From an uncultured virus (IMG/VR IMGVR_UViG_3300047094_001965) (lineage: Duplodnaviria > Heunggongvirae > Uroviricota > Caudoviricetes): DNA of 64,000 nt. The first letter of the stretch is position 1, and every line of letters begins with the position of its first letter. Position numbers and translations under genes: made by a program. The notes beneath the pieces were generated by a model. That model ran no database searches, was not told the origin of the DNA, and worked only from the letters and a program-made list of their open reading frames with translations. Shown here piece by piece: positions 1 to 64,000 of this stretch. The DNA lies in IMG/VR virus record IMGVR_UViG_3300047094_001965; one strand, given 5' to 3'.

Positions 1-34
1 GCGGAGAAGATGATGAACCATTAAACCCACAACC

Positions 35-442
35 ATGAGAGAATTAAAATACCCCTGCACGTGCAGCAGTTCAATAGAGCGGTTAAATTGCAAAGAGAAT
101 TGCGACCATGTAACACAAAAGCAATCGGTGAAGATTAAACCAAAAACAATGATACCATTCGACTTAGAAAAATTTAAGCAAGGCGCAGTAGCTGTGGACA
201 TCTTTGACCGAGATGTTACTTTTCATTATGTTTGTAATGACGAGTACTTAGGTTACAGTTTTATAAAAGATGGTGAAAAGTGGAATGGTTCATTGCCGTT
301 GGAATCGGCTTTAAAGCGCTGGCACATGAAACCCCCCCCAAAGTGGATAGTATTCCGTGAGTTTGACAGCAAGGATGAGGCAAAGGAGTATGCGGAGTTT
401 TTTGGCTTAACAAAGGCTATCTGGAAAATAGAAAAACGATGA
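35..442 (+). CDS. hypothetical phage protein (PFDLE-type N-terminus; alternative start at 149)
   Basis: ORF with AC-rich leader; MIPFDLEKFKQG resembles the N-terminus of ORF 2369-2791. Confidence 0.65.
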   Translation: MRELKYPCTCSSSIERLNCKENCDHVTQKQSVKIKPKTMIPFDLEKFKQGAVAVDIFDRDVTFHYVCNDEYLGYSFIKDGEKWNGSLPLESALKRWHMKPPPKWIVFREFDSKDEAKEYAEFFGLTKAIWKIEKR

Positions 443-642
443 ATCAATTATCGCGCAGATGCGCAACCGGCATTTTTTACACAAAGTCCATTGACGAAAT
501 TCTTAGGGATAAGCCGTTTAATCCCCCATTAAAAAACATACAGATACGAGGACTATCCACCAGACCACTGCTTTTAGAGCCGGGTATTTTTGAAGCCATA
601 ACCAATCAGTTCACCGTAAAACCAGAGCATCCAGCTCAGTAA
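439..642 (+). CDS. hypothetical protein
   Basis: ATGA overlap with the upstream gene; fills the operon. Confidence 0.5.
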   Translation: MNQLSRRCATGIFYTKSIDEILRDKPFNPPLKNIQIRGLSTRPLLLEPGIFEAITNQFTVKPEHPAQ

Positions 643-651
643 ACCACCACC

Positions 652-1431
652 ATGGCACAAAACAGTAAAATACAGTGGACTGACCACACCATTAACTTCT
701 GGACAGGCTGCCACAAGGTATCCCCAGGCTGCAAATACTGCTATATGTACCGGGACAAGGAACGCTATGGCAAAGATCCCAGCGAAGTGATCCGCGTCAA
801 ACCGGCCACCATCAACAAAGTCCTGAAAGAGGCACAGCCCGGAGACAAGGTATTCACCTGTTCATGGTCCGACTTCTTTATCGAGGAAGCCGATCCATGG
901 AGAGAAGAAGCATGGGAGATCATTCGCAACAACCCACAGCTTACCTGGCAGATACTTACCAAAAGGCCGGAGAGGTTAAATCTTTGCCTTCCCAGAGATT
1001 GGGGATTCCATGGCTATAAAAACGTATGGCTGGGCGTATCGGTAGAGTCTCAGGAACAGATACACCGGATTGCGCAATTGGATCTTGTAGATCACTACCT
1101 CGATCACCACAAGAACTTTATATCCTACGAGCCAGCCCTTGGACCGCTTAACCTTATGGCAATTCCTGAGATAAAAGGATTAGGCTACAACGGAATAGAT
1201 TGGCTTATCGTAGGTGGTGAGTCAGGCAACGATAACGGCAAATACCTGTACCGTACCGCAGAACTGGAATGGTTCCACAGTATCCTTATGCAGTGCCGGG
1301 ATCTTGGCATCCCTGTTTTCGTAAAGCAACTCGGTACCGGCCTCGCCAAACAAATGGGCCTGAAAGATCGGCACGGCGGCGATATCTCAGAGTGGCCGGA
1401 ATGGCTGCAGGTAAGAGAATTTCCGAGGTAA
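652..1431 (+). CDS. phage Gp37/Gp68 (DUF5131) family radical-SAM-like protein
   Basis: SKIQWTD, GCHKVSPGCKYCY, ILTKRPER, NVWLGVSVE, WLIVGGESG, FVKQLG motifs. Confidence 0.9.
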   Translation: MAQNSKIQWTDHTINFWTGCHKVSPGCKYCYMYRDKERYGKDPSEVIRVKPATINKVLKEAQPGDKVFTCSWSDFFIEEADPWREEAWEIIRNNPQLTWQILTKRPERLNLCLPRDWGFHGYKNVWLGVSVESQEQIHRIAQLDLVDHYLDHHKNFISYEPALGPLNLMAIPEIKGLGYNGIDWLIVGGESGNDNGKYLYRTAELEWFHSILMQCRDLGIPVFVKQLGTGLAKQMGLKDRHGGDISEWPEWLQVREFPR

Positions 1432-1462
1432 AGACACATTTTGTAACTTCATATCTTCTGCT

Positions 1463-1963
1463 ATGACTGGTTATGCCGATAGTTTAAAAGAACAGTATAA
1501 AAATAGAACGGCTGGGAAAAAGGGAGCTGCTAACTCCCCGCATTATATAACATCTCGTATAATGCGGCTAATCTGGAAATTAGTTAGTACCAGCAGCGAG
1601 GGTGGAACTGGGACTCCCTCAAAGCATAACCACTTAGCAGAGAAGTACAACCCCACCACAGGCACACATTGCTGGTACTGCGACCGTATGTTCTACTTCG
1701 CCAGGTCCGTCCGCTTCCGCGGCATCCTGATCCGTACCAAAGAGCATATACAGCCAAAATCCCGTGGCGGCCACAACTACCTCATCAACCAGATCGCAGC
1801 CTGCCAAGACTGCAATCACCTCAAAGGATCCTTCACCCTAAAAGAATTCATCCACTTCCTCCGAAGTCAGTGCCCCAAGGAAATGCACACCTTCAGAAAA
1901 ACCATGATCACCAGAGCCTATAAGCTCCAAAACAAAAGGAAATTTCTAACCAAACAACCGTAA
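1463..1963 (+). CDS. HNH endonuclease
   Basis: CWYC...TKEHIQPKSRGG...N...ACQDCNHLKG. Confidence 0.8.
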   Translation: MTGYADSLKEQYKNRTAGKKGAANSPHYITSRIMRLIWKLVSTSSEGGTGTPSKHNHLAEKYNPTTGTHCWYCDRMFYFARSVRFRGILIRTKEHIQPKSRGGHNYLINQIAACQDCNHLKGSFTLKEFIHFLRSQCPKEMHTFRKTMITRAYKLQNKRKFLTKQP

Positions 1964-1966
1964 GCA

Positions 1967-2347
1967 ATGTCAAACAACAACGAACTAATCTCCATGCCCG
2001 ACTTCGTGGAGTCCATCAAAACAAAAGTCAAAGAGCAATTCATCAACGCCATCCCCGAGGACAAAATCAACGGCTTTATCACCCAGACCGTAAACGAGTT
2101 CTTGGAAAAGGAGGTGAAGAAGATCGTCACGGACGAATTGAGCCAGATATGCAAGGATTATATAAAAGAACATATGAGAGGATTAGCGGCTGGCAACAGT
2201 ACCCAAAACCCCATAACCAGCCAATGGGAATACACCGTAAACGAAAAGACCAAACAACTTCTCGTAGAGGTAGCGCCCGCAATGATGCAAAGCATCTTCA
2301 GCCAAATGGCCCAGCAGGTTTTCCAATCCATGGCTTACCACAGATAA
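1967..2347 (+). CDS. hypothetical protein
   Basis: co-oriented helical ORF within the operon. Confidence 0.7.
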   Translation: MSNNNELISMPDFVESIKTKVKEQFINAIPEDKINGFITQTVNEFLEKEVKKIVTDELSQICKDYIKEHMRGLAAGNSTQNPITSQWEYTVNEKTKQLLVEVAPAMMQSIFSQMAQQVFQSMAYHR

Positions 2348-2368
2348 CCACCAAACAAACAATCGCAT

Positions 2369-2791
2369 ATGGAACAACAGACCATCCCATTCAACCTGGA
2401 ATACTTCAGGGCAGGGAATAAGGCTTTCGTTAAAAAAGAATATTCAGGGGAACGAACCATTGAATACAAATGGGTGGCCGACACCCAAAGAACAGAATTT
2501 GTAGTTGTCCATAAATCGTTTGAAGAAACCCCGGGTTCGGGATTATGGGAAGAACAGTATTTCGCTATTGAAATTAAGGCGCTTGAAAACCACACCTATA
2601 TGCATCCCCCAGTATTCTACACCGCCGTAAATGCAAAGTTTGGAATACTCCCAAGCAGAGAGATGGCAGAACGGACGAAAGCGGTACTATACTCGAATAG
2701 TCCAAGTGTCATAATCATCGAACTAACCCACGAACAATACCAAGCTATCCAGGAAGAAATGAATAAAGCAACAAAACCAGAACAGATATGA
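2369..2791 (+). CDS. hypothetical protein (PFNLE N-terminus)
   Basis: AC-rich leader; similar start to ORF 35-442. Confidence 0.7.
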   Translation: MEQQTIPFNLEYFRAGNKAFVKKEYSGERTIEYKWVADTQRTEFVVVHKSFEETPGSGLWEEQYFAIEIKALENHTYMHPPVFYTAVNAKFGILPSREMAERTKAVLYSNSPSVIIIELTHEQYQAIQEEMNKATKPEQI

Positions 2792-3144
2792 CAAACATTG
2801 AGTTATTCCACCATTACGCAGGACACGCCTTACAGGCCTTATTGTCCAACTACAGAGAACAGCCCTTATCTATGCTTGACGGAGAAAACGCCGCTAAGGC
2901 TCAGTCACAAAGAAGAAGCCTTATGTACCAAGAGGCGCATGGCCACGCCTTTGGAATGATGAGGATAGCCAGGTATATGGCATGGCCTCGTGAAGATGGA
3001 GAGTTGCCAATTATGGACCGAATTGCGGAATTTATTGCGAAAAACGAAAAAGAAGGCACCTACCCTCTCCAAAACATAGACGCCGGCGGCGAAGTATGGG
3101 AAGTGCTGGTCACATTGAAGAAAAAAAACGATGGAACCGTGTAA
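2788..3144 (+). CDS. hypothetical protein
   Basis: ATGA overlap; followed by a terminator. Confidence 0.65.
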   Translation: MTNIELFHHYAGHALQALLSNYREQPLSMLDGENAAKAQSQRRSLMYQEAHGHAFGMMRIARYMAWPREDGELPIMDRIAEFIAKNEKEGTYPLQNIDAGGEVWEVLVTLKKKNDGTV

Positions 3145-3168
3145 TCCGTTCCCTACCCTATAAATCCC

Positions 3169-3198
3169 AGAAGGCCACCCCATAAAGGTGGCTTTTCT
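3169..3198 (+). terminator. intrinsic terminator
   Basis: AGAAGGCCACC-ccataaa-GGTGGCTTTTCT hairpin after the + operon. Confidence 0.65.
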
Positions 3199-3420
3199 CT
3201 TGGGTACCATGAAAATTGAAAGTTTGAGTTTCAGATTGCATGGTTATATGCAGTTTAGTATAGTTTATTGAAAGTTGCTACAACTATACGCGAACGGGTA
3301 TAACCTAACCCGCATTTTATTACACATTCGCCCCAAAATTGCCCTAATTCTGGGACACTGATACCGGAAAGTGCAGCATATTGCATTTTATCGTACCAAT
3401 AAATGTGTCAAACGGCGTGA

Positions 3421-3532
3421 CAAAATACCCCCCCTGTTTTGTCAAAGGGTTGGCACTATTCCCTATTTGCTGCCGAAAATTTGCTCACCTTATCAATTAG
3501 GCGAGCAAAATACCCCCACCGTTTTGTCAAAG
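3421..3532. repeat. 27-bp direct repeat x2 (25/27 identical, 85-bp period)
   Basis: CAAAATACCCCCCCTGTTTTGTCAAAG (3421-3447) and CAAAATACCCCCACCGTTTTGTCAAAG (3506-3532). Confidence 0.9.
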
Positions 3533-3571
3533 TGGTTATTCGGGAATCCCGAACACCCACTTTTGTATAAT

Positions 3572-3587
3572 AGTTCCACGTGAAACG
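3572..3587. promoter_or_regulatory. parS-like site
   Basis: aGTTCCACGTGAAACg versus consensus TGTTNCACGTGAAACA (14/16). Confidence 0.65.
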
Positions 3588-3644
3588 TGAATTAATTTGG
3601 CTATTGCGGCTAAATATATTAGCTTGGTGGGCTAAATGTGAATT

Positions 3645-4106
3645 ATGGAAGCCCCAAAGAGAACTATCCTGTACAATAAGGCGAGATCCACCGCCAAGGA
3701 TGACGACCTGTTCGATGATCCCAAGGAATCTAAGCCAGCAAAGCCGAAGTCCAAGGCTCCCCTACCGAAGCCAGCCAAAACCCAACCTGCCCGTAAAGCC
3801 GCTACTGAGAAACGGAACTATAAGGTGAAGGTGTCCCCAGTATTTAAAACCCTGGTGGCCACGGCCAACGCCCGACTGCAGCAAATATCCCTATCCCACT
3901 CCGACTTCCAGGATAAGATAGCCGAGGGCTGCCGGTACTGCAACGCCCCAGCTGTCACAGTTTCCCGGATCGATCCCGAATTTGGCTGGGGAAGGGAGAA
4001 TTCGGCCCCTATTTGCCCTATCTGTAACGGGATGAAGGGAGACATGGCTGAAAATGCCTTCCTGAGTCAAATACAGGCCATAGGAAGGGCTAATAAAATT
4101 TTGTGA
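3645..4106 (+). CDS. HNH-like Zn-finger protein with K/P-rich N-terminus
   Basis: CRYC...SRID...GW..EN..PICPICNGMKG; catalytic His not evident. Confidence 0.7.
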   Translation: MEAPKRTILYNKARSTAKDDDLFDDPKESKPAKPKSKAPLPKPAKTQPARKAATEKRNYKVKVSPVFKTLVATANARLQQISLSHSDFQDKIAEGCRYCNAPAVTVSRIDPEFGWGRENSAPICPICNGMKGDMAENAFLSQIQAIGRANKIL

Positions 4107-4540
4107 TATCAACTATCGTCCCTACATTCACACAGCCTAATACGAATTATATGGAAACGTACAAGCATTACACAAGCACAAACAACCCCTCCCGGTCCTC
4201 TATTTTAAGGGGTGTGGGGGTACGAAAGTGCAGTAACACGATAAAATCGAGGGGGCCTGGCGCCGGTGGGAAAGTCGAAATCCTGGCGGGGTGTGGGGTC
4301 AATTTTCCGGTCAAATTTGCCCTGACGCATAATTACCATTATGTTAAGCAGAGCATTAAAACACTGGTTTTGAATGTGTTACGTATTACTGCACCGTATA
4401 ATAACACAAAATCCGTGGAAAATACCACGTTTTCAGGGGGAAATCCAGACCAAACCAGCCACTCAGCGGAAATGCAAAAAAGATCATTCCCCAGCAATAT
4501 TTGCCACGTTGTTGCATATTAACAGTAACAGGACCTTAAT

Positions 4541-5032
4541 ATGTCCAAATTAGCCGCATGGACGAATATATCCTCCAAAACCACATTTTTACGGCATTCC
4601 CTTAAATTAGCTATCTATTGCGGACGACTGGCAGACAGCAACCCCCAGTTAAAACACTTCAGCCTATTATCTGTATTCATCCTTTTTAGCATCTACAAAG
4701 ACAACCTAACCTCATTGCAGGCAATGCACGCAGTTTTGAAACGCTGGCATATGCACACCCATAAACAGACCATTGATAAGCATCTAACTATGTTTATTGC
4801 CGCAGGTTGGGTAACAAGATCAGGCACAAGATCAGAATTTCGCAGGTGGTATAGATACAGTATAACTGCCGAAGGTGTTCAGTTCTTAAAGGACATTGAT
4901 AGGGCTTGCCGTAGTTTAGTCATACCCAAATACAAAGACATCGTTAATACCCGAAGGTTGAGCCTTGCATATTACCACCGCAATAAAGATAAGATCAACG
5001 AAAAGAGACGCAAAAAGCCCCCAACCGGTTAA
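4541..5032 (+). CDS. putative winged-helix DNA-binding protein
   Basis: TIDKHLTMFIAAGWVTR...YRYSITAEG MarR/PadR-like pattern; basic C-terminal tail. Confidence 0.65.
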   Translation: MSKLAAWTNISSKTTFLRHSLKLAIYCGRLADSNPQLKHFSLLSVFILFSIYKDNLTSLQAMHAVLKRWHMHTHKQTIDKHLTMFIAAGWVTRSGTRSEFRRWYRYSITAEGVQFLKDIDRACRSLVIPKYKDIVNTRRLSLAYYHRNKDKINEKRRKKPPTG

Positions 5033-5103
5033 ACCTGGCCACATATACCGCTTATAATTGCTATTTACCGTTCATCATTTTATACGACCGCCTGTCCCAT
5101 AGA

Positions 5104-5136
5104 TTTGCTTTTAGGCGAATGGTTACACTATATTTG
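5104..5136 (+). promoter_or_regulatory. Bacteroidota sigma70 promoter for the early region
   Basis: -33 TTTG (5104-07), 21 nt, -7 TATATTTG (5129-36); -7 box flanked by inverted repeat GTTACAC/GTGTAAC. Confidence 0.8.
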
Positions 5137-5161
5137 TGTAACAGTTCGTTATTAATGTAGA

Positions 5162-5189
5162 ACGGAAGCCCAACCGTATAACATAGGGT
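5162..5189 (+). ncRNA. leader H-type pseudoknot, copy 1
   Basis: ACGG-aa-GCCC-aa-CCGT-ataacata-GGGT, 8 nt before ATG 5198. Confidence 0.8.
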
Positions 5190-5197
5190 AAAACATC

Positions 5198-5419
5198 ATG
5201 CCTACTTTCCAGATCAAATTAAACGAAGTTTTGGACATCGTTAGCGTTCCCGATCATGTTTTAGATTCTATGCGCGACTGGTTAAAAGACTGCGAATTCA
5301 GAGAGGGTTTTGATAGTCACATAGATGTTGAGGACGCAAGAGATATTGTTATAATTGCCGCAGTCAACCGCCATTATGATGGAGGATACAAGGCTTTTTT
5401 AAATGATTACTACTTATAA
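5198..5419 (+). CDS. small acidic early protein
   Basis: first ORF after the promoter and pseudoknot. Confidence 0.75.
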   Translation: MPTFQIKLNEVLDIVSVPDHVLDSMRDWLKDCEFREGFDSHIDVEDARDIVIIAAVNRHYDGGYKAFLNDYYL

Positions 5420-5429
5420 CCCCCCAGCC

Positions 5430-5633
5430 ATGCACAACTTTAATGTACTGATAACCGACACAGACGGACAATCGTCCACTAATGATGCCCTTAACCTTAT
5501 CCGTATCAATACCGCTATAGATGTTGATGGATTGACAAGGGAGGACATACACGCTATTTTGAGCCTTAAACACGGAGAAGAATATAATTTGCCCGTTCAC
5601 TTTGGGTTCCTTATTATCAAACGCATTGATTAA
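5430..5633 (+). CDS. small early protein
   Basis: ATG at 5430 after an AC-rich leader. Confidence 0.65.
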   Translation: MHNFNVLITDTDGQSSTNDALNLIRINTAIDVDGLTREDIHAILSLKHGEEYNLPVHFGFLIIKRID

Positions 5634-5645
5634 TTAACCATAACC

Positions 5646-5674
5646 CCAGCCGCCCCGCTGGCTAAATATAGGGT
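5646..5674 (+). ncRNA. leader pseudoknot, copy 2
   Basis: CCAG-cc-GCCC-cg-CTGG-ctaaatata-GGGT, 8 nt before ATG 5683. Confidence 0.8.
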
Positions 5675-5682
5675 AATACCGT

Positions 5683-5886
5683 ATGCAACACATTACAGCA
5701 CTTTCGCTTGTTTTAAACGTTCTATTGATCATCCATGCCATTGGCAACTATTGGGAACGCACCCGCGCCCACCGTCTTAAATTAGCTAACGATGCTAAAA
5801 GGAAGCAAGCCACAAGGCAGCACGTTAATGCTTGTATTCATGTTTCCGCGTCCGCTATGAGAAGATATAACACGTCTAACAATTAA
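5683..5886 (+). CDS. small protein with N-terminal hydrophobic helix
   Basis: ITALSLVLNVLLIIHAIG. Confidence 0.65.
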   Translation: MQHITALSLVLNVLLIIHAIGNYWERTRAHRLKLANDAKRKQATRQHVNACIHVSASAMRRYNTSNN

Positions 5887-5892
5887 TTATAC

Positions 5893-5923
5893 GGCGGGGA
5901 ACGGGTTTACCTTAGTACCCGCC
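5893..5923 (+). ncRNA. leader hairpin with bulged-G (loop E/sarcin-ricin-type) module
   Basis: GGCGGG-GAA-c-GGG-ttta-CCT-t-AGTA-CCCGCC, 14 nt before ATG 5938. Confidence 0.55.
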
Positions 5924-5937
5924 ATAAATCTACAATT

Positions 5938-6750
5938 ATGACACTTAACGAAATAATGACAGCAATACAGGCAGGACATAGGGTATATTGGAGCAATGGA
6001 GCATACGAAGTAAAGGCCATAGGGGACAATACGAACCCGCATAATTACAATATTGTTTGCTCTATTAATGGTTCCGTTATTGGGCTAACATGGACAGATG
6101 GTAAGACCTTGAACGGCAAAGAAGGTGATTTTTTCATTGTGGGAAAGGCCGAAAGGGTTAAATCCTATTTTTCGTTAGATGATGCTTTTTTGCCTGTTAT
6201 GGGATACCACGACCCTAAACAACGCTGGAACGGGTTCGCCTGCCCTGCGTTCCCTATGGAATCCGTAGAACTTATTTTGATGTACTTAGGGCAGCCCGAT
6301 ACAGACGAGGACGGATCATATTGGGAACTTGTTAACGGGGAATTATTTGAAGTTTATTATGAAGCAGGCAAAGAGCAAGAGAGGACCAAAGAGGAACCTA
6401 TTATTGTTGATGGTATCCCCTGTTATAATGTTGGGGCATTCAATTGGGTTTGGAGCGAAGATAAAAGGGTAATGGAGTCAAACACCTTGCCGGATGTATT
6501 ACATGAATACCATCATCATACGCGCATGGCTAATGCCGAAGGTAGGGACTGGCAAAATGTAGGCATACGCTGGGAGGATAACGCCCACGATGATGGCAGG
6601 GGTGAGGATGTTTACCATGTAGATATTGAGGAGACAGGGGAAAACGAGGATAGCGCACTTATTGAAACTATCCAGTATTACGACCATGCGATATTCTTAG
6701 CCGACATGAGATTTTTAAACCAATGGGAAGCCATTGTATCGGAAGCATAG
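5938..6750 (+). CDS. acidic multi-domain early protein
   Basis: 270-aa ORF; RWNGFACPAF and YNVGAFNWVW segments typical of phage early proteins. Confidence 0.8.
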   Translation: MTLNEIMTAIQAGHRVYWSNGAYEVKAIGDNTNPHNYNIVCSINGSVIGLTWTDGKTLNGKEGDFFIVGKAERVKSYFSLDDAFLPVMGYHDPKQRWNGFACPAFPMESVELILMYLGQPDTDEDGSYWELVNGELFEVYYEAGKEQERTKEEPIIVDGIPCYNVGAFNWVWSEDKRVMESNTLPDVLHEYHHHTRMANAEGRDWQNVGIRWEDNAHDDGRGEDVYHVDIEETGENEDSALIETIQYYDHAIFLADMRFLNQWEAIVSEA

Positions 6751-6803
6751 GTTAACTGAAGAAGGTTGAATACCTGAAATGGGGAGCAATCCCCATATTA
6801 ACC
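6750..6803 (+). ncRNA. type I hammerhead ribozyme
   Basis: stem I GGTTAA/TTAACC; core CTGAAGA; stem II AGGT-tgaat-ACCT; GAAA; stem III TGGGGA-gcaa-TCCCCA; cleavage triplet AUA (cut after 6797). Confidence 0.9.
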
Positions 6804-6807
6804 AATA

Positions 6808-6835
6808 ACCCACGCCCGAGGGTATAACAAAGGGT
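6808..6835 (+). ncRNA. leader pseudoknot, copy 3
   Basis: ACCC-ac-GCCC-ga-GGGT-ataacaaa-GGGT, 8 nt before ATG 6844. Confidence 0.8.
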
Positions 6836-6843
6836 AAAGCCGT

Positions 6844-7350
6844 ATGATAGAAATCAAAGATTATTCAACAGACGTTTTACAATGGGCTAATCAGGTCAAC
6901 GAGATCGTGCCCGTATATAAGACCCGCCCATTCAGGACAGTAAAAGACCTGCCAAAGATAGAAAGAGAGACGGACGCCGTCCGCATGGCATACGCCCATT
7001 TTTCTAACCTACTCATTGGGGAAGTAGAGTATTTTGGTGTATTCTTTTTGAACAAAGGGCAAAAGGTGATCGGGTTCCAGTTAATCAGCCAAGGCGGCAT
7101 ATCGGGAACCGTAGCAGACCCCCGCGTAATAATGAAAGCCGCGCTATTAGTTGGGGCGACTGGTTTAATACTGGTTCATAACCACCCCAGCGGGAATCTA
7201 AAGCCAAGCCACGCAGATAGCGAGATCACAATAAAAATAAGGGAGGGTTGCAGGTTCTTTGATATACAATTAGTTGACCACATTATTTTACCAGGCACAG
7301 ACACAGACGGCACACAATTTTATTCTTTCGCCGAAAACGGACTTATATAA
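6844..7350 (+). CDS. radC: RadC-like JAB domain protein
   Basis: E...FLN...ISQGGISGTVADPR...LVHNHPSGNLKPSHAD...LVDHII. Confidence 0.95.
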   Translation: MIEIKDYSTDVLQWANQVNEIVPVYKTRPFRTVKDLPKIERETDAVRMAYAHFSNLLIGEVEYFGVFFLNKGQKVIGFQLISQGGISGTVADPRVIMKAALLVGATGLILVHNHPSGNLKPSHADSEITIKIREGCRFFDIQLVDHIILPGTDTDGTQFYSFAENGLI

Positions 7351-7360
7351 CCATACAAAA

Positions 7361-7388
7361 CCGGATGCCCGACCGTCACAAATAGGGT
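7361..7388 (+). ncRNA. leader pseudoknot, copy 4
   Basis: cCGG-at-GCCC-ga-CCGt-cacaaata-GGGT, 8 nt before ATG 7397. Confidence 0.8.
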
Positions 7389-7396
7389 AATACATC

Positions 7397-8737
7397 ATGA
7401 GCAAAGCAATTCGCACAACGTACAGAAATCTTTCAGGTTGGGACTGGGTAGTAAGAACCGACAAGAACAGCAGAGGCCAAATCGAATGTAGGGCAGACGC
7501 GCAGAAGATCAGTAAACCGGATGAAAACGGCCTTATTATTTCTGAATGGGGCATGGATAACCCCGCGCTATTATTAGCCCGTTCAGAGGGAGTAATGAGA
7601 GCCACAGAAAAAACACTATTGGAATACCACAGGTTGGGCAAGGCCAAATTTGAAGCCATGAGGGACGCGGGAGAATTGCCCGTAAACGAGACAGCCACAC
7701 CCGAGGAAAACACTTTGCCTATGTATTGTAAATTAATCGCTTTTGGATATGGCAATAGGCAAATACCGTGCGCAATAGTTGGAACCCATACAAACGCATA
7801 CCACGGAAGGACAGAGTACAAAGTTTTGGTAATGGATGGTGAAAATGTTCTCATCCATAACGTGGAAACCATTAAACCCCTATCTAAAAAATTTGGCGTA
7901 GGTACCTATTATTTAGACAGCCGCGAGACATATACAGAAGCGGAAATTTTGCCGATCGTAGTAAAAGCAGAGCAATTAGCCATTATAAGGGAACGCCAAA
8001 AACAAGAAGCGGACCAAAAAGAGGCAGAAATAAAAGCCCTGGGTGCGCAGCTTTATGCGGAGAAGGTGCCAAGTTGGGCTAAGGCCGTAATCATTGCCGA
8101 ACTGATGATCGATAATAGCGACCCACACAGCGACTATTTCCACGCTTCAGGGGACAGGGACAAAACCTTTATTTTGGCGTTCTCTACCTACACCCAGAAC
8201 AATGAACAGGAACTAAGATCCGCAGCGCTGAATTTTGAAGGGACCGCAGACATGGCTAACCAGGACACCGGCGAATTGTACAAAGGGCATAGTGCATACG
8301 ATTACCGTTTACAAACATCGTGGAGAAGTGGCTACCACGTGCGCAAACTCAAAATAGAGGGTTCATACGATAAGGGTATTATTGCCAGGGCGTTAGCACT
8401 GGGAAATAACTTTGCCCCCATTAACGAGCCGCCACAAGGAACCACAGTACCAGCAGCCGCAAACGTTCGCATTATCCTGAATGAGAAGCAAGGAGGCGTT
8501 GAAATCCACTTCACAGGAAAGCCGGAGAAAAGTATTTTGTCAGAACTGAAGGCCAACGGGTGGAGATGGGCGAAATTCAATAAATGCTGGTATAAACGAG
8601 ATACACCAGCCGCCAGGCAATTTGCAAGCCAGTACGGCACAATAGCAGGAAGCCAGGGCGATCAGGATCCTGCAGCTGGGATGATCCAGGCCAATGAAGA
8701 TGCCTATTTCGATAATTGGGCAGCTAATAACCTTTAA
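7397..8737 (+). CDS. multi-domain early protein, polyvalent-protein-associated type
   Basis: C-terminal GVEIHFTGKP...LKANGWRW...CWY domain seen in DUF3560/LPD-type proteins; SDPHSDYF motif. Confidence 0.75.
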   Translation: MSKAIRTTYRNLSGWDWVVRTDKNSRGQIECRADAQKISKPDENGLIISEWGMDNPALLLARSEGVMRATEKTLLEYHRLGKAKFEAMRDAGELPVNETATPEENTLPMYCKLIAFGYGNRQIPCAIVGTHTNAYHGRTEYKVLVMDGENVLIHNVETIKPLSKKFGVGTYYLDSRETYTEAEILPIVVKAEQLAIIRERQKQEADQKEAEIKALGAQLYAEKVPSWAKAVIIAELMIDNSDPHSDYFHASGDRDKTFILAFSTYTQNNEQELRSAALNFEGTADMANQDTGELYKGHSAYDYRLQTSWRSGYHVRKLKIEGSYDKGIIARALALGNNFAPINEPPQGTTVPAAANVRIILNEKQGGVEIHFTGKPEKSILSELKANGWRWAKFNKCWYKRDTPAARQFASQYGTIAGSQGDQDPAAGMIQANEDAYFDNWAANNL

Positions 8738-8747
8738 CCATTAACCC

Positions 8748-8777
8748 AGGGAGCCGGATATAATTGTCCGGTTCCCT
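8748..8777 (+). other. strong intergenic hairpin (processing, stability or terminator element)
   Basis: AGGGAGCCGGATA-taat-TGTCCGGTTCCCT. Confidence 0.6.
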
Positions 8778-8793
8778 TCAAACTCCCCACAGT

Positions 8794-8979
8794 ATGAGCA
8801 AGCAAATTAAACCAGGGCAGACATGGTACCATAAAACCGCACACTTTGCCGTAAAGGTTGAAGCTGCCAATAAAAGAGAAGTATTGATTATGGATAAAGG
8901 ACTAAGCCACGCAGCTACAAAGGGCTGGCAGTTTATCGACCGTAAAGAATTTAAGAAGTATTACGAGCCGAACCAGTAA
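8794..8979 (+). CDS. small hypothetical protein
   Basis: MSKQIKPGQTWYHK...FKKYYEP, SH3-like pattern. Confidence 0.7.
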   Translation: MSKQIKPGQTWYHKTAHFAVKVEAANKREVLIMDKGLSHAATKGWQFIDRKEFKKYYEPNQ

Positions 8980-9041
8980 CACCCATTTAGCCACCTAAGC
9001 CAATTTAACTTAAATTAGTCAACTCAACAAAATTACAATTT

Positions 9042-9344
9042 ATGAAATGTCAAATCCAGGGCACAGCCCCCACAGTTTACCAGTTATCCAGTATTTCGCG
9101 TTTCGGAATACCCGTACAGAAAATGCCAGGCGGGGCCTTCCATTGCTGCAAAAGCTTTGAAACAAAGCGCGAAGCCATAGAACACATGTACAGCGCGGCA
9201 GATCGCTATTTTGAAGATGCCAAAGAACTCATGGAAGCCAGGCACGACATAAAGCACACCGGACTTTTAAAGATAGACGCAGCGCATTGTATTATCATAA
9301 CCAACCCGGACGACTTTCAGCCAGAAACGGTAAACAATTATTGA
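9042..9344 (+). CDS. hypothetical early protein
   Basis: co-oriented ORF with A-rich leader. Confidence 0.7.
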   Translation: MKCQIQGTAPTVYQLSSISRFGIPVQKMPGGAFHCCKSFETKREAIEHMYSAADRYFEDAKELMEARHDIKHTGLLKIDAAHCIIITNPDDFQPETVNNY

Positions 9345-9383
9345 TAATAGTTATATCTTTTTGTACAATTATTAACTAAATTT

Positions 9384-9415
9384 ATTGCCTATGTAATAAT
9401 ATTTACCTATTTTTA
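9384..9415 (+). promoter_or_regulatory. probable variant Bacteroidota promoter
   Basis: ATTG, 20 nt, TATTTTTA in an AT-rich gap just before pseudoknot copy 5. Confidence 0.45.
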
Positions 9416-9424
9416 TACAATCAA

Positions 9425-9448
9425 AAGGATGCCCAACCGTAAAAGGGT
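9425..9448 (+). ncRNA. leader pseudoknot, copy 5 (degenerate)
   Basis: AaGG-at-GCCC-aa-CCgT-aaaa-GGGT, 10 nt before ATG 9459. Confidence 0.7.
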
Positions 9449-9458
9449 AATACCAGTT

Positions 9459-10100
9459 ATGAACACATACAGAAAGTACATCCCCAATGTTTTTTTGGCC
9501 GAGTGCACAGAAAAGCACGAGAAAGGCGAGATCATTACAATGTCCACCAAATACGGACAGGAACACGAAGCCGAAGTACATAACCTCATTTTTGAGAAAA
9601 ACGGTATGTTTTACTATTCCGTTACCAGGGCAGACGGGACCAATACCCAGACATGGGCCCAGAAACGAGCGGAGAAGCTACAGGGATACGCAGGGAACGC
9701 GGAAAAGAGAGCCGACCAATACTATACAGCCAGCAACAAGGACAGCGAATTTTTAAGGCTGGGAGAGCCTATAAAGGTAGGCCACCACAGCGAACGCCGC
9801 CACCGTAAAATTGTAGAACAGGCCTGGAACAATACAGGTAAGATGGTAGGCGAAATGGAAAAGGCAGCAGAATACCAGAGCCGCGCGGCATACTGGGAAA
9901 GCAGGGCTAAGGATATCAATTTGTCCATGCCCGACAGTTTGGAGTATTACCAACACAAAATGGAAGAAGCTACCAGGTACCATGCAAGGATGAAAGCCGG
10001 AGAGATCCCGCAGGAGCATAGCTATTCCCTTACATATGCAAGGAAAGCAGTGAAGGAGCTGGAAGAAAAAGTAAAGTACGCTAAAAAGTTGTGGTCATGA
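9459..10100 (+). CDS. DUF3560-like protein
   Basis: LGEPIKVGHHSERRHRK signature; start reassigned to 9459 by leader motif spacing. Confidence 0.85.
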   Translation: MNTYRKYIPNVFLAECTEKHEKGEIITMSTKYGQEHEAEVHNLIFEKNGMFYYSVTRADGTNTQTWAQKRAEKLQGYAGNAEKRADQYYTASNKDSEFLRLGEPIKVGHHSERRHRKIVEQAWNNTGKMVGEMEKAAEYQSRAAYWESRAKDINLSMPDSLEYYQHKMEEATRYHARMKAGEIPQEHSYSLTYARKAVKELEEKVKYAKKLWS

Positions 10101-10510
10101 GCAAAACATTCAGAGTAACCAGGCAGGTTATTTACAGTCAAGAACTGGAAATCCAAGCTGAAACCGAAGATCAGGCCATTGAATTAGCAAAAACAACGTC
10201 TTACTCCACAGAGGATAAAACCTTTTTGGACACAGACTATTATGAGGCCGAAGAAATAGAAAAGGAGCCAGAAACCACCCCAGCCCCCAGCGATACCGTA
10301 AGATGCACAAATTGCAATTTTATAGGTGCGGAGAGTGAACTTGCATTTATTACGGCAGACGAGCAAGAGGATAAAGAACTAATCCTAAACTATGAAATAA
10401 CGGGCAAAGGGGTTACACATTGTAACCAGCAACCACAGGGCGCTAATGTTGTCCACTTCAACGGCTGCCCCAATTGTTTAACCGATGCCTATTTAATGGA
10501 CATTAAATAA
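10097..10510 (+). CDS. hypothetical protein with Zn ribbon
   Basis: IQAETEDQAIELA domain plus CTNC/CPNC. Confidence 0.75.
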   Translation: MSKTFRVTRQVIYSQELEIQAETEDQAIELAKTTSYSTEDKTFLDTDYYEAEEIEKEPETTPAPSDTVRCTNCNFIGAESELAFITADEQEDKELILNYEITGKGVTHCNQQPQGANVVHFNGCPNCLTDAYLMDIK

Positions 10511-10517
10511 CCCACCC

Positions 10518-10718
10518 ATGAGCTGCCAAAAAGTATATACCCTATTCGTATCGGAACACGGCCTCCCCACCATCGTAAGCCAATATAGCCTGGAATACCC
10601 TGATTTTATACAATGTGGAGCCTATAAGGTAGAAATGGAAGGCACATATAGGGAATGCCAAGATAGACACGATGAGATCCTTGAAACATTTATTCACGAC
10701 ACTATAAACGCTGAATGA
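10518..10718 (+). CDS. hypothetical protein
   Basis: operon ORF. Confidence 0.65.
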   Translation: MSCQKVYTLFVSEHGLPTIVSQYSLEYPDFIQCGAYKVEMEGTYRECQDRHDEILETFIHDTINAE

Positions 10719-10975
10719 CCATGGCTAAAACATTCTACCGCAGCAGCCTGCCGGAAGTGATCCGGTACAATAAAGGGGTGTATCTAAAAAATTCAGAATT
10801 AACCGAGGAAATGAGAAAACACCCCACCCTATTAGGGTTAAGGCCTGGATCACGTCCTTATGTGATCGTTTACGTCCTCAATCGTAGGTTGAGAGGGAAA
10901 ATAGACTTCCACGGGAAACCATACGAGCCAACCATGCACATATACAGCAAACAAAAGGAGGCCGCCAATGGGTAG
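10715..10975 (+). CDS. hypothetical protein
   Basis: ATGA overlap. Confidence 0.65.
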   Translation: MTMAKTFYRSSLPEVIRYNKGVYLKNSELTEEMRKHPTLLGLRPGSRPYVIVYVLNRRLRGKIDFHGKPYEPTMHIYSKQKEAANG

Positions 10976-11204
10976 ATACACCAAAGCAATGCATGAACAG
11001 CACCTCAACCAGTATTACAGCACAAAATACCAGGCTGGCCCCCTTAGTGAGATATGGAAGGAATTAGGGCGTAATACAACCCCTAAGGACCTTAGAACAG
11101 CATGGAGGCGAAACAGGTTAGGCCGGCTGATCAGGAGAACAAACCCGCAAGGGTTCAACAAATCTTACTTAACCCAAGATTTAAGGGAGGTAACCAATGG
11201 ATAA
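10968..11204 (+). CDS. hypothetical protein, paralog of 11197-11421
   Basis: MGRYTKAMHEQHLN versus MDKYTKKMHEEHLN. Confidence 0.75.
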   Translation: MGRYTKAMHEQHLNQYYSTKYQAGPLSEIWKELGRNTTPKDLRTAWRRNRLGRLIRRTNPQGFNKSYLTQDLREVTNG

Positions 11205-11421
11205 GTACACAAAAAAAATGCACGAAGAACATTTGAATAACTGGTATGCCGATTATTACGATGGACGCTTTGATAAACTGTACGAGGACTTTTCTTATTG
11301 CATGGGAAGAAGGGGATTATGGAAAGCATACCAAAACAGAGAAATAGGTACAGTTCTGAGGAATTACGACTATGAAACCTTCAACAAAACATATCAATCA
11401 AAATTGAAGGCACATGGATAG
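11197..11421 (+). CDS. hypothetical protein, paralog of 10968-11204
   Basis: shared N-terminus and FNK(S/T)Y motif. Confidence 0.75.
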   Translation: MDKYTKKMHEEHLNNWYADYYDGRFDKLYEDFSYCMGRRGLWKAYQNREIGTVLRNYDYETFNKTYQSKLKAHG

Positions 11422-11632
11422 AATACTCGTTAAGCCCCTGAACTCTAAAACCGCGTTCCATTACTTTGAGCCCGGCCACGAACACAACAACATGAAACGT
11501 GTGGACCGGATACGCAAGGAACTGGAAATGGCTAAAAGGCAGAAGAACGCTATCATCTACCTGCAGAGAGGACGCAAGGCAGTAGAGATAGCCAGGAATG
11601 TATCGTTAACTCAAAAAACTATGTTCAAATAA
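11414..11632 (+). CDS. hypothetical basic protein
   Basis: 8-nt overlap with the upstream gene. Confidence 0.65.
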   Translation: MDRILVKPLNSKTAFHYFEPGHEHNNMKRVDRIRKELEMAKRQKNAIIYLQRGRKAVEIARNVSLTQKTMFK

Positions 11633-11682
11633 CCCGTTCTTATATCCAACGTCCTTTTGGCACCTTTGATACCACTTACCCA

Positions 11683-11708
11683 GGGGAGTAGAAATACTCC
11701 CCACTTTT
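11683..11708 (+). terminator. GAAA-capped hairpin, possible terminator
   Basis: GGGGAGTA-gaaa-TACTCCCC-acTTTT. Confidence 0.55.
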
Positions 11709-11823
11709 GGCCCAAAAAAAATACCCCCGGCAACCACAGCCGAGGGCAAACCCTGAGAAATGAAAAACCACGTATGAAACACAAAGTTACATTTTATAAC
11801 CACTGAATAAAACAGTTTTATTT

Positions 11824-12564
11824 ATGACTACCGAGATCCTGAAAGAATGCACAGTAAAAGGGAATGCCGTAATGTTACCCGCCAGGCAATTAGACCGGAA
11901 AATCTACCAAGACGTTGCCAGTAAGCTGGAAGGCATTGGCGGCAAATGGAACAGAAAAGCCGGAGGTTTTATGTTTGACGAAAATCCTGCTGAACTTTTG
12001 GCAATAATCCAGACCGGCCAAACTTTGGACCTAAAAAAGGAATTCCAGTTTTTCCCCACCCCTCCCGATCTGGCATTGTGGGCAATGGGTATGCTGGCCT
12101 GCCAGGTAAGCGGTGAAGATACTATTCTGGAACCGAGCGCGGGACGTGGAGCCCTGATCAAGGCGTTCCGGCAGGTCCACAGTGTACATAATCCCATAGA
12201 TGCATACGAACTTATGCCGATCAATCAAAAGTTCCTGGAACAGATCCCCAATGTAAATGTGATCGGGGATGACTTCACCCAAGCTACAGGGATCGAGGGC
12301 AAATACGACCTGATTCTGGCCAATCCCCCGTTTACCGGAGGCCAAGACGTGGAGCACATTGAGAAAATGTATGCTGCCCTGAAAGAAGGTGGCACCATCC
12401 TCACCTTCTGTTCTACATCGTGGAGACATAACAGCCAGAAGCGATACGAGCGCTTTAGGGACCTTATCGACCAATGGAACGCAGAAACATACTTAGTTCC
12501 CAAAGGTGCCTTTAAATCGTCCGGGACCATGGTAGAAACCACTTTATTCATCATCGAAAAATAA
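11824..12564 (+). CDS. N6-adenine DNA methyltransferase (gamma-type)
   Basis: QFFPTP, ILEPSAGRG (motif I), ANPPF (motif IV). Confidence 0.9.
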   Translation: MTTEILKECTVKGNAVMLPARQLDRKIYQDVASKLEGIGGKWNRKAGGFMFDENPAELLAIIQTGQTLDLKKEFQFFPTPPDLALWAMGMLACQVSGEDTILEPSAGRGALIKAFRQVHSVHNPIDAYELMPINQKFLEQIPNVNVIGDDFTQATGIEGKYDLILANPPFTGGQDVEHIEKMYAALKEGGTILTFCSTSWRHNSQKRYERFRDLIDQWNAETYLVPKGAFKSSGTMVETTLFIIEK

Positions 12565-12572
12565 ACCAACAC

Positions 12573-13001
12573 ATGAAAAAGACAGCCCTGTTAATTATCG
12601 CCGTCATGGCCTGCCTACTTTCGTTAGGCCAACAAAAAGAAACCAGCCTCAAAGCCAAGGAGAAGCGAACCCTTCGCTATGTATCGGAGACGCTATTCCC
12701 CGGAGACTGGGAGAAATCGACCGCACGGATCTCGTTTACCGGCAGCAAAGTTGTGATAACAGAGGACGGCAGATATACCAGCTATGCCGTAGGGGAAGAA
12801 TTTAAACGGGATCCGGATGAAGATGGAGAGATTGAAACCACCGCTTGGTATATCCTGGATGATAAGGATAAAATAGGCCTGTTTTCCATCATGAGGAAAG
12901 AAAGTACCGGCGATATCTGGGTTACCATCCTATTCGGTAGCAAGGGGATCACATACAGTTTGACCAGTAAAAAGGTAGAGGAACTTAAAAATAGGCCATG
13001 A
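12573..13001 (+). CDS. secreted/periplasmic hypothetical protein
   Basis: Sec signal MKKTALLIIAVMACLLSLG-Q. Confidence 0.75.
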   Translation: MKKTALLIIAVMACLLSLGQQKETSLKAKEKRTLRYVSETLFPGDWEKSTARISFTGSKVVITEDGRYTSYAVGEEFKRDPDEDGEIETTAWYILDDKDKIGLFSIMRKESTGDIWVTILFGSKGITYSLTSKKVEELKNRP

Positions 13002-13096
13002 AACACAACATCAACAGGGCCTTAAGGCTGGCCCTTATATTCATAGCCTTGATTGTATTGGTAATGATCCTGTTTCCAAGCTGTATAAAAACATGA
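12998..13096 (+). CDS. 32-aa membrane peptide (not in ORF track)
   Basis: MKHNINRALRLALIFIALIVLVMILFPSCIKT; ATGA overlaps at both ends. Confidence 0.6.
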   Translation: MKHNINRALRLALIFIALIVLVMILFPSCIKT

Positions 13097-13350
13097 AAAC
13101 CCGGCTTCCATCCCACAAAGTGATCATTAAGCCGCCTTATCCCCGCGATCCAGGCCTTATAGCTATAAACGCAGGAGATAACCGCATAGAGGTATGGACC
13201 TGCTCCCAAGACGGCAGGAGATACCAACAGGTAGCTGCATTCGATAACGCCCTGGTGCAGCTGTCCGGAGATCCAGCCATTGGGAAACTGGTGCTCGATA
13301 ACTACGTGAAGATGATAACGCTAAGGGCAGATAGGGTAAGCTGGTGCTAA
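13093..13350 (+). CDS. hypothetical protein
   Basis: ATGA overlap. Confidence 0.6.
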   Translation: MKTRLPSHKVIIKPPYPRDPGLIAINAGDNRIEVWTCSQDGRRYQQVAAFDNALVQLSGDPAIGKLVLDNYVKMITLRADRVSWC

Positions 13351-13445
13351 AAAACAATTTATTCAATAGTACCTTAGCTACATTATGTAACCAAACAACC
13401 CCCGCAGGAGGGTACCTATAGGGCCCTCCTTTTAAAACCACAACC

Positions 13446-13886
13446 ATGTCAAGAAAAAAATCCGATATAGACCAGTTCAACATTAAAGAGATCCCGTGCA
13501 GCTATTGCGGGAAGGACCGGCCAGTAGATCAATTCTACTTAAACAAGCTGGGATCATACGCGCCGTGGTGCCGCAAATGCTACAACGTGTACCAGAACTT
13601 CAACAAGAAACTGGATCCCCATCGTAGAAAGATGGACCGCTATAGAGTAGACATATGCAAGTCCAGGGCCGCTATTGTTCACCACCTGAAAAAAATCAAA
13701 CACCTTGAAAACTTGCTTGAAAGAGGGATGCAACAACAGAGTGTGGGGAAAAGGTTATTGCCAGTCCCATCAATACCTGAGGCCAGACTACAAACGGCCA
13801 CAGAGGAAACCATTCAGCGACAAGAGGACGGAGATCAACAAGGAGTATTATGCGCAGAGCAGGGAATTTATCAAAGAGCATCCTAA
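13446..13886 (+). CDS. Zn-finger protein
   Basis: CSYCGKDRPVDQFY...WCRKC; 3' end overlaps the next gene. Confidence 0.65.
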   Translation: MSRKKSDIDQFNIKEIPCSYCGKDRPVDQFYLNKLGSYAPWCRKCYNVYQNFNKKLDPHRRKMDRYRVDICKSRAAIVHHLKKIKHLENLLERGMQQQSVGKRLLPVPSIPEARLQTATEETIQRQEDGDQQGVLCAEQGIYQRAS

Positions 13887-14085
13887 TTGTGTGGTAACTG
13901 CACCAGGATGTGCCGGAAAGTCAAAAGACGTGCATCATTTAAGGGGCCGCGGCAGGTTCCTTCTGGATAAAAGCACATGGCTGGCAGTGTGCAGGAATTG
14001 CCATGAAAAAATAGAAAGAGACGATAAGTGGGCAAGAGAAAATGGGTACAAAAAAAGCAAACATATAGGCAATGGCAAAACTTAA
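13705..14085 (+). CDS. HNH-family protein
   Basis: C..EGC...GYCQSH; NCVV...DVHHLRGRG...WLAVCRNCH; TTG start. Confidence 0.75.
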   Translation: MKTCLKEGCNNRVWGKGYCQSHQYLRPDYKRPQRKPFSDKRTEINKEYYAQSREFIKEHPNCVVTAPGCAGKSKDVHHLRGRGRFLLDKSTWLAVCRNCHEKIERDDKWARENGYKKSKHIGNGKT

Positions 14086-14896
14086 CGACCTAACAGGTAA
14101 AAAATTCGGATTCCTTACGGTGATAAGCCTTCACTCCACCGGGACAAGAACCTTCTGGAATGTAGTGTGCGATTGCGGCACAATGAAGAAAATAGAAGCC
14201 TATACATTGCACAAAGGCAGAACGCTTTCTTGTGGATGCAAAAAAAGGGAGCTAACAACAAAAAAAATAAGAAAGCAGATTGAGATTGGATCTGTTTTCG
14301 GGAAATTAAAGATTATTTCCGAAACAGATATAAAGTATTTACCCTCAGGACAATCCAATAGAACCTTTGTAGTGAAATGCGAATGCGGGACGGTAAAAGA
14401 GGTCAGGCTGGTTCATCTACTGCATCATAAAACTAAATCTTGTGGCTGCGATCAAGGAGAACATCATCGGATGTCAAAAACTAAGTTATACAGAGTTTGG
14501 AGACAGATGAATGAAAGATGCCACAAGAGCTACGCCAAAGAATCCAATAAGCGAAGTTACCAACAAAGAGGTATTACAGTATGCGATGCATGGAGAAATA
14601 GTTTTATAGCTTTTTCAAAATGGGCTTTTGAAAATGGATATCAAGAGGGATTGGAGATAGATAGGGCAGATAATGACAAGGGTTATTTGCCAGAAAATTG
14701 TCGATGGGTAACAAGATTGGTGAATGTGAATAATCGCCGCGATACCGTTATGGTAGTCACCAAAGAAGGTAGGATTGCACTTACAGACTATTTAAGGCTC
14801 AAAAAAATAAATGAATCGTACTGGTGTTCAATTCGCCACAAGGTACATAGGGGCCATGATGTCGAAAAGGTAGTTGAAAAATACATCAATTCTTAA
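14072..14896 (+). CDS. HNH homing endonuclease-like protein with two Cys-rich modules
   Basis: DLTGKKFG...CDCG...SCGC x2; YQQRGITVCDAW, EIDRADNDKGYLPENCRW. Confidence 0.85.
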   Translation: MAKLNDLTGKKFGFLTVISLHSTGTRTFWNVVCDCGTMKKIEAYTLHKGRTLSCGCKKRELTTKKIRKQIEIGSVFGKLKIISETDIKYLPSGQSNRTFVVKCECGTVKEVRLVHLLHHKTKSCGCDQGEHHRMSKTKLYRVWRQMNERCHKSYAKESNKRSYQQRGITVCDAWRNSFIAFSKWAFENGYQEGLEIDRADNDKGYLPENCRWVTRLVNVNNRRDTVMVVTKEGRIALTDYLRLKKINESYWCSIRHKVHRGHDVEKVVEKYINS

Positions 14897-14906
14897 AGAC
14901 TAACCA

Positions 14907-15941
14907 ATGATCAACTACATACACCAAGGTCAGGTAATCGAAGGCCTGCAGCAATTTCCGGATAAGTTCTTCCATACCTGCGTAACCAGTCCGCCATACT
15001 ATGGCCTGAGGGATTACGGAGTCGATGGGCAAATAGGGCTGGAACAAACCCCTGAGGAATTTATACAGAAACTGGTGGAGGTGTTTAGGGTGGTAAGGGA
15101 CAAGCTCAGGGATGATGGAACCGTCTGGCTTAATATCGGAGATTCATATGCGGCCGGAAAAACCGGTAGGGCAGATCAACAAGATTTTTATTTCAGGAAC
15201 CACGGGTATAGAAGCAAATGCCTGGATACGGAAAAGACGAGAAAGGTACCGGCAGGCCTCAAACCCAAAGACCTTATAGGCATACCCTGGATGCTGGCCT
15301 TCGCATTGAGAGCAGACGGCTGGTATCTCCGCCAGGATATTATCTGGAATAAGCCTAACCCTATGCCGGAATCAGTAACAGACAGGTGCACAAAAGCCCA
15401 CGAGTACATTTTCTTGTTGTCCAAATCGAAGCAATACTACTACGATCATGAATCTATAAAACAAGAGATAACAGAGGGAACGGTTTTGCGCTATGTAAAT
15501 CAAGACACAGAATCGCAAAAAGGTTCTGATCGGGTACCTGGCAAAACCAATGGCCCAATGAAAGCCGTTTTATCAAAATCTGGAAACAAACAACGCAAAC
15601 CCGCCAGCGAAAGAGGTGTGCCGGAAGGTACTGGTAAAAACCAAGCTGGATCCGTTCCATGGGAAGGGTTGAAGGCGAATAAGCGATCTGTATGGACGGT
15701 GGCCACCCAACCCTACAAAGAAGCACACTTTGCCACATTCCCTGAGAAATTGATTATCGACTGTATCAAGGCTGGATCACCGGCAGGGGGAAATGTACTC
15801 GATCCATTTATGGGTGCCGGTACCACAGCTGTAGTGGCTAAAGCCCTTGGAAGAAATTACGGAGGATGTGAATTGAATCCAGAGTATATGAAGATCATCG
15901 ACAAGAGACTAAGACAAGAATTTGGAATGTTTCACCAATAA
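14907..15941 (+). CDS. beta-class N4C/N6A DNA methyltransferase
   Basis: TSPPY, IIWNKPNPMPES, HFATFP, VLDPFMGAGTT. Confidence 0.95.
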   Translation: MINYIHQGQVIEGLQQFPDKFFHTCVTSPPYYGLRDYGVDGQIGLEQTPEEFIQKLVEVFRVVRDKLRDDGTVWLNIGDSYAAGKTGRADQQDFYFRNHGYRSKCLDTEKTRKVPAGLKPKDLIGIPWMLAFALRADGWYLRQDIIWNKPNPMPESVTDRCTKAHEYIFLLSKSKQYYYDHESIKQEITEGTVLRYVNQDTESQKGSDRVPGKTNGPMKAVLSKSGNKQRKPASERGVPEGTGKNQAGSVPWEGLKANKRSVWTVATQPYKEAHFATFPEKLIIDCIKAGSPAGGNVLDPFMGAGTTAVVAKALGRNYGGCELNPEYMKIIDKRLRQEFGMFHQ

Positions 15942-15949
15942 AGTAATTC

Positions 15950-16345
15950 ATGACAGACGAAAACCTAATCCCAGCCCCCGTACACATCATCGATCCCGAG
16001 ACGGGAAAGAAAACCCGTAGGTTCCTGCCTATCTGGCCAGTGGTGGACTTCTCTACCAGCCCGTCAGGCAATAGCCTGGTGATGTTTGGTAAGACATACG
16101 CGACAAAGTTCTACGCCGGTAAATGGTGGTTGATCCCCATTAGAGAGTATATAGAAACCAAGGCGCCAACCGTAGGTAATTTAAAAAGGGACGAAGCCCA
16201 TATGCAAATGGTGCTCAGAAGTAAGATGAAGTTCACCCATAGTTTGCTAATGGAGAAATACAAGCCCAGCATAGACCATAAGAACATGATGGGAGAGTCA
16301 ACCGATCTATTGTTTGAAGGAGTAAACTGGAAAATTAAGGTATGA
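15950..16345 (+). CDS. hypothetical protein
   Basis: operon ORF. Confidence 0.7.
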   Translation: MTDENLIPAPVHIIDPETGKKTRRFLPIWPVVDFSTSPSGNSLVMFGKTYATKFYAGKWWLIPIREYIETKAPTVGNLKRDEAHMQMVLRSKMKFTHSLLMEKYKPSIDHKNMMGESTDLLFEGVNWKIKV

Positions 16346-16656
16346 GCAGTGCAACCGTACAGGAGATCATCTTCCGCGTCCGCGTATCTTCGCGCCAGAA
16401 CGCCTACCCTACCCTGTTTCCGGGTGATAAGGCTGTACTGGTCCGCGCCAAGAGGATAAGCAAGATAGGACGCCGGAAATATGTCTATATGACCGCTATA
16501 GTCCACCCTATGACAAACAAACCCGTACTGGTGCCCACACACACTTGGGCCTACCTGCAATGGAATGGTAAAGAGTGGATCGATCCGCCAGGGCTGGGAT
16601 CCATAATGTGGGGAGACGACCACAATCCGGATATCTGGAATAAACACGATAAATAA
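16342..16656 (+). CDS. hypothetical protein
   Basis: ATGA overlap. Confidence 0.7.
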   Translation: MSSATVQEIIFRVRVSSRQNAYPTLFPGDKAVLVRAKRISKIGRRKYVYMTAIVHPMTNKPVLVPTHTWAYLQWNGKEWIDPPGLGSIMWGDDHNPDIWNKHDK

Positions 16657-16668
16657 CTAATTTTACAA

Positions 16669-17016
16669 ATGACCACACCACGTTTCTTCTTCTGCCAGAA
16701 CCCTGAGACATATCCTGATCAGGAACTTATCCTCTGTACCGAGGCCCCATATGCTGTAGCCAGGGTAATGCGATTCAAAAACGACTGGAAAGCCATGGAG
16801 TTTGAAGAAAAGCAGCAATACCCTTTGATGATCAAGATGGCTGAGTATAACATTTACTTCTGCCTGATGGGTAGCATTAAAGGATCTCGGTTATCTGTAG
16901 ATTCCAACTGGGAGGAAAAATACTTGGCCCTGCTTAATGAAATGATGGCGTTCTACCAGAAGAATAAGATCAAGGAGAACCCTTACCAGTTTAACAAATA
17001 CAAAATCAAGTTCTGA
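16669..17016 (+). CDS. hypothetical protein
   Basis: PRFFFCQNP...LILCTEAP; last + gene before the convergence point. Confidence 0.7.
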   Translation: MTTPRFFFCQNPETYPDQELILCTEAPYAVARVMRFKNDWKAMEFEEKQQYPLMIKMAEYNIYFCLMGSIKGSRLSVDSNWEEKYLALLNEMMAFYQKNKIKENPYQFNKYKIKF

Positions 17017-17019
17017 TTA

Positions 17020-17235
17020 ATACAAGGGCTTTATCCCAGGATAACCCCGAATATGATCCGGCATAAGCTACTGGGCCGGACCTGTGCACCATAACACCTT
17101 CCTGGCCTATCCCATGGCCGTATTGACCCCAATTATCACCTTTCGGTATCCTGGTCGCGGGTTTGGCCCTACAAGAGCCCGCACTTTATCGGGGTAACGA
17201 TGTCGGTACCCCCTGTTTATTTCAGCTACGTGGGT
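17020..17235 (-). ncRNA. candidate multi-stem structured RNA
   Basis: ORF-free and GC-richer; at least 6 stems including ACC-GAAA-GGT on the minus strand; long-range CCAGGATA/TATCCTGG. Confidence 0.55.
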
Positions 17236-17256
17236 AAAAGAGGATGTAAAAACCAT

Positions 17257-17339
17257 AAAAAACGATAGCTGACCATCTACGCCCTTCCTGCCCTGGTAAA
17301 CCGGCAGTCCCCTTTCGGAGATCGTAGATGGTCAGCTAT
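17257..17339 (-). ncRNA. C4/CI-like three-way-junction RNA followed by a U-tract
   Basis: perfect 17-bp stem 17265-81/17323-39 enclosing CTCC-GAAA-GGGG and CTGCC-ggTTTACCAG-GGCAG. Confidence 0.65.
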
Positions 17340-17381
17340 TATTTTACAGTCCTTTTTGTTTTACCAGAACTAAAAGGTTAC

Positions 17382-17411
17382 CAAATGTAACCCCAATTCT
17401 GGAAATGCAAA
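17382..17411 (-). promoter_or_regulatory. Bacteroidota promoter driving the ncRNAs
   Basis: minus strand TTTG, 18 nt, TACATTTG. Confidence 0.7.
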
Positions 17412-17418
17412 GTTTTTT

Positions 17419-17643
17419 TTATGACTTCAGGTCAATTACTCCCCAAAAAACGACCTCTCTCGGTTCGTCAGTTGATGGGAACTTGTAGTTAAACGCACTC
17501 TCCACCTTGATAGAATGAGCCAGCCACATCTTGCGCCTGATCAATCCATGCTTACTACGCTCAGGCATATGCTTCCACCGCTTTAGGTAGGTATAGGCCT
17601 TGGTGCCATCTTCGTAACGTCTGCCGTCCCAATACTTGCTCAT
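17419..17643 (-). CDS. hypothetical basic protein
   Basis: ORF with AC-rich leader. Confidence 0.55.
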   Translation of the reverse strand: MSKYWDGRRYEDGTKAYTYLKRWKHMPERSKHGLIRRKMWLAHSIKVESAFNYKFPSTDEPREVVFWGVIDLKS

Positions 17644-17654
17644 TTGTGTGATTT

Positions 17655-17681
17655 AAAAAGGCCAGTATAGACATACCGGCC
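17655..17681 (-). terminator. intrinsic terminator of the xis-tRNA-sponge unit
   Basis: GGCCGGTAT-gtct-ATACTGGCC-TTTTT. Confidence 0.75.
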
Positions 17682-17711
17682 GGTTGTTGATTGAACACTT
17701 AAACTTAATTT

Positions 17712-17939
17712 CTACGCTGTAGCTGCCTTAACAGCCCACATTGCAGCTTGTTCATAAGCGGTTTGCGCCAATGAAGCAAGCCTGGCGTCCTTAGATTTCA
17801 AGCCATCGCAAATGTTAATCAGTTCCGCAGACTTCTGCTTAATCTGATCAACCAGTGAATCATTGGAAGGATTGAAGGTTGTCCTAACTCTATGTTCACC
17901 AACAGAGCTTGTACCGGGAGATTGTGTTGTTTGATCCAT
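17712..17939 (-). CDS. Acb2/Tad1-like helical-hairpin protein (putative nucleotide-signal sponge)
   Basis: 75 aa; VDQIKQKSAELIN...RLASLAQTAYEQAAMWAVKAATA. Confidence 0.7.
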   Translation of the reverse strand: MDQTTQSPGTSSVGEHRVRTTFNPSNDSLVDQIKQKSAELINICDGLKSKDARLASLAQTAYEQAAMWAVKAATA

Positions 17940-17953
17940 AATTAAAAAATTTG

Positions 17954-18024
17954 TTGCGCAGCCCAGAATTGAACTGGGATTACAGGGTTATGAGTCCTGC
18001 GTTCTACCGTTAAACTACTGCGCG
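17954..18024 (-). tRNA. tRNA-Met(CAT), initiator-like
   Basis: cloverleaf; C1.A72 mismatch; CTCATAA loop. Confidence 0.9.
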
Positions 18025-18115
18025 ATATTGCCGGTCTTACCCGGCAGTAGTATGTGACCCACATACAGCGTAATTTCTACATACTGGATGTTTGCACTTT
18101 TATCGCTTATCCTTG

Positions 18116-18188
18116 CGGAATAACGTGGGATCGAACCACAATCTTCGGATTTTCAGTCCGCCGCATAGACCCTCCATGCTCTTATTCC
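18116..18188 (-). tRNA. tRNA-Phe(GAA)
   Basis: GGAATAA/TTATTCC acceptor; CTGAAAA loop; GTTCGA T-loop. Confidence 0.85.
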
Positions 18189-18192
18189 ATAG

Positions 18193-18263
18193 TCGCGTAG
18201 AAAAGGCTCGAACTTTTACTATTAGATTCAAAATCTAATGTGCTACCGTTACACCACTACGCA
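18193..18263 (-). tRNA. tRNA-Gln(TTG)
   Basis: TGCGTAG/CTACGCG; TTAGA-TTTTGAA-TCTAA. Confidence 0.9.
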
Positions 18264-18269
18264 TTATCG

Positions 18270-18340
18270 CACGCAAGGCAGGAATCGAACCCACACCAAC
18301 GGGTTTGGAATCCGTTGTTCTACCGTTAAACTACTCGCGC
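18270..18340 (-). tRNA. tRNA-Trp(CCA)
   Basis: GCGCGAG/CTTGCGT; TTCCAAA loop. Confidence 0.9.
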
Positions 18341-18350
18341 ATTACCAAAG

Positions 18351-18422
18351 AACCAGGTGTCTGGATCGAACAGACGTATAGCGGTTTTGCAGACCGCCGC
18401 GTTTCCACTTCGCCAACCTGGC
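18351..18422 (-). tRNA. tRNA-Cys(GCA)
   Basis: GCCAGGT/ACCTGGT; U73; GCGGT-CTGCAAA-ACCGC. Confidence 0.92.
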
Positions 18423-18424
18423 AT

Positions 18425-18631
18425 TTATAAAGCCAAAGTAGAATGCCTGAGCAATTCCGCTTCGATATCAAACTTGTTATAAAACCGCTTCGCCTTCTGG
18501 TTGATCTGGGTGTAGGCTATTTTCAGTTCCCCGCTGGCAACGTGCTTGCGTAGGATATCCCTGTCATCTATCCCCAGCATCTCTAATGCTTTGGCCTCCG
18601 GTATCCATTCAACTTTTAGCTTTGGAAGCAT
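18425..18631 (-). CDS. xis: excisionase-like (MerR/HTH_17-type) protein
   Basis: WIPEAKALEMLGI...RFYNKFDIE; adjacent to the integrase. Confidence 0.7.
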   Translation of the reverse strand: MLPKLKVEWIPEAKALEMLGIDDRDILRKHVASGELKIAYTQINQKAKRFYNKFDIEAELLRHSTLAL

Positions 18632-18752
18632 AAGGCTAAGTTACATATTGTGTCCCGAGTGAATAAAATATTTTATTCAGTACAGATACAGAATGTATCT
18701 TTATACCCTCATAAGCAGCATTTTTGAATTGGATTTTGATTTTGATTACACG

Positions 18753-18780
18753 AAAAGCCCTGTTTCTACGGGGCTTTTTT
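18753..18780. terminator. bidirectional terminator at the integrase 3' end
   Basis: AAAAGCCC-loop-GGGCTTTTTT. Confidence 0.75.
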
Positions 18781-19840
18781 ATTTGAACATCTTCTCATAC
18801 TCCCTATCGCTGGTAACGTCCACGATCTTGTAATACACCTGGCAGACCCTTACCGTTATCCCCATCAACCTGGCACAGGCCTCCAAGCTCATTACCCTTG
18901 CAGCGCGGACGCCGAAGGTGTGGCGGCTGATATGTGCGCTTAGGTTTTTATCGATGCCGGCGCCGGTAGCTATTTCCTTTAGAACTCGGTTAACGTGGGT
19001 ATTAGTGTAATGGCAGGGCTTGTATTCGATGTTCTCAAACAGCGAACGGACCTTATCAACCACCGGCATAGATACTACCTGTCCTGTTTTGGTAGTGTAG
19101 AGGACGAGGCGGCCACCGCGGATATGTGTCGCATGGTTGAATTGCTGCCAATCTGAGAACCTTAGGCCGATATAGCAGCCGAGAACAAACCACGAAGCAA
19201 TGAATCTAACCTCAGGGCTGGCAGCTGGGTTATACGCGACACTTTCCACCTTCACCAGTTCTTCTTCTTCCAAGTATTCACGGATGGGTGTTTTATACCT
19301 GGGCATGGGATAGGTAGCAAAGATGTATTCGCGGATCTTCTTTTCCTTAAAAGCACGCAGACAGATCATGCGGATAAACTTGAAAGACTTCCAGACCGTG
19401 TTAGATCCGTTGCCCATCTCCCGCATATGTTCTTCGTACCCCTGCAGCAGCTCAGTATCGATATCGGTAAGCAGGATGTCTCCGGCATAGTCCATAAACT
19501 TTTTACGCTCTGTAGCGATCTGCCTCATGGTTCCAGGTCGCTTAGACTTTTCCCAGCGCCGCATCAAGTCTTGCACATAGGCTGCAAAGGGAACCCTTTC
19601 ACTTTTTGCAACAGTTCCCTGCAATAGCTCTCCCTCGATCTGGTTGATTATAGCCCTGAGCCTTTCGTTATACGCTTTGGCCTGGGGATGATCTTTAACA
19701 CGGCCACTGGCAAACTGAGAAGGTGTAACCTTCATCATAGTTGTTCGGAATGTACGGACACCCTTATCTGCTATCCGTATGCAGATTTTGATGCGGCCCT
19801 GATCATCTTTTTTCCCTTTGAGTATAGCCGTTACTTTCAT
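18779..19840 (-). CDS. int: tyrosine integrase (Bacteroidota type, arm-binding N-terminus)
   Basis: GLRFSD, TTKTG, HISRHTFG, C-terminal Tyr (QVYYK). Confidence 0.93.
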   Translation of the reverse strand: MKVTAILKGKKDDQGRIKICIRIADKGVRTFRTTMMKVTPSQFASGRVKDHPQAKAYNERLRAIINQIEGELLQGTVAKSERVPFAAYVQDLMRRWEKSKRPGTMRQIATERKKFMDYAGDILLTDIDTELLQGYEEHMREMGNGSNTVWKSFKFIRMICLRAFKEKKIREYIFATYPMPRYKTPIREYLEEEELVKVESVAYNPAASPEVRFIASWFVLGCYIGLRFSDWQQFNHATHIRGGRLVLYTTKTGQVVSMPVVDKVRSLFENIEYKPCHYTNTHVNRVLKEIATGAGIDKNLSAHISRHTFGVRAARVMSLEACARLMGITVRVCQVYYKIVDVTSDREYEKMFK

Positions 19841-19841
19841 G

Positions 19842-20013
19842 AGGTGCGAAAGGTGCGTTTTGAGGTGCGTTTTTACAGATAAAATACCCTAAAATAACCC
19901 GATAATAAAGCCGAATCGAGGATAACGTAATGCGCTACAACACAGGCCTACAAAGAGAAAGCCCCATAAACAGGGGCTTTCAGCTTTCACAAGGGGTGAT
20001 CCGGCTGGGACTC
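19842..20013. mobile_element. attP: tRNA 3'-end core plus arm-type repeats
   Basis: 19996-20013 reverse complement GAGTCCCAGCCGGATCAC = T-arm/acceptor 3' half of a tRNA; AGGTGCG x3 at 19842, 19851, 19863. Confidence 0.75.
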
Positions 20014-20052
20014 ACCAGGCTATTGATTGTAAATAGGTTACAAAGTGAAGTG

Positions 20053-20385
20053 CTAAAAATTGCCCCATACACGGACGTCTACCTGTTCAGGTGGTACCTG
20101 TTCTTCTCTCACCAGCCAGTTGGTACACACATCGGACCGCAGCCAAAACACAGTATAGTTGTACTTATTTATCGATCCGTATTGATATAGGTTTACATAT
20201 ACCGGCTGGGCGTAGACCATAACCGTATAACCCTTGTCCACAAATTGCTGGCTGGGCATACCCATACGCTGTTTTATCTCGATCTCTGATAATCCTAACA
20301 TTTTCTTTGCGTTTTTTGACGCTATATTCATGGTGGAACACCCAGCGAAAAGCAAGAAAAAAACAGAAATTTGGAATAGTTTCAT
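20053..20385 (-). CDS. lipoprotein co-transcribed with the repressor (possible superinfection exclusion)
   Basis: lipobox FAG-C; GLSEIEIKQRMGMP BamE/OsmE-like pattern. Confidence 0.75.
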   Translation of the reverse strand: MKLFQISVFFLLFAGCSTMNIASKNAKKMLGLSEIEIKQRMGMPSQQFVDKGYTVMVYAQPVYVNLYQYGSINKYNYTVFWLRSDVCTNWLVREEQVPPEQVDVRVWGNF

Positions 20386-20405
20386 ATTGTAAATTTGAAG
20401 AACAT

Positions 20406-20891
20406 CTAAAACCCATTGCCTAATGAATAATGCCTTAACGTCTCCTGTTGTATCTTTTGCAATTCTACACGCAACGCTTCTGCCAGCCGCCTGGAAACAT
20501 CTTGCTCAGTCTGACTATTCACCTTCGCAGACACCCGAGACACCTCCACAAGACCAACCTTTGCATAAGCCTCCAACATTAAAAGCTTATCGCCAACCAA
20601 TTGTTCAAGATGACGGATCCGCACAAGTTGTGATTCAATAAGTTGGTCCTGTAAGTTTTGAATTTTACGGGTATTGTCTCTCTCCGAGATAAGGGGTACG
20701 ATCTCTCCACTGTCATTCAGGACAAGGTTATTGTCCCTGAGGTAAGAAACCAGGATGGATGAAGTGCGCGGCGTCAACTCATGCTTCCCAGATTCCAACT
20801 TTGCCACCATAGAACGCGAAATGTGTAATACTTCCGCCATCTCATCCTGGTTAAGCCCGAGATAGTCCCGGATTGTACGCAGGTTGATCAT
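20406..20891 (-). CDS. XRE-family immunity repressor
   Basis: LRTIRDYLGLNQDEMAEVLHISRSMVAKLESG; divergent from the Cro-like gene. Confidence 0.85.
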   Translation of the reverse strand: MINLRTIRDYLGLNQDEMAEVLHISRSMVAKLESGKHELTPRTSSILVSYLRDNNLVLNDSGEIVPLISERDNTRKIQNLQDQLIESQLVRIRHLEQLVGDKLLMLEAYAKVGLVEVSRVSAKVNSQTEQDVSRRLAEALRVELQKIQQETLRHYSLGNGF

Positions 20892-20963
20892 TTTTCGTGA
20901 TTTATATTACTAAACTAAGTAATTTATATCATACAGGGAAAATATTTTTTGTTAAAAGTGATT

Positions 20964-20991
20964 ATGTAGCAATATTTCTACATTATATTTG
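20964..20991 (+). promoter_or_regulatory. lytic promoter -7 box with adjacent operator-like palindrome
   Basis: ATGTAG-N8-CTACAT (20964-83) immediately followed by TATATTTG (20984-91). Confidence 0.7.
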
Positions 20992-21015
20992 CCTTAGAGT
21001 ATAACAGTTACACAA

Positions 21016-21210
21016 ATGAGTGAATTATTGACGACCAAGCAGCTGGCAGAAAAACTACAACTGAGTTATTCCATGGTCTGGAAGATGATCAGGAATAAAG
21101 AGATCCCATACATCTTGGTTGGTAAGAATTACAGGTTCGAGTATGACAAGGTTATGGATCAACTTAAAAAAAATACTGCCGATAAGGCTGAAAGCAAATT
21201 GCCCTCATAA
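21016..21210 (+). CDS. Cro-like HTH_17 DNA-binding protein
   Basis: LLTTKQLAEKLQLSYSMVWKMIRNKEIP..VGKNYRF. Confidence 0.85.
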   Translation: MSELLTTKQLAEKLQLSYSMVWKMIRNKEIPYILVGKNYRFEYDKVMDQLKKNTADKAESKLPS

Positions 21211-21284
21211 AGGTCAATTTTTCGTGATTTACACCCCGGTATTTCTATACTGGGGACTTTTTAAAACCACACAAACTAAAATAC

Positions 21285-21956
21285 ATGGGATCGTTTCAAA
21301 ACACAAGAGCAAGGTACTTCTACATTAATTCGGGTAAGCTGTCCTACAACGCAGGGGATCAAACAACCCCCAACTGGCAGACACTGGAAAACTTCATGGG
21401 CTACCTCACAGACATTTCATTTAAGCACGTAGAGGCTAATCCAGACAAGAACCTTGCCGCCTACGAAGCCCTTCACATACATCTGGATGATGGACAGGAA
21501 AAGGCTGTGCTCATCTGCAAGTTTGAATCAGGCTACGGCCGCGCCTTCGCCAAGATCATCGGCAATGCGGACCTTGCCCAGCAAATTGGTATCCAGCCCA
21601 CCTTCAAGATCGAAAACGCCCAGAAGATTGCCGGCATGATGATCAAACAAGGCAATGACTGGCTGAAGTGGATGTGGACCAAAGACAACCCAGGCGAATG
21701 TCCACCCGCAGTTAAGCACGTCATCGGGACAAAGGAGATCATCGACTACTCAGAGCAGATGTTGTTCCTTAAAAACTTCCTGCTTAACACGATCAAGCCG
21801 AAGCTCGGCGCCGCACCTGCAGCAGCGCACCCGTTGATGGCCGGAACCTCCGATATCCAACAGGCTGCCGATAAGATGGCTGAAACAAACAAGGGCTTCC
21901 AGCCTGTGCAAACTTCTGAAGATCCCGATGGAATCGCGGACGATCTTCCATTCTAA
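21285..21956 (+). CDS. putative single-stranded DNA-binding protein
   Basis: acidic C-terminal DDLPF tail. Confidence 0.65.
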   Translation: MGSFQNTRARYFYINSGKLSYNAGDQTTPNWQTLENFMGYLTDISFKHVEANPDKNLAAYEALHIHLDDGQEKAVLICKFESGYGRAFAKIIGNADLAQQIGIQPTFKIENAQKIAGMMIKQGNDWLKWMWTKDNPGECPPAVKHVIGTKEIIDYSEQMLFLKNFLLNTIKPKLGAAPAAAHPLMAGTSDIQQAADKMAETNKGFQPVQTSEDPDGIADDLPF

Positions 21957-21989
21957 GACACAATATGTAACCTTCTAAATATAAAAGCC

Positions 21990-22361
21990 ATGTTTACAAA
22001 AAACAATTTCCATCAAGGAGACAGCCAATTTTTCGGGATTAACGCAGTGCCAAAGGGAGCAAAAAAAATTAAAAAGAAATACATCGCAGCCTCAGAGCGA
22101 AGCGGCTCTTTTCATGCCTTATTCGGTAATTACGATATGTATGAACACGAGGAAGGCTTTGTAATTGAGGCGCACGAGGAGTGTATTCTTAACCACAGCC
22201 TTCAGTCATTGCTTCAGGGAATAGGCGTATCGCTTGACAAAGCCCAAGTGATTGACAAGAAAGATCATAGGCATAGCGTAATACCTAAAGGTGTTTACTT
22301 CGTAGGCATCCAACAAAGGTTTGATCCACTCGCAGGTATTAAAAAACGTGTTCAAGACTAA
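21990..22361 (+). CDS. conserved phage protein, partner of DUF6745-like gene
   Basis: HQGD...SGSFHAL...DH..IPKGVY.V..QQRFDP. Confidence 0.75.
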   Translation: MFTKNNFHQGDSQFFGINAVPKGAKKIKKKYIAASERSGSFHALFGNYDMYEHEEGFVIEAHEECILNHSLQSLLQGIGVSLDKAQVIDKKDHRHSVIPKGVYFVGIQQRFDPLAGIKKRVQD

Positions 22362-22364
22362 TAT

Positions 22365-23627
22365 ATGAAGACGCTAAAAGACTTTACCCCCGAAATACAA
22401 GCCAAGATTCCAGAGTACCAAGCCAAAGCCTTAGATGGCGTAATGGATGGAAGAAGATACAGGGATTTCGATATTGAAAAAGCAAAGGCTGCCGTTTATC
22501 ACAACTACGAGGCTTGCGGGTATAAAAGGCCATTGGTGCTTTGGGTAGACAACCCATTGGAGCAACAGGTTATGTTTAACTATATCTGCGCTTTGTTTGG
22601 TGAAAATAAAGAGTTGCACAGCCAGTTGCACAGCCAGTTGCGCAGCCAGTTGCGCAGCCAGTTGCACAGCCAGTTGGACAGCCAGTTGCACAGCCAGTTG
22701 GACAGCCAGTTGCACAGCCAGTTGCACAGCCAGTTGCACAGCCAGTTGGACAGCCAGTTGCACAGCCAGTTGCACAGCCAGTTGCACAGCCAGTTGCGCA
22801 GCCAGTTGCGCAGCCAGTTGCGCAGCCAGTTGCACAGCCAGTTGGACAGCCAGTTGCACAGCCAGTTGGACAGCCAGTTGCACAGCCAGTTGGGAAAATA
22901 TAATTATAACTACTTATTCACACTAAACGTGTACAGCGATTGTTACTATACATGGTTCAACTTCATACACGAGCAGTTTCAACTGCCGATTGACGATAAA
23001 ACAAAGAATCTTTTTGACATAACATTCAAACTGCAAAGAGAATCTGGCCTTTATTCATGCATTTTTTCAGAGGCGGTTGCGGTGGTTTGCAAGTATCCAC
23101 AAAAAGTACATCAATCAGGGCCAGAGTACAACCTTCACAACTGCAATGGAAACGCAGTAGAATGGGGGCACTCTTTTATGCGTTTTGATTGCTGTTATGT
23201 AAATGGAAGGAATATCAGCAGTGAGCTTTTTGCAAAAATTGACACCATAACTTTTGACGAGTTTTTGAAGCTGAAAAACGAAGAAGATAAGGCTGCAATT
23301 ATCACAGTAAAAAAAGAAAGACACGGCAACAATCACGTACTTTTTTTCTTGGGTGCGAAAGTTGTAGACGAGCAAGAAATAGTACACGAAACGTCAAAAG
23401 AAATCCAAAGGCTTTACAAAACCAAGAAAAGGTTTGAGTGGGCAAATGACAGCAAGGGAAATAGTAATGTACAACTCGCCTGGAATGAAATGCAATGCCC
23501 ATCTACGGGACAGACTTACTTAATTGAAACCTGTCCAACGTTCAACAGTGTAGTGGAATCGGCTAAGTGGCTGAGGCCGTCATTTGTCCCTAATTCAGTA
23601 CCCTATCATTGGCAATCAGCAAACTAA
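22365..23627 (+). CDS. DUF6745-like protein with L[HRD]SQ tetrapeptide array
   Basis: WVDNP...repeat...LHNCNGNAVEW...MQCPSTGQTY. Confidence 0.8.
   Translation: MKTLKDFTPEIQAKIPEYQAKALDGVMDGRRYRDFDIEKAKAAVYHNYEACGYKRPLVLWVDNPLEQQVMFNYICALFGENKELHSQLHSQLRSQLRSQLHSQLDSQLHSQLDSQLHSQLHSQLHSQLDSQLHSQLHSQLHSQLRSQLRSQLRSQLHSQLDSQLHSQLDSQLHSQLGKYNYNYLFTLNVYSDCYYTWFNFIHEQFQLPIDDKTKNLFDITFKLQRESGLYSCIFSEAVAVVCKYPQKVHQSGPEYNLHNCNGNAVEWGHSFMRFDCCYVNGRNISSELFAKIDTITFDEFLKLKNEEDKAAIITVKKERHGNNHVLFFLGAKVVDEQEIVHETSKEIQRLYKTKKRFEWANDSKGNSNVQLAWNEMQCPSTGQTYLIETCPTFNSVVESAKWLRPSFVPNSVPYHWQSAN
22614..22889 (+). repeat. 12-bp tandem repeat x23
   Basis: TTG-[CAC/CGC/GAC]-AGC-CAG with no synonymous variation. Confidence 0.97.
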
Positions 23628-23633
23628 TAACTC

Positions 23634-24311
23634 ATGATCCTGAAAACCGAATTCTACACCATCATGGACAGAGCTATAGCCATCAAGCGGGATAAATACC
23701 AGCGCTGGCCAGTCCATGTGGTGGCGCAAGCTGGTAAGGTATTCCACAAGTCCGGAGAACTGATGAAGGCCGCAAGTGAGTATAAATACGAGAAGGCGGA
23801 AGGCTTGGAACAGTCCAAAGAGCAGCACGATGCCATGGAAACACTGTGCTTGGAAACTATTGCTACCTGCCTTCGATTCTTGGAAAAGAGAAGGCCATTC
23901 TCCCACCCTGATCTTCCGGCAGCAGAGCCAGACCCTGAACTACAGCAGGCTATTGATTACCAACCGCCTATGGAAACAACTGAAGGGATGGATCATTACA
24001 TTAAACATTTAGGAGTGCCAGATGAAGTGGGACGGTTTTCTACTGAAGAAGTAAAGGCTATTAATTTATTTCAATCAGGTAACATCAGAAAGGTTGTAGG
24101 ACCGGGATTGAAAGTAGTGGAAACCGACACGGATTTTATCATCTCAACCCAAGACGACCCAAAAGCACCAGGCATCTGGGAGCGCCAATTCCCTGAAAAT
24201 CCACCAAGCAACGGGCTTGAATTGGATGAAATCACCCCAGAACAATTGGAACAAGCTGCACTATTGCTGGATGAGCCGGATCACACATTTACAGAAAAAA
24301 ACCCTGAATAA
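23634..24311 (+). CDS. hypothetical protein, MazG-like N-terminal helices possible
   Basis: SGELMKAA...ETIATCLRFLE; acidic C-terminal half. Confidence 0.6.
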   Translation: MILKTEFYTIMDRAIAIKRDKYQRWPVHVVAQAGKVFHKSGELMKAASEYKYEKAEGLEQSKEQHDAMETLCLETIATCLRFLEKRRPFSHPDLPAAEPDPELQQAIDYQPPMETTEGMDHYIKHLGVPDEVGRFSTEEVKAINLFQSGNIRKVVGPGLKVVETDTDFIISTQDDPKAPGIWERQFPENPPSNGLELDEITPEQLEQAALLLDEPDHTFTEKNPE

Positions 24312-24313
24312 CT

Positions 24314-24535
24314 ATGGCTATCAAAACACAAAAAACCTGGCTGGAAGTAAGGTTTACAGAAGGTGAGGTAAGCGTTCAACTCGCTATCAACTACGAGAAA
24401 AAAACATTCTATATCTCCCACGGAAGCAATAATCAGAATGTAACCTTTAAAGGTAATGAAGGCGATTTAGTGGAAGCCTACACCAGACATCAACTTGTAG
24501 GCGCAGCACTGGATTATGCCAACAAACAATTGTAA
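24314..24535 (+). CDS. hypothetical protein
   Basis: operon ORF. Confidence 0.7.
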   Translation: MAIKTQKTWLEVRFTEGEVSVQLAINYEKKTFYISHGSNNQNVTFKGNEGDLVEAYTRHQLVGAALDYANKQL

Positions 24536-24540
24536 CACCT

Positions 24541-24933
24541 ATGCTTGCCGGCTTTGAAGATATAACCCAAGACCTTAACGAATACGAGGAACAAAAGTTG
24601 CTCCCGTTGTTCGTATCCTCACTGGCCTGGCGGCGCGGGAAGGCAAATGCGATCACCAACAAGCAAATCGTGCAGATACTCAAAGACAGGAGTATTATCG
24701 TTACAGATGTTCAGGTCTGTAAGATCATCTCCCATATCCGCACCAACTGCCTGGTAGAAGGGTTGCTGGCCAGTAGCTCAGGCTATTGGGTGTCTGAAGA
24801 TCCACGCGAGATAGAAAAGTATCAGGACAGCTTGAAAGGGCGGATATTCAGGATGAAGAACATTGACGCCAAGATGGAGAGATATAAACAACAACTCATC
24901 CACAAGAATGTGAAGCAAGAATCTATTTTTTAA
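24541..24933 (+). CDS. winged-HTH protein
   Basis: GKANAITNKQI...VCKIISHIR...LASSSGYW. Confidence 0.75.
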   Translation: MLAGFEDITQDLNEYEEQKLLPLFVSSLAWRRGKANAITNKQIVQILKDRSIIVTDVQVCKIISHIRTNCLVEGLLASSSGYWVSEDPREIEKYQDSLKGRIFRMKNIDAKMERYKQQLIHKNVKQESIF

Positions 24934-24951
24934 CCACAATACCACACCACT

Positions 24952-25335
24952 ATGCCAAAAATCAAAATCGACCTCGCCAAGGTTGTAGACTACCTGAAAG
25001 AAAACGCAGGAAAGAAACACATCTACGAGATGTGCAACGAACTCAATCTTTCTTTTTCCTTTGTTCAGAAAGTCGCCAAGTCCCAAGGGATTGACACATC
25101 CCTTACAAGGAGCAGAAGTAAGCAGTACCAGGACTCCATCAAGGAGATGCACGAGGCCGGGATGTCTCTGTATGAAATCTCTAAGGCTTTAGGAATACAT
25201 TACAACTCCGCCGTGTACCACGCTTTTAAAGCAGGGTTACATATTGTATCCGTGAGTAACAACATGAACACCACCACCCCCAAAGAGCAGACAGGATATT
25301 TCAACGTGAGAGCAAGGGAGAACTGGTTGATATGA
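24952..25335 (+). CDS. double-HTH protein
   Basis: GMSLYEISKALGIHYNSAVY. Confidence 0.7.
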   Translation: MPKIKIDLAKVVDYLKENAGKKHIYEMCNELNLSFSFVQKVAKSQGIDTSLTRSRSKQYQDSIKEMHEAGMSLYEISKALGIHYNSAVYHAFKAGLHIVSVSNNMNTTTPKEQTGYFNVRARENWLI

Positions 25336-26105
25336 GGCATGGAAGTTTGTTCTCGGGCGGAGGTGGGTTTGATCTTTCTGCGGAGTGGATGGGATGGGAG
25401 AATGTATTCCATTGTGAGATTGACAATTACGCCAGGAAATGGCTAAAAAAAAGATGGCCGCAAGCCGTATCATATACCGATGCAAAAAAAACAGACTTCT
25501 CTATTCACCGAGGATCAGTTGACGTACTTAGCGGTGGCTTCCCGTGTCAGGACGCCAGCAACGCACACCAGCACGGAGGCGGACAGTCAGGGCTTGAAGG
25601 AGTCAGAACGGGATTATTTTGGCATATGCTTAGGGCAATGGCAGAATTACGACCAACCTATGCAGTGGGAGAAAATGTTGCAGGAATACTTAAAACCAAT
25701 GGCGGACGAGATTTTGCAACAATTCTCGCAGGGATTCGCGCACTGGGGTACCATGCAGAATGGCGTCTGTGCTACGCGGCAGAAGTCGGTGCCCCCCATA
25801 AAAGGCCCCGTATCTACCTGGTTGCTTACCCCAGCAGCTTCGTTAAAGAAAGACACGAGAGCTTTTTCTCCCTTTTTCAAAACCCGCCTACACCGGAGCG
25901 CAGGACGATTAACGGAACAACTGTGGAGATTAACGCAGCGGGACACTGGCTGGATCAATCCCCAGTTCCTTTTCTGGATGATGGGGTTCCCAAGAACATG
26001 GCTGGAAGATTTGGAATAGCGGGAAACGCTGTGGTGCCGCAATTAGTTATGCAAATTTTTAAAACGATTGAAGTGTATGAACACAGGGCAAATAATCAAG
26101 AGTAA
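25332..26105 (+). CDS. DNA cytosine-C5 methyltransferase, alpha subunit
   Basis: LFSGGGG, GGFPCQ, ENV, PHKRPRIY, GNAVVPQ; motif IX absent. Confidence 0.92.
   Translation: MRHGSLFSGGGGFDLSAEWMGWENVFHCEIDNYARKWLKKRWPQAVSYTDAKKTDFSIHRGSVDVLSGGFPCQDASNAHQHGGGQSGLEGVRTGLFWHMLRAMAELRPTYAVGENVAGILKTNGGRDFATILAGIRALGYHAEWRLCYAAEVGAPHKRPRIYLVAYPSSFVKERHESFFSLFQNPPTPERRTINGTTVEINAAGHWLDQSPVPFLDDGVPKNMAGRFGIAGNAVVPQLVMQIFKTIEVYEHRANNQE
25480..26019 (+). CDS. nested alternative-frame beta subunit of the C5 MTase
   Basis: 179-aa open frame ending GWINPQFLFWMMGFPRTW (motif IX-like). Confidence 0.75.
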   Translation: MQKKQTSLFTEDQLTYLAVASRVRTPATHTSTEADSQGLKESERDYFGICLGQWQNYDQPMQWEKMLQEYLKPMADEILQQFSQGFAHWGTMQNGVCATRQKSVPPIKGPVSTWLLTPAASLKKDTRAFSPFFKTRLHRSAGRLTEQLWRLTQRDTGWINPQFLFWMMGFPRTWLEDLE

Positions 26106-27021
26106 ATTAACGGACAGGTTCACCACAATCCCAAACGAGTTTCTACGCAGACCGGATCTCAGCCTTAAGGCTAAGGGTTTGTTATGCACCCTGTTGAGCC
26201 TGCCTTCGGACTGGGTAGTGAATAAGCAGCAGCTTCCGGACCTGTTTACGGATGGATACACGGCTATAGCTTCTGCCTTTACAGAGCTGGAAGAAAAGGG
26301 CTTTATTATCTCGGTAAGGGTTATGGAAAGCGGCCGTTTCAAGGGCTGGAACTATATGGTGTATGACACCCCAACCACTAAGGAAGAAACTGAAAACGCA
26401 GAACAGGAGCCAACTCCACCGATTCGCGATTTTCTAAAATCGGAAAATCCAATATCGGAAAACCAGCAACTACTAAAGAAAGATAGTACAAAAACAGATA
26501 GTACAAATCTTGATACTGACCTTACGGTCAGTATCTCCCCAAACGAGCCCGCTGAGGAACAAAAACAGGGGAAAGAAAACCTGCCCAGTAAAAACCAACC
26601 CGCCGAAGGCGGAAAGAAATCCCCCCCAGTTGCGCCGACCCCCCCAGCGGAAAGGTTCTACCGGAAAGAGTATGAGGACGTGCAGAAAACATTCGACCCT
26701 GCCAAGCTGAAGGATAACGTGAATAAGATCAAGACCTTCCTTGCAGAGCATAAAGGCTGGCCGCACCCCGAACCTTACATGGACTTGTGGAACATCTTTG
26801 CCCACATCAAGAAAGTACCTGCCGCCCAGGTGGCTAACGAAAGTCGGAAGCGAAAAATATCGTCCCGCGTAAGGGAGACAGCCTTCGACTTCCCTGCTAT
26901 TCTGGAAAAAGCCAACAACTCGGCATTCCTGAGCGGAGGCAGCGGGTGGACAGCAACCTTCGACTGGCTGATAGAAAACGACAGCAACTACGTCAAAGTT
27001 CTGGAAGGCAACTACAATTAA
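26077..27021 (+). CDS. phage replication initiator (HTH N-terminus)
   Basis: FTTIPNEFLRRPDLSLKAKGLL..LLSLPSDW; C-terminal WTATFDWLI..NYVKVLEGNY; upstream of DnaB. Confidence 0.88.
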   Translation: MNTGQIIKSKLTDRFTTIPNEFLRRPDLSLKAKGLLCTLLSLPSDWVVNKQQLPDLFTDGYTAIASAFTELEEKGFIISVRVMESGRFKGWNYMVYDTPTTKEETENAEQEPTPPIRDFLKSENPISENQQLLKKDSTKTDSTNLDTDLTVSISPNEPAEEQKQGKENLPSKNQPAEGGKKSPPVAPTPPAERFYRKEYEDVQKTFDPAKLKDNVNKIKTFLAEHKGWPHPEPYMDLWNIFAHIKKVPAAQVANESRKRKISSRVRETAFDFPAILEKANNSAFLSGGSGWTATFDWLIENDSNYVKVLEGNYN

Positions 27022-27054
27022 TTCTGGCATAGCAAATTTGAACGATCTCCCAAA

Positions 27055-28563
27055 ATGAATACCAATAGACGCAAAGACAAGGCACTCCCTAAAATCGACT
27101 CTAATGCGGTTTTAGGGGTATATGGGATGGTGCCGCCCAGAGCCATAGAGGTAGAAGCTGCCGTTTTGGGAGGAATTCTTCTGGAAAAACGGGCGATAGA
27201 GGATGTCATAGGCCTATTACCTGGCAAGGAGGTGTTTTATGAAACCGCACACCAGCACGTATGGGAGGCTATAGAGCAACTTTACAGGGACAACCAGCCC
27301 ATAGACTTGATGACGGTGGTTGACCGGCTTATCAAAAGCAAAAAACTGGATGAGGTTGGCGGTCCTTATGGTGTGACGAAACTCACAATGTCCGTTGTCA
27401 CCAGCGCCAATATCCAAGCCCACTGCCACATCTTGCTTCAAAAGTGGATGAAAAGGGAGATAGGCACGCTGGGGTCGCAGATGGTATCCATGTCCTACGA
27501 TGACGCCTTGGATGATCTGGAAGCAGTCAGCCTTGCAGAAAAGCGCCTCATGGAAATCATGTCTCCCCTTCACAAACGGACATATACCGGCATGGAAGGC
27601 CACATTGTGGACATGATGAAGCGGATCGAGAACGCCCGGGCCAACCCGGATATCCTGCTTGGCGTCCCTTCCGGATACACGGCGCTGGATAACATTACCA
27701 AGGGTTGGAGAGGTTCGGATCTCATCATCCTTGCCGCCAGGCCATCGGTGGGTAAATCCGCTTTCATGCTTAACCTGGCCCGTAATGCAGCCACCAACCA
27801 CTTCAAACCCACAAAGGTGGGCATCCTGTCCTTAGAGATGTCCGCTGGCCAGCTGGTGGAAAGGCTGGTGAGCGCCGAGACGGAAATATGGCTGGAAAAG
27901 ATTGTCACGGGGAAGATGGATGACGGCACGATGAAGCAGTTGTACGATAAGGCCACCAAGAGCATTGCCAAAATGCCTATCGTTATAGATGAAACTGCCA
28001 GTCTTAACATCTTTGAAGCCAAGAGTAAGATCCGCAAGATGGTCCGTGATGGCGTTGGCCTGGTGATGATCGACTACCTGCAGTTGATGTCTGGCCTTAC
28101 ATCGGACCGTGGCCAGAACAGGGAACAGGAGATTAGTACAATATCCCGAAATCTTAAAGTTATTGCCAAAGAACTTAACATACCCATCATTGCGCTTGCT
28201 CAGTTGAGTAGGGAGGTGGAAAAAAGAAAAGAAGGTCAAAATATACCTAAATTAAGTGACCTCAGAGAGTCCGGAGGTATTGAAAATGACGCTGACGTTG
28301 TAATGTTCCTGTACCGTCCGGAATACCACGATATCATGAGCAACGAGATGGGAGAAAGCACCAGAGGACAAACCATGCTGAAGATCGCAAAGCACAGGAA
28401 CGGCGTACTGGAAACCATCAACTTCCAAGCTCTATTACACATCCAGAAGTTTGTTCCCGCAGAGCCAAGTGTACACCAGCCCCTTAGCGCTTCCAATGTG
28501 GCAGGTACAAACTGGGCCCCGATCAGGAAAATAAACGAAGATTTTGATGATTCACCTTTTTAA
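27055..28563 (+). CDS. dnaB: replicative DNA helicase
   Basis: LAARPSVGKS, SLEMS, IDYLQL, LAQLSR, LSDLRESGGIENDAD, IAKHRNG. Confidence 0.97.
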   Translation: MNTNRRKDKALPKIDSNAVLGVYGMVPPRAIEVEAAVLGGILLEKRAIEDVIGLLPGKEVFYETAHQHVWEAIEQLYRDNQPIDLMTVVDRLIKSKKLDEVGGPYGVTKLTMSVVTSANIQAHCHILLQKWMKREIGTLGSQMVSMSYDDALDDLEAVSLAEKRLMEIMSPLHKRTYTGMEGHIVDMMKRIENARANPDILLGVPSGYTALDNITKGWRGSDLIILAARPSVGKSAFMLNLARNAATNHFKPTKVGILSLEMSAGQLVERLVSAETEIWLEKIVTGKMDDGTMKQLYDKATKSIAKMPIVIDETASLNIFEAKSKIRKMVRDGVGLVMIDYLQLMSGLTSDRGQNREQEISTISRNLKVIAKELNIPIIALAQLSREVEKRKEGQNIPKLSDLRESGGIENDADVVMFLYRPEYHDIMSNEMGESTRGQTMLKIAKHRNGVLETINFQALLHIQKFVPAEPSVHQPLSASNVAGTNWAPIRKINEDFDDSPF

Positions 28564-28572
28564 AACACAACA

Positions 28573-29004
28573 ATGATTGACCATACCCGTACCCTCATCA
28601 TAGGCATCGATCCCGGAACGCAGACCGGTGTAGCCGTCTGGGACCGCAAGGATCAAAAGTTCCGCGCCATCCATACCTTATCCATCCACAGGGCGTTACA
28701 ATTTGTAACCTCCCTTAACGCCACGCACCCAGGCGAAGTGTTTGTCCGGTTTGAAGATGCGAGAAAAAGGAAGTTTTTCCGTGGGGAGAACATGGACAAA
28801 AAGCAACAAGGCGCCGGATCCATCAAACGGGACTGTTCTATCTGGGAGGACTTCCTTACAGATAACCACATACCCTTTGACAACCCTGCCGCGGCAAAGA
28901 TGAAAACGAAATACAAGGCCGATATGTTCCAGAAGTTAACCGGCTGGAAGCATATCACGAGCAGCCACGCCAGGGACGCCGCCATGCTTGTGTTTAAGCT
29001 CTAA
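28573..29004 (+). CDS. RuvC-like Holliday junction resolvase
   Basis: IIGIDPGTQTGVA...FED...HARDAAML. Confidence 0.85.
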   Translation: MIDHTRTLIIGIDPGTQTGVAVWDRKDQKFRAIHTLSIHRALQFVTSLNATHPGEVFVRFEDARKRKFFRGENMDKKQQGAGSIKRDCSIWEDFLTDNHIPFDNPAAAKMKTKYKADMFQKLTGWKHITSSHARDAAMLVFKL

Positions 29005-29222
29005 CCCTCTATGATCCATTCGTAGCTGACCCGGAATCTTTTCTTCCAGCGCCTAATTACTGAAAAACTGGGGGTGAACCTTTTGCTCTCTACAGCCTTA
29101 ATGTAGGAAACGTTTACAAGGAGATACTTGGCGAATTCTTCTTGGGTAATTTTGTTATCAAGACGGGTTCTGCGAAAGCGCTGGCATATAGATATGCCCG
29201 CAGGATCTTGTACCTGACTCAT
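29001..29222 (-). CDS. second XRE-family HTH regulator
   Basis: ITQEEFAKYLLVNVSYIKAVESKRFTP...VSYEWII. Confidence 0.8.
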   Translation of the reverse strand: MSQVQDPAGISICQRFRRTRLDNKITQEEFAKYLLVNVSYIKAVESKRFTPSFSVIRRWKKRFRVSYEWIIEG

Positions 29223-29271
29223 AAATAATCAATTTTTCGTTGATGTGAAGATAGTTGATTAATTTTATTCC

Positions 29272-29583
29272 ATGAATGTAAATTTTGACTTTAGAAACGA
29301 TACAATATGTATCTATGGGCAGACGGTCACCCAAGATTCCTTCCGGAACTTCGTGATCGACAACTACCCTTACCTGGTCAAAAAGCACGTCACAAAATCG
29401 ATCTTAAGGACGGGGGTTGTTGAGATCGTAGAAGGCAACACAAAGACAATCTCATCCGCCGGCAACACTATGTTTGCCATCGACTGGGAAAATATCTATT
29501 CCATTGCAGTCCGGTACGGGTACATAATAACCGATTTTATTATACACCTGAAAAACAAAAAGCAATGGAACTATGGCAGTTAG
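29272..29583 (+). CDS. hypothetical protein
   Basis: divergent from the XRE gene. Confidence 0.65.
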   Translation: MNVNFDFRNDTICIYGQTVTQDSFRNFVIDNYPYLVKKHVTKSILRTGVVEIVEGNTKTISSAGNTMFAIDWENIYSIAVRYGYIITDFIIHLKNKKQWNYGS

Positions 29584-29945
29584 AAGTAGCCATTCGTAAG
29601 CAGTGTATCTGGAATCATGATTCCAGCCGCCGAATGCAGACCCACCAAGCCTTTGAGATGAAAGCCGAACTCGGCATGATCTTGTTCATCGGGATAGCGG
29701 AAATGTACGGGTTTGACGGTGAGGATGTCCTGAATTATATCGATCTCGCGCCAGACATCTACAAGAAAAGAAAAGCCACATTTATCAGGGCCCACCAAGA
29801 GGTGCAGAAGCGCATAGCCTCCGGACTTCCGGCAGCACAAGACTTTAAAAATAAAATCTACATTAAAACGGGCCTTGTACAGAACTACATCCGCCTCCAC
29901 TATAACGGAGAAGGTTACATAACGTATCGGGATCTGTTAAAGTGA
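29565..29945 (+). CDS. hypothetical protein
   Basis: overlapping operon ORF. Confidence 0.65.
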   Translation: MELWQLEVAIRKQCIWNHDSSRRMQTHQAFEMKAELGMILFIGIAEMYGFDGEDVLNYIDLAPDIYKKRKATFIRAHQEVQKRIASGLPAAQDFKNKIYIKTGLVQNYIRLHYNGEGYITYRDLLK

Positions 29946-29947
29946 TA

Positions 29948-30745
29948 TCACTTAGTCCAGGTTCCGTCAGAATACAGAACATACTTCCCGCCTGGGAATA
30001 AAAACTCCGCCTCTACCGTTTTAGGTTTGGCTTTGCTTTTGGAAAATAGCCACACCCAAGCATCGTTATCTTCATAAACTGTTGACCAAATGTTGTGGCC
30101 ACCTGTGGGGTAAAGCACACGTTCAACTCTCGGAGTAATACCTAAAGCATTCAAGCCGTCCATCCAAGATTTAGAGGATGACGGATCAACAACCCTGTCA
30201 TCTGCGGCATGATAGAACCGGATCGGCATATTGTTGTCAACGTATGGCTTCGAGTAGCGGGTAGTAAACCACGAAGCGGGGCAGATAGGAAGCATGGCAG
30301 CAACGGAAGAAACGCGGCCCTGTTCTGCCCAATCCATAATGGACCCGCCTCCCATGGATAAGCCTGTGAGATAAACCCTATTCGTATCAACCGGGTAATT
30401 CTTAATCGCCCAATCAATGATGTTCTGAATAGTTCCGCCACCGGCCCAGTCGCGGTTCAGCTGGGGCATGAATACGATGCAGTCAAATGGCATCCCTGAT
30501 TGCTTGATCTTCAAAGGCAATGCGATGTCAGAATACTGCTGCAATGTCTTTTTAGGATAAGTGTCGCCAAGGCCATGGAAATATACTACCAGTGGCAGCT
30601 TTGTTGTCTTATTCCAAGTAGGAGGCGTGTACTGCCAATATCCATTTACCCAAGGATGAATAGATACAGGCTTCATAACCATTTGGGCCGAACCAGCCTG
30701 GAAAAGGCCGATGATCAAAACAAGTAGAACTAAAATCTTTTTCAT
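29948..30745 (-). CDS. secreted alpha/beta-hydrolase (esterase/peptidase)
   Basis: signal peptide; YFHGLG, GLSMGG nucleophile elbow, DDRVV, GGHNIW. Confidence 0.88.
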   Translation of the reverse strand: MKKILVLLVLIIGLFQAGSAQMVMKPVSIHPWVNGYWQYTPPTWNKTTKLPLVVYFHGLGDTYPKKTLQQYSDIALPLKIKQSGMPFDCIVFMPQLNRDWAGGGTIQNIIDWAIKNYPVDTNRVYLTGLSMGGGSIMDWAEQGRVSSVAAMLPICPASWFTTRYSKPYVDNNMPIRFYHAADDRVVDPSSSKSWMDGLNALGITPRVERVLYPTGGHNIWSTVYEDNDAWVWLFSKSKAKPKTVEAEFLFPGGKYVLYSDGTWTK

Positions 30746-30748
30746 AAA

Positions 30749-31396
30749 TCATACTTTAATTAGTAAATCACTTCGGATCCAGCCTACAAACCTACCATAC
30801 TGACAATAGGCCCAGCCGTTCTTCTCTGTTATCTTCTCAACCGGAGCGCCAGACATAAGTGTTGTGACAATAGAAAACTGAGTGCCAAATCCGGATCTCA
30901 TATTCAATGCGCCTGACGTACGGCAGTATTCTTTATTAGCAGACTTGAATCCAATCTCTTTTAACCAGTCTTTTACACTGAAAGAGGGGCAGGTTTTCAT
31001 CCACTCCCCTTTCTGGATAACGCCGTCCCGGTTCTTATCTGGGCTAAAGTTCCTGTGCCCGAGAATAACAATGCCTGGAAACAACTTCGCGGCTTCTTCT
31101 ATCAAAACCTTTTGTGCGGCCTTTTGCGCATCGGTACGGTTGTCTACGGCCCTGCCGTTGCTATCTATCCCTCCAATGTACGAGATGTGGATAGAGACAG
31201 CATTGAAGCCCTTTACACCATTCGTAATGTCGCTATAGTCTGCCAAGTTGTGAACTGTTCCATCGGGAGAAATTAGCCTGTGATACCCTACGGTTTTCCA
31301 GCCTAAGCCCTTCCAGTGAGCCTTGATTGATTCTACGGATTGGTTTCGCGGCCCTGCAGTGCAGTGCAGGACGCAGTAATCTACTTTTCTCATCAC
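30749..31396 (-). CDS. endolysin: N-acetylmuramoyl-L-alanine amidase plus SH3b
   Basis: VLHCTA, GYHRLI, ILGHRNF, KTCPSF; LNMRSGFGT..GWI. Confidence 0.93.
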   Translation of the reverse strand: MMRKVDYCVLHCTAGPRNQSVESIKAHWKGLGWKTVGYHRLISPDGTVHNLADYSDITNGVKGFNAVSIHISYIGGIDSNGRAVDNRTDAQKAAQKVLIEEAAKLFPGIVILGHRNFSPDKNRDGVIQKGEWMKTCPSFSVKDWLKEIGFKSANKEYCRTSGALNMRSGFGTQFSIVTTLMSGAPVEKITEKNGWAYCQYGRFVGWIRSDLLIKV

Positions 31397-32058
31397 TTCG
31401 CTTTACTGGTTAGGAATATGGTACCGGCGATAATAGCCACACGTTCTGTCCATCGCCAGAACTTCCGGCCCTTAATCTTGCGTTCCTGCTGCTTATCTTT
31501 TTTGTTGTGGCTATCGATATCCGCGAATAGTTGCTTCTTTAGGATGGAGTCCGCGTTGATCTGCTTTCTGGCTATATCGTTTTCATAAAGCAAGCCATCG
31601 ATCCTTTCGTCTCTAAGGCTATCCTTATACTGAAAATCAGATATGGTGGCTTCTGTAGCAGCTTGGTATTCTTCAAACTCTGCAATAACAGAATCGCAGG
31701 CATATACCATAGTAACCGTATCGTGGTTCTCCCTGGCGGCCTTGTAAAGGGAATGCCACTTATTCGCGTTTGCAGACGTTTTACGAAGCTCTGCAAGACT
31801 TACATCTATTTCCCTGTCCTTAGCCTTTATAAGCTCATCCAGCTTCTCGCCTTCCTTGCTGGCGCTGTCCATCTTCCTTTTGCTTTCCTGAGATGTGAAC
31901 TGATCATGAGCTTTGATAGAATCTACATAAGCTTGGGAGTATGTTACTTCCTGAGACTTATTGCAGGTGTGGAGTAGGAGAATAAAAAATGCAATAGCGA
32001 AGAAGATAGCGGCCCATTTAATGACGCCGCTATCCTGTAAACTTTTGTTGAGAGACAT
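31393..32058 (-). CDS. spanin-like protein (possibly unimolecular)
   Basis: N-terminal hydrophobic stretch ending LHT-C, coiled coil, C-terminal hydrophobic segment. Confidence 0.7.
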   Translation of the reverse strand: MSLNKSLQDSGVIKWAAIFFAIAFFILLLHTCNKSQEVTYSQAYVDSIKAHDQFTSQESKRKMDSASKEGEKLDELIKAKDREIDVSLAELRKTSANANKWHSLYKAARENHDTVTMVYACDSVIAEFEEYQAATEATISDFQYKDSLRDERIDGLLYENDIARKQINADSILKKQLFADIDSHNKKDKQQERKIKGRKFWRWTERVAIIAGTIFLTSKAK

Positions 32059-32093
32059 GGTTGTTGTTGTTTTGCGGTTGTTGTCAAGAGCGG

Positions 32094-32336
32094 CTACTTG
32101 GTTTCCTTTTTCAAAAACTCATCATTAGAGTTTGTGAAAAAGTTCTTCACCAGGTAAGACAATGCCGACGCTGCACCAATAATCAGGATTGTTTTCCACT
32201 CGGCACCAGTAGGCAGTTTCCCTTCTTTTACGATGGTATAAAGTGCGGTCACCACTGACCCAATAAATGCCATTAGGAAAGACTTGATAATGTCGCGGCC
32301 GTTCACCTTCAGAAAGTCTGAAAAAAGCTGTTTCAT
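32094..32336 (-). CDS. holin
   Basis: two TM helices with charged C-terminus, in the lysis cassette. Confidence 0.75.
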   Translation of the reverse strand: MKQLFSDFLKVNGRDIIKSFLMAFIGSVVTALYTIVKEGKLPTGAEWKTILIIGAASALSYLVKNFFTNSNDEFLKKETK

Positions 32337-32347
32337 ATGTTTAGTTT

Positions 32348-32569
32348 TTAGTCACGATTTTGTTTTCTTTCCAGCTGGATCTTTATTTCCTGAATCAAAT
32401 CCATCATCTTGTCCAATTTTTGATATATCTCATCATCCTGCTTTTCAACGGCAGAAAGACGAATATCAAGTTCCTTCAACTTCATTTGAACATCGTTGTG
32501 AATCTTGATTACAGTCCCCAAGAATAATACAGACTGAACGACGATGGTGACAATAACACTTGTATTCAT
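32348..32569 (-). CDS. holin/antiholin-like protein (TM plus coiled coil)
   Basis: MNTSVIVTIVVQSVLFLGTV...; ATG at 32569. Confidence 0.65.
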   Translation of the reverse strand: MNTSVIVTIVVQSVLFLGTVIKIHNDVQMKLKELDIRLSAVEKQDDEIYQKLDKMMDLIQEIKIQLERKQNRD

Positions 32570-32666
32570 TGAAAAAGAGATGTTTTTGAATATTTCATAT
32601 TCTGTTAACTGATGCAATATATTAACGATTTGGTTCAATAGTTACATTTTGTGACGTTACCGTTCA

Positions 32667-33959
32667 TTATCTCGAATAGATGCCTACAACCCACAAATCC
32701 GTCCCGTCCGACTGCACCTCTACAGTGGTATTCGCGCCAATAGAAGTGGTGGTGGTGGATGGGCTAATGCGAAAAGCAACAGAGGATGTTACAGCAGACG
32801 TGCCGGTATTTACAATCCGTAATATCCGATTGGTATTACCAGAAGCCGTAAACATTGTTGCAGTCCTTCCAGTAGTGTTATTCTTGATAACAACTGTATA
32901 GTCATCGCCAGCCACAGTAAAATCCGCATTATCTACAACCCTGATCTTTGAAGAAAACGCCCCAGAACCGGAAACCGTACTCAATGCAGATGTGCCTAAA
33001 GTGCCATCTGATGTAGCCGTAACAACCCTTGTTCCAGACCCGGATAAAAATGGAAACTTGAAAGCTGTTATCGTTGTGCCGCTTCTGTTTATCTCCCAAA
33101 TATTTGACGCTCCACTATACGCATCGTTTACCGCCCTAAAAAAAGATGAGCCTGAATTGTCAACAAACCAATCGTAAAGTTTTGAATCCGTCCCAGCTGA
33201 TGCATTTCTCCAATACATCATTGGATGCCCTGCCGGATTTTCACCCAATGCCAATTTCCTTGAAAAATCAGTTCCTATTGAACCGATAAGCATGGCCTGT
33301 GTATTTCCTCCAACAATATTACCAGCAACTTGCAACTTGGTAACGCCATCATCCGTAGCGCCGTATAACACCCTTCCTGATGAATAATCAATGCTTGTAA
33401 CGGTCATGCCTGATCTTAGAATTTTCATCCATTCCAATGCGCCCGTATAGGTATCATTTATGAGACGGTAACTAAAAACATTGCTATACGCATACATATC
33501 CCAGATCCTTTCATTAGCCGACCCGCTTTTGTTGTTCCAAACTACATACGGGAAATTAGAAGTCCTTCCCGCGGTAACGTATGAAAGGGTAGCATCCATA
33601 CCTACGCCTGTCTGGAAATTGTCATCAGCCTTTAATATGGAGCCATTGTAAGTAAGCGTTGATTCAGCATTAGCAGTACCCGAACCGGTTGAGGTAATTA
33701 TTCGATCATTGCTTTCATTGATGACAGAAAGACCCGATCCAAATTCAGCCCATTTATTACCCGTAAACGATATCGCTTTGTAGAACTTAGTATCGGCTGA
33801 CCTATACCTCAATTCTCCAAGCCTTTCCGGAGCAATAACAGTATCCAAGGGGGGCCTAAAATTTGACCGGGGCCATAACTTGTATGGTTCACTGGTTATC
33901 TGTGCCCTGCCTGGCAAAAAGATGATCAATAACAGCATTGTCAATAACGCCTTATTCAT
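32667..33959 (-). CDS. tail-fibre-like protein carrying a signal peptide
   Basis: MNKALLTMLLLIIFLPGRA-Q; NDRIITSTGSGTANAESTLTY; duplicated WD..FR..ND.Y.GA module. Confidence 0.7.
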   Translation of the reverse strand: MNKALLTMLLLIIFLPGRAQITSEPYKLWPRSNFRPPLDTVIAPERLGELRYRSADTKFYKAISFTGNKWAEFGSGLSVINESNDRIITSTGSGTANAESTLTYNGSILKADDNFQTGVGMDATLSYVTAGRTSNFPYVVWNNKSGSANERIWDMYAYSNVFSYRLINDTYTGALEWMKILRSGMTVTSIDYSSGRVLYGATDDGVTKLQVAGNIVGGNTQAMLIGSIGTDFSRKLALGENPAGHPMMYWRNASAGTDSKLYDWFVDNSGSSFFRAVNDAYSGASNIWEINRSGTTITAFKFPFLSGSGTRVVTATSDGTLGTSALSTVSGSGAFSSKIRVVDNADFTVAGDDYTVVIKNNTTGRTATMFTASGNTNRILRIVNTGTSAVTSSVAFRISPSTTTTSIGANTTVEVQSDGTDLWVVGIYSR

Positions 33960-36765
33960 ATACAAATTTTATTTGAGTAATTGTTGTGATTCCTGTGAAA
34001 TATATAGTTCCACCAGATGGGAAATACTTGCTAACGTCTACAATATTCCAGTCCGAAGATGGAACCGGAGCCGTGGTCATTAATTCTTCGCCACCTGCGG
34101 TAGTGCCAATCTTAAACGCTGCAAGATTAACCGTAGGCAACACCAAAATTTTTGTAAGAATCCTATCAGAAGGAACAGACCTTGTTCCATCTGCGGACAA
34201 ACTGAATTCGTCACGATTTGAGCCGGCTGTACCAACTTCATACCAAAGAGCTTGTCTTGTCTCGCCTCCCCCAATGCCCGCCGCATCTGCAAATCCAGTT
34301 TTCTTAACGATATAAGTCCTTTCAATACCACTTGGCGCAACAGTTACATAAGCCATAGATCCGGCTGTAAGTATTGTAGCGTCTGCGATCCCTCCAATAT
34401 CATTCGTTCCGTACACAATCTTCTTGCGCTTTCCAAGTCCAAAATATGCTCCCTGAGAAGTCATACCGTAGTTTTGATCTAAAGTGATAGTGCGGGTGCC
34501 AGAATTGTATGAGATGACCTTAGCCAGCCTTTGATATTTTCCGGTAAGTGAGAAGTTGTGAAATATTGGAGTTTCAATTAACGTTCCAGCGATGGCTGAA
34601 CCATTCGGACCAATAGTGTCAAAGACGACATTGGTTATCTGGTTGCTTCCAATAGTTGTATCTCCAATAAAAGACCCCAGGTTGTATCTTGGATAATAGC
34701 AACCCAATGAGTAAGAGTTGCCGGAAACAATATCTGGGCCTGTGAAGAAAACAGTTATTTGATTAGTTAAAGTATCCACTCCTGTACAATAGCCTACAAT
34801 TAATCCGCCCTCAGTAACTACTAAACTGAAAGCAACAAACCTGTTAATGTAAGCCGATCCGACATTTATTACCGAGGTTCTGTTAGCATCACCTCCAATA
34901 TTTATGACGCAAAGATTTGGGTCATTAAACAACCTTGCCCAATAGATATCTCCAATTTTGTACCCACCCTCTATAACGTGCTGGATGCTTTCGTTTTGGC
35001 TCCATTCAGAGTTTAACAACCTGTATTTTTTATCGCCATAAACCATCCAGTTGTCCATGTCAGAGATCTGCATTACACATTCTTGGCTATCGCCAAGAAC
35101 CAGTTGATCAACTGTGCAATTTGTAAATACACTCAATCCTGTTTGCTCAGATATGGTAGTTCCAACAGGGCTATTCATCATCTCCGGATCGCATACAAAA
35201 GGAGCAACTGCAAAAGCGCAGTTGTCAAAGTAGCTTTTCCCCCTGATTGCAATAGGAGTTCCATAAGCGCTGCCGTAATACCTAAGAGCACAGTTCCTAT
35301 AAGTGGTGAAATCACCATCTATAACATACTGGTAGTATCCACCGGCATACTCAGGCACAGCAAAGTCCAAAACACTGTCAGATATATGGCACTTTAACTT
35401 TGTACCAAAATATCCTACCCGTCCTGTTCTTTCTGCAAAAATCTCTTTGGCATATGTTGGATAGTACCCGCCGCCGTTAAAATAGAAGATTTGTTGTACT
35501 GTTCCGGCAAGGTTTACTTTCTCAATATACCAGTTTCCTGGTATCTGGTTACCGTATAAGCCTGCAGCAAAAACAGTGTGAACCCTGTTCCAGCACATCA
35601 AATTGATTACCTGGTTGCACTTTTCCTGATCCTGCCCGTTAGAGACAGCGACCTTTACAGTATTAATCTGACAATCAATAACCTGAGTCATTTCCGCATT
35701 CTTGGTCACTCCATTAAACGAGTGCCCAACACCAACAACAAAGCCTGCAATGTAAAGCTCTTTAATAAGCGTGCCTGTAGATCCCGCCTGTGCGTCAACG
35801 CTTACATCTCCCCTATACCAAGACGTGTAACCCGGATATTCATTACCCGCCCAAATTTGCCCAGCGCTTGGCCTATTACCAAATGGATCAATTGCAACGC
35901 CGCAGTGTGGAGAGAACCTATTATCCCTTCTTGTTCCATCTGTATAGGCAGCCAATGAGCGACTGTAAAAATCAAAGTCACTTGAAAAGGTGGGGTTGAA
36001 TTCACCGGAAATTTCCAGATATTCTATTGTAGTTCTCTTGCCCTGTTGAATTCCAATGCAAAACAGGTTGTTGTTTGAGAAAAGAAGCCTTGTTCCTGCT
36101 GTTGCCTGCCCTGCATGAACCTTTTCGCCTTTTAGATTTATTGTAACCTGCAGATACCTGGTTCCGTTCCATTTGTAAATAATTAACGGAGCATAAAGGA
36201 TATAGTTGCCAGATGGTATGTAAACAGTTTTTATCTTATCCTGGTTGGCTGCAACCGTGTCAATCGTTTTTTGAATAAATGGTTGATCATCCACAGAGGC
36301 ATCCCCTTTAGCTCCAAACCACTTAACTGAGAAATTATTTGAACTATTAGCAACTGCTTGCGGGTTAACCGTAAGGGTTGTTGCAAATATGTGCTGGTTG
36401 GTTTCTGCATGAATAATGCCGCCGTTAATTGTTCCGGTTCCAACCAGCCTTCCATTAGCCCGGAATGTAATCTTTTTGTTTGCTGGAATTGTAAGCGTTC
36501 CGTTTACAGTAATACTCCCATTATCAAATACTACCTCGTTGACATCCGCATCAGCATATATCGCATTTAACCTTGAAGTCAAATCTGATCCGGGTATAAT
36601 ACCACCATATCTGGCCACATATGGAGCCTTGCGGTCCATAATTTCAAGTTTGACGCCTTCGCTATCTTGCACTACCCAGACATTATCTACAGTGGCACCA
36701 GATTCCCTTGTACGGTATATTCCGCCAGTATTCGTAAGCCTTTTTATCGTAATAGATGTAGCCAT
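33952..36765 (-). CDS. tail spike with pectate-lyase-like beta-helix (depolymerase)
   Basis: SVKWFGAKGDASVDDQPFIQKTID...VYIPSGNY. Confidence 0.85.
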   Translation of the reverse strand: MATSITIKRLTNTGGIYRTRESGATVDNVWVVQDSEGVKLEIMDRKAPYVARYGGIIPGSDLTSRLNAIYADADVNEVVFDNGSITVNGTLTIPANKKITFRANGRLVGTGTINGGIIHAETNQHIFATTLTVNPQAVANSSNNFSVKWFGAKGDASVDDQPFIQKTIDTVAANQDKIKTVYIPSGNYILYAPLIIYKWNGTRYLQVTINLKGEKVHAGQATAGTRLLFSNNNLFCIGIQQGKRTTIEYLEISGEFNPTFSSDFDFYSRSLAAYTDGTRRDNRFSPHCGVAIDPFGNRPSAGQIWAGNEYPGYTSWYRGDVSVDAQAGSTGTLIKELYIAGFVVGVGHSFNGVTKNAEMTQVIDCQINTVKVAVSNGQDQEKCNQVINLMCWNRVHTVFAAGLYGNQIPGNWYIEKVNLAGTVQQIFYFNGGGYYPTYAKEIFAERTGRVGYFGTKLKCHISDSVLDFAVPEYAGGYYQYVIDGDFTTYRNCALRYYGSAYGTPIAIRGKSYFDNCAFAVAPFVCDPEMMNSPVGTTISEQTGLSVFTNCTVDQLVLGDSQECVMQISDMDNWMVYGDKKYRLLNSEWSQNESIQHVIEGGYKIGDIYWARLFNDPNLCVINIGGDANRTSVINVGSAYINRFVAFSLVVTEGGLIVGYCTGVDTLTNQITVFFTGPDIVSGNSYSLGCYYPRYNLGSFIGDTTIGSNQITNVVFDTIGPNGSAIAGTLIETPIFHNFSLTGKYQRLAKVISYNSGTRTITLDQNYGMTSQGAYFGLGKRKKIVYGTNDIGGIADATILTAGSMAYVTVAPSGIERTYIVKKTGFADAAGIGGGETRQALWYEVGTAGSNRDEFSLSADGTRSVPSDRILTKILVLPTVNLAAFKIGTTAGGEELMTTAPVPSSDWNIVDVSKYFPSGGTIYFTGITTITQIKFVYE

Positions 36766-36776
36766 GTTATTTGTTG

Positions 36777-38951
36777 TTACAGAGTTCCTTCTTCCGAGCT
36801 GCCGCCGCCGCCACCGCCGCCACCAGGTGCAGGACCGTTAATAATAACCCCACCAGAATACTTCAAAACATGATCGTCTATTGGGGAGGTGATAACTACA
36901 CCAGGTATTGCATCGAGATTCGGCACTGGAATACCATTGACAACCGTATATGCTGATCCCAGCGTTGCCATAGGGTTTGGAGACGCGGCGAGATCCCGAA
37001 TGTTTCCAAGGCTTGCGTTGAATCCAAACTGAACTACGGCGCCATACTGTATGGCATTAGTCACAGTAAAATCCAGTGTATTGCTACCCGTTCCCGAAAC
37101 GCTTACAATAGGATTCGATGTTGGGCTGCTCACAGAACATCCGTTAGCATTGGTAATCTGCACTGGTTCTGAGAAGATTACCCTCACCACTGTTGGCGAT
37201 ATCAAGAAAGCATACACGATAAATGGAGCCGTAACATCTACGCCGCCGCCACCACCGGAAGATGAAATAACGATATCATCGCCTACGATAGAAATACCTA
37301 CGTTGGTGCCTGATTTCAGCTTGCGAAGCCTGTGTGTATTGGTACCGACATCAAAGTTTTTATACACCTCAGCGTCACCGCTTCCTATGTTGGTGAATCC
37401 AGGGCCAGAGATTTCAATGTCATCCGATAAGCCTGGCAGCTTTGTAACCTTAATACCTGTGGAAGTAGATCCCAGCAGTTTGTAAAACTGAAGGTTCAAT
37501 CCGGACTTACCTTTGTAAAACCCTACACCTGTGCCTACGTTTTCGCCGGCATTCACCTCTCCACTTCCACCACCGCCGGTAGCAGAAAATACTATCTCAT
37601 CGGCGTTCTGGGTTATGGTAATTCCAGAGCCCTGTACAAGACTTCTCATCCGCAGATTAACGCCAGACTTATCCTTGAATACTTGGGCACCAGTACCCAC
37701 GTTGGCACCTGAATTGGTTTCACCCGTAGCACTATTGGTAATAATCAACTCACCACCACCCCCTACAGACAGCGATATACCGGCGCCGCTATCAATCTTC
37801 CTGATCTGCAAAGCGGTACCATTCTTGCCTATATACAGGCCTTGGCCATTGGTGCCTACATTCTCGCCGGTATTAGCCTCGCCTGTATTGGCTGAGGTAA
37901 TCAATATCTCGTCCCCGTTCTGGGTAATAGTGATACCTGCACCTTGCTTCAGGCTTCTCATCCTGAAGTTCGCCCCTAACTTGCTGGCATACACTTGGCC
38001 TTCACCATTACCCAGATTGGACATGGTTTCAGTAGTTCCGGATCCTGAACATGGACTGGTCCAGTCATAGGCGGCCAACACGGCCTCAGTATTATCATGC
38101 GTAGGCAGTACGCCTCCGTTGAGAACTTTTACGAGTTCAGTAATGTATGCATCCAGCCCCAAAGTCTGGCCATAGCAGCCGCGCTTAAGGATATGAGAAA
38201 ACAGGCTTTCTGCATAGCTATAATTAGCCCTGTCGTTATCGCTGCAGCCGCAGCCCTCAGCGTCCAGGGTAGCTTTAAATTCGTTGAGATCGTTAAGCAA
38301 AGACAACAAAGAAGGAGGCGGCACGATCTGGTAATTTGCCTGAGCAGTAATCAGTTCGCGGACCGTTACCCAAGCATTGCTATTCACCGTCCAGTTGACA
38401 ATGTTCGACATCGAGACATTGTACATGGCATCGTAGTAGTTGCCACTGGATGACATATCAAATTGCAGCACGTTGCCGGCAGTGACCGTAGCCACACCTT
38501 CAATAACGGCCTGCCAAGACCTGGTTACATTTTGTAACGTCAGGCCTTCAATAGTGTATATCGTTCCGTCCTGAGCCCTGAGCTGAGGAAGGAACAGGTT
38601 GAGCAGCGGAGAAATGTATGCTGCGGGTTCGCTGTAGTTTAATTGGAAGGTCCGGTCCAGTATTGTTGCATCGTAACCTGCACTGTTGACCGTGTATTTT
38701 ACACGCCACTGGCCAGCTTGTATCTGGCTGCGCGTATCCAGACGCATCTCGATAAGGATAGGACTAAGAGCGCCAGAAGTCCCGATCATGGCACCTGTAG
38801 CCAAAACGCCATCGGGTTGAGTAATTTCGACCAAGCCGTTTATGGGCAGGCCATTGGGGTAAGATGAATTATCTACAAACCTGACTTTCGCAGGAGTTAT
38901 GCTGTTATCAAGAACTATGGAAAAATTCAGGAACGCAGATAAATTTGCCAT
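36777..38951 (-). CDS. virion structural/fibre protein with ~53-aa repeats
   Basis: repeats of GE.N.G.NVG.G..Y..K.G.NL..R.L..G.GI.I..; Ig-like C-terminal domain. Confidence 0.8.
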   Translation of the reverse strand: MANLSAFLNFSIVLDNSITPAKVRFVDNSSYPNGLPINGLVEITQPDGVLATGAMIGTSGALSPILIEMRLDTRSQIQAGQWRVKYTVNSAGYDATILDRTFQLNYSEPAAYISPLLNLFLPQLRAQDGTIYTIEGLTLQNVTRSWQAVIEGVATVTAGNVLQFDMSSSGNYYDAMYNVSMSNIVNWTVNSNAWVTVRELITAQANYQIVPPPSLLSLLNDLNEFKATLDAEGCGCSDNDRANYSYAESLFSHILKRGCYGQTLGLDAYITELVKVLNGGVLPTHDNTEAVLAAYDWTSPCSGSGTTETMSNLGNGEGQVYASKLGANFRMRSLKQGAGITITQNGDEILITSANTGEANTGENVGTNGQGLYIGKNGTALQIRKIDSGAGISLSVGGGGELIITNSATGETNSGANVGTGAQVFKDKSGVNLRMRSLVQGSGITITQNADEIVFSATGGGGSGEVNAGENVGTGVGFYKGKSGLNLQFYKLLGSTSTGIKVTKLPGLSDDIEISGPGFTNIGSGDAEVYKNFDVGTNTHRLRKLKSGTNVGISIVGDDIVISSSGGGGGVDVTAPFIVYAFLISPTVVRVIFSEPVQITNANGCSVSSPTSNPIVSVSGTGSNTLDFTVTNAIQYGAVVQFGFNASLGNIRDLAASPNPMATLGSAYTVVNGIPVPNLDAIPGVVITSPIDDHVLKYSGGVIINGPAPGGGGGGGGSSEEGTL

Positions 38952-38962
38952 CTAAGTTTTTT

Positions 38963-38990
38963 AAAAAAGCCCCCGCCCGAAGGCGGAGAC
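38963..38990 (-). terminator. intrinsic terminator (UUCG loop)
   Basis: GTCTCCGCC-ttcg-GGCGGGGGC-TTTTTT. Confidence 0.85.
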
Positions 38991-39012
38991 CTATGTACAA
39001 ACAACAACCGCC

Positions 39013-39921
39013 TTAGTCAGAACCGGCTTCGGGATCTACACTTCTACGCTTCAACTCTGCCGCTACCAGTTTTTCGATCTTCTTTGCAACCTCGGGGCCG
39101 GATGGATGGCTTTTCAACCAGTCTCCCATGGAGTCGATGTAGGTTTTACCTTCTTCGAGATCCAGTTTGGCAATGGTGTTGCCATCTCCCCACATATATT
39201 TCTTCTGCGATGGATCATACCCGATCACACCAAGATCAGTCGCCCTTTTAATGACAGACTTCATCCTGGTAGCGGGGTCGTCCAGCAGAGCTACAAAGGC
39301 TTCAGGATTAGCAACGGCCCTCTCCATGAGTTCACCACGCAGCGTTTCTGCTTCTTCCATGGTATCCATATTGAGCGCGGCCGCAATCTTCCTTACCTCA
39401 GCCGCAGTCATATTCGTAACAGAGCTGGTGGCCAGTCCAAGCGCTGTACCCTTCCTGAGCTTTTCCTTGGCTTCCGCTTTTGGATCAAGCCTTTTGAAAA
39501 GGGGTGTAATATTTGTGTCCCTGTTGGGATTGCTTTCATTGTAATTGCTCAGTTCAAAATAGGGATAGAACCTTTCCATCCGGGAATCACCTGCGGTAAC
39601 AGCAAAGATTCCGTGGTTTTGATCTGCAGCAAACCCGAACTTTTCATACCTGGTAACAGTCTTGTCATCGAATTCCATGGGAACACCGATCTCTACAAGC
39701 CTGCCTCCAACTTTGATCCTGTCACGGGGAGGAATAGTAACACGTGCGCCATAAAACACTTCTTTCTTTCGGTGCTGGTCGCCAATAGGTAAGGGATTAG
39801 CTACGCCTGTCACGAGTTGGTAAACGGCAATCTGGCCTTTTTCCAACACGTTAGGAAGCATTTCTTCGGGAACATCATTGATGGCTCCCACTTTTTGCAG
39901 TTGTTGTTTCTGTACTGACAT
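39013..39921 (-). CDS. conserved capsid-module protein (crAss-like gene downstream of MCP)
   Basis: position; FKRLDPKAEA...NPEAF...IKRATDLGVI pattern. Confidence 0.7.
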   Translation of the reverse strand: MSVQKQQLQKVGAINDVPEEMLPNVLEKGQIAVYQLVTGVANPLPIGDQHRKKEVFYGARVTIPPRDRIKVGGRLVEIGVPMEFDDKTVTRYEKFGFAADQNHGIFAVTAGDSRMERFYPYFELSNYNESNPNRDTNITPLFKRLDPKAEAKEKLRKGTALGLATSSVTNMTAAEVRKIAAALNMDTMEEAETLRGELMERAVANPEAFVALLDDPATRMKSVIKRATDLGVIGYDPSQKKYMWGDGNTIAKLDLEEGKTYIDSMGDWLKSHPSGPEVAKKIEKLVAAELKRRSVDPEAGSD

Positions 39922-39946
39922 CGTTATTGTTTGTAAATGAAGAAAG

Positions 39947-39974
39947 AAAGGGGTGGAGTTTCCACCACCCCTTT
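39947..39974 (-). terminator. terminator after the major capsid gene
   Basis: AAAGGGGTGG/CCACCCCTTT hairpin. Confidence 0.75.
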
Positions 39975-39980
39975 TATTAA

Positions 39981-41318
39981 TTAGGGAAGTACGATCTGAC
40001 GAGCGCAGTGTTGAACACCGAGCATTTCAAGACCTTGTACTGACATAAAGTACGTGTCCCAAATTGCTTGTGATCCAACAGGGCCAGTAGGTGCAAGTGC
40101 ACCATCGTGCCACTCTGCAATCATATCGGTACCAAGGTTGTTGGCAATCTGAGATTTCCAATACCTGGACTGGATACGAGGCTCCATGCCACCGCCGGCG
40201 TGCACCTTAATCTTTCCTTTAGGAACATAGTAGCACTTCTTAACGATATCTGTCTGTGTGAACAGATCAGGATGATCCATGATAGGCACATAGATTTTAT
40301 CGTAAGTGAAGTTTCCGTATGTAAAGGAAGTAGTGGTATAATCGATGCTACGACCGTCTACCCTCAACTGTGCAGACTGAGTCTGACCAGAAGAACCTAA
40401 AGCTTTGATCATATTATCAAACTTGGTTCCTACTGCGTTAGAACAGAACTGGAAGTGATCCTTAGGCGACTTAGCTGCAATAAGCTGGGCGTTCAGGTCC
40501 TCCATATCTGCCAGTGTAACGGTACCAGTAGCGGCTACAGTGTCTTTCACACCGTAAGTCTCAATGTACCAGTCAACACCACCAGTAGTTTGCAGGTTAC
40601 CACCGTTACCAGGATCGGTGAAAGCAGGAGCGTTATCTTCCCAAGACAGGTTAGACATTACGCCACCGATGAAGGCCGCGTTGATATCACCTTGTATTTT
40701 GATCGCCTTTTCAAAAAGATCCTTGTAAACAATGTAGTTCTTACCCTGGAACTTCACTTCAATCGCAGATGCATTTTGTACGTCTGTGACGGAGTTCCTT
40801 TCACGGAAAATCTGCAACTTGTTGATGTACTTTGTCAATGTTGTACGGCTGTTGGTAGGAGTAACAGAGTTCTCACCAAATGCGTTAGAGAACGGAGACA
40901 GCCTTTGCGCAGCAGTGTGCGTAAGGTTGGTGCCGTCAATAGAACGCACTGTGAAAGTATCACCACCTACTGCATCATAAGTAACCGCGGTAACAATACC
41001 TACTTTCCTGTTAGGGAAAATGATCAGCTGGTTTCTTTTGATATAGCCAGATGTGGCAGCCGTAGCTTTTGTGTTCACGGTTTGTGTACCGGAACCTGTT
41101 ACGGTTGCACCAGTCGTGTCAATGAGCAAATACAGGCCTTCGTTCACGTAGTTGTGATACGTGCCCATCTTTGATTCCTTAGCCCGTCCTGAGAGTGTAA
41201 GGATGTCTGTGAGTTCCTGATCCCTGTGGATATCAAGAACATTTTCGAGAATGTCGCGCTGATCAAGCAGGGCAATTGCGCTGACAACTGTTTTATTTAC
41301 TGTACCAATTCCAGGCAT
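39981..41318 (-). CDS. major capsid protein (HK97 fold, crAss-like)
   Basis: NAFGENS...INKLQIFRE...QTTGGVDWYI...GLEMLG; after the scaffold gene, followed by a terminator. Confidence 0.88.
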   Translation of the reverse strand: MPGIGTVNKTVVSAIALLDQRDILENVLDIHRDQELTDILTLSGRAKESKMGTYHNYVNEGLYLLIDTTGATVTGSGTQTVNTKATAATSGYIKRNQLIIFPNRKVGIVTAVTYDAVGGDTFTVRSIDGTNLTHTAAQRLSPFSNAFGENSVTPTNSRTTLTKYINKLQIFRERNSVTDVQNASAIEVKFQGKNYIVYKDLFEKAIKIQGDINAAFIGGVMSNLSWEDNAPAFTDPGNGGNLQTTGGVDWYIETYGVKDTVAATGTVTLADMEDLNAQLIAAKSPKDHFQFCSNAVGTKFDNMIKALGSSGQTQSAQLRVDGRSIDYTTTSFTYGNFTYDKIYVPIMDHPDLFTQTDIVKKCYYVPKGKIKVHAGGGMEPRIQSRYWKSQIANNLGTDMIAEWHDGALAPTGPVGSQAIWDTYFMSVQGLEMLGVQHCARQIVLP

Positions 41319-41347
41319 CTTAGTAAGATTAAATTTTTAATAATGGG

Positions 41348-42460
41348 TTATCTGCCTCCGGTAGCCCTCGCTCTATTGCGAAAAGCATCCCAAAGGGTTT
41401 TTTCCTCAGGCACCGGCGTACCATGTTCGCCAGTATTCTCAGGAAGGTTTTCGTCTGCAGCCACCACTTGTTTCTTACCTAAAGTCTTACCGTGAGCAAT
41501 GAGAGCGTTATCATACGCATCTGGGTCAGCGATAAATGCGGCAAACTTCATGGCTTTAGCCGGATCCTTTTTTCCCGTGGGTTTACCACTTGAATCCTTA
41601 ATCTGCAAGGCCATGTCGAGCGCATTGTCATCGAACAACAAGGGAAGGATTTTGTCCGGAACCACTTGAAGGTTCAGCGGGCTTTCCTTCGGACCGATTG
41701 CGATAGACTTGCTGTCAACAACTGCTTTGATAACGGGATCCGCCAAAACTTGCTGGCGTTCCGCCTCAATGTCCACCTGAGGTTCAGGTTGTCTCTCGGG
41801 TGCTGCGAACTTTGCTTGTTCTTGGACGAGTTCTTTTCTGACTTTCTCCATGTCGTGAGAAAACACCTCCATGGGGACTTTGCGCTGGTCCTCATCGAGA
41901 TTTTCAGAAATACCGTACTTCTGTTCCATGTCGCGCCGTGCTAAGAATTCCACAGCCTCATTTGAAAGTTCTGGATTGTCCCTGCGCACCTTATATTTCA
42001 TAAGGTCTACAGGGGCCATGTCTTTGAAATTGATGGCTTTGATGGCTACATAGTCATCGATGCTCCCTTTGGATTCATAGTAGTCCAGTACGCCAATGGC
42101 GTAATCATCCAAACCCAAGGCTTTTAAAAGATCTGTCCGGCCAAACTTCGATATCGCATCGTTGATTGATATCTCCGGGCTGGTCGGTGCCGGAGCAGGA
42201 GTTTCTACCTGGGAAGCGGCCTGAGTTTCCTGCGGTTTTTCCACGATAGGAGCTTCACTTTCTGAGCCCTTATTGACAACTGGTTCCTGCGTTTCGCTTT
42301 CACCCTGTTGACCTTCTTTGCCCTCCGGTAAATCTCCCCCGTCTATTTGATCACCGTAATCGTTTCCCTCCGATTGCGGTTCAACGACTTCTAAATCTGC
42401 TGCTTTCGCGCCGGCAAATGGATTACCACTTGCGGCTTGAAAAATTTGTTGTCCTTCCAT
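41348..42460 (-). CDS. putative scaffolding protein
   Basis: acidic disordered N-terminus and helical core, upstream of MCP. Confidence 0.7.
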   Translation of the reverse strand: MEGQQIFQAASGNPFAGAKAADLEVVEPQSEGNDYGDQIDGGDLPEGKEGQQGESETQEPVVNKGSESEAPIVEKPQETQAASQVETPAPAPTSPEISINDAISKFGRTDLLKALGLDDYAIGVLDYYESKGSIDDYVAIKAINFKDMAPVDLMKYKVRRDNPELSNEAVEFLARRDMEQKYGISENLDEDQRKVPMEVFSHDMEKVRKELVQEQAKFAAPERQPEPQVDIEAERQQVLADPVIKAVVDSKSIAIGPKESPLNLQVVPDKILPLLFDDNALDMALQIKDSSGKPTGKKDPAKAMKFAAFIADPDAYDNALIAHGKTLGKKQVVAADENLPENTGEHGTPVPEEKTLWDAFRNRARATGGR

Positions 42461-42483
42461 TGCGTTGTTGTTTGTTTACATAT

Positions 42484-42954
42484 TTATTCTACAGGCGGAA
42501 GTGCTTCCGTTCTCAGCCCTAAAGCAAACTGCACATCTCCTTCTTCGCTCTTTGGAACTTGAATGGTATCCCCCAGTTTTACACCTGACTCAACCATTCC
42601 TGGATTGAGGTCAAGAATTTCCTGAGTAATCACTACATCAATCAATTCTTCTTCTGGCGCTTGTTCCGACTGTACCGGACCATACTCGGCTTCAAAAGCG
42701 TCTTTCTTTACGCCCACAATGCCGGTGCTGGTCTTTACAAATACATCCCCTTCTTCCAGCAGGACTTCTTCAGTGTTCTGCTTGTAAAGCAGGTCAAACT
42801 TTTCAGGCTCATCGCCGTAGGCAGGCTGATGGCGAACCTTAGCACCCAAGAAAGTGGGTGACTTCTTTTCCCTGGCTAATTGCTTGATTTCTTCAGGCAA
42901 TTTGATCTCAGCTGCTTCTACGCTGACGGTTTTGCTGTATGACTTGAAGTCCAT
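42484..42954 (-). CDS. hypothetical protein with LysM-like C-terminal motif
   Basis: EGDVFVK...VKKDAFEAEY; ITQEILDLNP..GVKLGDTIQVP. Confidence 0.65.
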   Translation of the reverse strand: MDFKSYSKTVSVEAAEIKLPEEIKQLAREKKSPTFLGAKVRHQPAYGDEPEKFDLLYKQNTEEVLLEEGDVFVKTSTGIVGVKKDAFEAEYGPVQSEQAPEEELIDVVITQEILDLNPGMVESGVKLGDTIQVPKSEEGDVQFALGLRTEALPPVE

Positions 42955-43026
42955 AATTTCTGTTTTAGGTTACAATTTGTAACCGCAATATATAAGGCAA
43001 TTAATGGGAACAGTATATTTTTCCCA

Positions 43027-45231
43027 TTATGACCCCATTTTTTGCGGTTTTGCCTGTTCTACAAGAATTTGATCCTGTGCCTTAGCGTGGTTTTCGTTAA
43101 TACGAAGCATGGATTTATGCTGTTCAAGGGCAATATCCCTTTCCAACTGCTTGGCATTATTCTCATCTTCAACCTGGGCGGCAACGATGTTGGATTGTTG
43201 CTGACCCTGATGATTGGATGTGATCTTTTCCATTTCGCGCTTATGCATCGTTTCTTCCCGCTTCTTGATCCTATACGCCAGCACTTCTTCAGCCTGCTTC
43301 AAATTGTCAATCGACTTTACATAGATGATATCAGCAGCCGTGATGGTGCCTTTCTTTTCCTCCATGCCCAGCCTTTCGTACAGCGCTGCCTTTTCTTCTT
43401 GGGTAGGAATGTTGATGAGCATAACGGCATAGTCCCTGTCTGCCATAGACTCGGAAAGCCGGAAGTGTTCTATTGTACCCTTGCCGAGGCTCTTGATGTA
43501 TTTATCAATAGGCCCACCCAGTTTGATAGCCTGCTTTATCCTGATCAACAGAGATTCAGCCAGGGAGAAGTACAAATTCTTATCGGCAGCCATGATACCA
43601 TACAACGAGTTGTTGGTAGCCTCATAGGCCATCTGGGCTACGGGTACCAGTGTCTTAGGGTTAGGCGTGCTGCTATCGGTGAGTTCGTTAAATCCCGTAA
43701 TCTCCCGGATCACATTGACGTTCTGGATAAAGTCATTCCATGCATCGGACAATGCTTGGCCAAAACTATTCTCAATGAAGTTGATGCTTTTATAGTTGAC
43801 ATTCCTTTCGGAAATATCGCGGCGCCTGTTAAGCAGGATACCCGTCCGGAAGAAGTTATCAATGATCTCTGCCTTAGTCATAGCCCTGCCACCTTTACCC
43901 ATTGCCACATCTTCCAGTGCGTCAAGATCGATCTCAAAACCGTTAGGGATCATCTGGTTCCTGATGTTCTGTATCTTCATCCATGCAACCTGAATAGCGT
44001 CTGCAAGAGGGATAAGCGATTCCCCAAAACCATAGGTCAGCATCTCGTGAACGCGGACACCGTGCACATGGTAAGGAAGTAAGCAGTCCTGCAGGTTGTT
44101 GGGGCTGCGCTTCTGGCCAGTCAGAAGGCCGTATTCAAAACAAATATCGGTGCCTATCACCCATTTGCCCTGGTAAACATTACGGGCAGTACGGGATTTA
44201 ATATTCTTTCCTTTTGATCCGAACTTGGCCCCTACCATATACGGATTGCCAAATTTGTTATTCCCTTCCTCAAAATACTGTGTGTCGGTACTAAACCATG
44301 CCAGATCAAGAACCCTTACCCTTTGCTCGTCTCCATTCCTTGTATTAGGCCCGTCATATATTCGAGACTGGGGACCGCCCCAGAGCTTGCGGGAATTGTT
44401 TACAATCGTCTCCCTTTCCTCATCGCTAAACTTCTGGTTGTAGGCAACTTCCAGTTCTTCCAATGTCATTTCGTACACCTCACCAGCAAAGCGCATATCG
44501 CTCATATCGGATCTCCGGCAGAAGTTGGTAATGAACCGGCGAGGATCTACCCTACGGGCCTTAGGCATATTGTCCCTACCCAGATCATCTTTGTATATTC
44601 CCCAGCCGTGATAGACAATATCCCTCAGCACTTCAGGACGCACAGCCTCGGGCACCTTGTTAATCAGCATGGCATATTTAATCGCCATTTCCGCCTCTTT
44701 ACTGCGCTTGCGCTTGCCCCCATATTCGATCTCCATTTCCAGTTCCTCCATATCTTGGGGCTCACCAGGTTCCAGCATAAGTTCTGGGCTCTGCAGTAGT
44801 TCGGGATTGCTGGCCTCCATTTGTTGGCGGAGCATGATCTTTACCTTTTGTTCAGCAAAGAACTTATCCAGTTCATCTTTGGCCAAGGCATCGATAGGAT
44901 ATGCATGGATATTGTATTCCCTTTGTTCCAGTTTACCCAAAAGGATGTTGATACGGTTAGGAACAATCTTGATGATGGAGAAGTCCAAAGGAAACAGACT
45001 GGTATCGTCTGCCTCATCTACGCGAAGGGCTTTTTTATAGTCATCCGTGGGTTGCTTTCCCAGCATATACATAACGGTTCTGTCGTACCTGTCCGAAGCC
45101 TTATAAAATACTTCGGACGGCATATAGGTTTCCGAATCCTGCCATGCAGCCTTCAGGAATTGTAGGCACCATTCCCTTTCTTTTTTCCTTTTCGGATCCA
45201 CATTGTGGCTGGGAAAACTTGTTTTGCTCAT
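43027..45231 (-). CDS. portal protein
   Basis: 734 aa after TerL; RRVDPRRFI, FAGEV, IREITGFNE; crAss-like. Confidence 0.9.
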   Translation of the reverse strand: MSKTSFPSHNVDPKRKKEREWCLQFLKAAWQDSETYMPSEVFYKASDRYDRTVMYMLGKQPTDDYKKALRVDEADDTSLFPLDFSIIKIVPNRINILLGKLEQREYNIHAYPIDALAKDELDKFFAEQKVKIMLRQQMEASNPELLQSPELMLEPGEPQDMEELEMEIEYGGKRKRSKEAEMAIKYAMLINKVPEAVRPEVLRDIVYHGWGIYKDDLGRDNMPKARRVDPRRFITNFCRRSDMSDMRFAGEVYEMTLEELEVAYNQKFSDEERETIVNNSRKLWGGPQSRIYDGPNTRNGDEQRVRVLDLAWFSTDTQYFEEGNNKFGNPYMVGAKFGSKGKNIKSRTARNVYQGKWVIGTDICFEYGLLTGQKRSPNNLQDCLLPYHVHGVRVHEMLTYGFGESLIPLADAIQVAWMKIQNIRNQMIPNGFEIDLDALEDVAMGKGGRAMTKAEIIDNFFRTGILLNRRRDISERNVNYKSINFIENSFGQALSDAWNDFIQNVNVIREITGFNELTDSSTPNPKTLVPVAQMAYEATNNSLYGIMAADKNLYFSLAESLLIRIKQAIKLGGPIDKYIKSLGKGTIEHFRLSESMADRDYAVMLINIPTQEEKAALYERLGMEEKKGTITAADIIYVKSIDNLKQAEEVLAYRIKKREETMHKREMEKITSNHQGQQQSNIVAAQVEDENNAKQLERDIALEQHKSMLRINENHAKAQDQILVEQAKPQKMGS

Positions 45232-47288
45232 TATCCTTTCACTTTATAAGTTCGTAATACGTCTGATATTTCTGTCATCTTACCCCGGTTAGGGTTGACC
45301 ACCTTCCGCATATTTGCCACTAAGGTCCAACCTGCACCCATAACTTCGTCATATTTTTCGGTTTCCGCTATATTAAAGTCAAGCCAACTGTCTATAAGCT
45401 CATCGAAATACACAATGTCAATCTTGCTTTCAATGTATTCCTCGGTGAGTTCAGAAAGTATTTGTTTGTTCTCCGGAGTAGATGGAATACCAGGCTCGTT
45501 GTATGCAGGCAACTGGATCAAGAAGTTTCCGTACCCTCTGGCTTGGAAGTAGCTTTTTAATGAACCCGCTTTGTTGTATTCTATCAACAAGCCACAGCCG
45601 AAATACCGGCATTGAAGGATCATGTCCTCGTGCATCATAGCACTTGTAGGCTGCCGGTAAATGTACTGGCATACAAAGGATCCGTTATACAGGGGATCGT
45701 TCTCCATGATATCATAGCGCTTCAGCACGTAGCTGGCCGCATTCGATCTCCGGTTTGTGTTCTGTACAGCGTCTTGCTGGAATGGATCGAGACCGGAGAT
45801 AAAGGAAAACTCGTTTTTAGGATACCACAACCCACCCCTGTTAACCACATTGTTGGACTTCGCTGAATCACTGAATATCCAGCATATCTTCCAGCGGCCA
45901 TTTTTATTGGGCTCCCACACTACATGGCTATCCCTTACGCCATCCTTCCACACGAAGTTGCCCCGCTGGTTGTAGTTCTCCATCATGCTCAGTTCTTCCC
46001 GGCGCCGGTTCAGCTTGGTAGCATTGTACATACACTGGCCAGCGTCCCGCCAGAAGGCGTGGCGGATAGTAGGCGGATTCTTGCGCACGTGAGAGGCCCA
46101 TGCCACGGGATCGTTGATGATGGCAGCCAGCTGGTTTTCAAGTATCTTCTTGTTCTTTTCCTCATCGGTGTACCCGTATTTATCCACCTTACCTGTCCGG
46201 AAGCCGGGTATAAAGTACCTGTACAGGCCTGTTATCGTCTGGTTGTTGCCATCCCTTTTTGCAGGGTTGCTATTCTTCCATACGCTTTCAAACTTGGAAC
46301 CAGCGCTGGCCATGTCCTCTACGGTAGTGGTGTATAAGTGCTTACCCTGGAATTCATGATCCACGTCAGTAGTGTACCGCACAACCCTTTGGCGTTCCTC
46401 GATATCAAACTTCTTATCCAATTTACCGGACTCATCCGACACATACCGCTGTAGCCTGGGACCATCATAGGCCTTATCCAAGGCGTTCTTGAAATCGATA
46501 AACGAGTTCAGCGCCTTTACATTGGAGCGCTGCATTGCCGTCTTACCACGGCGAGAGGATTTTTTAAAGTACAACCCTTTCTCTGGGCGGTCACCTTTGG
46601 TAGTATCGTATATGGGACGAAAGAATTCCGGCAGTTCTGTCCATGGCTGCATGACAGCCTTGATATACATTTCAACAGCGTCATCGTCCGTCTTACTTTG
46701 AACACCGCCGTGTGTGTCGGATGAACGGGAAATGTATTCATACAAAAAGCATCCGGCGCGGTACGTTTTTCCATTTTTTCTTTTCGTCACCTCAACCAAT
46801 CCGAGACAGTCCGGATCTTCGATACAATACCCGAGGATATAAAAACTATCCCGGTCAACTATCCTGAAATTGGGATAACCAATGTCGATCTTCCACCAGT
46901 TCATGTAGAAGTAGTGGAGGCCGTATATATAGATCAGTTCGCTTTTACCTTTCTTCGGGTTGTAGTTCCACATCCACACACCACACAACCTGCGGCGCCA
47001 TTCCCTGTCCCTGATCTCATCCAGTTCTTCATCGCTGTAGTCCGGATCCTCTTTCTGTTTATGGGCTTCCTCATCGATCCTGTCATCCCACCAGTCCGGA
47101 AGTTCGGTACGTTGCCAGTATTGTTCCTCAGGGATATCTGACCGGCTTATGGTATCTGTTTGTTCAAGCTGGCCAGTGGCTACATTGACACCGTAGCCCA
47201 CCGGAGGCAACTGTATGGCGTACATATAGTTGTCCTCATCGTAGCTATTCAGCATTAACGTACTTCCACCGGGTACTTTCTTAAACAT
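45231..47288 (-). CDS. terL: terminase large subunit
   Basis: TKRKNGKT Walker A, VSDESGK Walker B, SGLDPF nuclease, IEYNK, KYDEVM. Confidence 0.93.
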   Translation of the reverse strand: MFKKVPGGSTLMLNSYDEDNYMYAIQLPPVGYGVNVATGQLEQTDTISRSDIPEEQYWQRTELPDWWDDRIDEEAHKQKEDPDYSDEELDEIRDREWRRRLCGVWMWNYNPKKGKSELIYIYGLHYFYMNWWKIDIGYPNFRIVDRDSFYILGYCIEDPDCLGLVEVTKRKNGKTYRAGCFLYEYISRSSDTHGGVQSKTDDDAVEMYIKAVMQPWTELPEFFRPIYDTTKGDRPEKGLYFKKSSRRGKTAMQRSNVKALNSFIDFKNALDKAYDGPRLQRYVSDESGKLDKKFDIEERQRVVRYTTDVDHEFQGKHLYTTTVEDMASAGSKFESVWKNSNPAKRDGNNQTITGLYRYFIPGFRTGKVDKYGYTDEEKNKKILENQLAAIINDPVAWASHVRKNPPTIRHAFWRDAGQCMYNATKLNRRREELSMMENYNQRGNFVWKDGVRDSHVVWEPNKNGRWKICWIFSDSAKSNNVVNRGGLWYPKNEFSFISGLDPFQQDAVQNTNRRSNAASYVLKRYDIMENDPLYNGSFVCQYIYRQPTSAMMHEDMILQCRYFGCGLLIEYNKAGSLKSYFQARGYGNFLIQLPAYNEPGIPSTPENKQILSELTEEYIESKIDIVYFDELIDSWLDFNIAETEKYDEVMGAGWTLVANMRKVVNPNRGKMTEISDVLRTYKVKG

Positions 47289-47931
47289 TCTTCTTCACTT
47301 TAGCCCATTTCTCTGGGGTATTTCGTTTAGTCCTAACTGCACTCACAGCCTGTTTTAACTTATCGTCATTGCCAAAGAACTTCGTCCTGGCAGCTTCAAG
47401 CCTACTCTGTAACTCGGTCAATTCCTCTCCCATCTTCGCCTTGATTATACTGTCATCATCATCCTTGTCATACCTGACCATGCGATGGAAAAACTCCCAG
47501 TACACGGCCTCGTTGGCAACCATAGTGGCATACGATATCGGGGCACCACATTCCTTTAGGTAATTCACCACGAGATCGGGAATAAACCTTTCCCTATCGC
47601 TCATCTCATAAAGCAGGTGAAGGTCCTCGTCCGGAGCAAACCCCGCTACTGCAGCGGCATACTTTTGCCTGGATGGCAAAGCCTGGTGTGCGGCGATAAG
47701 TGGAGACAAAGGATCGTAAAGGGCGATGACATAGCGCAGGATGTTTACTTTCTTTTCTTCAAAATTCATCTCAGGTTCTATGATCTGGCCGGGATCATCT
47801 TCGTCTTTTGGCTCTGTCCTTTCGATCTGGGGGATGGGAGGAAATAAGCCTTCCAGATGAGGGTAGTCATCCAGAAGGCTTTCATTCATCGGATTGAACA
47901 TCATGTGCTCAAACGATTGTTGGTTGTACAT
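47281..47931 (-). CDS. putative terminase small subunit
   Basis: position directly upstream of TerL; YDPLSP motif. Confidence 0.55.
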   Translation of the reverse strand: MYNQQSFEHMMFNPMNESLLDDYPHLEGLFPPIPQIERTEPKDEDDPGQIIEPEMNFEEKKVNILRYVIALYDPLSPLIAAHQALPSRQKYAAAVAGFAPDEDLHLLYEMSDRERFIPDLVVNYLKECGAPISYATMVANEAVYWEFFHRMVRYDKDDDDSIIKAKMGEELTELQSRLEAARTKFFGNDDKLKQAVSAVRTKRNTPEKWAKVKKNV

Positions 47932-47956
47932 CGTAAAGTTACATTTTGTAACTAAA

Positions 47957-48199
47957 TTAACTATTATCTGACAAATTTGAGGGCTTCAACATCTTCTCTA
48001 AGGCATTTTGGGCTTTTAGAATCACCTTGAACGCCTTACTCATAACCTTAATCTTGTCCTCCATCAAAGCCTCGTAAACGCTATCGTCCAGATCATACAC
48101 AGATATCAATATTTGAATTTGATTATTGATAATCTGTATAGGTAGTGGCTGAGAACTATCCTGCTCAATTTCGTCCGGCTTTTCAACTTCTTCTTCCAT
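47957..48199 (-). CDS. hypothetical protein
   Basis: co-oriented ORF. Confidence 0.6.
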   Translation of the reverse strand: MEEEVEKPDEIEQDSSQPLPIQIINNQIQILISVYDLDDSVYEALMEDKIKVMSKAFKVILKAQNALEKMLKPSNLSDNS

Positions 48200-48311
48200 G
48201 TCGAATATTTAAGGAATTTTCACCATTATCAAAAGTTCATGTCGAAAGCATAACAATTACAATCCTCATGATAGCCCGCCATAAGTCATAAAATAAATCA
48301 CTTTTGGCGGA

Positions 48312-49202
48312 CTATCTCGCTTGCAAAAAATCAACTTGCAAAAATGTCTTGATGCCTTTCCCGTGCCTGGTTACCTTAACCCTCATCCACATACCGCCAA
48401 TAGGCTTGGGGGGCTTTCCGGTTTCAATATGCCAGCCACCATATCCGTCCTTGTATTCGTTTTTATATGTGGGAAGCCTTACGTGGTACTGTGTCCTTTG
48501 ATACAGTACGCCTTTTTGGTTCATTCTTATCTGCTCAATTGGGAAAACGTAATTTTCATGAATGTGGCCAGAGATAATAACATCTGGATCCGGATTATAA
48601 ACTGCTTGCCTCTGGCTTTGAATAACCCCTTTTGTTACCGGACCGCCGCCGCCCCATCCGTGATTATAGTGAAGTAGCAGGGAATTTCGACTACCACCAG
48701 CTTGACCCTCATACGAAAGTCTTATGTATCCGGTATATCCGCCTAAAAAAACTTTGTGTTCTTTTTTATAGTTCAGGCGCTCTACAAACCTCTCAGAGAT
48801 GTTGGTCTCATGATATTTGAGTATGGATGTCTCATGATTGCCTTGGCCGATTACGGCAAACAAGTCTTGGTAAGGCTCAAAAAAATCTGCCCCGGTTTCC
48901 ACCACCGAATCAAGATAATTTGTTTTTTGATGTTCAGGGCGGACCTTGCTTTTATCGCTTCGCTTATCGTACTTGCCCTGCATTAAGCAGAAGAAATCAC
49001 CAACATCAATCACCATGGCATTGCGCTCCCTTGCCTCTTTCAGGTGCTTTATTTGCAGATCCCAGTCGCTGTCTGGGTTGTCCCAGTGGCGGTCAGCTGT
49101 TAATAGATACCAAAATTCTTCCCCGCTTTTGTAGACATGATTAATGTCATGTACGTTTCGACTAATTTCCCTTAACTTTCTGGCAAATGCTCGCTTATTC
49201 AT
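48312..49202 (-). CDS. calcineurin-like metallophosphoesterase
   Basis: ADRH, VGD, GNHE, HGWGG, GHIH. Confidence 0.9.
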   Translation of the reverse strand: MNKRAFARKLREISRNVHDINHVYKSGEEFWYLLTADRHWDNPDSDWDLQIKHLKEARERNAMVIDVGDFFCLMQGKYDKRSDKSKVRPEHQKTNYLDSVVETGADFFEPYQDLFAVIGQGNHETSILKYHETNISERFVERLNYKKEHKVFLGGYTGYIRLSYEGQAGGSRNSLLLHYNHGWGGGGPVTKGVIQSQRQAVYNPDPDVIISGHIHENYVFPIEQIRMNQKGVLYQRTQYHVRLPTYKNEYKDGYGGWHIETGKPPKPIGGMWMRVKVTRHGKGIKTFLQVDFLQAR

Positions 49203-49204
49203 AG

Positions 49205-52200
49205 TTAATTTTGAGTAAGTTCATAGTACGCTTCTTCCCTGGCCTTCCGCTTCTCTGCATCAATCATTTTCTTGATCTCGATAATGCTCTGATCATCAAA
49301 GGCGCCTTCAGCTAACAGGTTCCGGATGTACTGCTTGCTCAGTTGGCCAGCCCTCTTAGTATAATCGTAATACTGCTGGTCAGTCATCGGCATAGCGGTC
49401 CCCGTGTTATAATCAATCACCTCTTTTCTTTCCGGCAGGCCCACCCATATCTTGCGCTTCGCCAAGAAGTCATTAACGGGATCCTCGTCCAGTTCAAATT
49501 CTATACGGTAAGGCTTCCACGATAATGTTTGTTCAGGCACAACCGGCTCGCCCCATACGTCTATGATCGGGTTCAGGTTGTCATTCAGGTATGGAATATC
49601 CCTGTATATCTTCTCGATACCGGCAGCCCTTTTAATAGGCTCGTCCATGGCTTCCCGGATAACCCTGATGTTCTGCGATGTGAAGTTGGTCATGGCCAAA
49701 GACCTCAGGATGCCTATGCCTGCGTCAGTAATCTTGCCGCCAAAATTCTGCGTACGGCCGTACTTATCTACGCCCTTTGTGGCTGTCACCAGTTCATCAA
49801 GACCACTCATCCACGACTGGTCAAACATGGCGCTCACCATACCCATGGCAGCCACATTGTATTTCTCCAAAACAGTGGCATCGTTAGGATCGCCATTACC
49901 AAACTTATAGTGATCACTTGCCGTACCAATAGCGGCCAGCATAGCGAACAGTGGCGAATCTTTGTATGAGATAGCGGTTCCGCCAATACGGATAGAGTAT
50001 TCGCGCCAGCCAGACTTTTGCAGTTCATAGTTACGCTGGTAGTCACCGGTTCCCGCAGCACTAATCTCGATGATACCGTCATCATCATCATCAAAGGCTC
50101 CCAGCAACCAAGTTGCCATTGCCGTTGTCATTCCGATGCCAAACTTCACATAGAGTTCTGCACGCTGATCGGGAGTGAGCTTCTTGAAATATTTGGAGTC
50201 TGCTTCACGTTTACCAGCGACAGCCTTTACCAGACCAACCGGAGTGTAGTTCAAATAGTTCTCCATAAGGTTGGTAACGATACGCATGAACGGCATAAAG
50301 AACCTCACCGACCTGTGTGCATTGGTCAACTGTGTAACACTTCTATACCATGGTGCCAAGATGCCGTTGGGTTCGTGATTAAATGTAACCTTCGCGCCGT
50401 ACTGATCTCCGACATCGAGAATATCTTCAGCCCTGGTGGCCAGCATGAGTTCGTTGGTTCGGATCCTGAATTCTCTGGTACGTGGTGTAAAGCCTTCGGC
50501 CTCTGCCTGCTTCTCCATGACCTCGATCTTCTCTTTCACGTTGCCCATCATCTCGTTAGCCATGGCCCGGATATCTTTGGCGGGATCCTCACTGTTGAGA
50601 ATCTTCGCCTGCTGCCATGCCATAGCGCCGCTGGCCATCTCTGCATTAGCAGTATATAGCATAGCATCGGCAGCCGCCAGTGCACGACCTACATACCTGA
50701 GCGCCTTGGGAGAAACCCCTATCCATACAGGCCAATCAAGAAACTTCCCCACCTTAGCGCCAGACAGACCCACCTTTTTTGCTGCCCAATCGACCTTGCC
50801 CTCGGCCAGATAGTCTTTCCAAGTAAACCACTCAAATAATGGAGACTGTCCAAACTTCTCCACAGTATCTTTTGTCAGGCCGGTAGCTATAATGTTTGCT
50901 GCTTCACTTGCCCCCTTTCCTAATCCATCCCACCAAGCCCTGATCATGAAGGGGAGGATACGGATATCCTTTGTCTGGGCAACCCTACGGAGGCCCAAGT
51001 TCATGAATTCAATCAAAGTATTACCAAGGTTGGCAAATGTGTTCTTTGCATGAGTACCGATACCGGCAAGGATATGGCTGTACCATATCGCCTGTACGAT
51101 ATCAAGCCCTGATGTGTTATGGATATCCAGCAATGCCAGCTGGCGCGTCAGTTCCTTAACTTTCTTCGCCCTGGGCAATCCCTCAGGGGTATCGTCAATC
51201 TCGTCCGCAAGTTCCATGATCTGACGGCGAACCTCGGGATCAATCATAGGTTCTTCCTCTACCGGCACATCTTCTTCTTCCACTGGCGCCGTGGCTTCGG
51301 GAACCGGTGCATTAGGATCTGGGGCTGGCGCATTGGGATCAATGGGCGGTGTAGCTGCTGGATCTTTCTTCACCTTTTTCTTACCACGCATCCTGCGTTC
51401 TACCTCGTCCATGATCTTTTCAGCCATACCGGATACAAGGCTTGGCGCAATCTCGGAAAACACCCGGAACGCCTGTACGGCCTGGCCAAATTCGGTACCC
51501 ATAGGTGCGATAACGGCCATAAGGTCAGCACCACGTTGTGCATATTCTTTAGCGCCGGCAAAGTCCATTTTCATCTTGGCCGCCTTCGCCTTTTTATTCA
51601 TAGCCTTTACAGCCGCAGCATAGACAAATACCTTTGTCCGACCTGGCAACTTGTTAAGGTCCTGCTGTGCTTCCATAGTAAGCAGCCACGAATACATTTC
51701 ATCTGCATCGTACTGATCCATGAACCTGTCTGCCTCTGCCTGCGTCTGCTTATTGCTGATCTGGAAATACTTCTTTGTCTGGTCCGTCAACCGTGTGCGA
51801 ATAGCGGGATCGATCCCCGGCGCAATGCGTACAGGCAGTTTCCTCGCTTTCTCCCCTTCCTCCAAATTGCCAACAAAGTTTTTGCGGATCTCACCCGGAG
51901 TTTCATATGTCCGCTCTGCCTGAGCTTGGACCATCATTGCATCCACTTCCTCAGGAGTCATGCCGGTTTTCTCTACCAGCATATCCCTTAACTTGGTAGC
52001 ATTAACGCCTCGCTTCAGTTTGATCCTGATAAAGTCCTTCACGATATCTGCGGGGTACTTCTGCTTCATAGAAGCCAGCACACCGCCATCCTGACCAGTA
52101 TTATTCGGACGGACAATCTTCTCTGTCAGGGACATTATGTAGTCCGCCAGGTTGGTAGCATCGATCTCAGTCTTTGCATCTTCCAGTTTCCTGTATGCGT

Positions 52201-55200
52201 TCTGGAAGAACTTAACAATAGCCAGGTATATCCTGCGGAGCAGGTTGTCTCCCTTGTATTCTATGCCACGGAGGTAGTTGGAAAATTCCGGATTGGAAAA
52301 CACTTCAGCCACCATCTCGTATGCATTGGTAGCGCCATACTTCCCATCCTCGATAAGGCCCATCCCCTGCATGGTAGCTATCAACGCCTCGGTATCAGGC
52401 AGGCCCATAGCTTCCCGGATATCCGATAACAACGTATCAAGTTCTTCCTTAAATGCGGGATTGTTGGATATCTCGTACCTGGTTGCGGCATGGATATACT
52501 CGTGCAGAAGGGTCCGCATCATCGTTTCCTCGTCAAGGATAGCATCGAAGTTAAGGGTAATGGTTCCGTCAGGATAAGACAGACCGTAAGCCTGTGTTAA
52601 CCTGCCTGTATATTCACCAGGCCTTGCGGGTACCACCTTTACATTAGGGTTGGCAGCAAGGATAGGACGGATAAACTCTATAGCCCTTTGTGCATCCGCA
52701 TCTTCCGGAAGCGCATCCGCTATGGCATCCAGCGCGGCATCGTTGTTAGAAACCTCTTTGAAAAACAGTTTACCTACGTTGCTACCCATCTTTGCCATAG
52801 GCTCCGCAAACATATCTGGGTTGGCGGCATTATCCTGTACAGACTTCTGCCTGGCCAGTTCATCCATTTCCGCCTTGGCTTCTTTAACTTCTTGGCGCAA
52901 GGGATCGAGAACGGCCTTGCTATCTTCAGCACTGGCAGCAAACATACCAGCCTGCTGGCCGGTGCCGAATATATCGCTCTGCTTGCCTTGTTCTTTAGCC
53001 AGTTTCGCACTGGCGGTTTCCAGCTTATAAACAGCCTGATCATACCGGGACTTAGCTTCTTTCAGCCTTGTATCGATATCTGCTGCAGGTGCATTCTCTG
53101 CAATGAAGGCATCAAAATCCTCGGCCAGATTTACCTCATCTTCTGTAGCGTCTGGTTCAGGAGTTTCTCGTAGGTCCGTTTCAGGATCCTCGCCTTCATC
53201 CGCTCGTTCATCGAACCGAATATCTTCTTCAGGTTCTTGTTGCTGTTGATTCTCGCTTGGAGTTTGGCTGTCTTGCTCATTTGTTATGTTGTTTTCTGCG
53301 ATAAATGCTTCCAGATCAGCGACATCAAAGCCGCCATTTTTAACTTCTTCGTCAATAGCCTGCATGACGGACGCCGTGATATCCTCATCGGATATGCTGT
53401 CAAAGTCATCGTCCAGTTTCTTTTCGGCTTCCTTCAATTTCTCAGGGCCAACATACTGTTTGAAGGCCATGTCTGCTACCTGATCGGTAAGAGGAATACC
53501 GGTGATCTTTTCAAACTTCTGCCTGGCAATAGTCTGTGCTTCACCTTCTTGTTCTTTAAGGGCTTGTGCTACGCCACCAGGGTAGGTATCCATGAAGGTA
53601 ATGATATCCTGCGGAGTAATATCCATGCCAGTCTCATCACTAATTTCCTTGGCAAGGGTATCGATAGGCAATCCGTCTTTACGGATATATTTCAGCCTCT
53701 TACCGGCCTCCATATTGTTGGGATCTCCAAACCTTTTATAGCTCTGGCTGGTAACCAGAACCCCCCGGTTGACAATAGCGAGTTCCTTTTCACTTAGGGC
53801 ATTGCCTTTGGTAGGTGCACTGCGATATACGGAAACGAGTTCTGCCGGGTTGTTGGAGTTCTCCGCCATCCAAGCATACATATCGTCTTGGTTGCTACCA
53901 AAATCAGGCGCATTATCTGTTGGGGCCTTTTCACCTACATCGTATTTGTAGTTCTTCGCATGGGCAGTAAGGGCCTTTTTAGCTTCCGGGCTTTCCGGAT
54001 TAATAGGCTTGCCATTTTTTGCAACAACGATGCGAATTCCCTTTTCGTCATATTTGACGTTGTGGGTTTTACCTTTGAAAGTTTGGCGGGCAGGATTGTC
54101 AGAAGCTGGCGACTTCTCAGCAATAGTCGCCGGCTTCACTGACTCGGTTTTAGGCGGTGTGCTAACTAACACATCTTCTTGCCTTTCTTCTTGCCTTTTG
54201 CCATCGCTTTCGGTTTTATTGGTGATTGTAATATCCTCCATTGCTTGGAACGCCCTGGCATACTCCATGCCATTGACGTACTGTTGGGCCAGTCTGTGCA
54301 TACCATCGATAACCTTCGTGCCATCCACCACGGCAGGCATACGCATATCCTGAGGGTTTGAATTTTTGATCCTCGCCTTTATTTCCGGATCCACCTCTTT
54401 CTTCGTCTCTCCCTCTGCCGCCTTTGTAGGGTTGATCGATTCTTTATACTGATCAACAAGGCCAGCAAACTTCTTATTGGACTCGTAAAGCTCATCCAAG
54501 TTCACCATTCCCATGGAGTAGTCTTTTTTTGCAAACTCCAATGCACGGGCTTCAGTAATGGGCTTGCCTTTGTCCGGAATCTGGCCCATGATCTCCGCCA
54601 GTTTATCGCCGGTGATCACTTCCCCCTGTTTCGGAATACCCATCTTCGCATCCTGAGTATCGCTATCGAGTTCCTTTTGACCTTCCTGTACAGCCTTGGT
54701 AACAGTAGCCTGTAATGTAGGGTTGTCCTGCACTTGCTGAGGTATCTGATCCAGCCTGGCCTTGGTACGGTCATTCCATGCAAGGCGTGCAGCCTGATCT
54801 TCACTGTAACCAGCTGCTTTGTTTTCCGCATACAGTTTGGCGAAGGTTTCTACCTCCCCATATATGCGACCAGCATCTTCTTCAGCAATACTTCCATCTT
54901 CAATTCTCGATTGCAGAAGGTTGGTAAAATTCTCGAGATTTTCAGACGCCGTAACATACGCACCCACCTTCATTTTAGAAGGCCTGGTTTCACTCATGAT
55001 ACCTGGTGTAGACATGGCACCTGTGGCCAGCGTTGTCAACAACACAGTTTCCAGAATCTCATCTTTGGTGATACCGGTATCCTGAAAGTCTGCACCGGTT
55101 TCCGCTTTATTGTACAGCCACTTCAATCCCTTTTCAGCACCAGTCTGTACGAGTTCCTGCAAGTTTTCCGCGCCAATCTCTTTCGCGTAGGCACCAGCGA

Positions 55201-56326
55201 CTTCCTTGAATATCTGGGAACGACTTGTTTTATCTGTGATCCGCTTCAATATCTCCCCAGTCACCTTAGACTTCACCTTACCAAATACGACATCGTTGGG
55301 AGAGATCAATTCAAGTGCAGCCTGGATAGTAGAATTGATGCCAGCAAACGCATCTGCCTGTTCACTATTAAGCCCTGCATTCAATGCATCCTCACGGCCA
55401 CCTTCGTATGTATTCAGGTATCCAGAGGCCATAAGACCTGCAGAACCACCACCAAGAACACCAGCACCTCCAAGGAGATAGGCCATGTTCGTCAACGTCT
55501 CCACGGTCCGGGGAACAATAGCGGCCGCTTTAATCTTGCCATCATTGAATATGCCACCTTGCTGCTTTATAGGTTCGGTAAGAAAAGCACCACCAGCCCT
55601 TTTAGCTGCATTCTCGCTTTGGTTCCTGCGCCACCATGCTTTTACATTGTCAGCTTTCTGACCAGCGGCTACAGATATACCTTCATCTCCGGTAATAAAT
55701 TCAGCCACATTACCCAGGTTCCTGATTAGGCCGGCAGAGATATCGCCAGAGGCTTTCTGTGCCGTAGAAAAGATGGGAGCCACAATTTGTTGGTACATGG
55801 CATATGCAGGATCGACTTCTGCTCTGGCTGAACTGAGAGCCGTATTAACCTTGGTATTGACTTCTTCCTCCGATGCCTTCCTTTCTTTCAGGGCTTTCAT
55901 AGTCTTGCCCATATTGCTGGCAGCAAAATTTTCCTGGAACATCTTATCTACCCTGGCTTTCTTGCTCATTAAATCGATGTCCTCGGCAATGGGCTTTAAC
56001 TTGTTGTCGGCAGCGTTATCCGTAGCCCGGTTAACCTTGCTCATTTCCTTCAAGCCTTTCATCTGGTTTGCCAGATCGACTTCCTGCTTTGTAGGTGTGA
56101 CGGGGACGGGCTTGGGCTTGGGCTTGTTGCGTTCCGAATTGATATTGAATATGGTTGGATATGCAGTTCTGGCCGCATCTTCTGAGTCTGAGGTGCGGAG
56201 ATAGTTGTAGCCGCGAATTTCCTTCAGAATAGAAGGATTGCCACCCAAGTTGTATTTCTTCAGGATGTCAGATTCTTTGACACCAGACTTGATATCACCA
56301 ACAACATCCGTAATCCAGTCGCCCAT
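49205..56326 (-). CDS. giant internal virion/ejection (polyvalent-type) protein
   Basis: 2373 aa; zincin LLHEYIH...EMVAE; ParB-like VIDGMHRL; helical C-terminus with PFMR..N motif. Confidence 0.8.
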   Translation of the reverse strand: MGDWITDVVGDIKSGVKESDILKKYNLGGNPSILKEIRGYNYLRTSDSEDAARTAYPTIFNINSERNKPKPKPVPVTPTKQEVDLANQMKGLKEMSKVNRATDNAADNKLKPIAEDIDLMSKKARVDKMFQENFAASNMGKTMKALKERKASEEEVNTKVNTALSSARAEVDPAYAMYQQIVAPIFSTAQKASGDISAGLIRNLGNVAEFITGDEGISVAAGQKADNVKAWWRRNQSENAAKRAGGAFLTEPIKQQGGIFNDGKIKAAAIVPRTVETLTNMAYLLGGAGVLGGGSAGLMASGYLNTYEGGREDALNAGLNSEQADAFAGINSTIQAALELISPNDVVFGKVKSKVTGEILKRITDKTSRSQIFKEVAGAYAKEIGAENLQELVQTGAEKGLKWLYNKAETGADFQDTGITKDEILETVLLTTLATGAMSTPGIMSETRPSKMKVGAYVTASENLENFTNLLQSRIEDGSIAEEDAGRIYGEVETFAKLYAENKAAGYSEDQAARLAWNDRTKARLDQIPQQVQDNPTLQATVTKAVQEGQKELDSDTQDAKMGIPKQGEVITGDKLAEIMGQIPDKGKPITEARALEFAKKDYSMGMVNLDELYESNKKFAGLVDQYKESINPTKAAEGETKKEVDPEIKARIKNSNPQDMRMPAVVDGTKVIDGMHRLAQQYVNGMEYARAFQAMEDITITNKTESDGKRQEERQEDVLVSTPPKTESVKPATIAEKSPASDNPARQTFKGKTHNVKYDEKGIRIVVAKNGKPINPESPEAKKALTAHAKNYKYDVGEKAPTDNAPDFGSNQDDMYAWMAENSNNPAELVSVYRSAPTKGNALSEKELAIVNRGVLVTSQSYKRFGDPNNMEAGKRLKYIRKDGLPIDTLAKEISDETGMDITPQDIITFMDTYPGGVAQALKEQEGEAQTIARQKFEKITGIPLTDQVADMAFKQYVGPEKLKEAEKKLDDDFDSISDEDITASVMQAIDEEVKNGGFDVADLEAFIAENNITNEQDSQTPSENQQQQEPEEDIRFDERADEGEDPETDLRETPEPDATEDEVNLAEDFDAFIAENAPAADIDTRLKEAKSRYDQAVYKLETASAKLAKEQGKQSDIFGTGQQAGMFAASAEDSKAVLDPLRQEVKEAKAEMDELARQKSVQDNAANPDMFAEPMAKMGSNVGKLFFKEVSNNDAALDAIADALPEDADAQRAIEFIRPILAANPNVKVVPARPGEYTGRLTQAYGLSYPDGTITLNFDAILDEETMMRTLLHEYIHAATRYEISNNPAFKEELDTLLSDIREAMGLPDTEALIATMQGMGLIEDGKYGATNAYEMVAEVFSNPEFSNYLRGIEYKGDNLLRRIYLAIVKFFQNAYRKLEDAKTEIDATNLADYIMSLTEKIVRPNNTGQDGGVLASMKQKYPADIVKDFIRIKLKRGVNATKLRDMLVEKTGMTPEEVDAMMVQAQAERTYETPGEIRKNFVGNLEEGEKARKLPVRIAPGIDPAIRTRLTDQTKKYFQISNKQTQAEADRFMDQYDADEMYSWLLTMEAQQDLNKLPGRTKVFVYAAAVKAMNKKAKAAKMKMDFAGAKEYAQRGADLMAVIAPMGTEFGQAVQAFRVFSEIAPSLVSGMAEKIMDEVERRMRGKKKVKKDPAATPPIDPNAPAPDPNAPVPEATAPVEEEDVPVEEEPMIDPEVRRQIMELADEIDDTPEGLPRAKKVKELTRQLALLDIHNTSGLDIVQAIWYSHILAGIGTHAKNTFANLGNTLIEFMNLGLRRVAQTKDIRILPFMIRAWWDGLGKGASEAANIIATGLTKDTVEKFGQSPLFEWFTWKDYLAEGKVDWAAKKVGLSGAKVGKFLDWPVWIGVSPKALRYVGRALAAADAMLYTANAEMASGAMAWQQAKILNSEDPAKDIRAMANEMMGNVKEKIEVMEKQAEAEGFTPRTREFRIRTNELMLATRAEDILDVGDQYGAKVTFNHEPNGILAPWYRSVTQLTNAHRSVRFFMPFMRIVTNLMENYLNYTPVGLVKAVAGKREADSKYFKKLTPDQRAELYVKFGIGMTTAMATWLLGAFDDDDDGIIEISAAGTGDYQRNYELQKSGWREYSIRIGGTAISYKDSPLFAMLAAIGTASDHYKFGNGDPNDATVLEKYNVAAMGMVSAMFDQSWMSGLDELVTATKGVDKYGRTQNFGGKITDAGIGILRSLAMTNFTSQNIRVIREAMDEPIKRAAGIEKIYRDIPYLNDNLNPIIDVWGEPVVPEQTLSWKPYRIEFELDEDPVNDFLAKRKIWVGLPERKEVIDYNTGTAMPMTDQQYYDYTKRAGQLSKQYIRNLLAEGAFDDQSIIEIKKMIDAEKRKAREEAYYELTQN

Positions 56327-56649
56327 TAGTTTAAATGTATTTGGTTAAAATCCGTAACCGCCAATCCAAGTATTGTTTCTCCAAAACCCCTTTCTTTAAT
56401 AATCTTTACCGCTTCATCTATAGCCTGGGGCTTACTTGTGACAATACACCCGTAATAAAGGCCGTCCTGCAATTTGTGCTTCTCAAACATCGGTAGTTCA
56501 ATCTCCGCCTGTTCCTTTGTCAAATACCCGCGTGTATTAAAAATCCGCTGGCCCCAGATCAATTCAGAGTATTCCACCTGACTCATATACTGCGCTGGAT
56601 TAAAATATGCATTCCAATTCATGGCAGGAAAGTTACATAGTGTATCCAT
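56326..56649 (-). CDS. hypothetical protein
   Basis: TAATG overlap with the giant gene. Confidence 0.6.
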   Translation of the reverse strand: MDTLCNFPAMNWNAYFNPAQYMSQVEYSELIWGQRIFNTRGYLTKEQAEIELPMFEKHKLQDGLYYGCIVTSKPQAIDEAVKIIKERGFGETILGLAVTDFNQIHLN

Positions 56650-56660
56650 GAAATTCTATT

Positions 56661-58379
56661 TTATTGGCCCCTCAATACTTTTTCAAACTCGTCTATCGGT
56701 AATTCCCTTTTTTCTCCGTTGATGGTGAACTTCACCTTTGTCTTACCACCCCACCAAGAAGAACTTGGTTGCACATCCCTGATCTGACCAGATGTTCCGT
56801 CTGGCAATGTGATCTCGTCATCCAGCACAGCGGATAACTTCTTCGGATCCTTTGTCTTTACAAACTCATCCACTTCTGCCGCCGCCATGTTTTTATACTT
56901 GCGGCTATTGGCTTCTGTGATCACTTCACGATCTTCAGAATTATACCACCTGTAGTTACCGGATCCGTCTTTGTGCTTTGCCATAATGCTGGGCACTTTA
57001 CCAATAGGAACATTGTTGGCTTCCGAAATATTGGTCAACCACTTATCAAAGTTCTCTACCTTTTTAGGCTTGCTATTTCTCTCATCGGTATAGTAAATCT
57101 CTCCATCCTTAGGATTATACAATATGCGGCTGTAGGACTCCGGCATAGCCTTACCGTCCTGCATCTTCTTAGTCTTACCGCTATACACTGTCGCGCCTGG
57201 CAGGCGAGATGTAATGTCTACCATTCCACCCTTTGCCGTCTCACCTTGGATAAATGTGGGGTCACCGTTCTTCGCCCGGATAAGGGCATCAATAACATTC
57301 GGCTTTTCTTCTTTCTGGCCACCCCTGCCAGACATGATGGCTGCAGCCCCGAATAAGTCTGCACGTTCCCTGAGCGCACTACGATCTTCAGCGTCCTTGA
57401 CCTTAAATGCATCGCCTTGGTTAAAGTTCCGATTCAGTTCTTCAAAGGCGAAGCGGCGCCGGAGTAGGTCGCCTTCCTCAGAATTTAGATCCACATCCTT
57501 AAATACGGGATTCCTTTTGATCATCTTATCCAGATATCCTTTGGTGCCACGGTTGGCATTGATCAGGCTTTCATACATACCCTTATCCAATACCTCCATC
57601 CTGGTGCCGTCTGGAAACTCCACAGCATTGGCCTTTACACCAATGCCCACGACCTTGCCAGACTCGTCCTTTAAGGGTTGCTGGTATGGCCGTAGATTGG
57701 CAGACCATGAACTGGTGCGTTTAATGCCACCCTTATCGGTAGTGGTTTCTTCACCTGCAGCTTCAGCCTTTTGGTTATTCACCCAGTCCTCTATACCCAT
57801 ATTTCCACGTACCCATAAATCAGGACGTTCCTGCATGAATTCACCAGTGTAGTCCCGGTTAAGATCGATCTGGTCAGGATCCTTCAACTTGTACTGGCCA
57901 GATTCGGGATCGAGATCAAAAAATGCTTTATTGAGGGCCCCGAGCTTTACAGCCCGGGCGTCTACAGATTTATCGGCTTCCAGTCCTTTCGTGGCTTCTT
58001 CGATACCAGCGCGGACGGTTTTTGCATTAACGCTATACCTATTCAACTTCTCTACATCGTTCTGGATCATGTACCCCATCTCAGACATCCTGATATTGGG
58101 ATTCTTCATGATCATGCCGGTATAGTTCTGCTTCATCTGCCTGAGACTGTCATTGATAACCCTGTCTGTAGGTGTGCCGGTAGCAAAGTTTTTCTCATCG
58201 AATTCCTTCCCGAGATATCCGACAAGGGCATCCTGGCGATCCGCTTCCTCGCGCATCCGCTGGGCTTCCTTTGCCTTCCTATTCTCGGACATGGCAAGGA
58301 CATTGGCGGCCATATTCATTACGCCGTCCTGACTGGGTAAAATTACTGCGTGCTCTGCACCGTATGGTCCGCCTGCCAT
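56661..58379 (-). CDS. putative ejection protein
   Basis: position between the pilot-like and giant genes. Confidence 0.65.
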   Translation of the reverse strand: MAGGPYGAEHAVILPSQDGVMNMAANVLAMSENRKAKEAQRMREEADRQDALVGYLGKEFDEKNFATGTPTDRVINDSLRQMKQNYTGMIMKNPNIRMSEMGYMIQNDVEKLNRYSVNAKTVRAGIEEATKGLEADKSVDARAVKLGALNKAFFDLDPESGQYKLKDPDQIDLNRDYTGEFMQERPDLWVRGNMGIEDWVNNQKAEAAGEETTTDKGGIKRTSSWSANLRPYQQPLKDESGKVVGIGVKANAVEFPDGTRMEVLDKGMYESLINANRGTKGYLDKMIKRNPVFKDVDLNSEEGDLLRRRFAFEELNRNFNQGDAFKVKDAEDRSALRERADLFGAAAIMSGRGGQKEEKPNVIDALIRAKNGDPTFIQGETAKGGMVDITSRLPGATVYSGKTKKMQDGKAMPESYSRILYNPKDGEIYYTDERNSKPKKVENFDKWLTNISEANNVPIGKVPSIMAKHKDGSGNYRWYNSEDREVITEANSRKYKNMAAAEVDEFVKTKDPKKLSAVLDDEITLPDGTSGQIRDVQPSSSWWGGKTKVKFTINGEKRELPIDEFEKVLRGQ

Positions 58380-58390
58380 TTATGTATAGT

Positions 58391-59161
58391 TTAGTTTCCC
58401 AAAATTGTTTTCCACCTGGCTTCCGTATTCATAGGGTTCAGGAAAGAAGGGGTGAAAGACCTTCCCGCCATAAAACCCGGCGCGATACCGCCACCGCCTA
58501 CTACTGGGTTCATACCCTGCGCCGTAGCCATAGGTGTGTTGGATACAGATGCCATCTGGCCGCCTTTACCCATCAACCCGCCAAACCTCGGCATTTTCAA
58601 CCCTTGGCCTACACCAGACCCCAGCATCATCAATCCGCCCTGAGCAAGATCACTGAACGCACCAGCCCTGTTTTGATAGCTGGCATTCATGAGGGCATTC
58701 TTCGCCTGTACGGCTTCGGTATATTTTCTCAGTTTGTCGCCAAACACTTTGTCTGTCTCGCCAATCATAGTGCCTTCCGCGCCAGTAAGAACCTGGTTCA
58801 TCTGAATCTTGTTCTGCTGCTCCATCTGTGCGAGGTTTGCAGCGGACTGGTTGGCCTGTGAGTTACCAACTGCAGCCATAGCAAGGGCATCGGCTCCGGA
58901 ACCCGCATTGCGCTCTACAGAAGCCTGAAAATTGGCTTGGTTGGCCTGTATGTTCTTCTCCATAGCAGTAGCGCCAGCCATACGGCCGCCATACATCTGC
59001 TGGGCACGGGCTAACCCGTCTTTGGCTTGCTGTGATACCTGGTATTCGGGATCATTAGGGTTGATATTATTGGCCAGCTTCTTTTGCTTGCGTGCGGTTA
59101 CCAACTTGCTGATCAAGTTGACACCCATCCCTATCCCTGATAATATTCCGCCAATTGCCAT
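58391..59161 (-). CDS. pilot/ejection protein
   Basis: Gly-rich hydrophobic N-terminus; A/Q/N/M-rich. Confidence 0.7.
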   Translation of the reverse strand: MAIGGILSGIGMGVNLISKLVTARKQKKLANNINPNDPEYQVSQQAKDGLARAQQMYGGRMAGATAMEKNIQANQANFQASVERNAGSGADALAMAAVGNSQANQSAANLAQMEQQNKIQMNQVLTGAEGTMIGETDKVFGDKLRKYTEAVQAKNALMNASYQNRAGAFSDLAQGGLMMLGSGVGQGLKMPRFGGLMGKGGQMASVSNTPMATAQGMNPVVGGGGIAPGFMAGRSFTPSFLNPMNTEARWKTILGN

Positions 59162-59163
59162 AG

Positions 59164-62100
59164 TTACAATTTGTATCCTTGTGAATCAATATATGTCAAG
59201 TTCACGAACTTAATTTGGATATTGTTTTGTGCCGTATTTACGTCCCACTCCAACAACATCCTGATTGCCGGACCTCTCATGTTATCTCCATAGTGCAACC
59301 TCTCCACAACAGTCTTATTCATCAACGTAGGCGTCAGACGATCCCTTAAAATACCTGCATACCAAATGTTTTCCCAGCTGCGAAACTCGTCATTAACGAG
59401 ATCAGAAGATTGAACATTTGGACTCTCTGTCCGCAAGTGCACATAATCTGGTACTAAGTTACATTCAATAGCGAGTGATTCCCATATTTTAACCAGACTT
59501 TGTTCCTGATTGCCAATAATTGCTATTCTGGATTTCTGCGGAACACCGTAAAAATTATTATAACCAGGGCCAGCATTGTGCTGGTGAATCTTTCCATCCT
59601 TGAAGGAATAGAGATCGTTACCGATTACAACATAGTATTCCGGAAGGAAGCCCATAGGTGCATGCCAGCTATCCATTGGGTATTTATACACCAGCGTCTT
59701 AGCCTGGCCATCCCAGATGTCGTAAGGATAATCCAATCCAACAACGTCCGTCATGCCGCGCGGGTTGTCCGCCAGCAATGTGGGCACCGTAACCAACACC
59801 TCTTTGTGGTGAGGATCTTGGCTGGCTACAATAAAGGGCCTCGATCCCAACGCTTCAATCTGGGCTTTGGTCATAGAGTTATACTGCCTGCAGAACTGCC
59901 TGAAGAACCTGGTGAGCTTGTTATCGCTTACGGGTGTGACGCCGTTCAGGGAATAGAATACATACTTTTCCTTATTCATATCCCACCAGAAAACCAGCTC
60001 AGAGTCGGTCATACATACAGATTCCGGATTGACGGAACCATATCCGCCCTTTAGCGGGTTGATGGTACCGATCACGCCATCCGCCTTGGAAAAGAACGCC
60101 GTAGCGCCATTGCTTTGGTTGATCTGGGCTTCGCCAATGTATATGCTCGATACATCGTATTTACATATAGCCAGCATGACAGAACCTTCATCCTGCGTCT
60201 TGCTGGTCAACTTCAGTTTTGTAATTGGTCCGCTTTCTATTGGGAGATCCTGATAATCCAGTACATCGAAATTTGAAAGACCGTTGACTTGGGTGCCTTG
60301 CTGGAACACGTTGCTGAAACAGATATTCCTATCCCTCAATTCCTGACCAAGGCCCGTCCTGGCGATAGCCCTGCCGGCATCCGTATTCCAGATAGTCCAC
60401 AACTTATCATTGGGGCTCATCGCCTCTACAAGGTATTGGCTGGCGGACTTGGTGCGTTCGATCAGCCACACATCGCCTTCGATATCACCGGACATCGTGG
60501 AGTACCTACGGCTGGGTAATCCGGGATCGAGAACCGGATACCTATTGCCCACTTCAAAAAACAACTCATTCAGGTTTTCTTTGAAGGGGGTATATACTTC
60601 TACCAATGCACTGGTGCCTGAATTAAGGGTGCCCAAATTAGACAGATTTGCAATGATCCAGTCACCTGACTGATCGATCACCACAAGCTCGTAAACATTC
60701 GTTCCTATGTACACCTTCACAAAGTCGCCTTCGGAAAACACATAGCCAAGGCCCGGAGGCTTCAGTCCGGCAAGGTTGATACCTATGCCGAGATGTGTTG
60801 CCGCCCATGCAGAACTTGTAAATATATAGTTGCCTGATCCGTCTTTGGTGGCATACCCCATGTTCTCGGCCCTGATCTGGAAAAAAGACCGGGTGCGGAG
60901 ACATTTTGTTGTCAGGATGCTATAGCTTGTCGCCCATTCGGGAATCTCAGACAATGCATCAATGTTGCTGACGGACCACGTAATAAACCGGGTATAAGCC
61001 ACGGTCCCGTACTGCCTGTCGGGTGTGATCAGTTTCAATGCCTCTTTGGTAACGGCGCCGCCAAGCCTTCCGGCGAAATCGTAGAACGCAATAGCTACCC
61101 GCTTACCAGCCCCAGACTTGTGGACTTTCTTTCCCACCAGACTGCTTACCGCGGGAGGGCTATTAACAATAGAAGTGCCACCCGCAAATGAAAACTCAAT
61201 CAGGGTAGCATATGGAGGACCGGCAATGCCGTTATATGAAAATACATTCGTGGCGCCAGCGCCTTCAAACACAAGGTCGCCAAAGTTGACCGAGACGGGA
61301 AACACGGGCGATACTGGATCGATGTACCCGCTGGTCCAAGAATAATACCCACTGGTTGGAATGCCTGTGATGTCAATAACATACTTTGTTGCTACGCCTA
61401 AACCCGTTGTCCACTTCAGCCTCCACCACCGGCCCGTAAGGACCCCACCTTCATCCTGCACTGGATAAGCCACCAGGCTTGTTTCTTCTGACGCCGTGAG
61501 GCCGCGCACGTTGTTACCCAGCCAAAGCCTATTCTTAGCGACTTCCTGCGTGCGGGAATATATGGGAATAGAATGAAAGAGTTCCGCAGCATCGGCATCG
61601 CTTATTGCTATACCGTTCTGATCGTTATAAAACATAAAGGTCAAAGGAGTGCCGGCGTTATGCGCCGTGATTGCAGCCGCGTCTCCGGCCTTTCCTTTAT
61701 CCCATGTCTTGATGATAAAATATTTATTGCTTTCCAGATCCTTAACCACAAGTTCAATCTTAAGCACGTCATTGTTCACAGCCTCATCTACTGGTATCGT
61801 GAGCAGGTATGCATTACCAAGATCGGAAGGCAGCAAGAATCCAGCCGTCCTACTGTATTCACTTAAAACAGACAATTCATAGTCTCTATAAACATACCTG
61901 TATGCAAACTGAAAAGCGGAGTTCCTGATAAAGTTACCAGGGTTGCTGCCTCCGGACAAGACAAAAGTGATAGGATACGCTGGTGGCTTCCTTATAAGAC
62001 TGACCTCCGCCTGTTTCAAAGGGGATGTGTAAGGAAGCACCGAGGTAACGTATCCAGGATGGTTTAATTTGATACCGGCTTCTATATTTAACCTGCGGGG

Positions 62101-62523
62101 CTGATTGATATGATCATTCACCCAGTACAGGATATTATCTACCACATTGGCAGAATGAATGAGCCAGTCCTTTGAAAAGTTTAGGCCGCCCGTAATCTGG
62201 CTATTTAGTAGCACAGTATAAACGGTATCGGTTCCCTTGTCGTAACAGTATATTCCGTGGTTGCCGTTGCTATTCCAGTTAAAGAAGATAGCCCGGTTCT
62301 TGGCTTCGTCAGCCACGGCACCGATACAATCATTTGTCCCTGCCGGAAGGCTATGAGTGATTGCCCTGGTAGATAGTACGTTTTCCAAGCCACCCACAGC
62401 GCCTTTATCGGTTGTGGCAAACCGGAAGTTCTTCCCGTTGACATATGCATTAGCGCCAACAAGAAAGTCTTGGGTATCGCCATCCAGGCCTTCGTTAAAA
62501 TATTTCTTTTCTTCTTTCTGCAT
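59164..62523 (-). CDS. tail stabilisation (muzzle, P22 gp10-like) protein
   Basis: GLDGD...N.R; LYWVND..NQPRRLNI; FQFAYRYVY; NRLWLGN; YGSVNPES. Confidence 0.85.
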   Translation of the reverse strand: MQKEEKKYFNEGLDGDTQDFLVGANAYVNGKNFRFATTDKGAVGGLENVLSTRAITHSLPAGTNDCIGAVADEAKNRAIFFNWNSNGNHGIYCYDKGTDTVYTVLLNSQITGGLNFSKDWLIHSANVVDNILYWVNDHINQPRRLNIEAGIKLNHPGYVTSVLPYTSPLKQAEVSLIRKPPAYPITFVLSGGSNPGNFIRNSAFQFAYRYVYRDYELSVLSEYSRTAGFLLPSDLGNAYLLTIPVDEAVNNDVLKIELVVKDLESNKYFIIKTWDKGKAGDAAAITAHNAGTPLTFMFYNDQNGIAISDADAAELFHSIPIYSRTQEVAKNRLWLGNNVRGLTASEETSLVAYPVQDEGGVLTGRWWRLKWTTGLGVATKYVIDITGIPTSGYYSWTSGYIDPVSPVFPVSVNFGDLVFEGAGATNVFSYNGIAGPPYATLIEFSFAGGTSIVNSPPAVSSLVGKKVHKSGAGKRVAIAFYDFAGRLGGAVTKEALKLITPDRQYGTVAYTRFITWSVSNIDALSEIPEWATSYSILTTKCLRTRSFFQIRAENMGYATKDGSGNYIFTSSAWAATHLGIGINLAGLKPPGLGYVFSEGDFVKVYIGTNVYELVVIDQSGDWIIANLSNLGTLNSGTSALVEVYTPFKENLNELFFEVGNRYPVLDPGLPSRRYSTMSGDIEGDVWLIERTKSASQYLVEAMSPNDKLWTIWNTDAGRAIARTGLGQELRDRNICFSNVFQQGTQVNGLSNFDVLDYQDLPIESGPITKLKLTSKTQDEGSVMLAICKYDVSSIYIGEAQINQSNGATAFFSKADGVIGTINPLKGGYGSVNPESVCMTDSELVFWWDMNKEKYVFYSLNGVTPVSDNKLTRFFRQFCRQYNSMTKAQIEALGSRPFIVASQDPHHKEVLVTVPTLLADNPRGMTDVVGLDYPYDIWDGQAKTLVYKYPMDSWHAPMGFLPEYYVVIGNDLYSFKDGKIHQHNAGPGYNNFYGVPQKSRIAIIGNQEQSLVKIWESLAIECNLVPDYVHLRTESPNVQSSDLVNDEFRSWENIWYAGILRDRLTPTLMNKTVVERLHYGDNMRGPAIRMLLEWDVNTAQNNIQIKFVNLTYIDSQGYKL

Positions 62524-63272
62524 TAGCCTTTGTATGTTCCGGTATGGTTGCGGCGGAACATCCGTTTAACATCTTCGATGGTCAATGGATCGCTGGCAGC
62601 CCTTACCTTCCTCAATTCTTTTTCTTTTTCACGCCTGGCTTCTTCCCTTTCACTCAGGCTGTATTGCCTGTTGTGAAACTTATGCCTCTCGTCTATATAA
62701 GCCTTGATGTATGCAATATGGTACGGATTAACATGAGTAGCTGCATCGCTGTCTATGCCGTCTGAAATGTAGTCCAGAACGATATACTCTACGCCTGCCA
62801 ACTGAGGATTGAGCGCAATCACATTGCGTTCCTTCACAATCTGGAAGGAGTCACCATTGAAGTCGTAATTGAACATCCTACCTATACGCTCTCCATACTC
62901 ATTCATGTAGTTAGTGTACCATGCTCCGTTGAAGGAACCAACATACTCCGTCTCCACCACTTCTTTCTTTACCTCTTTGCCTTGGCTGTCATAATCAGGC
63001 AGCCGGTTCATAGTGATCCCCCTCACCAATGGCTTTACATAGGCGCCAGTCGCTACACCCACACGAATGTAATCCACATAGTCGCATGGCAGTTCTGCCG
63101 TAAGAGAAGGCGAAACTTTGATCATCTTCGAGTTTACAACTCCATCGTGAAACAGGTTTAGATCCCGAACACAGTCCAAGGCGTAGGCCAAAAAGTCTAC
63201 ATACCAATGGATCGTGTACCGCTTATCCATAAGCGTTGACCTAACCACCATATCGAGATTATAGAACTTCAT
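62523..63272 (-). CDS. tail tubular/ring protein
   Basis: ELPCDYVDYIRV...IVLDYISDG; upstream of the stabilisation gene. Confidence 0.8.
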   Translation of the reverse strand: MKFYNLDMVVRSTLMDKRYTIHWYVDFLAYALDCVRDLNLFHDGVVNSKMIKVSPSLTAELPCDYVDYIRVGVATGAYVKPLVRGITMNRLPDYDSQGKEVKKEVVETEYVGSFNGAWYTNYMNEYGERIGRMFNYDFNGDSFQIVKERNVIALNPQLAGVEYIVLDYISDGIDSDAATHVNPYHIAYIKAYIDERHKFHNRQYSLSEREEARREKEKELRKVRAASDPLTIEDVKRMFRRNHTGTYKG

Positions 63273-63273
63273 T

Positions 63274-64000
63274 TTAATCTATTAAAGTTACCCGGAACCT
63301 TGCTTTTCTTATAGTTGGTCCAACAATAATCGGAAACACCTGCAATGTACTGGGTACATAGCCCAAAACAATAAAATCCTGCCTTTCGACCGTGATATTG
63401 AACACCTGAAGCGTACTTGCCACCGATGGCAACTGCAAGTTCACTTGCCCAGGCAATACCACCGGAGATCGTACCTGCATCGTTGAAGGCACAAAAGAAA
63501 GATTAACGTACTGCAATCCCCCCTCTGATGTAACTATTGGAGCACGCACCTGTAAAGTGCTGGCTACCGAAGGCAGGGCAATAGTCGCGGCGCCAGGAAG
63601 CAGTGTTATAGCATTCACAGTCAATGTGCTGCCCACTGCTGGCAGCGATACGGTTACGGATCCACGAGTGACAGTAAGAGCCCTTACAACCAATGTACTT
63701 GCAACTGCCGGAAGCTGTACGACCGAAGGTGGAACAACTATAGCGGGAGCATTAACAACCAATGTGCTGGCAACTGCTGGCAGTTGCACATTCAAGGATA
63801 CTGCTGGCGCAAAAACCTGCATTGTAGATGCTACGGTATTGCACTCAATATTCTGTTCCTGCGTTCCGGAATACGCATACTCATATATCCTTAACTCGTC
63901 ATTGTTCTGATCTATAAATGCAGTTCGGTTTGCTGACAAGCCGGCCAGAGCAGGATAAAATACGTTTGAAAGCGATGCATTTATGCCCTGATCAACGAAG
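63274..64000 (-). CDS. structural protein with ~24-aa LP.V.STL.V repeats (5'-truncated)
   Basis: frame open to the window edge; ~8 repeats. Confidence 0.7.
   Translation of the reverse strand, partial: FVDQGINASLSNVFYPALAGLSANRTAFIDQNNDELRIYEYAYSGTQEQNIECNTVASTMQVFAPAVSLNVQLPAVASTLVVNAPAIVVPPSVVQLPAVASTLVVRALTVTRGSVTVSLPAVGSTLTVNAITLLPGAATIALPSVASTLQVRAPIVTSEGGLQYVNLSFVPSTMQVRSPVVLPGQVNLQLPSVASTLQVFNITVERQDFIVLGYVPSTLQVFPIIVGPTIRKARFRVTLID

Follow-up and report, generated by a model that had tools for sequence, protein, structure and literature searches.

Among described systems, phage T4 comes close, in that several of its early messages have their translation set at the initiation step by a protein that recognises the leader (PMC3014915). 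For gp43 the translational operator combines a short hairpin, its loop conserved, with sequence at the ribosome site; for gp32 it is a pseudoknot in the leader; and RegA acts as one repressor of about 30 early mRNAs through sites next to the AUG. The five leader elements described here would be alike in kind. However, gp43 and gp32 each regulate their own gene at a single site, whereas the present element precedes five unrelated genes; the sites bound by RegA lack structure and are rich in A+U, whereas the element contains G and C and is foldable; and the knot of T4 gene 32 is found 67 nt upstream, but the one predicted here abuts the start. Furthermore, no homologue of gp43, gp32 or RegA was seen here, and the host, in contrast to that of T4, appears not to use Shine-Dalgarno sequences.

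The riboswitches preQ1-I (RF00522) and SAM-II (RF00521, RF01726) share with the element, on paper, a compact H-type pseudoknot in which P1 is short, the third loop is A-rich and P2 has its 3' strand where the ribosome would bind; neither, however, gives a covariance-model match, the present core is shorter, and its gene context has no queuosine or methionine link. The radC RNA motif (RF01754) and STAXI (RF01728), the latter built of pseudoknots, were described by Weinberg et al. 2010 as candidate structured elements beside radC, anti-restriction and DNA-handling genes of mobile elements (PMC2864571). Neither of these models matches, both come from Proteobacteria and Enterobacteria, and STAXI forms a tandem array, whereas here each gene has a single copy with a fixed spacing to its ATG. 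Lastly, the PeSL (promoter-early stem-loop) of T4-like phages is, like the element, a short regulatory repeat before variable accessory genes in a plastic region (PMC4122927), but it consists of composite terminator/promoter DNA long enough to recombine. In the present element a promoter consensus is lacking from three of the five copies, the stem is of 4 bp and lacks a U-tract, and invariant bases number only 11.

Five leader elements and their surroundings

The window, i.e. the whole 64,000-nucleotide stretch that was analysed, comes from an uncultured freshwater phage that is temperate and has a muzzle protein of the crAss type. An earlier note on this DNA had described five intergenic elements of shared geometry, and both the coordinates and the spacings are borne out: all five lie on the + strand with a start codon directly 3' of each (Table 1), following the layout P1(4)-NN-GCCC-NN-P1'(4)-A-rich linker-AGGGTAA-6/8 nt-ATG. 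GGGT stands 8, 8, 8, 8 and 10 nt before the ATG in elements 1 to 5 (a gap of 6 nt after AGGGTAA, or 8 nt in element 5), and between hairpin and AGGG lie 7, 8, 7, 7 and 3 nt. Eleven nucleotides (4+7) are invariant, of which only eight would pair. The genes downstream are those that had been named, i.e. a RadC-like gene, a DUF3560 gene, a 446-aa protein and two small ORFs, and a match to phrog_17519 over its full length (residues 1-213 of 213) supports 9459 as the start of the DUF3560 gene.

Table 1. Positions in the window of the five elements, the genes that follow them and neighbouring features.
Feature	Strand	Span	P1 arms	GCCC	AGGGTAA	ATG	P1 pairs	R1 score (bits)	Other parts	Gene downstream
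Element 1	+	5162-5200	5162-5165 (ACGG)/5174-5177 (CCGT)	5168-5171 (loop)	5185-5191	5198	4/4	54.1	linker 5178-5184	73-aa ORF, 5198-5419
Element 2	+	5646-5685	5646-5649 (CCAG)/5658-5661 (CTGG)	5652-5655	5670-5676	5683	4/4	42.4	possible fifth pair C5650-G5657	67-aa ORF
Element 3	+	6808-6846	6808-6811 (ACCC)/6820-6823 (GGGT)	6814-6817	6831-6837	6844	4/4	51.8		RadC-like JAB gene, 6844-7350; Pfam PF04002, 1.4e-32
Element 4	+	7361-7399	7361-7364 (CCGG)/7373-7376 (CCGT)	7367-7370	7384-7390	7397	3/4	51.5		446-aa protein; C-terminus matches pieces of larger phage proteins
Element 5	+	9425-9461	9425-9428 (AAGG)/9437-9440 (CCGT)	9431-9434	9444-9450	9459	3/4	41.2	linker only 3 nt; spacer 8 nt	DUF3560 gene, 9459-10100; PF12083, 3.2e-42
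Type-I hammerhead-like fold (descriptor and folding), directly upstream of element 3	+	6750-6803							stem I 6750-6755/6798-6803; core CUGAAGA 6756-6762; stem II 6763-6775; GAA 6776-6778; stem III 6779-6796	
Promoter-like boxes before element 1, Bacteroidota-type	+	5104-5136							TTTG 5104-5107; TATATTTG 5129-5136	
Promoter-like boxes before element 5	+	9341-9421							TTGATA-17-TACAAT 9341-9369, TG before second box; second TTTTTATACAAT ending at 9421 (motif only)	
Plain hairpins in other gaps of the array		5893-5925, 8746-8779							12-14 nt before ATG	

Matches to GCCC-N6-14-AGGGTAA number six in the window, compared to a mean of 0.35 in shuffled sequences, with six or more in none of 100 shuffles. 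The sixth, at 16744, lies within an ORF and is unscored by the covariance model. This model (R1), run over the 64 kb on both strands with filters off (19 matches listed), scores the five copies at 41.2-54.1 bits and the next best site at 9.6 bits, and the window therefore holds exactly five copies, all on the + strand and between 5.1 and 9.5 kb. An Rfam search matched the elements to no family at gathering score or at E<=10, the models for preQ1-I, SAM-II, the radC motif and STAXI included. Likewise, no copy of the element was found in IMG/VR, in the JGI metagenome contigs that were fetched, or among the at least 120 GTDB pattern matches listed. All support for this element family comes from one phage lineage, with no independent member elsewhere in these collections.

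The earlier note had also placed two copies behind promoters and one behind a ribozyme cut. Promoter-like boxes do precede copies 1 and 5, as motif evidence; those before element 1 follow the Bacteroidota promoter consensus, and the motif search lists both TANNTTTG matches. As for the cut, which is borne out in part, the stretch before element 3 is the sole match in the window to a hammerhead descriptor (stems of 6/4/7 bp, a stem total matched by none of 100 random Markov sequences), and its minimum-free-energy fold is a three-way junction of -18.6 kcal/mol (z -3.71), with none of 200 shuffles as good, but no Rfam hammerhead model matches it. With the predicted cut falling after A6797, the resulting RNA would begin 10 nt ahead of P1 of element 3.

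Helix P1, helix P2 and the predicted knot

The claim that P1 varies in sequence but keeps its pairing is supported. Altogether 18 of the 20 possible pairs form, all of them Watson-Crick, compared to 3-12 of 20 when either arm is slid by 1-3 nt, and when the 3' arms are permuted among the copies, 18 pairs recur in only 6 of 120 arrangements, all of these merely swapping the three identical CCGT arms. Compared with copy 1, two positions of element 2 have changed in a compensatory way, and two positions are compensatory in element 3 as well; the arms of both copies compensate fully. Four such pairs are found at 7 of the 372 GCCC sites in the window, and at none of the at least 120 unrelated full-pattern matches in bacterial genomes (GTDB), among the matches listed. 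The weaker stems are those of element 4, where an alternative reading (A7360...T7376) has one bulged C, and of element 5, where an internal A-G mismatch leaves only two contiguous pairs. In a relative that is about 8-10% diverged, an extra G behind 7374 gives copy 4 a perfect 5-bp stem, ACCGG/CCGGT (one contig, at depth 39.3 of 142.2), with 1 nt added to the spacer to the ATG and the motif retained. Covariation of the P1 hairpin is thus supported by these comparisons, and a helix that changes sequence while keeping its complementarity points to a nucleic-acid fold and counts against a protein-binding DNA palindrome.

Does the same hold for P2? Since GCCC:GGGU is invariant in all five copies, P2 shows no covariation, and the covarying H-type pseudoknot of the earlier note is only half demonstrated, namely for P1. 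P2 is nonetheless sterically and energetically plausible in our modelling. Roughly estimated, the pseudoknot energy (-4.4 to -7.7 kcal/mol) lies in much the same range as the nested minimum (-4.6 to -7.9 kcal/mol), which in copies 3-5 is P2 itself read as a hairpin. The copies with the weakest P1, 4 and 5, are the two able to form a P2 of 5 bp (UGCCC/GGGUA in element 4). As nested folds, the five leaders have ordinary energies (z -0.87 to +0.38; 38-123 of 200 shuffles fold equally well), and the complete fold, with its 8 bp, would be marginal on its own. The diverged relative also has a probable sixth copy (behind 10087), a 30-letter stretch with the 3' partner outside it, in which GCCU replaces GCCC; pairing with G would persist there as a wobble.

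Leader composition and competing functions

Leaders of the 75 genes of the window are A/C-rich and G-poor. Each position from -14 to -4 carries G in only 3-10 of the 75, and at each of -12 to -10 five of these are contributed by the five elements. With only 11 of the 75 leaders holding any Shine-Dalgarno-like 4-mer, the host does appear blind to such sequences, and leaders of this composition point to a Bacteroidota-type host, probably a member of the Bacteroidota that works without Shine-Dalgarno sequences. According to PMC9976891, initiation in Bacteroidia needs upstream adenines and low secondary structure; the anti-Shine-Dalgarno is sequestered, weak Shine-Dalgarno sequences are ineffective, and it takes an extended one, on ribosomes lacking bS21, to have an effect.

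The element could, in a host blind to Shine-Dalgarno sequences, serve to recruit ribosomes and enhance translation, with the knot or AGGGUAA binding the 30S subunit (e.g. bS1 or an rRNA segment) and giving the transcripts that carry it an advantage. The fixed distance between element and AUG would suit this, as would the genes, which are of a kind needed by the phage immediately after entry; in Tenacibaculum phage Gundel_1, a distant relative, RadC comes second among the genes that follow the terminal repeat. Moreover, GGGUAAU could pair at six of seven bases with the 16S 3' tail, in our alignment to the E. coli sequence. We nevertheless consider recruitment unlikely, given the sequestered anti-Shine-Dalgarno just mentioned, the 70 other genes that work with plain A/C-rich leaders, the expectation that structure in the landing zone hinders initiation, and the lack of a bS21 gene among the 76 window proteins scanned with Pfam.

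A role in RNA stability or processing, in which a fold at the 5' end would block 5'-end-dependent decay, or a nuclease mark would end early expression, appears quite unlikely. Such a mark would recall the GGAG box targeted by RegB of T4. That nuclease is a precedent for targeting a G-rich box in early leaders (PMC3014915), and the predicted 5' ends near copies 1, 3 and 5 favor a role of this kind, as do the plain hairpins before the ATG in other gaps of the same array. However, copies 2 and 4 are internal, their P1 starting 13 and 11 nt past stop codons and away from any predicted end; as a barrier, a stem of 4 bp is weak; a decay barrier has no need of strict AUG spacing; and a relative without the hammerhead-like stretch (its contig has loose ends at 6749 and 6796) yet retains copy 3.

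Could the element act as DNA, as a promoter for an unidentified phage polymerase or sigma factor (N4-like, with a start at GGG), as an operator, or as a recombination site of the PeSL kind at cassette boundaries? The promoters of the N4 virion polymerase are hairpins with variable stems. The region is also plastic, relatives differing from this phage by gene-sized indels among the elements and their contigs skipping 5138-5429, 6153-8736 and 8797-8983, close to gene edges, and a repeated regulatory sequence at the front of cassettes is the PeSL pattern (PMC4122927). We still regard a DNA-level function as very unlikely: promoter-like boxes already stand before copies 1 and 5; the hammerhead-like region must be transcribed from upstream, so that copy 3 would act within RNA; the varying distance from hairpin to AGGG would be poorly tolerated by a promoter; no polymerase gene was seen in the window, where the 2373-aa protein is without a DFDxD motif; 4+7 nt of shared identity are far too short for homologous recombination; and the G-U pair in P2 is meaningful only in RNA.

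Least likely of all, and highly improbable, is a small-molecule riboswitch of preQ1-I/SAM-II topology whose ligand would stabilise P2 and hide the initiation region, for which the topology on paper and a marginal stability suited to a ligand-dependent fold would speak, but which has to contend with the lack of any Rfam riboswitch match even at E<=10, a 28-nt core when the smallest known aptamer has about 34 nt, five genes that share no metabolic or transport theme, 11 nt invariant beyond the need for pairing, and a P1 complement in none of the at least 120 strict-pattern matches in bacterial genomes, among the matches listed.

A shared translational operator as the preferred reading

The best reading of the five elements, which we hold tentatively, is a shared RNA-level translational operator. 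Among the functions proposed, a protein-read or self-folding translational gate fits best. The five elements would be copies of one cis-acting RNA module in 5' leaders. Its P1, of 4-5 bp and free in sequence, would present the invariant GCCC in its loop, followed by the A-rich linker and by the invariant AGGGUAA, spanning -13 to -7 relative to the AUG (copy 5: -15 to -9). Pairing of GCCC with GGGU would then close a 28-nt H-type pseudoknot over about -36 to -9, covering the very stretch that in such hosts has to be adenine-rich and unstructured for initiation. Because the leaders are without Shine-Dalgarno sequences and the host appears to be of the Bacteroidota type, a structured G-rich block in this position should gate initiation, and from this host biology we would expect it mainly to restrain translation.

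With 11 nt invariant and pairing accounting for only eight of them, a trans-acting factor most likely reads the folded form; this factor may be an RNA-binding protein or a nuclease of phage or host, with the element as its translational operator. A hint of such a factor, Pfam CAT_RBD on a 61-aa ORF (8794-8979), fell below the cut-off (16.4 vs 25 bits), and a look-up in the ESM Atlas gave it no support. The genes that carry the module would be independently initiated accessory genes, probably with anti-defence roles, and the module may thereby place five unrelated genes of this phage under one post-transcriptional control.

Copies of the element and their helices

The earlier note had described five leaders built to one plan, in which a 4-bp hairpin stem (P1) surrounds GCCC and an A-rich linker leads to AGGGTAA, a spacer and ATG. 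Reading 4800-9800 recovered all five stretches, one copy per gene and 484-2064 nt apart. For the combination GCCC-N6-14-AGGGTAA the window has six matches; 100 shuffles averaged 0.35, and none of them reached six. By itself, AGGGTAA is unremarkable, with 15 matches for 8.9 expected, a count reached in 4/100 shuffles. Furthermore, we made a covariance model of the five copies; run on both strands of the entire window with filters off, it scored them at 41.2-54.1 bits and the next best of the 19 matches listed at 9.6 bits. The gap between 41.2 and 9.6 bits therefore leaves exactly five copies in the window, all on the + strand. AGGGUAA, at -13 to -7 from the AUG, never varies, nor does the GCCC in the P1 loop, and the spacer to the first start codon of the ORF measures 6 nt, or 8 nt in copy 5. 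The AU preceding GCCC in copies 4 and 5 creates an upstream AUG (7365-7385 and 9429-9461, +), which is missing from copies 1-3; that of copy 4 opens a 6-codon mini-ORF with its stop, TAG, inside ATAGGGTAA, while that of copy 5 shares the reading frame of the DUF3560 gene and would add 10 codons.

Coordinates of the leader copies, with segments in the order P1, NN, GCCC, NN, P1', linker, AGGGTAA, spacer and ATG, and of the hammerhead-like fold
Feature	Position	Strand	Sequence or core	Downstream gene or location
Copy 1	5162-5200	+	ACGG-AA-GCCC-AA-CCGT-ATAACAT-AGGGTAA-AACATC-ATG	73-aa ORF
Copy 2	5646-5685	+	CCAG-CC-GCCC-CG-CTGG-CTAAATAT-AGGGTAA-TACCGT-ATG	67-aa ORF
Copy 3	6808-6846	+	ACCC-AC-GCCC-GA-GGGT-ATAACAA-AGGGTAA-AGCCGT-ATG	RadC-like JAB protein
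Copy 4	7361-7399	+	CCGG-AT-GCCC-GA-CCGT-CACAAAT-AGGGTAA-TACATC-ATG	446-aa protein
Copy 5	9425-9461	+	AAGG-AT-GCCC-AA-CCGT-AAA-AGGGTAA-TACCAGTT-ATG	DUF3560 protein
Hammerhead-like fold, type I	6750-6803	+	core CUGAAGA, GAA, A at position 17	between 270-aa gene and RadC leader

The proposal that P1 changes in sequence while keeping its pairing held up. Anchored on GCCC, copies 1-5 form 4, 4, 4, 3 and 3 pairs, a total of 18/20 that are all Watson-Crick, and the arms of copies 2 and 3 are wholly different yet complementary, with three of the four positions showing double compensatory changes. When either arm is shifted by 1-3 nt, 3-12 of 20 pairs remain, and among the 120 permutations of the 3' arms only six reach 18, namely those that exchange the three identical CCGT arms. 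As a wider control, four P1-type pairs are found at 7 of the 372 GCCC sites of the window. Moreover, in a diverged relative from a public freshwater sequencing run (X10; contig depth 39.3 of 142.2), an extra G behind 7374 repairs the imperfect stem of copy 4 to a perfect helix of 5 bp, ACCGG/CCGGT, which argues that P1 is a real and selected helix. As far as such comparison of sequences goes, we regard the P1 helix as supported.

The second helix, P2, in which GCCC would pair with GGGU to close an H-type pseudoknot, includes one G-U pair and is identical in all five copies, hence without covariation. Loop lengths of 2, 2 and 4-9 nt (with the A in front of GGGU included) would be sterically acceptable for such a knot by analogy with known ones. 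A rough estimate of the knot energy, -4.4 to -7.7 kcal/mol, is comparable to that of the nested optimum, -4.6 to -7.9, and in copies 3, 4 and 5 the nested minimum-energy fold is P2 itself as a simple hairpin. P2 can be lengthened to 5 bp (UGCCC/GGGUA) in those two copies whose P1 is weakest. At a loose end behind 10087, an X10 contig carries a sixth-copy-like sequence, ..ACCC-AC-GCCT-AA-GGGG.., whose 3' partner falls outside the visible part; its C-to-U change in the loop would still pair with G. Nested folding energies of the five leaders are ordinary (z -0.87 to +0.38), as is to be expected of a motif this small, and uninformative. On this modelling, formation of P2 is plausible.

Gene neighbourhood, host and lineage

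The gene context claimed earlier was confirmed, with RadC, DUF3560, two small ORFs and a 446-aa protein downstream. These five genes lie within an array at 5.1-10.1 kb, whose remaining gaps hold plain hairpins or nothing. Two of these intercistronic hairpins, 5893-5925 (GGCGGG...CCCGCC) and 8746-8779 (GGGAGCCGGA...TCCGGTTCCC), both on the + strand, are strong, have no U-tract and stop 12-14 nt short of the ATGs of genes 5938 and 8794, which belong to the same array and carry no GCCC/AGGGTAA element.

A type-I hammerhead descriptor (core CUGANGA...GAA...H, three stems, stem I open) has its sole match in the window just before copy 3, which starts 10 nt past the cut predicted after 6797. Its stems of 6/4/7 bp were equalled by none of 100 random sequences, and its minimum-free-energy fold is a three-way junction (z -3.71). 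With the Rfam hammerhead models, neither the gathering-score search of the window nor the searches at E<=10 over 4.6 kb and over 141 nt gave a match, for which reason we call the fold hammerhead-like. The earlier placement of one copy after a ribozyme cut is borne out in part, by core, stems and junction; the Rfam match is lacking. In the X10 relative, this stretch is absent and copy 3 is kept. The two copies said to follow promoters, 1 and 5, do lie downstream of boxes, which are promoter-like by motif.

The window comes from a tailed phage with a portal and large terminase, a crAss-type muzzle protein (PF25731, 2e-09), an SU10-type capsid protein, an amidase, DnaB, an integrase, an Xre-type repressor, an Acb2/Tad1-like protein and five tRNAs, and its DNA is present in lake and freshwater metagenomes. 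The gene for the Acb2/Tad1-like hairpin-domain protein (PF24729, 2.3e-13), a candidate sponge for immune signalling nucleotides, adjoins the tRNA genes (17954-18422) and a tyrosine-integrase-like gene at 17712-19840 (-), and the Xre-type repressor follows this stretch at 20406-20891; the phage looks temperate. Two repeats were also seen. Some 30 tandem 12-nt units at 22564-22953 (+) lie inside a 420-aa ORF (22365-23627), so that a long 4-residue protein repeat is expected, and 27-nt direct repeats at 3421-3447 and 3506-3532 (+), 93% alike and 85 nt apart, fall within 3145-3644, a stretch of weak coding signal.

The closest GenBank phage terminases (best 28.7% identity; 87 records) belong to phages of Flavobacterium (68), Cellulophaga (15), Tenacibaculum (2) and Maribacter (1), with one unclassified. 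Leaders of the 75 window genes are A/C-rich and G-poor, and only 11 contain a Shine-Dalgarno-like 4-mer. Together, terminase relatives and leader composition point to a probable Bacteroidota host. A generic leader that abuts the ATG, (T)TTAAA(A)CCACAACC, is A/C-rich and G-free; it recurs at 21-50, 135-164, 13432-13461 and many other gene fronts, and looks like the default initiation context of the phage.

Known families and the search for relatives

No Rfam family matched, whether at gathering score over the whole window or at E<=10 over 5000-9600; this covers the models of preQ1-I (RF00522), SAM-II and SAM-II long loops (RF00521, RF01726), the radC RNA motif (RF01754) and STAXI (RF01728). PreQ1-I is an H-type knot whose A-rich 3' tail pairs at its end with the P1 loop; the geometry of the element is compatible with this, with an energy near that of nested folds and an invariant P2. 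PreQ1-I riboswitches are associated with genes of queuosine synthesis or transport, whereas the element stands before a different set altogether. The radC motif and STAXI share a gene neighbourhood with the element (PMC2864571). The former sits upstream of radC and related genes, while only one of the five copies precedes RadC; STAXI is described there as a pseudoknot unit in two or three tandem repeats, whereas copies of the element are single.

There is also a likeness to phage operators. According to PMC3014915, the T4 gene 43 operator combines a hairpin with conserved loop bases and a sequence at the ribosome site, and the element has the same parts in its variable stem, invariant GCCC and AGGGUAA. 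The RegA regulon, in the same paper, covers many early mRNAs through unstructured, A+U-rich sites that lie at the AUG or immediately 5' to it; the logic of one control across many early messages is shared, as is placement beside the AUG of several genes, here five, but the element is foldable and has G/C boxes. PeSL cassettes, DNA sequences that combine an early promoter with a terminator stem-loop (PMC4122927), share the cassette-front position. No promoter-like boxes were found inside copies 2-4, and a terminator scan of the + strand listed none of the five copies, the stem being 4 bp without a U-tract, so the element falls outside this class. By analogy, then, it resembles a translational operator or pseudoknot leader, and it is not a member of a catalogued family. 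Literature searches found no description of the motif, but word searches cannot query sequence and thus exclude none.

In IMG/VR, 12 loci matched the pattern GCCCRACCGT-N3-9-AGGGTAA, and inspection by eye showed the layout at none of them; the strict full pattern had 14 loci with one match each and no true copy, a degenerate copy-3 pattern 18 loci with no covariance-model match at E<=1, and a 20-letter stretch from the relative's putative sixth copy no match. As protein anchors, DUF3560 found nothing, the 446-aa protein two distant C-terminal matches, the 270-aa protein one 47% N-terminal match (a 66-kb record in which the element is absent), and the terminase only a near-identical fragment of 19.6 kb (G001), which contains neither the pattern nor the early region. 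JGI metagenomes yielded four loci, the sole close one a 1.4-kb gene fragment without leader, and nothing above 11 bits with the model. The strict pattern has at least 120 matches in bacterial genomes (GTDB); those listed are all single and from mixed taxa, with 0, 1, 2, 3 and 4 P1 pairs in 21, 43, 43, 13 and 0 of the 120. GenBank phages gave no blastn match to 5000-12000, and those unrelated phages that encode RadC and DUF3560 proteins have other leaders.

Contigs from four public freshwater runs were compared over 4600-10100, with differences listed in part. The X10 relative is abundant and about 8-10% diverged, and relatives skip gene-sized stretches (5138-5429, 6153-8736 and 8797-8983). A contig with its loose end at 9457 carries the DUF3560 gene of another organism behind a different, AT-rich upstream sequence, from which it follows that the leader is tied to this phage lineage rather than travelling with the genes. 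None of the listed runs that contain the sequence is an RNA run. We found no copy outside the lineage among IMG/VR, JGI, GTDB (matches listed) and GenBank phages; the only relatives are those in public freshwater runs. A distant relative, Tenacibaculum phage Gundel_1, has a repeated motif of its own, TTATTCGG..CG.TACCGACA, at 1290-1362 and 3285-3354, in each case some 45 nt ahead of an early gene, one of them RadC; the motif is unlike the element in sequence.

A possible translational operator

Judged from sequence, the element would be a cis-regulatory leader in no catalogued family, known so far from one phage lineage, and such a function is plausible. Action at the RNA level is favoured because the stem varies while its complementarity is kept, because orientation is strictly sense and the distance to the AUG fixed, because P2 includes a G-U pair, and because copy 3 begins so soon after the predicted hammerhead-like cut. 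Start codons in Bacteroidia are selected by adenines upstream (-3, -6, -12, -13) together with low secondary structure, and weak Shine-Dalgarno sequences are ignored (PMC9976891, PMC13000457). Given these needs, a block at -36 to -9 that contains G and can fold would be expected to hinder 30S binding unless opened. Furthermore, pairing needs eight bases and 11 are invariant, a surplus suggesting that the sequence is read by something. Our preferred reading, somewhat short of an even chance, is a shared translational operator or gate that is probably repressive and probably protein-read. An operator of the gp43 type would be bound by a cognate RNA-binding repressor; ORF 8794-8979 was considered for this role and is not supported, with a Pfam CAT_RBD hint below cut-off and no Atlas support.

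An enhancer that recruits ribosomes, as the earlier note had also proposed, would fit the fixed distance to the AUG, and is unlikely given the hindrance expected of such a block. A 5'-end stabiliser or nuclease tag seems slightly less likely still: copies 1, 3 and 5 lie behind promoter-like boxes or the predicted cut, and copies 2 and 4 begin 13 and 11 nt after the preceding gene's stop codon. For all its PeSL-like position, we doubt even more that the element is a DNA-level site, in the face of the features favouring RNA. A virion RNA polymerase promoter was dropped as a candidate, the 2373-aa protein having neither a DFDxD motif nor a Pfam or PHROG match; no motif is shared among the early promoters of phi14:2, a crAss-like phage (10.1101/2020.03.07.982082). 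A small-molecule riboswitch, which the preQ1-I-like geometry would suit and the gene set would not, is very improbable.

Going beyond the operator reading, the element could be the smallest natural switchable pseudoknot yet seen (~28 nt), with a regulon that switches exchangeable anti-defence genes together in the phage of a Shine-Dalgarno-blind host, a trans-acting protein or small signalling molecule (possibly from host immunity) as trigger, and a leader that travels with new cassettes across the phage population; we consider this joint picture quite unlikely as a whole. To our knowledge, almost nothing is known of translation control by Bacteroidota phages. If true, a short, portable RNA module that brings several unrelated accessory or anti-defence genes under a single post-transcriptional control would give such phages a new regulatory device, easy to test by reporter fusions and compact enough for structural work.

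What the first reader, a model, noticed from the sequence alone, without database searches (positions are those of the whole stretch)
6750..6843. Intact hammerhead ribozyme in tandem with the pseudoknot leader of radC
Seen: all core nucleotides (CUGAnGA, GAAA, UH) and three stems, with a GCAA tetraloop on stem III. It starts at the stop codon of 5938-6750 and is predicted to cut after A6797, 10 nt before pseudoknot copy 3. Established: hammerheads occur in phage intergenic regions and leave a 5'-OH product. Inference: self-processing of the early polycistron releases a radC-containing mRNA whose new 5' end begins with the pseudoknot, a two-part RNA device.
Basis: partly seen in the sequence, partly recalled or inferred. 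Interest (0 to 1): 0.8.

Follow-up and report, generated by a model that had tools for sequence, protein, structure and literature searches.

The report
Phage hammerhead ribozyme before radC
The flagged stretch is a genuine copy of a common self-cutting RNA (a type I hammerhead ribozyme) that many uncultured phages carry between genes, so it is an ordinary element, and its position next to this phage's own folded gene leader looks incidental rather than a joint device.

Summary
Window 6750-6803 (+) has the full hammerhead core (CUGAAGA, GAAA, U-A), three stems of 6, 4 and 7 bp, and a predicted cut after A6797. No hammerhead motif of any topology appeared in 0 of 100 shuffles at three of four parameter settings.

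It belongs to a large type I hammerhead family in phage contigs with the same stem I (GGUUAA/UUAACC), the same 4-bp stem II with a 5-nt loop, and covarying stems. A covariance model built without the window scores it 67.5 bits, E 1.3e-15. Rfam misses it, and also leaves other family members below threshold. This scan met the family before on other DNA.

Family copies sit just after a stop codon, usually 12-20 nt before the next start codon. It most likely cuts the polycistronic message ahead of radC.

Two caveats:
- It alone has A-U instead of G-C at pair 10.1-11.1: 0 of 113 family copies, and 0 hits in a targeted scan.
- Two lake metagenomes carry an uncompensated stem I change, G6751C.

The "ribozyme plus pseudoknot device" is not supported. 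Only 1 of 4 pseudoknot leaders has a hammerhead, and 0 of 107 family hammerheads has such a leader. It is a new member of a known kind.

The parts
6750..6803 (+). Type I hammerhead ribozyme (whole motif, stem I open)
   Evidence: Read directly. The MFE fold is the three-way junction. It is the only descriptor hit in the window. Family model R1, built without the window, scores 6747-6807 at 67.5 bits, E 1.3e-15.
6750..6755 (+). Stem I, 5' strand GGUUAA; G6750 is also the last base of the TAG stop of ORF 5938-6750
   Evidence: The same stem I occurs in 18 of 61 matches of a pattern that left stem I free. G6751 is C in contigs of two other runs, with no compensating change.
6756..6762 (+). Core C3-A9: CUGAAGA
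   Evidence: These columns are invariant in the family alignments.
6763..6775 (+). Stem II (4 bp, AGGU/ACCU) with loop UGAAU; pair 10.1-11.1 is A6763-U6775
   Evidence: 4-bp stem II in 106 of 113 family copies, and loop UGAAU in 10 of the 87 copies with a 13-nt stem II segment. Pair 10.1-11.1 is G-C in 111, G-U in 2 and A-U in 0 of 113. A targeted scan for A-U copies found 0.
6776..6778 (+). Core G12 A13 A14
   Evidence: invariant in the family.
6779..6796 (+). Stem III (7 bp starting with A15.1-U16.1) with GCAA tetraloop
   Evidence: Pair probability is 0.87-1.0 in every context folded. Stem III covaries in the family, with changes on both sides in 6 of 7 pairs.
6797..6798 (+). Predicted cleavage site: after H17 = A6797, before U6798
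   Evidence: Position follows from the hammerhead consensus (established knowledge). H17 is A in 28 and C in 85 of 113 family copies. Cleavage was not tested.
6798..6803 (+). Stem I, 3' strand UUAACC; it would be the 5'-OH end of the downstream product
   Evidence: It is followed by AA, as in 95 of 113 family copies.
6808..6835 (+). Leader motif copy 3 (putative H-type pseudoknot): ACCC-AC-GCCC-GA-GGGU-AUAACAAA-GGGU, 8 nt before the radC ATG
   Evidence: It is an independent module and not part of the ribozyme.
5162..5189 (+). Leader motif copy 1, before ATG 5198 (hairpin ACGG/CCGU)
5646..5674 (+). Leader motif copy 2, before ATG 5683 (hairpin CCAGC/GCUGG)
7360..7388 (+). Leader motif copy 4, before ATG 7397 (hairpin CGG/CCG)
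5938..6750 (+). Upstream gene (270 aa, unknown function) whose message would keep the ribozyme body as its 3' end
   Evidence: No Pfam family. PHROGs families of unknown function only.
6844..7350 (+). radC-like gene (168 aa, JAB domain)
   Evidence: Pfam RadC PF04002, E 1.4e-32; phrog_10276, E 6.9e-29

Best explanation
Window 6750-6803 encodes a functional or nearly functional type I hammerhead ribozyme. It belongs to a widespread family of phage intercistronic hammerheads with stem I GGUUAA/UUAACC, a 4-bp stem II and a 5-nt loop.

It is transcribed as part of the same-strand gene row. It folds as soon as it leaves the polymerase and cuts its own backbone between A6797 and U6798. The upstream message (ORF 5938-6750) keeps the compact ribozyme body and a 2',3'-cyclic phosphate at its 3' end. 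The downstream message, radC and probably the genes after it, starts with a 5'-OH at UUAACCAAUA. This uncouples the stability and translation of the two halves of the polycistron.

The pseudoknot-like leader that follows is this phage's own leader cassette, used before four genes. It sits next to the ribozyme only because the ribozyme was placed between a stop codon and an existing leader.

Shown: the motif, family membership, covariation in the family, and the position between stop and start codon. Inferred: co-transcription, cleavage, the chemistry of the ends, and the consequences for expression.
For: Motif and chance:
- The core and three stems are complete, and the MFE fold is the junction.
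- 0 of 100 shuffles give any hammerhead motif at three of four settings.

Family:
- A pattern fixing only the core and GGGG/CCCC in stem III found 61 matches in viral contigs. 38 of them also have the unspecified stems I (4 bp or more) and II (3 bp or more). 18 carry exactly GGUUAA/UUAACC and 8 carry GGUUUA/UAAACC.
124 have the unspecified stems II and III, and 113 are distinct.
- On 53 family rows without the window, 97.7% of cells pair, 15 of 17 pairs change on both sides, and the covariation score is 0.678 against 0.147 in shuffles (0 of 500 reach it) and at most 0.12 with slid partners.
- Model R1, built from those rows, scores the window copy 67.5 bits, E 1.3e-15, while the next best match in the window is 12.1 bits. 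That lies within the range of independent copies in genome contigs, 21.7-70 bits.

Position:
- Of 107 family copies with 300 nt or more on both sides, 79 lie 12-20 nt before the start of an ORF of 50 codons or more.
- 43 lie 0-7 nt after the stop of an ORF of 60 codons or more. In 12 of these the stop overlaps the first G, as here.
- The spacer here is 93 nt, against 46-51 nt for the neighbouring spacers. The difference is close to the 54-nt ribozyme.
- No promoter-like or terminator-like site lies in the spacer.

Other points:
- The A-U at 10.1-11.1 is a change on both sides that keeps the pair.
- Stem I probability in context is like the family's: 0.30 against a median of 0.26 with 50-nt flanks.
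- Literature: clustered hammerheads flank genes in prophages and cleave roughly 2-kb polycistronic constructs in vitro (PMC3088659, passages).
Against: - No experiment and no RNA data exist. None of the 24 runs listed is on record as RNA.
- Pair 10.1-11.1 is A-U, while 111 of 113 family copies have G-C, 2 have G-U and none has A-U. A targeted scan of all viral contigs for A-U copies found 0. G10.1-C11.1 is called highly conserved in canonical hammerheads (PMC4209133, passage). From recall only, G10.1 helps bind a divalent ion and changes there lower the rate.
- In contigs of two other lake-water runs (X7, X9) the only difference across 6554-6916 is G6751C, which breaks stem I pair 2 with no compensating change. 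With it, stem I probability is 0.0 and the hammerhead fold costs -10.4 against an MFE of -15.5 kcal/mol. That pair is a standard pair in 53 of 53 family rows. Selection on this copy may therefore be relaxed.
- Rfam gives no match even at E up to 10.
- No syntenic relative of this phage region was found, so conservation at this exact locus could not be tested.
- The rows for the family alignments were chosen partly by pairing filters, which inflates the share of paired cells. 41 of the 53 model rows were found with the window's own stem I sequence.
Confidence: 0.6

Rival explanations
1. It is a hammerhead by descent, but in this phage lineage it is attenuated or decaying. The A10.1-U11.1 pair slows catalysis, and part of the natural population has already lost stem I. 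It contributes little or nothing to expression and persists as a harmless spacer with a stable stem III hairpin.
For: - A-U at 10.1-11.1 occurs in 0 of 113 family copies and in 0 hits of a targeted scan.
- The uncompensated G6751C is seen in contigs of 2 of the 2 other runs that cover the site. It abolishes the predicted stem I.
- In isolation the stem I probability is 0.63, against a family median of 0.89.
Against: - The change at 10.1-11.1 hit both partners and kept the pair, which suggests continued selection for the helix.
- All 11 invariant core bases, the A15.1-U16.1 pair and the three stems are intact in the window copy.
- It scores as high as typical family members.
- The G6751C contigs have low depth, 2.9 and 3.8.
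Confidence: 0.25
2. One reading: the hammerhead and the pseudoknot form one composite device. Cleavage exists in order to give the pseudoknot leader a defined 5' end 10 nt upstream, which is needed for control of radC translation.
For: - The geometry is as stated: the cut lies 10 nt before the motif, and the two folds do not overlap.
- Leader copy 1 may also lie near a transcript 5' end, since a Bacteroidota-type promoter pattern sits at 5104-5136. That pattern is not enriched in the window, with 4 matches against 2.4 expected.
Against: - Only 1 of the 4 leader copies has a hammerhead.
- 0 of 107 family hammerheads has a GCCC..GGGU leader within 80 nt downstream, and 79 of 107 are only 12-20 nt from the start codon.
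- No relative with both modules was found.
Confidence: 0.1
3. It is a chance match to the hammerhead consensus, or a structured spacer of another kind such as a protective hairpin, with no relation to ribozymes.
For: - Rfam models give no match.
- Simple motifs do occur by chance in very large scans, as PMC3088659 notes (Discussion passage).
Against: - 0 of 100 shuffles at three of four settings.
- It shares features that no search pattern specified at once with the others: stem I sequence, the A before and AA after stem I, stem II length, and loop UGAAU.
- 67.5 bits with a model that excludes it.
- Rfam RF00163 also leaves known-good family members below its threshold. It hit only 3 of 20 family loci, at 23.6-30.9 bits against a gathering score of 34.
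Confidence: 0.03

Closest known systems
Type I hammerhead ribozymes in phage and prophage intergenic regions (Perreault et al. 2011, PMC3088659; Rfam RF00163 Hammerhead_1, clan CL00010)
   Same: - The same catalytic core, three-helix junction and open stem I.
- An intercistronic position within same-strand phage gene rows.
- Several copies per contig are common in the family, with up to 3 in one locus.
- Perreault et al. describe hammerheads flanking single genes in prophages, and one 13 nt before a start codon (passages).
   Different: - This copy has A10.1-U11.1.
- The window holds a single copy.
- It lies 40 nt, rather than 12-20 nt, before the start codon, because the phage's own leader motif sits in between.
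- Rfam's type I model does not reach its threshold on this sub-family.
The GGUUAA-stem-I sub-family of type I hammerheads in uncultured phage contigs
   Same: - Stem I GGUUAA/UUAACC, with A before it and AA after it.
- A 4-bp stem II with a 5-nt U-N-A-A-U type loop.
- H17 is A or C.
- It starts at or just after a stop codon.
   Different: - The identity of pair 10.1-11.1.
- N7 is A, as in only 9 of 113 copies.
- A longer downstream leader.
preQ1-I riboswitch and other compact H-type leader pseudoknots (compared only for the neighbouring leader motif)
   Same: The order of elements is alike: a short hairpin, a C-rich loop segment, an A-rich 8-9 nt tail, then a G-rich segment just before the start codon that could pair with the loop. 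The resemblance to preQ1-I is recalled, not tested by alignment.
   Different: - No Rfam match at E up to 10.
- The linker bases are not conserved among the four copies.
- The second helix never varies, so pairing is unproven.
- No convincing relatives were found outside this phage.

Membership tests
Hammerhead ribozyme (type I) | Core strand C3 U4 G5 A6 N7 G8 A9 | tested here: met
   CUGAAGA at 6756-6762
Hammerhead ribozyme (type I) | Core strand G12 A13 A14, then the A15.1-U16.1 pair, then H17 (not G) at the cleavage site | tested here: met
   GAA at 6776-6778, A6779-U6796, and A6797
Hammerhead ribozyme (type I) | Three helices around the core, with stems II and III closed by loops and stem I open | tested here: met
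   Stems of 6, 4 and 7 bp. The MFE fold equals this junction, and the descriptor finds it.
Hammerhead ribozyme (type I) | Pair 10.1-11.1 present, typically G-C | tested here: inconclusive
   The pair is present but is A-U. Family: G-C 111, G-U 2, A-U 0 of 113, and 0 A-U copies in a targeted scan. Perreault et al. required only a pair at N10.1-N11.1 (Methods passage).
Hammerhead ribozyme (type I) | Tertiary contact between stem I and loop II that gives fast cleavage at physiological Mg2+ | not testable with these tools
   No internal loop or pseudoknot partner was seen by eye in the flanks. The copy does share the family's conserved stem I sequence and loop II type, which may carry such a contact. 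This is inference.
Hammerhead ribozyme (type I) | Reaches the curated score of Rfam RF00163 | tested here: not met
   No match at gathering or at E up to 10. The same model hit only 3 of 20 family loci, all below its gathering score of 34, so this says more about the model than about the copy.
Hammerhead ribozyme (type I) | Site-specific self-cleavage giving 2',3'-cyclic phosphate and 5'-OH ends | not testable with these tools
   No RNA run holds the stretch, and there is no assay.
GGUUAA-stem-I phage hammerhead sub-family | Significant score with a covariance model built from other members only | tested here: met
   67.5 bits, E 1.3e-15, full length 1-61. Independent copies in genome contigs score 21.7-70 bits.
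GGUUAA-stem-I phage hammerhead sub-family | Intercistronic position: directly after a stop codon and 12-20 nt before the next start codon | tested here: inconclusive
   The stop codon overlaps the first G, as in 12 of 107 copies. The distance to the start codon is 40 nt, against 12-20 nt in 79 of 107.
   1 of 4 leaders has a hammerhead, and 0 of 107 family hammerheads has such a leader.
preQ1-I riboswitch (considered for the leader motif) | Match to Rfam RF00522 or any riboswitch model | tested here: not met
   cmscan of 5000-7500 at E up to 10 gave only two unrelated weak hits.

The most novel reading that the evidence does not exclude
The four-copy leader motif (hairpin, GCCC, A-rich tail, AGGGUAA, 8 nt, AUG) may be a new translational operator or ligand-sensing pseudoknot of a phage that infects a Bacteroidota-like host without Shine-Dalgarno sites. 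At radC the hammerhead would then give it a free 5'-OH end 10 nt upstream, so that radC translation is set by the leader alone and is uncoupled from the upstream cistron. In that reading the unique A10.1-U11.1 pair tunes cleavage to a partial level.
Probability: 0.1. Interest if true: 0.6.

Novelty: new member of a known kind. Interest (0 to 1): 0.3.

Why it matters
Hammerheads between phage genes have been known since 2011, and their biological role is still unsettled according to the 2019 review PMC6765202 (passage). This copy adds little on its own.

Three points have modest value:
- The sub-family it belongs to is large and sits at a very regular place, just after a stop codon and 12-20 nt before the next start. 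Rfam's type I model leaves it below threshold, so such copies are under-annotated.
- This copy is a natural experiment. It has a doubly substituted 10.1-11.1 pair that no other family member has, and a natural stem I variant exists in the same phage population. Both can be compared in a simple cleavage assay.
- The neighbouring four-copy leader motif is an uncatalogued, phage-specific element that deserves its own test.

Tried and rejected
Searches for relatives of this locus:
- blastn of 5600-7600 against 50,697 phage records gave no match.
- The own assembly is not held. The nearest record, G001 (a 19.5-kb fragment), has no match to 5600-7600 or to 1-20000.
- Viral-contig searches with the 270-aa protein, RadC and the 446-aa protein gave 1, 1 and 2 loci, all distant or partial matches.
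- RadC relatives in metagenome contigs gave 12 loci at 55% identity or less. In the top locus, L224, the matching ORF is 233 aa, longer than the 168-aa phage gene. The upstream DNA of L224 and L225 was read, and no hammerhead or leader motif was seen.
- Neither my descriptor nor model R1 found a hammerhead or the leader motif in these 16 loci.
- A first scan for copies with this stem II (CTGAAGAAGG..CCTGAAA) gave 116 stretches, of which 5 matches in the held loci passed only lax stem rules and none resembles this copy.

RNA evidence:
- No RNA holder is listed among the 24 runs.
- Run X6 gave nothing when laid, and X4 does not cover the ribozyme.

Leader motif outside the window:
- 103 stretches match the pattern in viral contigs, each with one match. 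Only 13 of the 103 have a hairpin of 4 bp or more around GCCC, which is the chance level, so no family was found.
- A relaxed AGGGTAA-N6-ATG search adds nothing in the window: 8 matches against 5.3 expected, and only the same 4 are exact.

Other checks:
- The sigma-70 and terminator scan shows nothing inside 6750-6843.
- The Bacteroidota-type promoter pattern is not enriched, with 4 matches against 2.4 expected.
- Alignment A3 had 12 rows cut short through my coordinate slip. It was replaced by A4.
- Papers PMC1986816 and PMC2271363 are not held, and a search for 'hammerhead' with '10.1-11.1' found nothing. The effect of changing G10.1-C11.1 therefore rests on recall and on one passage in PMC4209133.
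- The supplements of Perreault et al. (Figures S5-S7, on tertiary contacts and core variants) were not opened and may bear on the A-U pair.
Full report
**1. What is in the sequence**

The 93-nt spacer between ORF 5938-6750 (270 aa, unknown function) and the radC-like gene 6844-7350 was read directly. radC matches Pfam RadC at E 1.4e-32.

- Bases 6750-6803 on the + strand spell a complete hammerhead with stem I open, that is, type I.
- Stem I is GGUUAA (6750-6755) with UUAACC (6798-6803).
- The core strand is CUGAAGA (6756-6762).
- Stem II is AGGU/ACCU with loop UGAAU (6763-6775).
- GAA is 6776-6778.
- Stem III has 7 bp, beginning with A6779-U6796, and is capped by GCAA.
- H17 is A6797.
- G6750 is also the last base of the TAG stop codon.
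- The cut would fall between 6797 and 6798. That is 10 nt before the leader motif 6808-6835, which ends 8 nt before the radC ATG.

**2. Is it more than chance?**

- The 54-mer's minimum-free-energy fold is exactly the three-way junction: -17.1 kcal/mol, z -3.0, with 1 of 200 shuffles folding as well. The fold survives in the MFE of a 131-nt context.
- My descriptor for type I, II and III hammerheads finds this as the only hit on both strands of the window.
- Among 100 dinucleotide-preserving shuffles of the window, 0 had any hit at settings (6,4,7,12), (5,4,4,12) and (4,3,3,30). 4 had one at the laxest setting.
- Rfam gives nothing, neither at gathering scores over the window nor at E up to 10 over 6650-6950 and 5000-7500.

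**3. Relatives of the locus**

No syntenic relative was found.

- There is no blastn match among phage records.
- The own assembly is not held, and the nearest record lacks this part.
- The flanking proteins have only distant or partial matches in viral contigs.
- The 12 RadC loci from metagenomes are at most 55% identical. In the top locus, L224, the matching ORF is 233 aa, longer than the 168-aa phage gene.
- None of these 16 loci holds a hammerhead or the leader motif.

**4. Relatives of the ribozyme**

Two pattern scans, each leaving part of the motif free:
- A pattern fixing only the core and a GGGG/CCCC stem III, with stems I and II free, found 59 stretches and 61 matches in viral contigs.
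  - 38 of the 61 also have a stem I of 4 bp or more and a stem II of 3 bp or more.
  - 18 carry exactly the window's stem I, GGUUAA/UUAACC.
  - 8 carry GGUUUA/UAAACC, and one (L262) has the compensated GAUUAA/UUAAUC.
Many contigs hold 2-4 copies.
  - Of 152 matches in the DNA held, 124 have both free stems, and 113 are distinct.

Features of the 113 distinct copies:
- Stem II is 4 bp in 106 of them.
- The commonest loops are UAAAU, UUAAU, UGAAU (the window's) and UCAAU.
- AA follows stem I in 95.
- H17 is C in 85 and A in 28.

Covariation and the family model:
- On an alignment of 53 family rows without the window, 97.7% of cells pair and 15 of 17 pairs change on both sides. The covariation score is 0.678, against 0.147 in shuffles (0 of 500 reach it) and at most 0.12 with slid partners.
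- The rows were picked with pairing filters, so the share of paired cells is inflated. The independent argument is that 38 of 61 and 124 of 152 pattern matches have the stems that the patterns left free.
- A covariance model from these 53 rows scores the window copy 67.5 bits, E 1.3e-15, over its full length. The next best match in the window is 12.1 bits.
- Independent copies in bacterial genome bins score 21.7-70 bits. 5 of the 12 stretches are in Bacteroidota bins.
- 41 of the 53 model rows were found with the window's own stem I sequence, so part of the score follows from the way they were found.

Rfam and earlier notes:
- On 20 family loci, Rfam's type I model gave only three hits, all below its gathering score: 30.9, 27.7 and 23.6 bits against 34. 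Its silence on the window copy therefore reflects the model.
- This scan met the same family on other DNA before (note e1-3410136). It has noted many phage hammerheads.

**5. Where the family sits**

Of 107 distinct copies with 300 nt or more on both sides:
- 79 lie 12-20 nt before the start codon of an ORF of 50 codons or more.
- 43 lie 0-7 nt after the stop of an ORF of 60 codons or more.
- In 12 of these the stop overlaps the first G, as in the window.

In the window:
- The neighbouring spacers are 49, 51 and 46 nt, and this one is 93 nt. The ribozyme looks like a 54-nt module placed between a stop codon and an existing leader.
- No promoter-like or terminator-like site lies in the spacer.
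- Leaders are A-rich, and only 6 of 60 ORFs have a Shine-Dalgarno-like 4-mer. Together with the genome bins, this points to a Bacteroidota-like host. This is inference.

**6. Most likely mechanism**

By analogy with tested prophage hammerheads, which cleave roughly 2-kb polycistronic constructs (PMC3088659, passages), the RNA folds during transcription and cuts after A6797.

- The upstream message keeps the ribozyme body and a cyclic phosphate at its 3' end.
- The radC message begins with a 5'-OH at UUAACCAAUA.
- Different stabilities or translation of the two halves are the usual proposal, and they are explicitly still unproven (PMC6765202, passage).

Shown here: the motif, family membership and position. 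Inferred: co-transcription, cleavage and its effects.

**7. Evidence against full activity**

- The window copy has A-U at pair 10.1-11.1. Among 113 family copies this pair is G-C in 111, G-U in 2 and A-U in none. A targeted scan of all viral contigs for A-U copies returned 0. The pair is described as highly conserved (PMC4209133, passage). That G10.1 helps hold a metal ion is recalled, not checked.
- Both partners changed, so the helix is kept. This speaks for continued selection on structure.
- Contigs of two other lake-water runs that cover the ribozyme differ from the window at one base only within 6554-6916. That base is G6751C, in stem I pair 2, with C6802 unchanged.
  - With it, the predicted stem I probability falls to 0.0, and the hammerhead fold (-10.4) loses to another fold (-15.5 kcal/mol).
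  - That pair is a standard pair in all 53 family rows.
  - The depth of those contigs is low, 2.9 and 3.8.
- Stem I is weak in long contexts, with probability 0.30 with 50-nt flanks and 0.05 with 100-nt flanks. The family behaves the same way, with medians of 0.26 and 0.10.
- In isolation the window copy is weaker than the family, at 0.63 against 0.89.

**8. The pseudoknot and the 'device'**

The leader motif is real.
- The pattern GCCC..AWAGGGUAA-N6-AUG occurs 4 times in the window, and none of 100 shuffles gave any match. The copies precede ATG 5198, 5683, 6844 and 7397.
- The hairpin around GCCC differs in sequence but stays complementary: ACGG/CCGU, CCAGC/GCUGG, ACCC/GGGU and CGG/CCG.
- The proposed second helix, CCC with GGG, never varies, so the pseudoknot itself is unproven.
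- Among 103 one-off pattern matches in viral contigs, only 13 have such a hairpin. No outside family was found, and Rfam has no match.

For the composite reading the test is co-occurrence, and it fails.
- 1 of the 4 leaders has a ribozyme.
- 0 of 107 family ribozymes has such a leader.

The two are independent modules that happen to adjoin here.

**9. Verdict**

This is a new member of a known kind of element, with two unusual, testable details: the A-U pair at 10.1-11.1 and the natural stem I variant. An uncatalogued phage-specific leader motif lies next to it.

My estimates:
- It is a hammerhead by descent: about 0.97.
- It cleaves detectably in vitro: about 0.75.
- The best explanation as stated, an active copy that processes the message with the leader independent: 0.6.

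Noticed in passing
window 5162-5189, 5646-5674, 6808-6835, 7360-7388 (+): A four-copy leader motif sits 8 nt before four start codons. It consists of a short covarying hairpin enclosing GCCC, an A-rich 8-9 nt tail, then an invariant AGGGUAA. It is a possible H-type pseudoknot. Rfam has no match and no convincing relatives were found in viral contigs.
   Followed up: partly
window 5890-5925 (+), before ATG 5938: The gene just upstream of the ribozyme has a different leader: a GGCGGG...CCCGCC hairpin enclosing about 19 nt, instead of the four-copy motif.
   Followed up: no
window 17954-18422 (-): A cluster of five tRNA genes, with Rfam tRNA scores of 49-63 bits.
   Followed up: no
window 21-50, 135-164, 13432-13461 and many other gene starts: A recurrent junction and leader of the type TAAACC(A/C)ACAACC-ATG. 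Many leaders contain AACCA, which resembles the UUAACCAA that the hammerhead's 3' product would start with. Only 6 of 60 ORFs have a Shine-Dalgarno-like 4-mer.
   Followed up: partly
window 5104-5136 (+): A Bacteroidota-type promoter pattern (TTTG, 21 nt, TAtaTTTG) lies in the 165-nt gap before leader copy 1, overlapping a 7-bp hairpin at 5122-5142. The pattern is not enriched in the window, with 4 matches against 2.4 expected.
   Followed up: partly
L269 882-951 (-), L262 268-352 (-), L273 244-315 (-), L253 79-134 (+): Further hammerhead-like matches lie a few hundred bases from the family hammerheads on the same phage contigs. They hit Rfam RAGATH-1-hammerhead at 28.5-33.8 bits, below its gathering score of 56.3. 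This fits with clusters of different hammerhead forms.
   Followed up: no
L243, L244, L250, L253 (TTAACCAAACATGG) and L248, L287 (TTAACCAACATGG): In some family copies an ATG follows stem I after only 3-4 nt, so cleavage would leave a message with a leader of about 10 nt. I did not check whether these ATGs open the downstream gene.
   Followed up: no
window 9429-10100 (+): This ORF matches phrog_17519 at E 2e-95. It has 43-57% identical relatives in Porphyromonas and Pasteurella phages and in a human-gut phage record. Its function is unknown.
   Followed up: no
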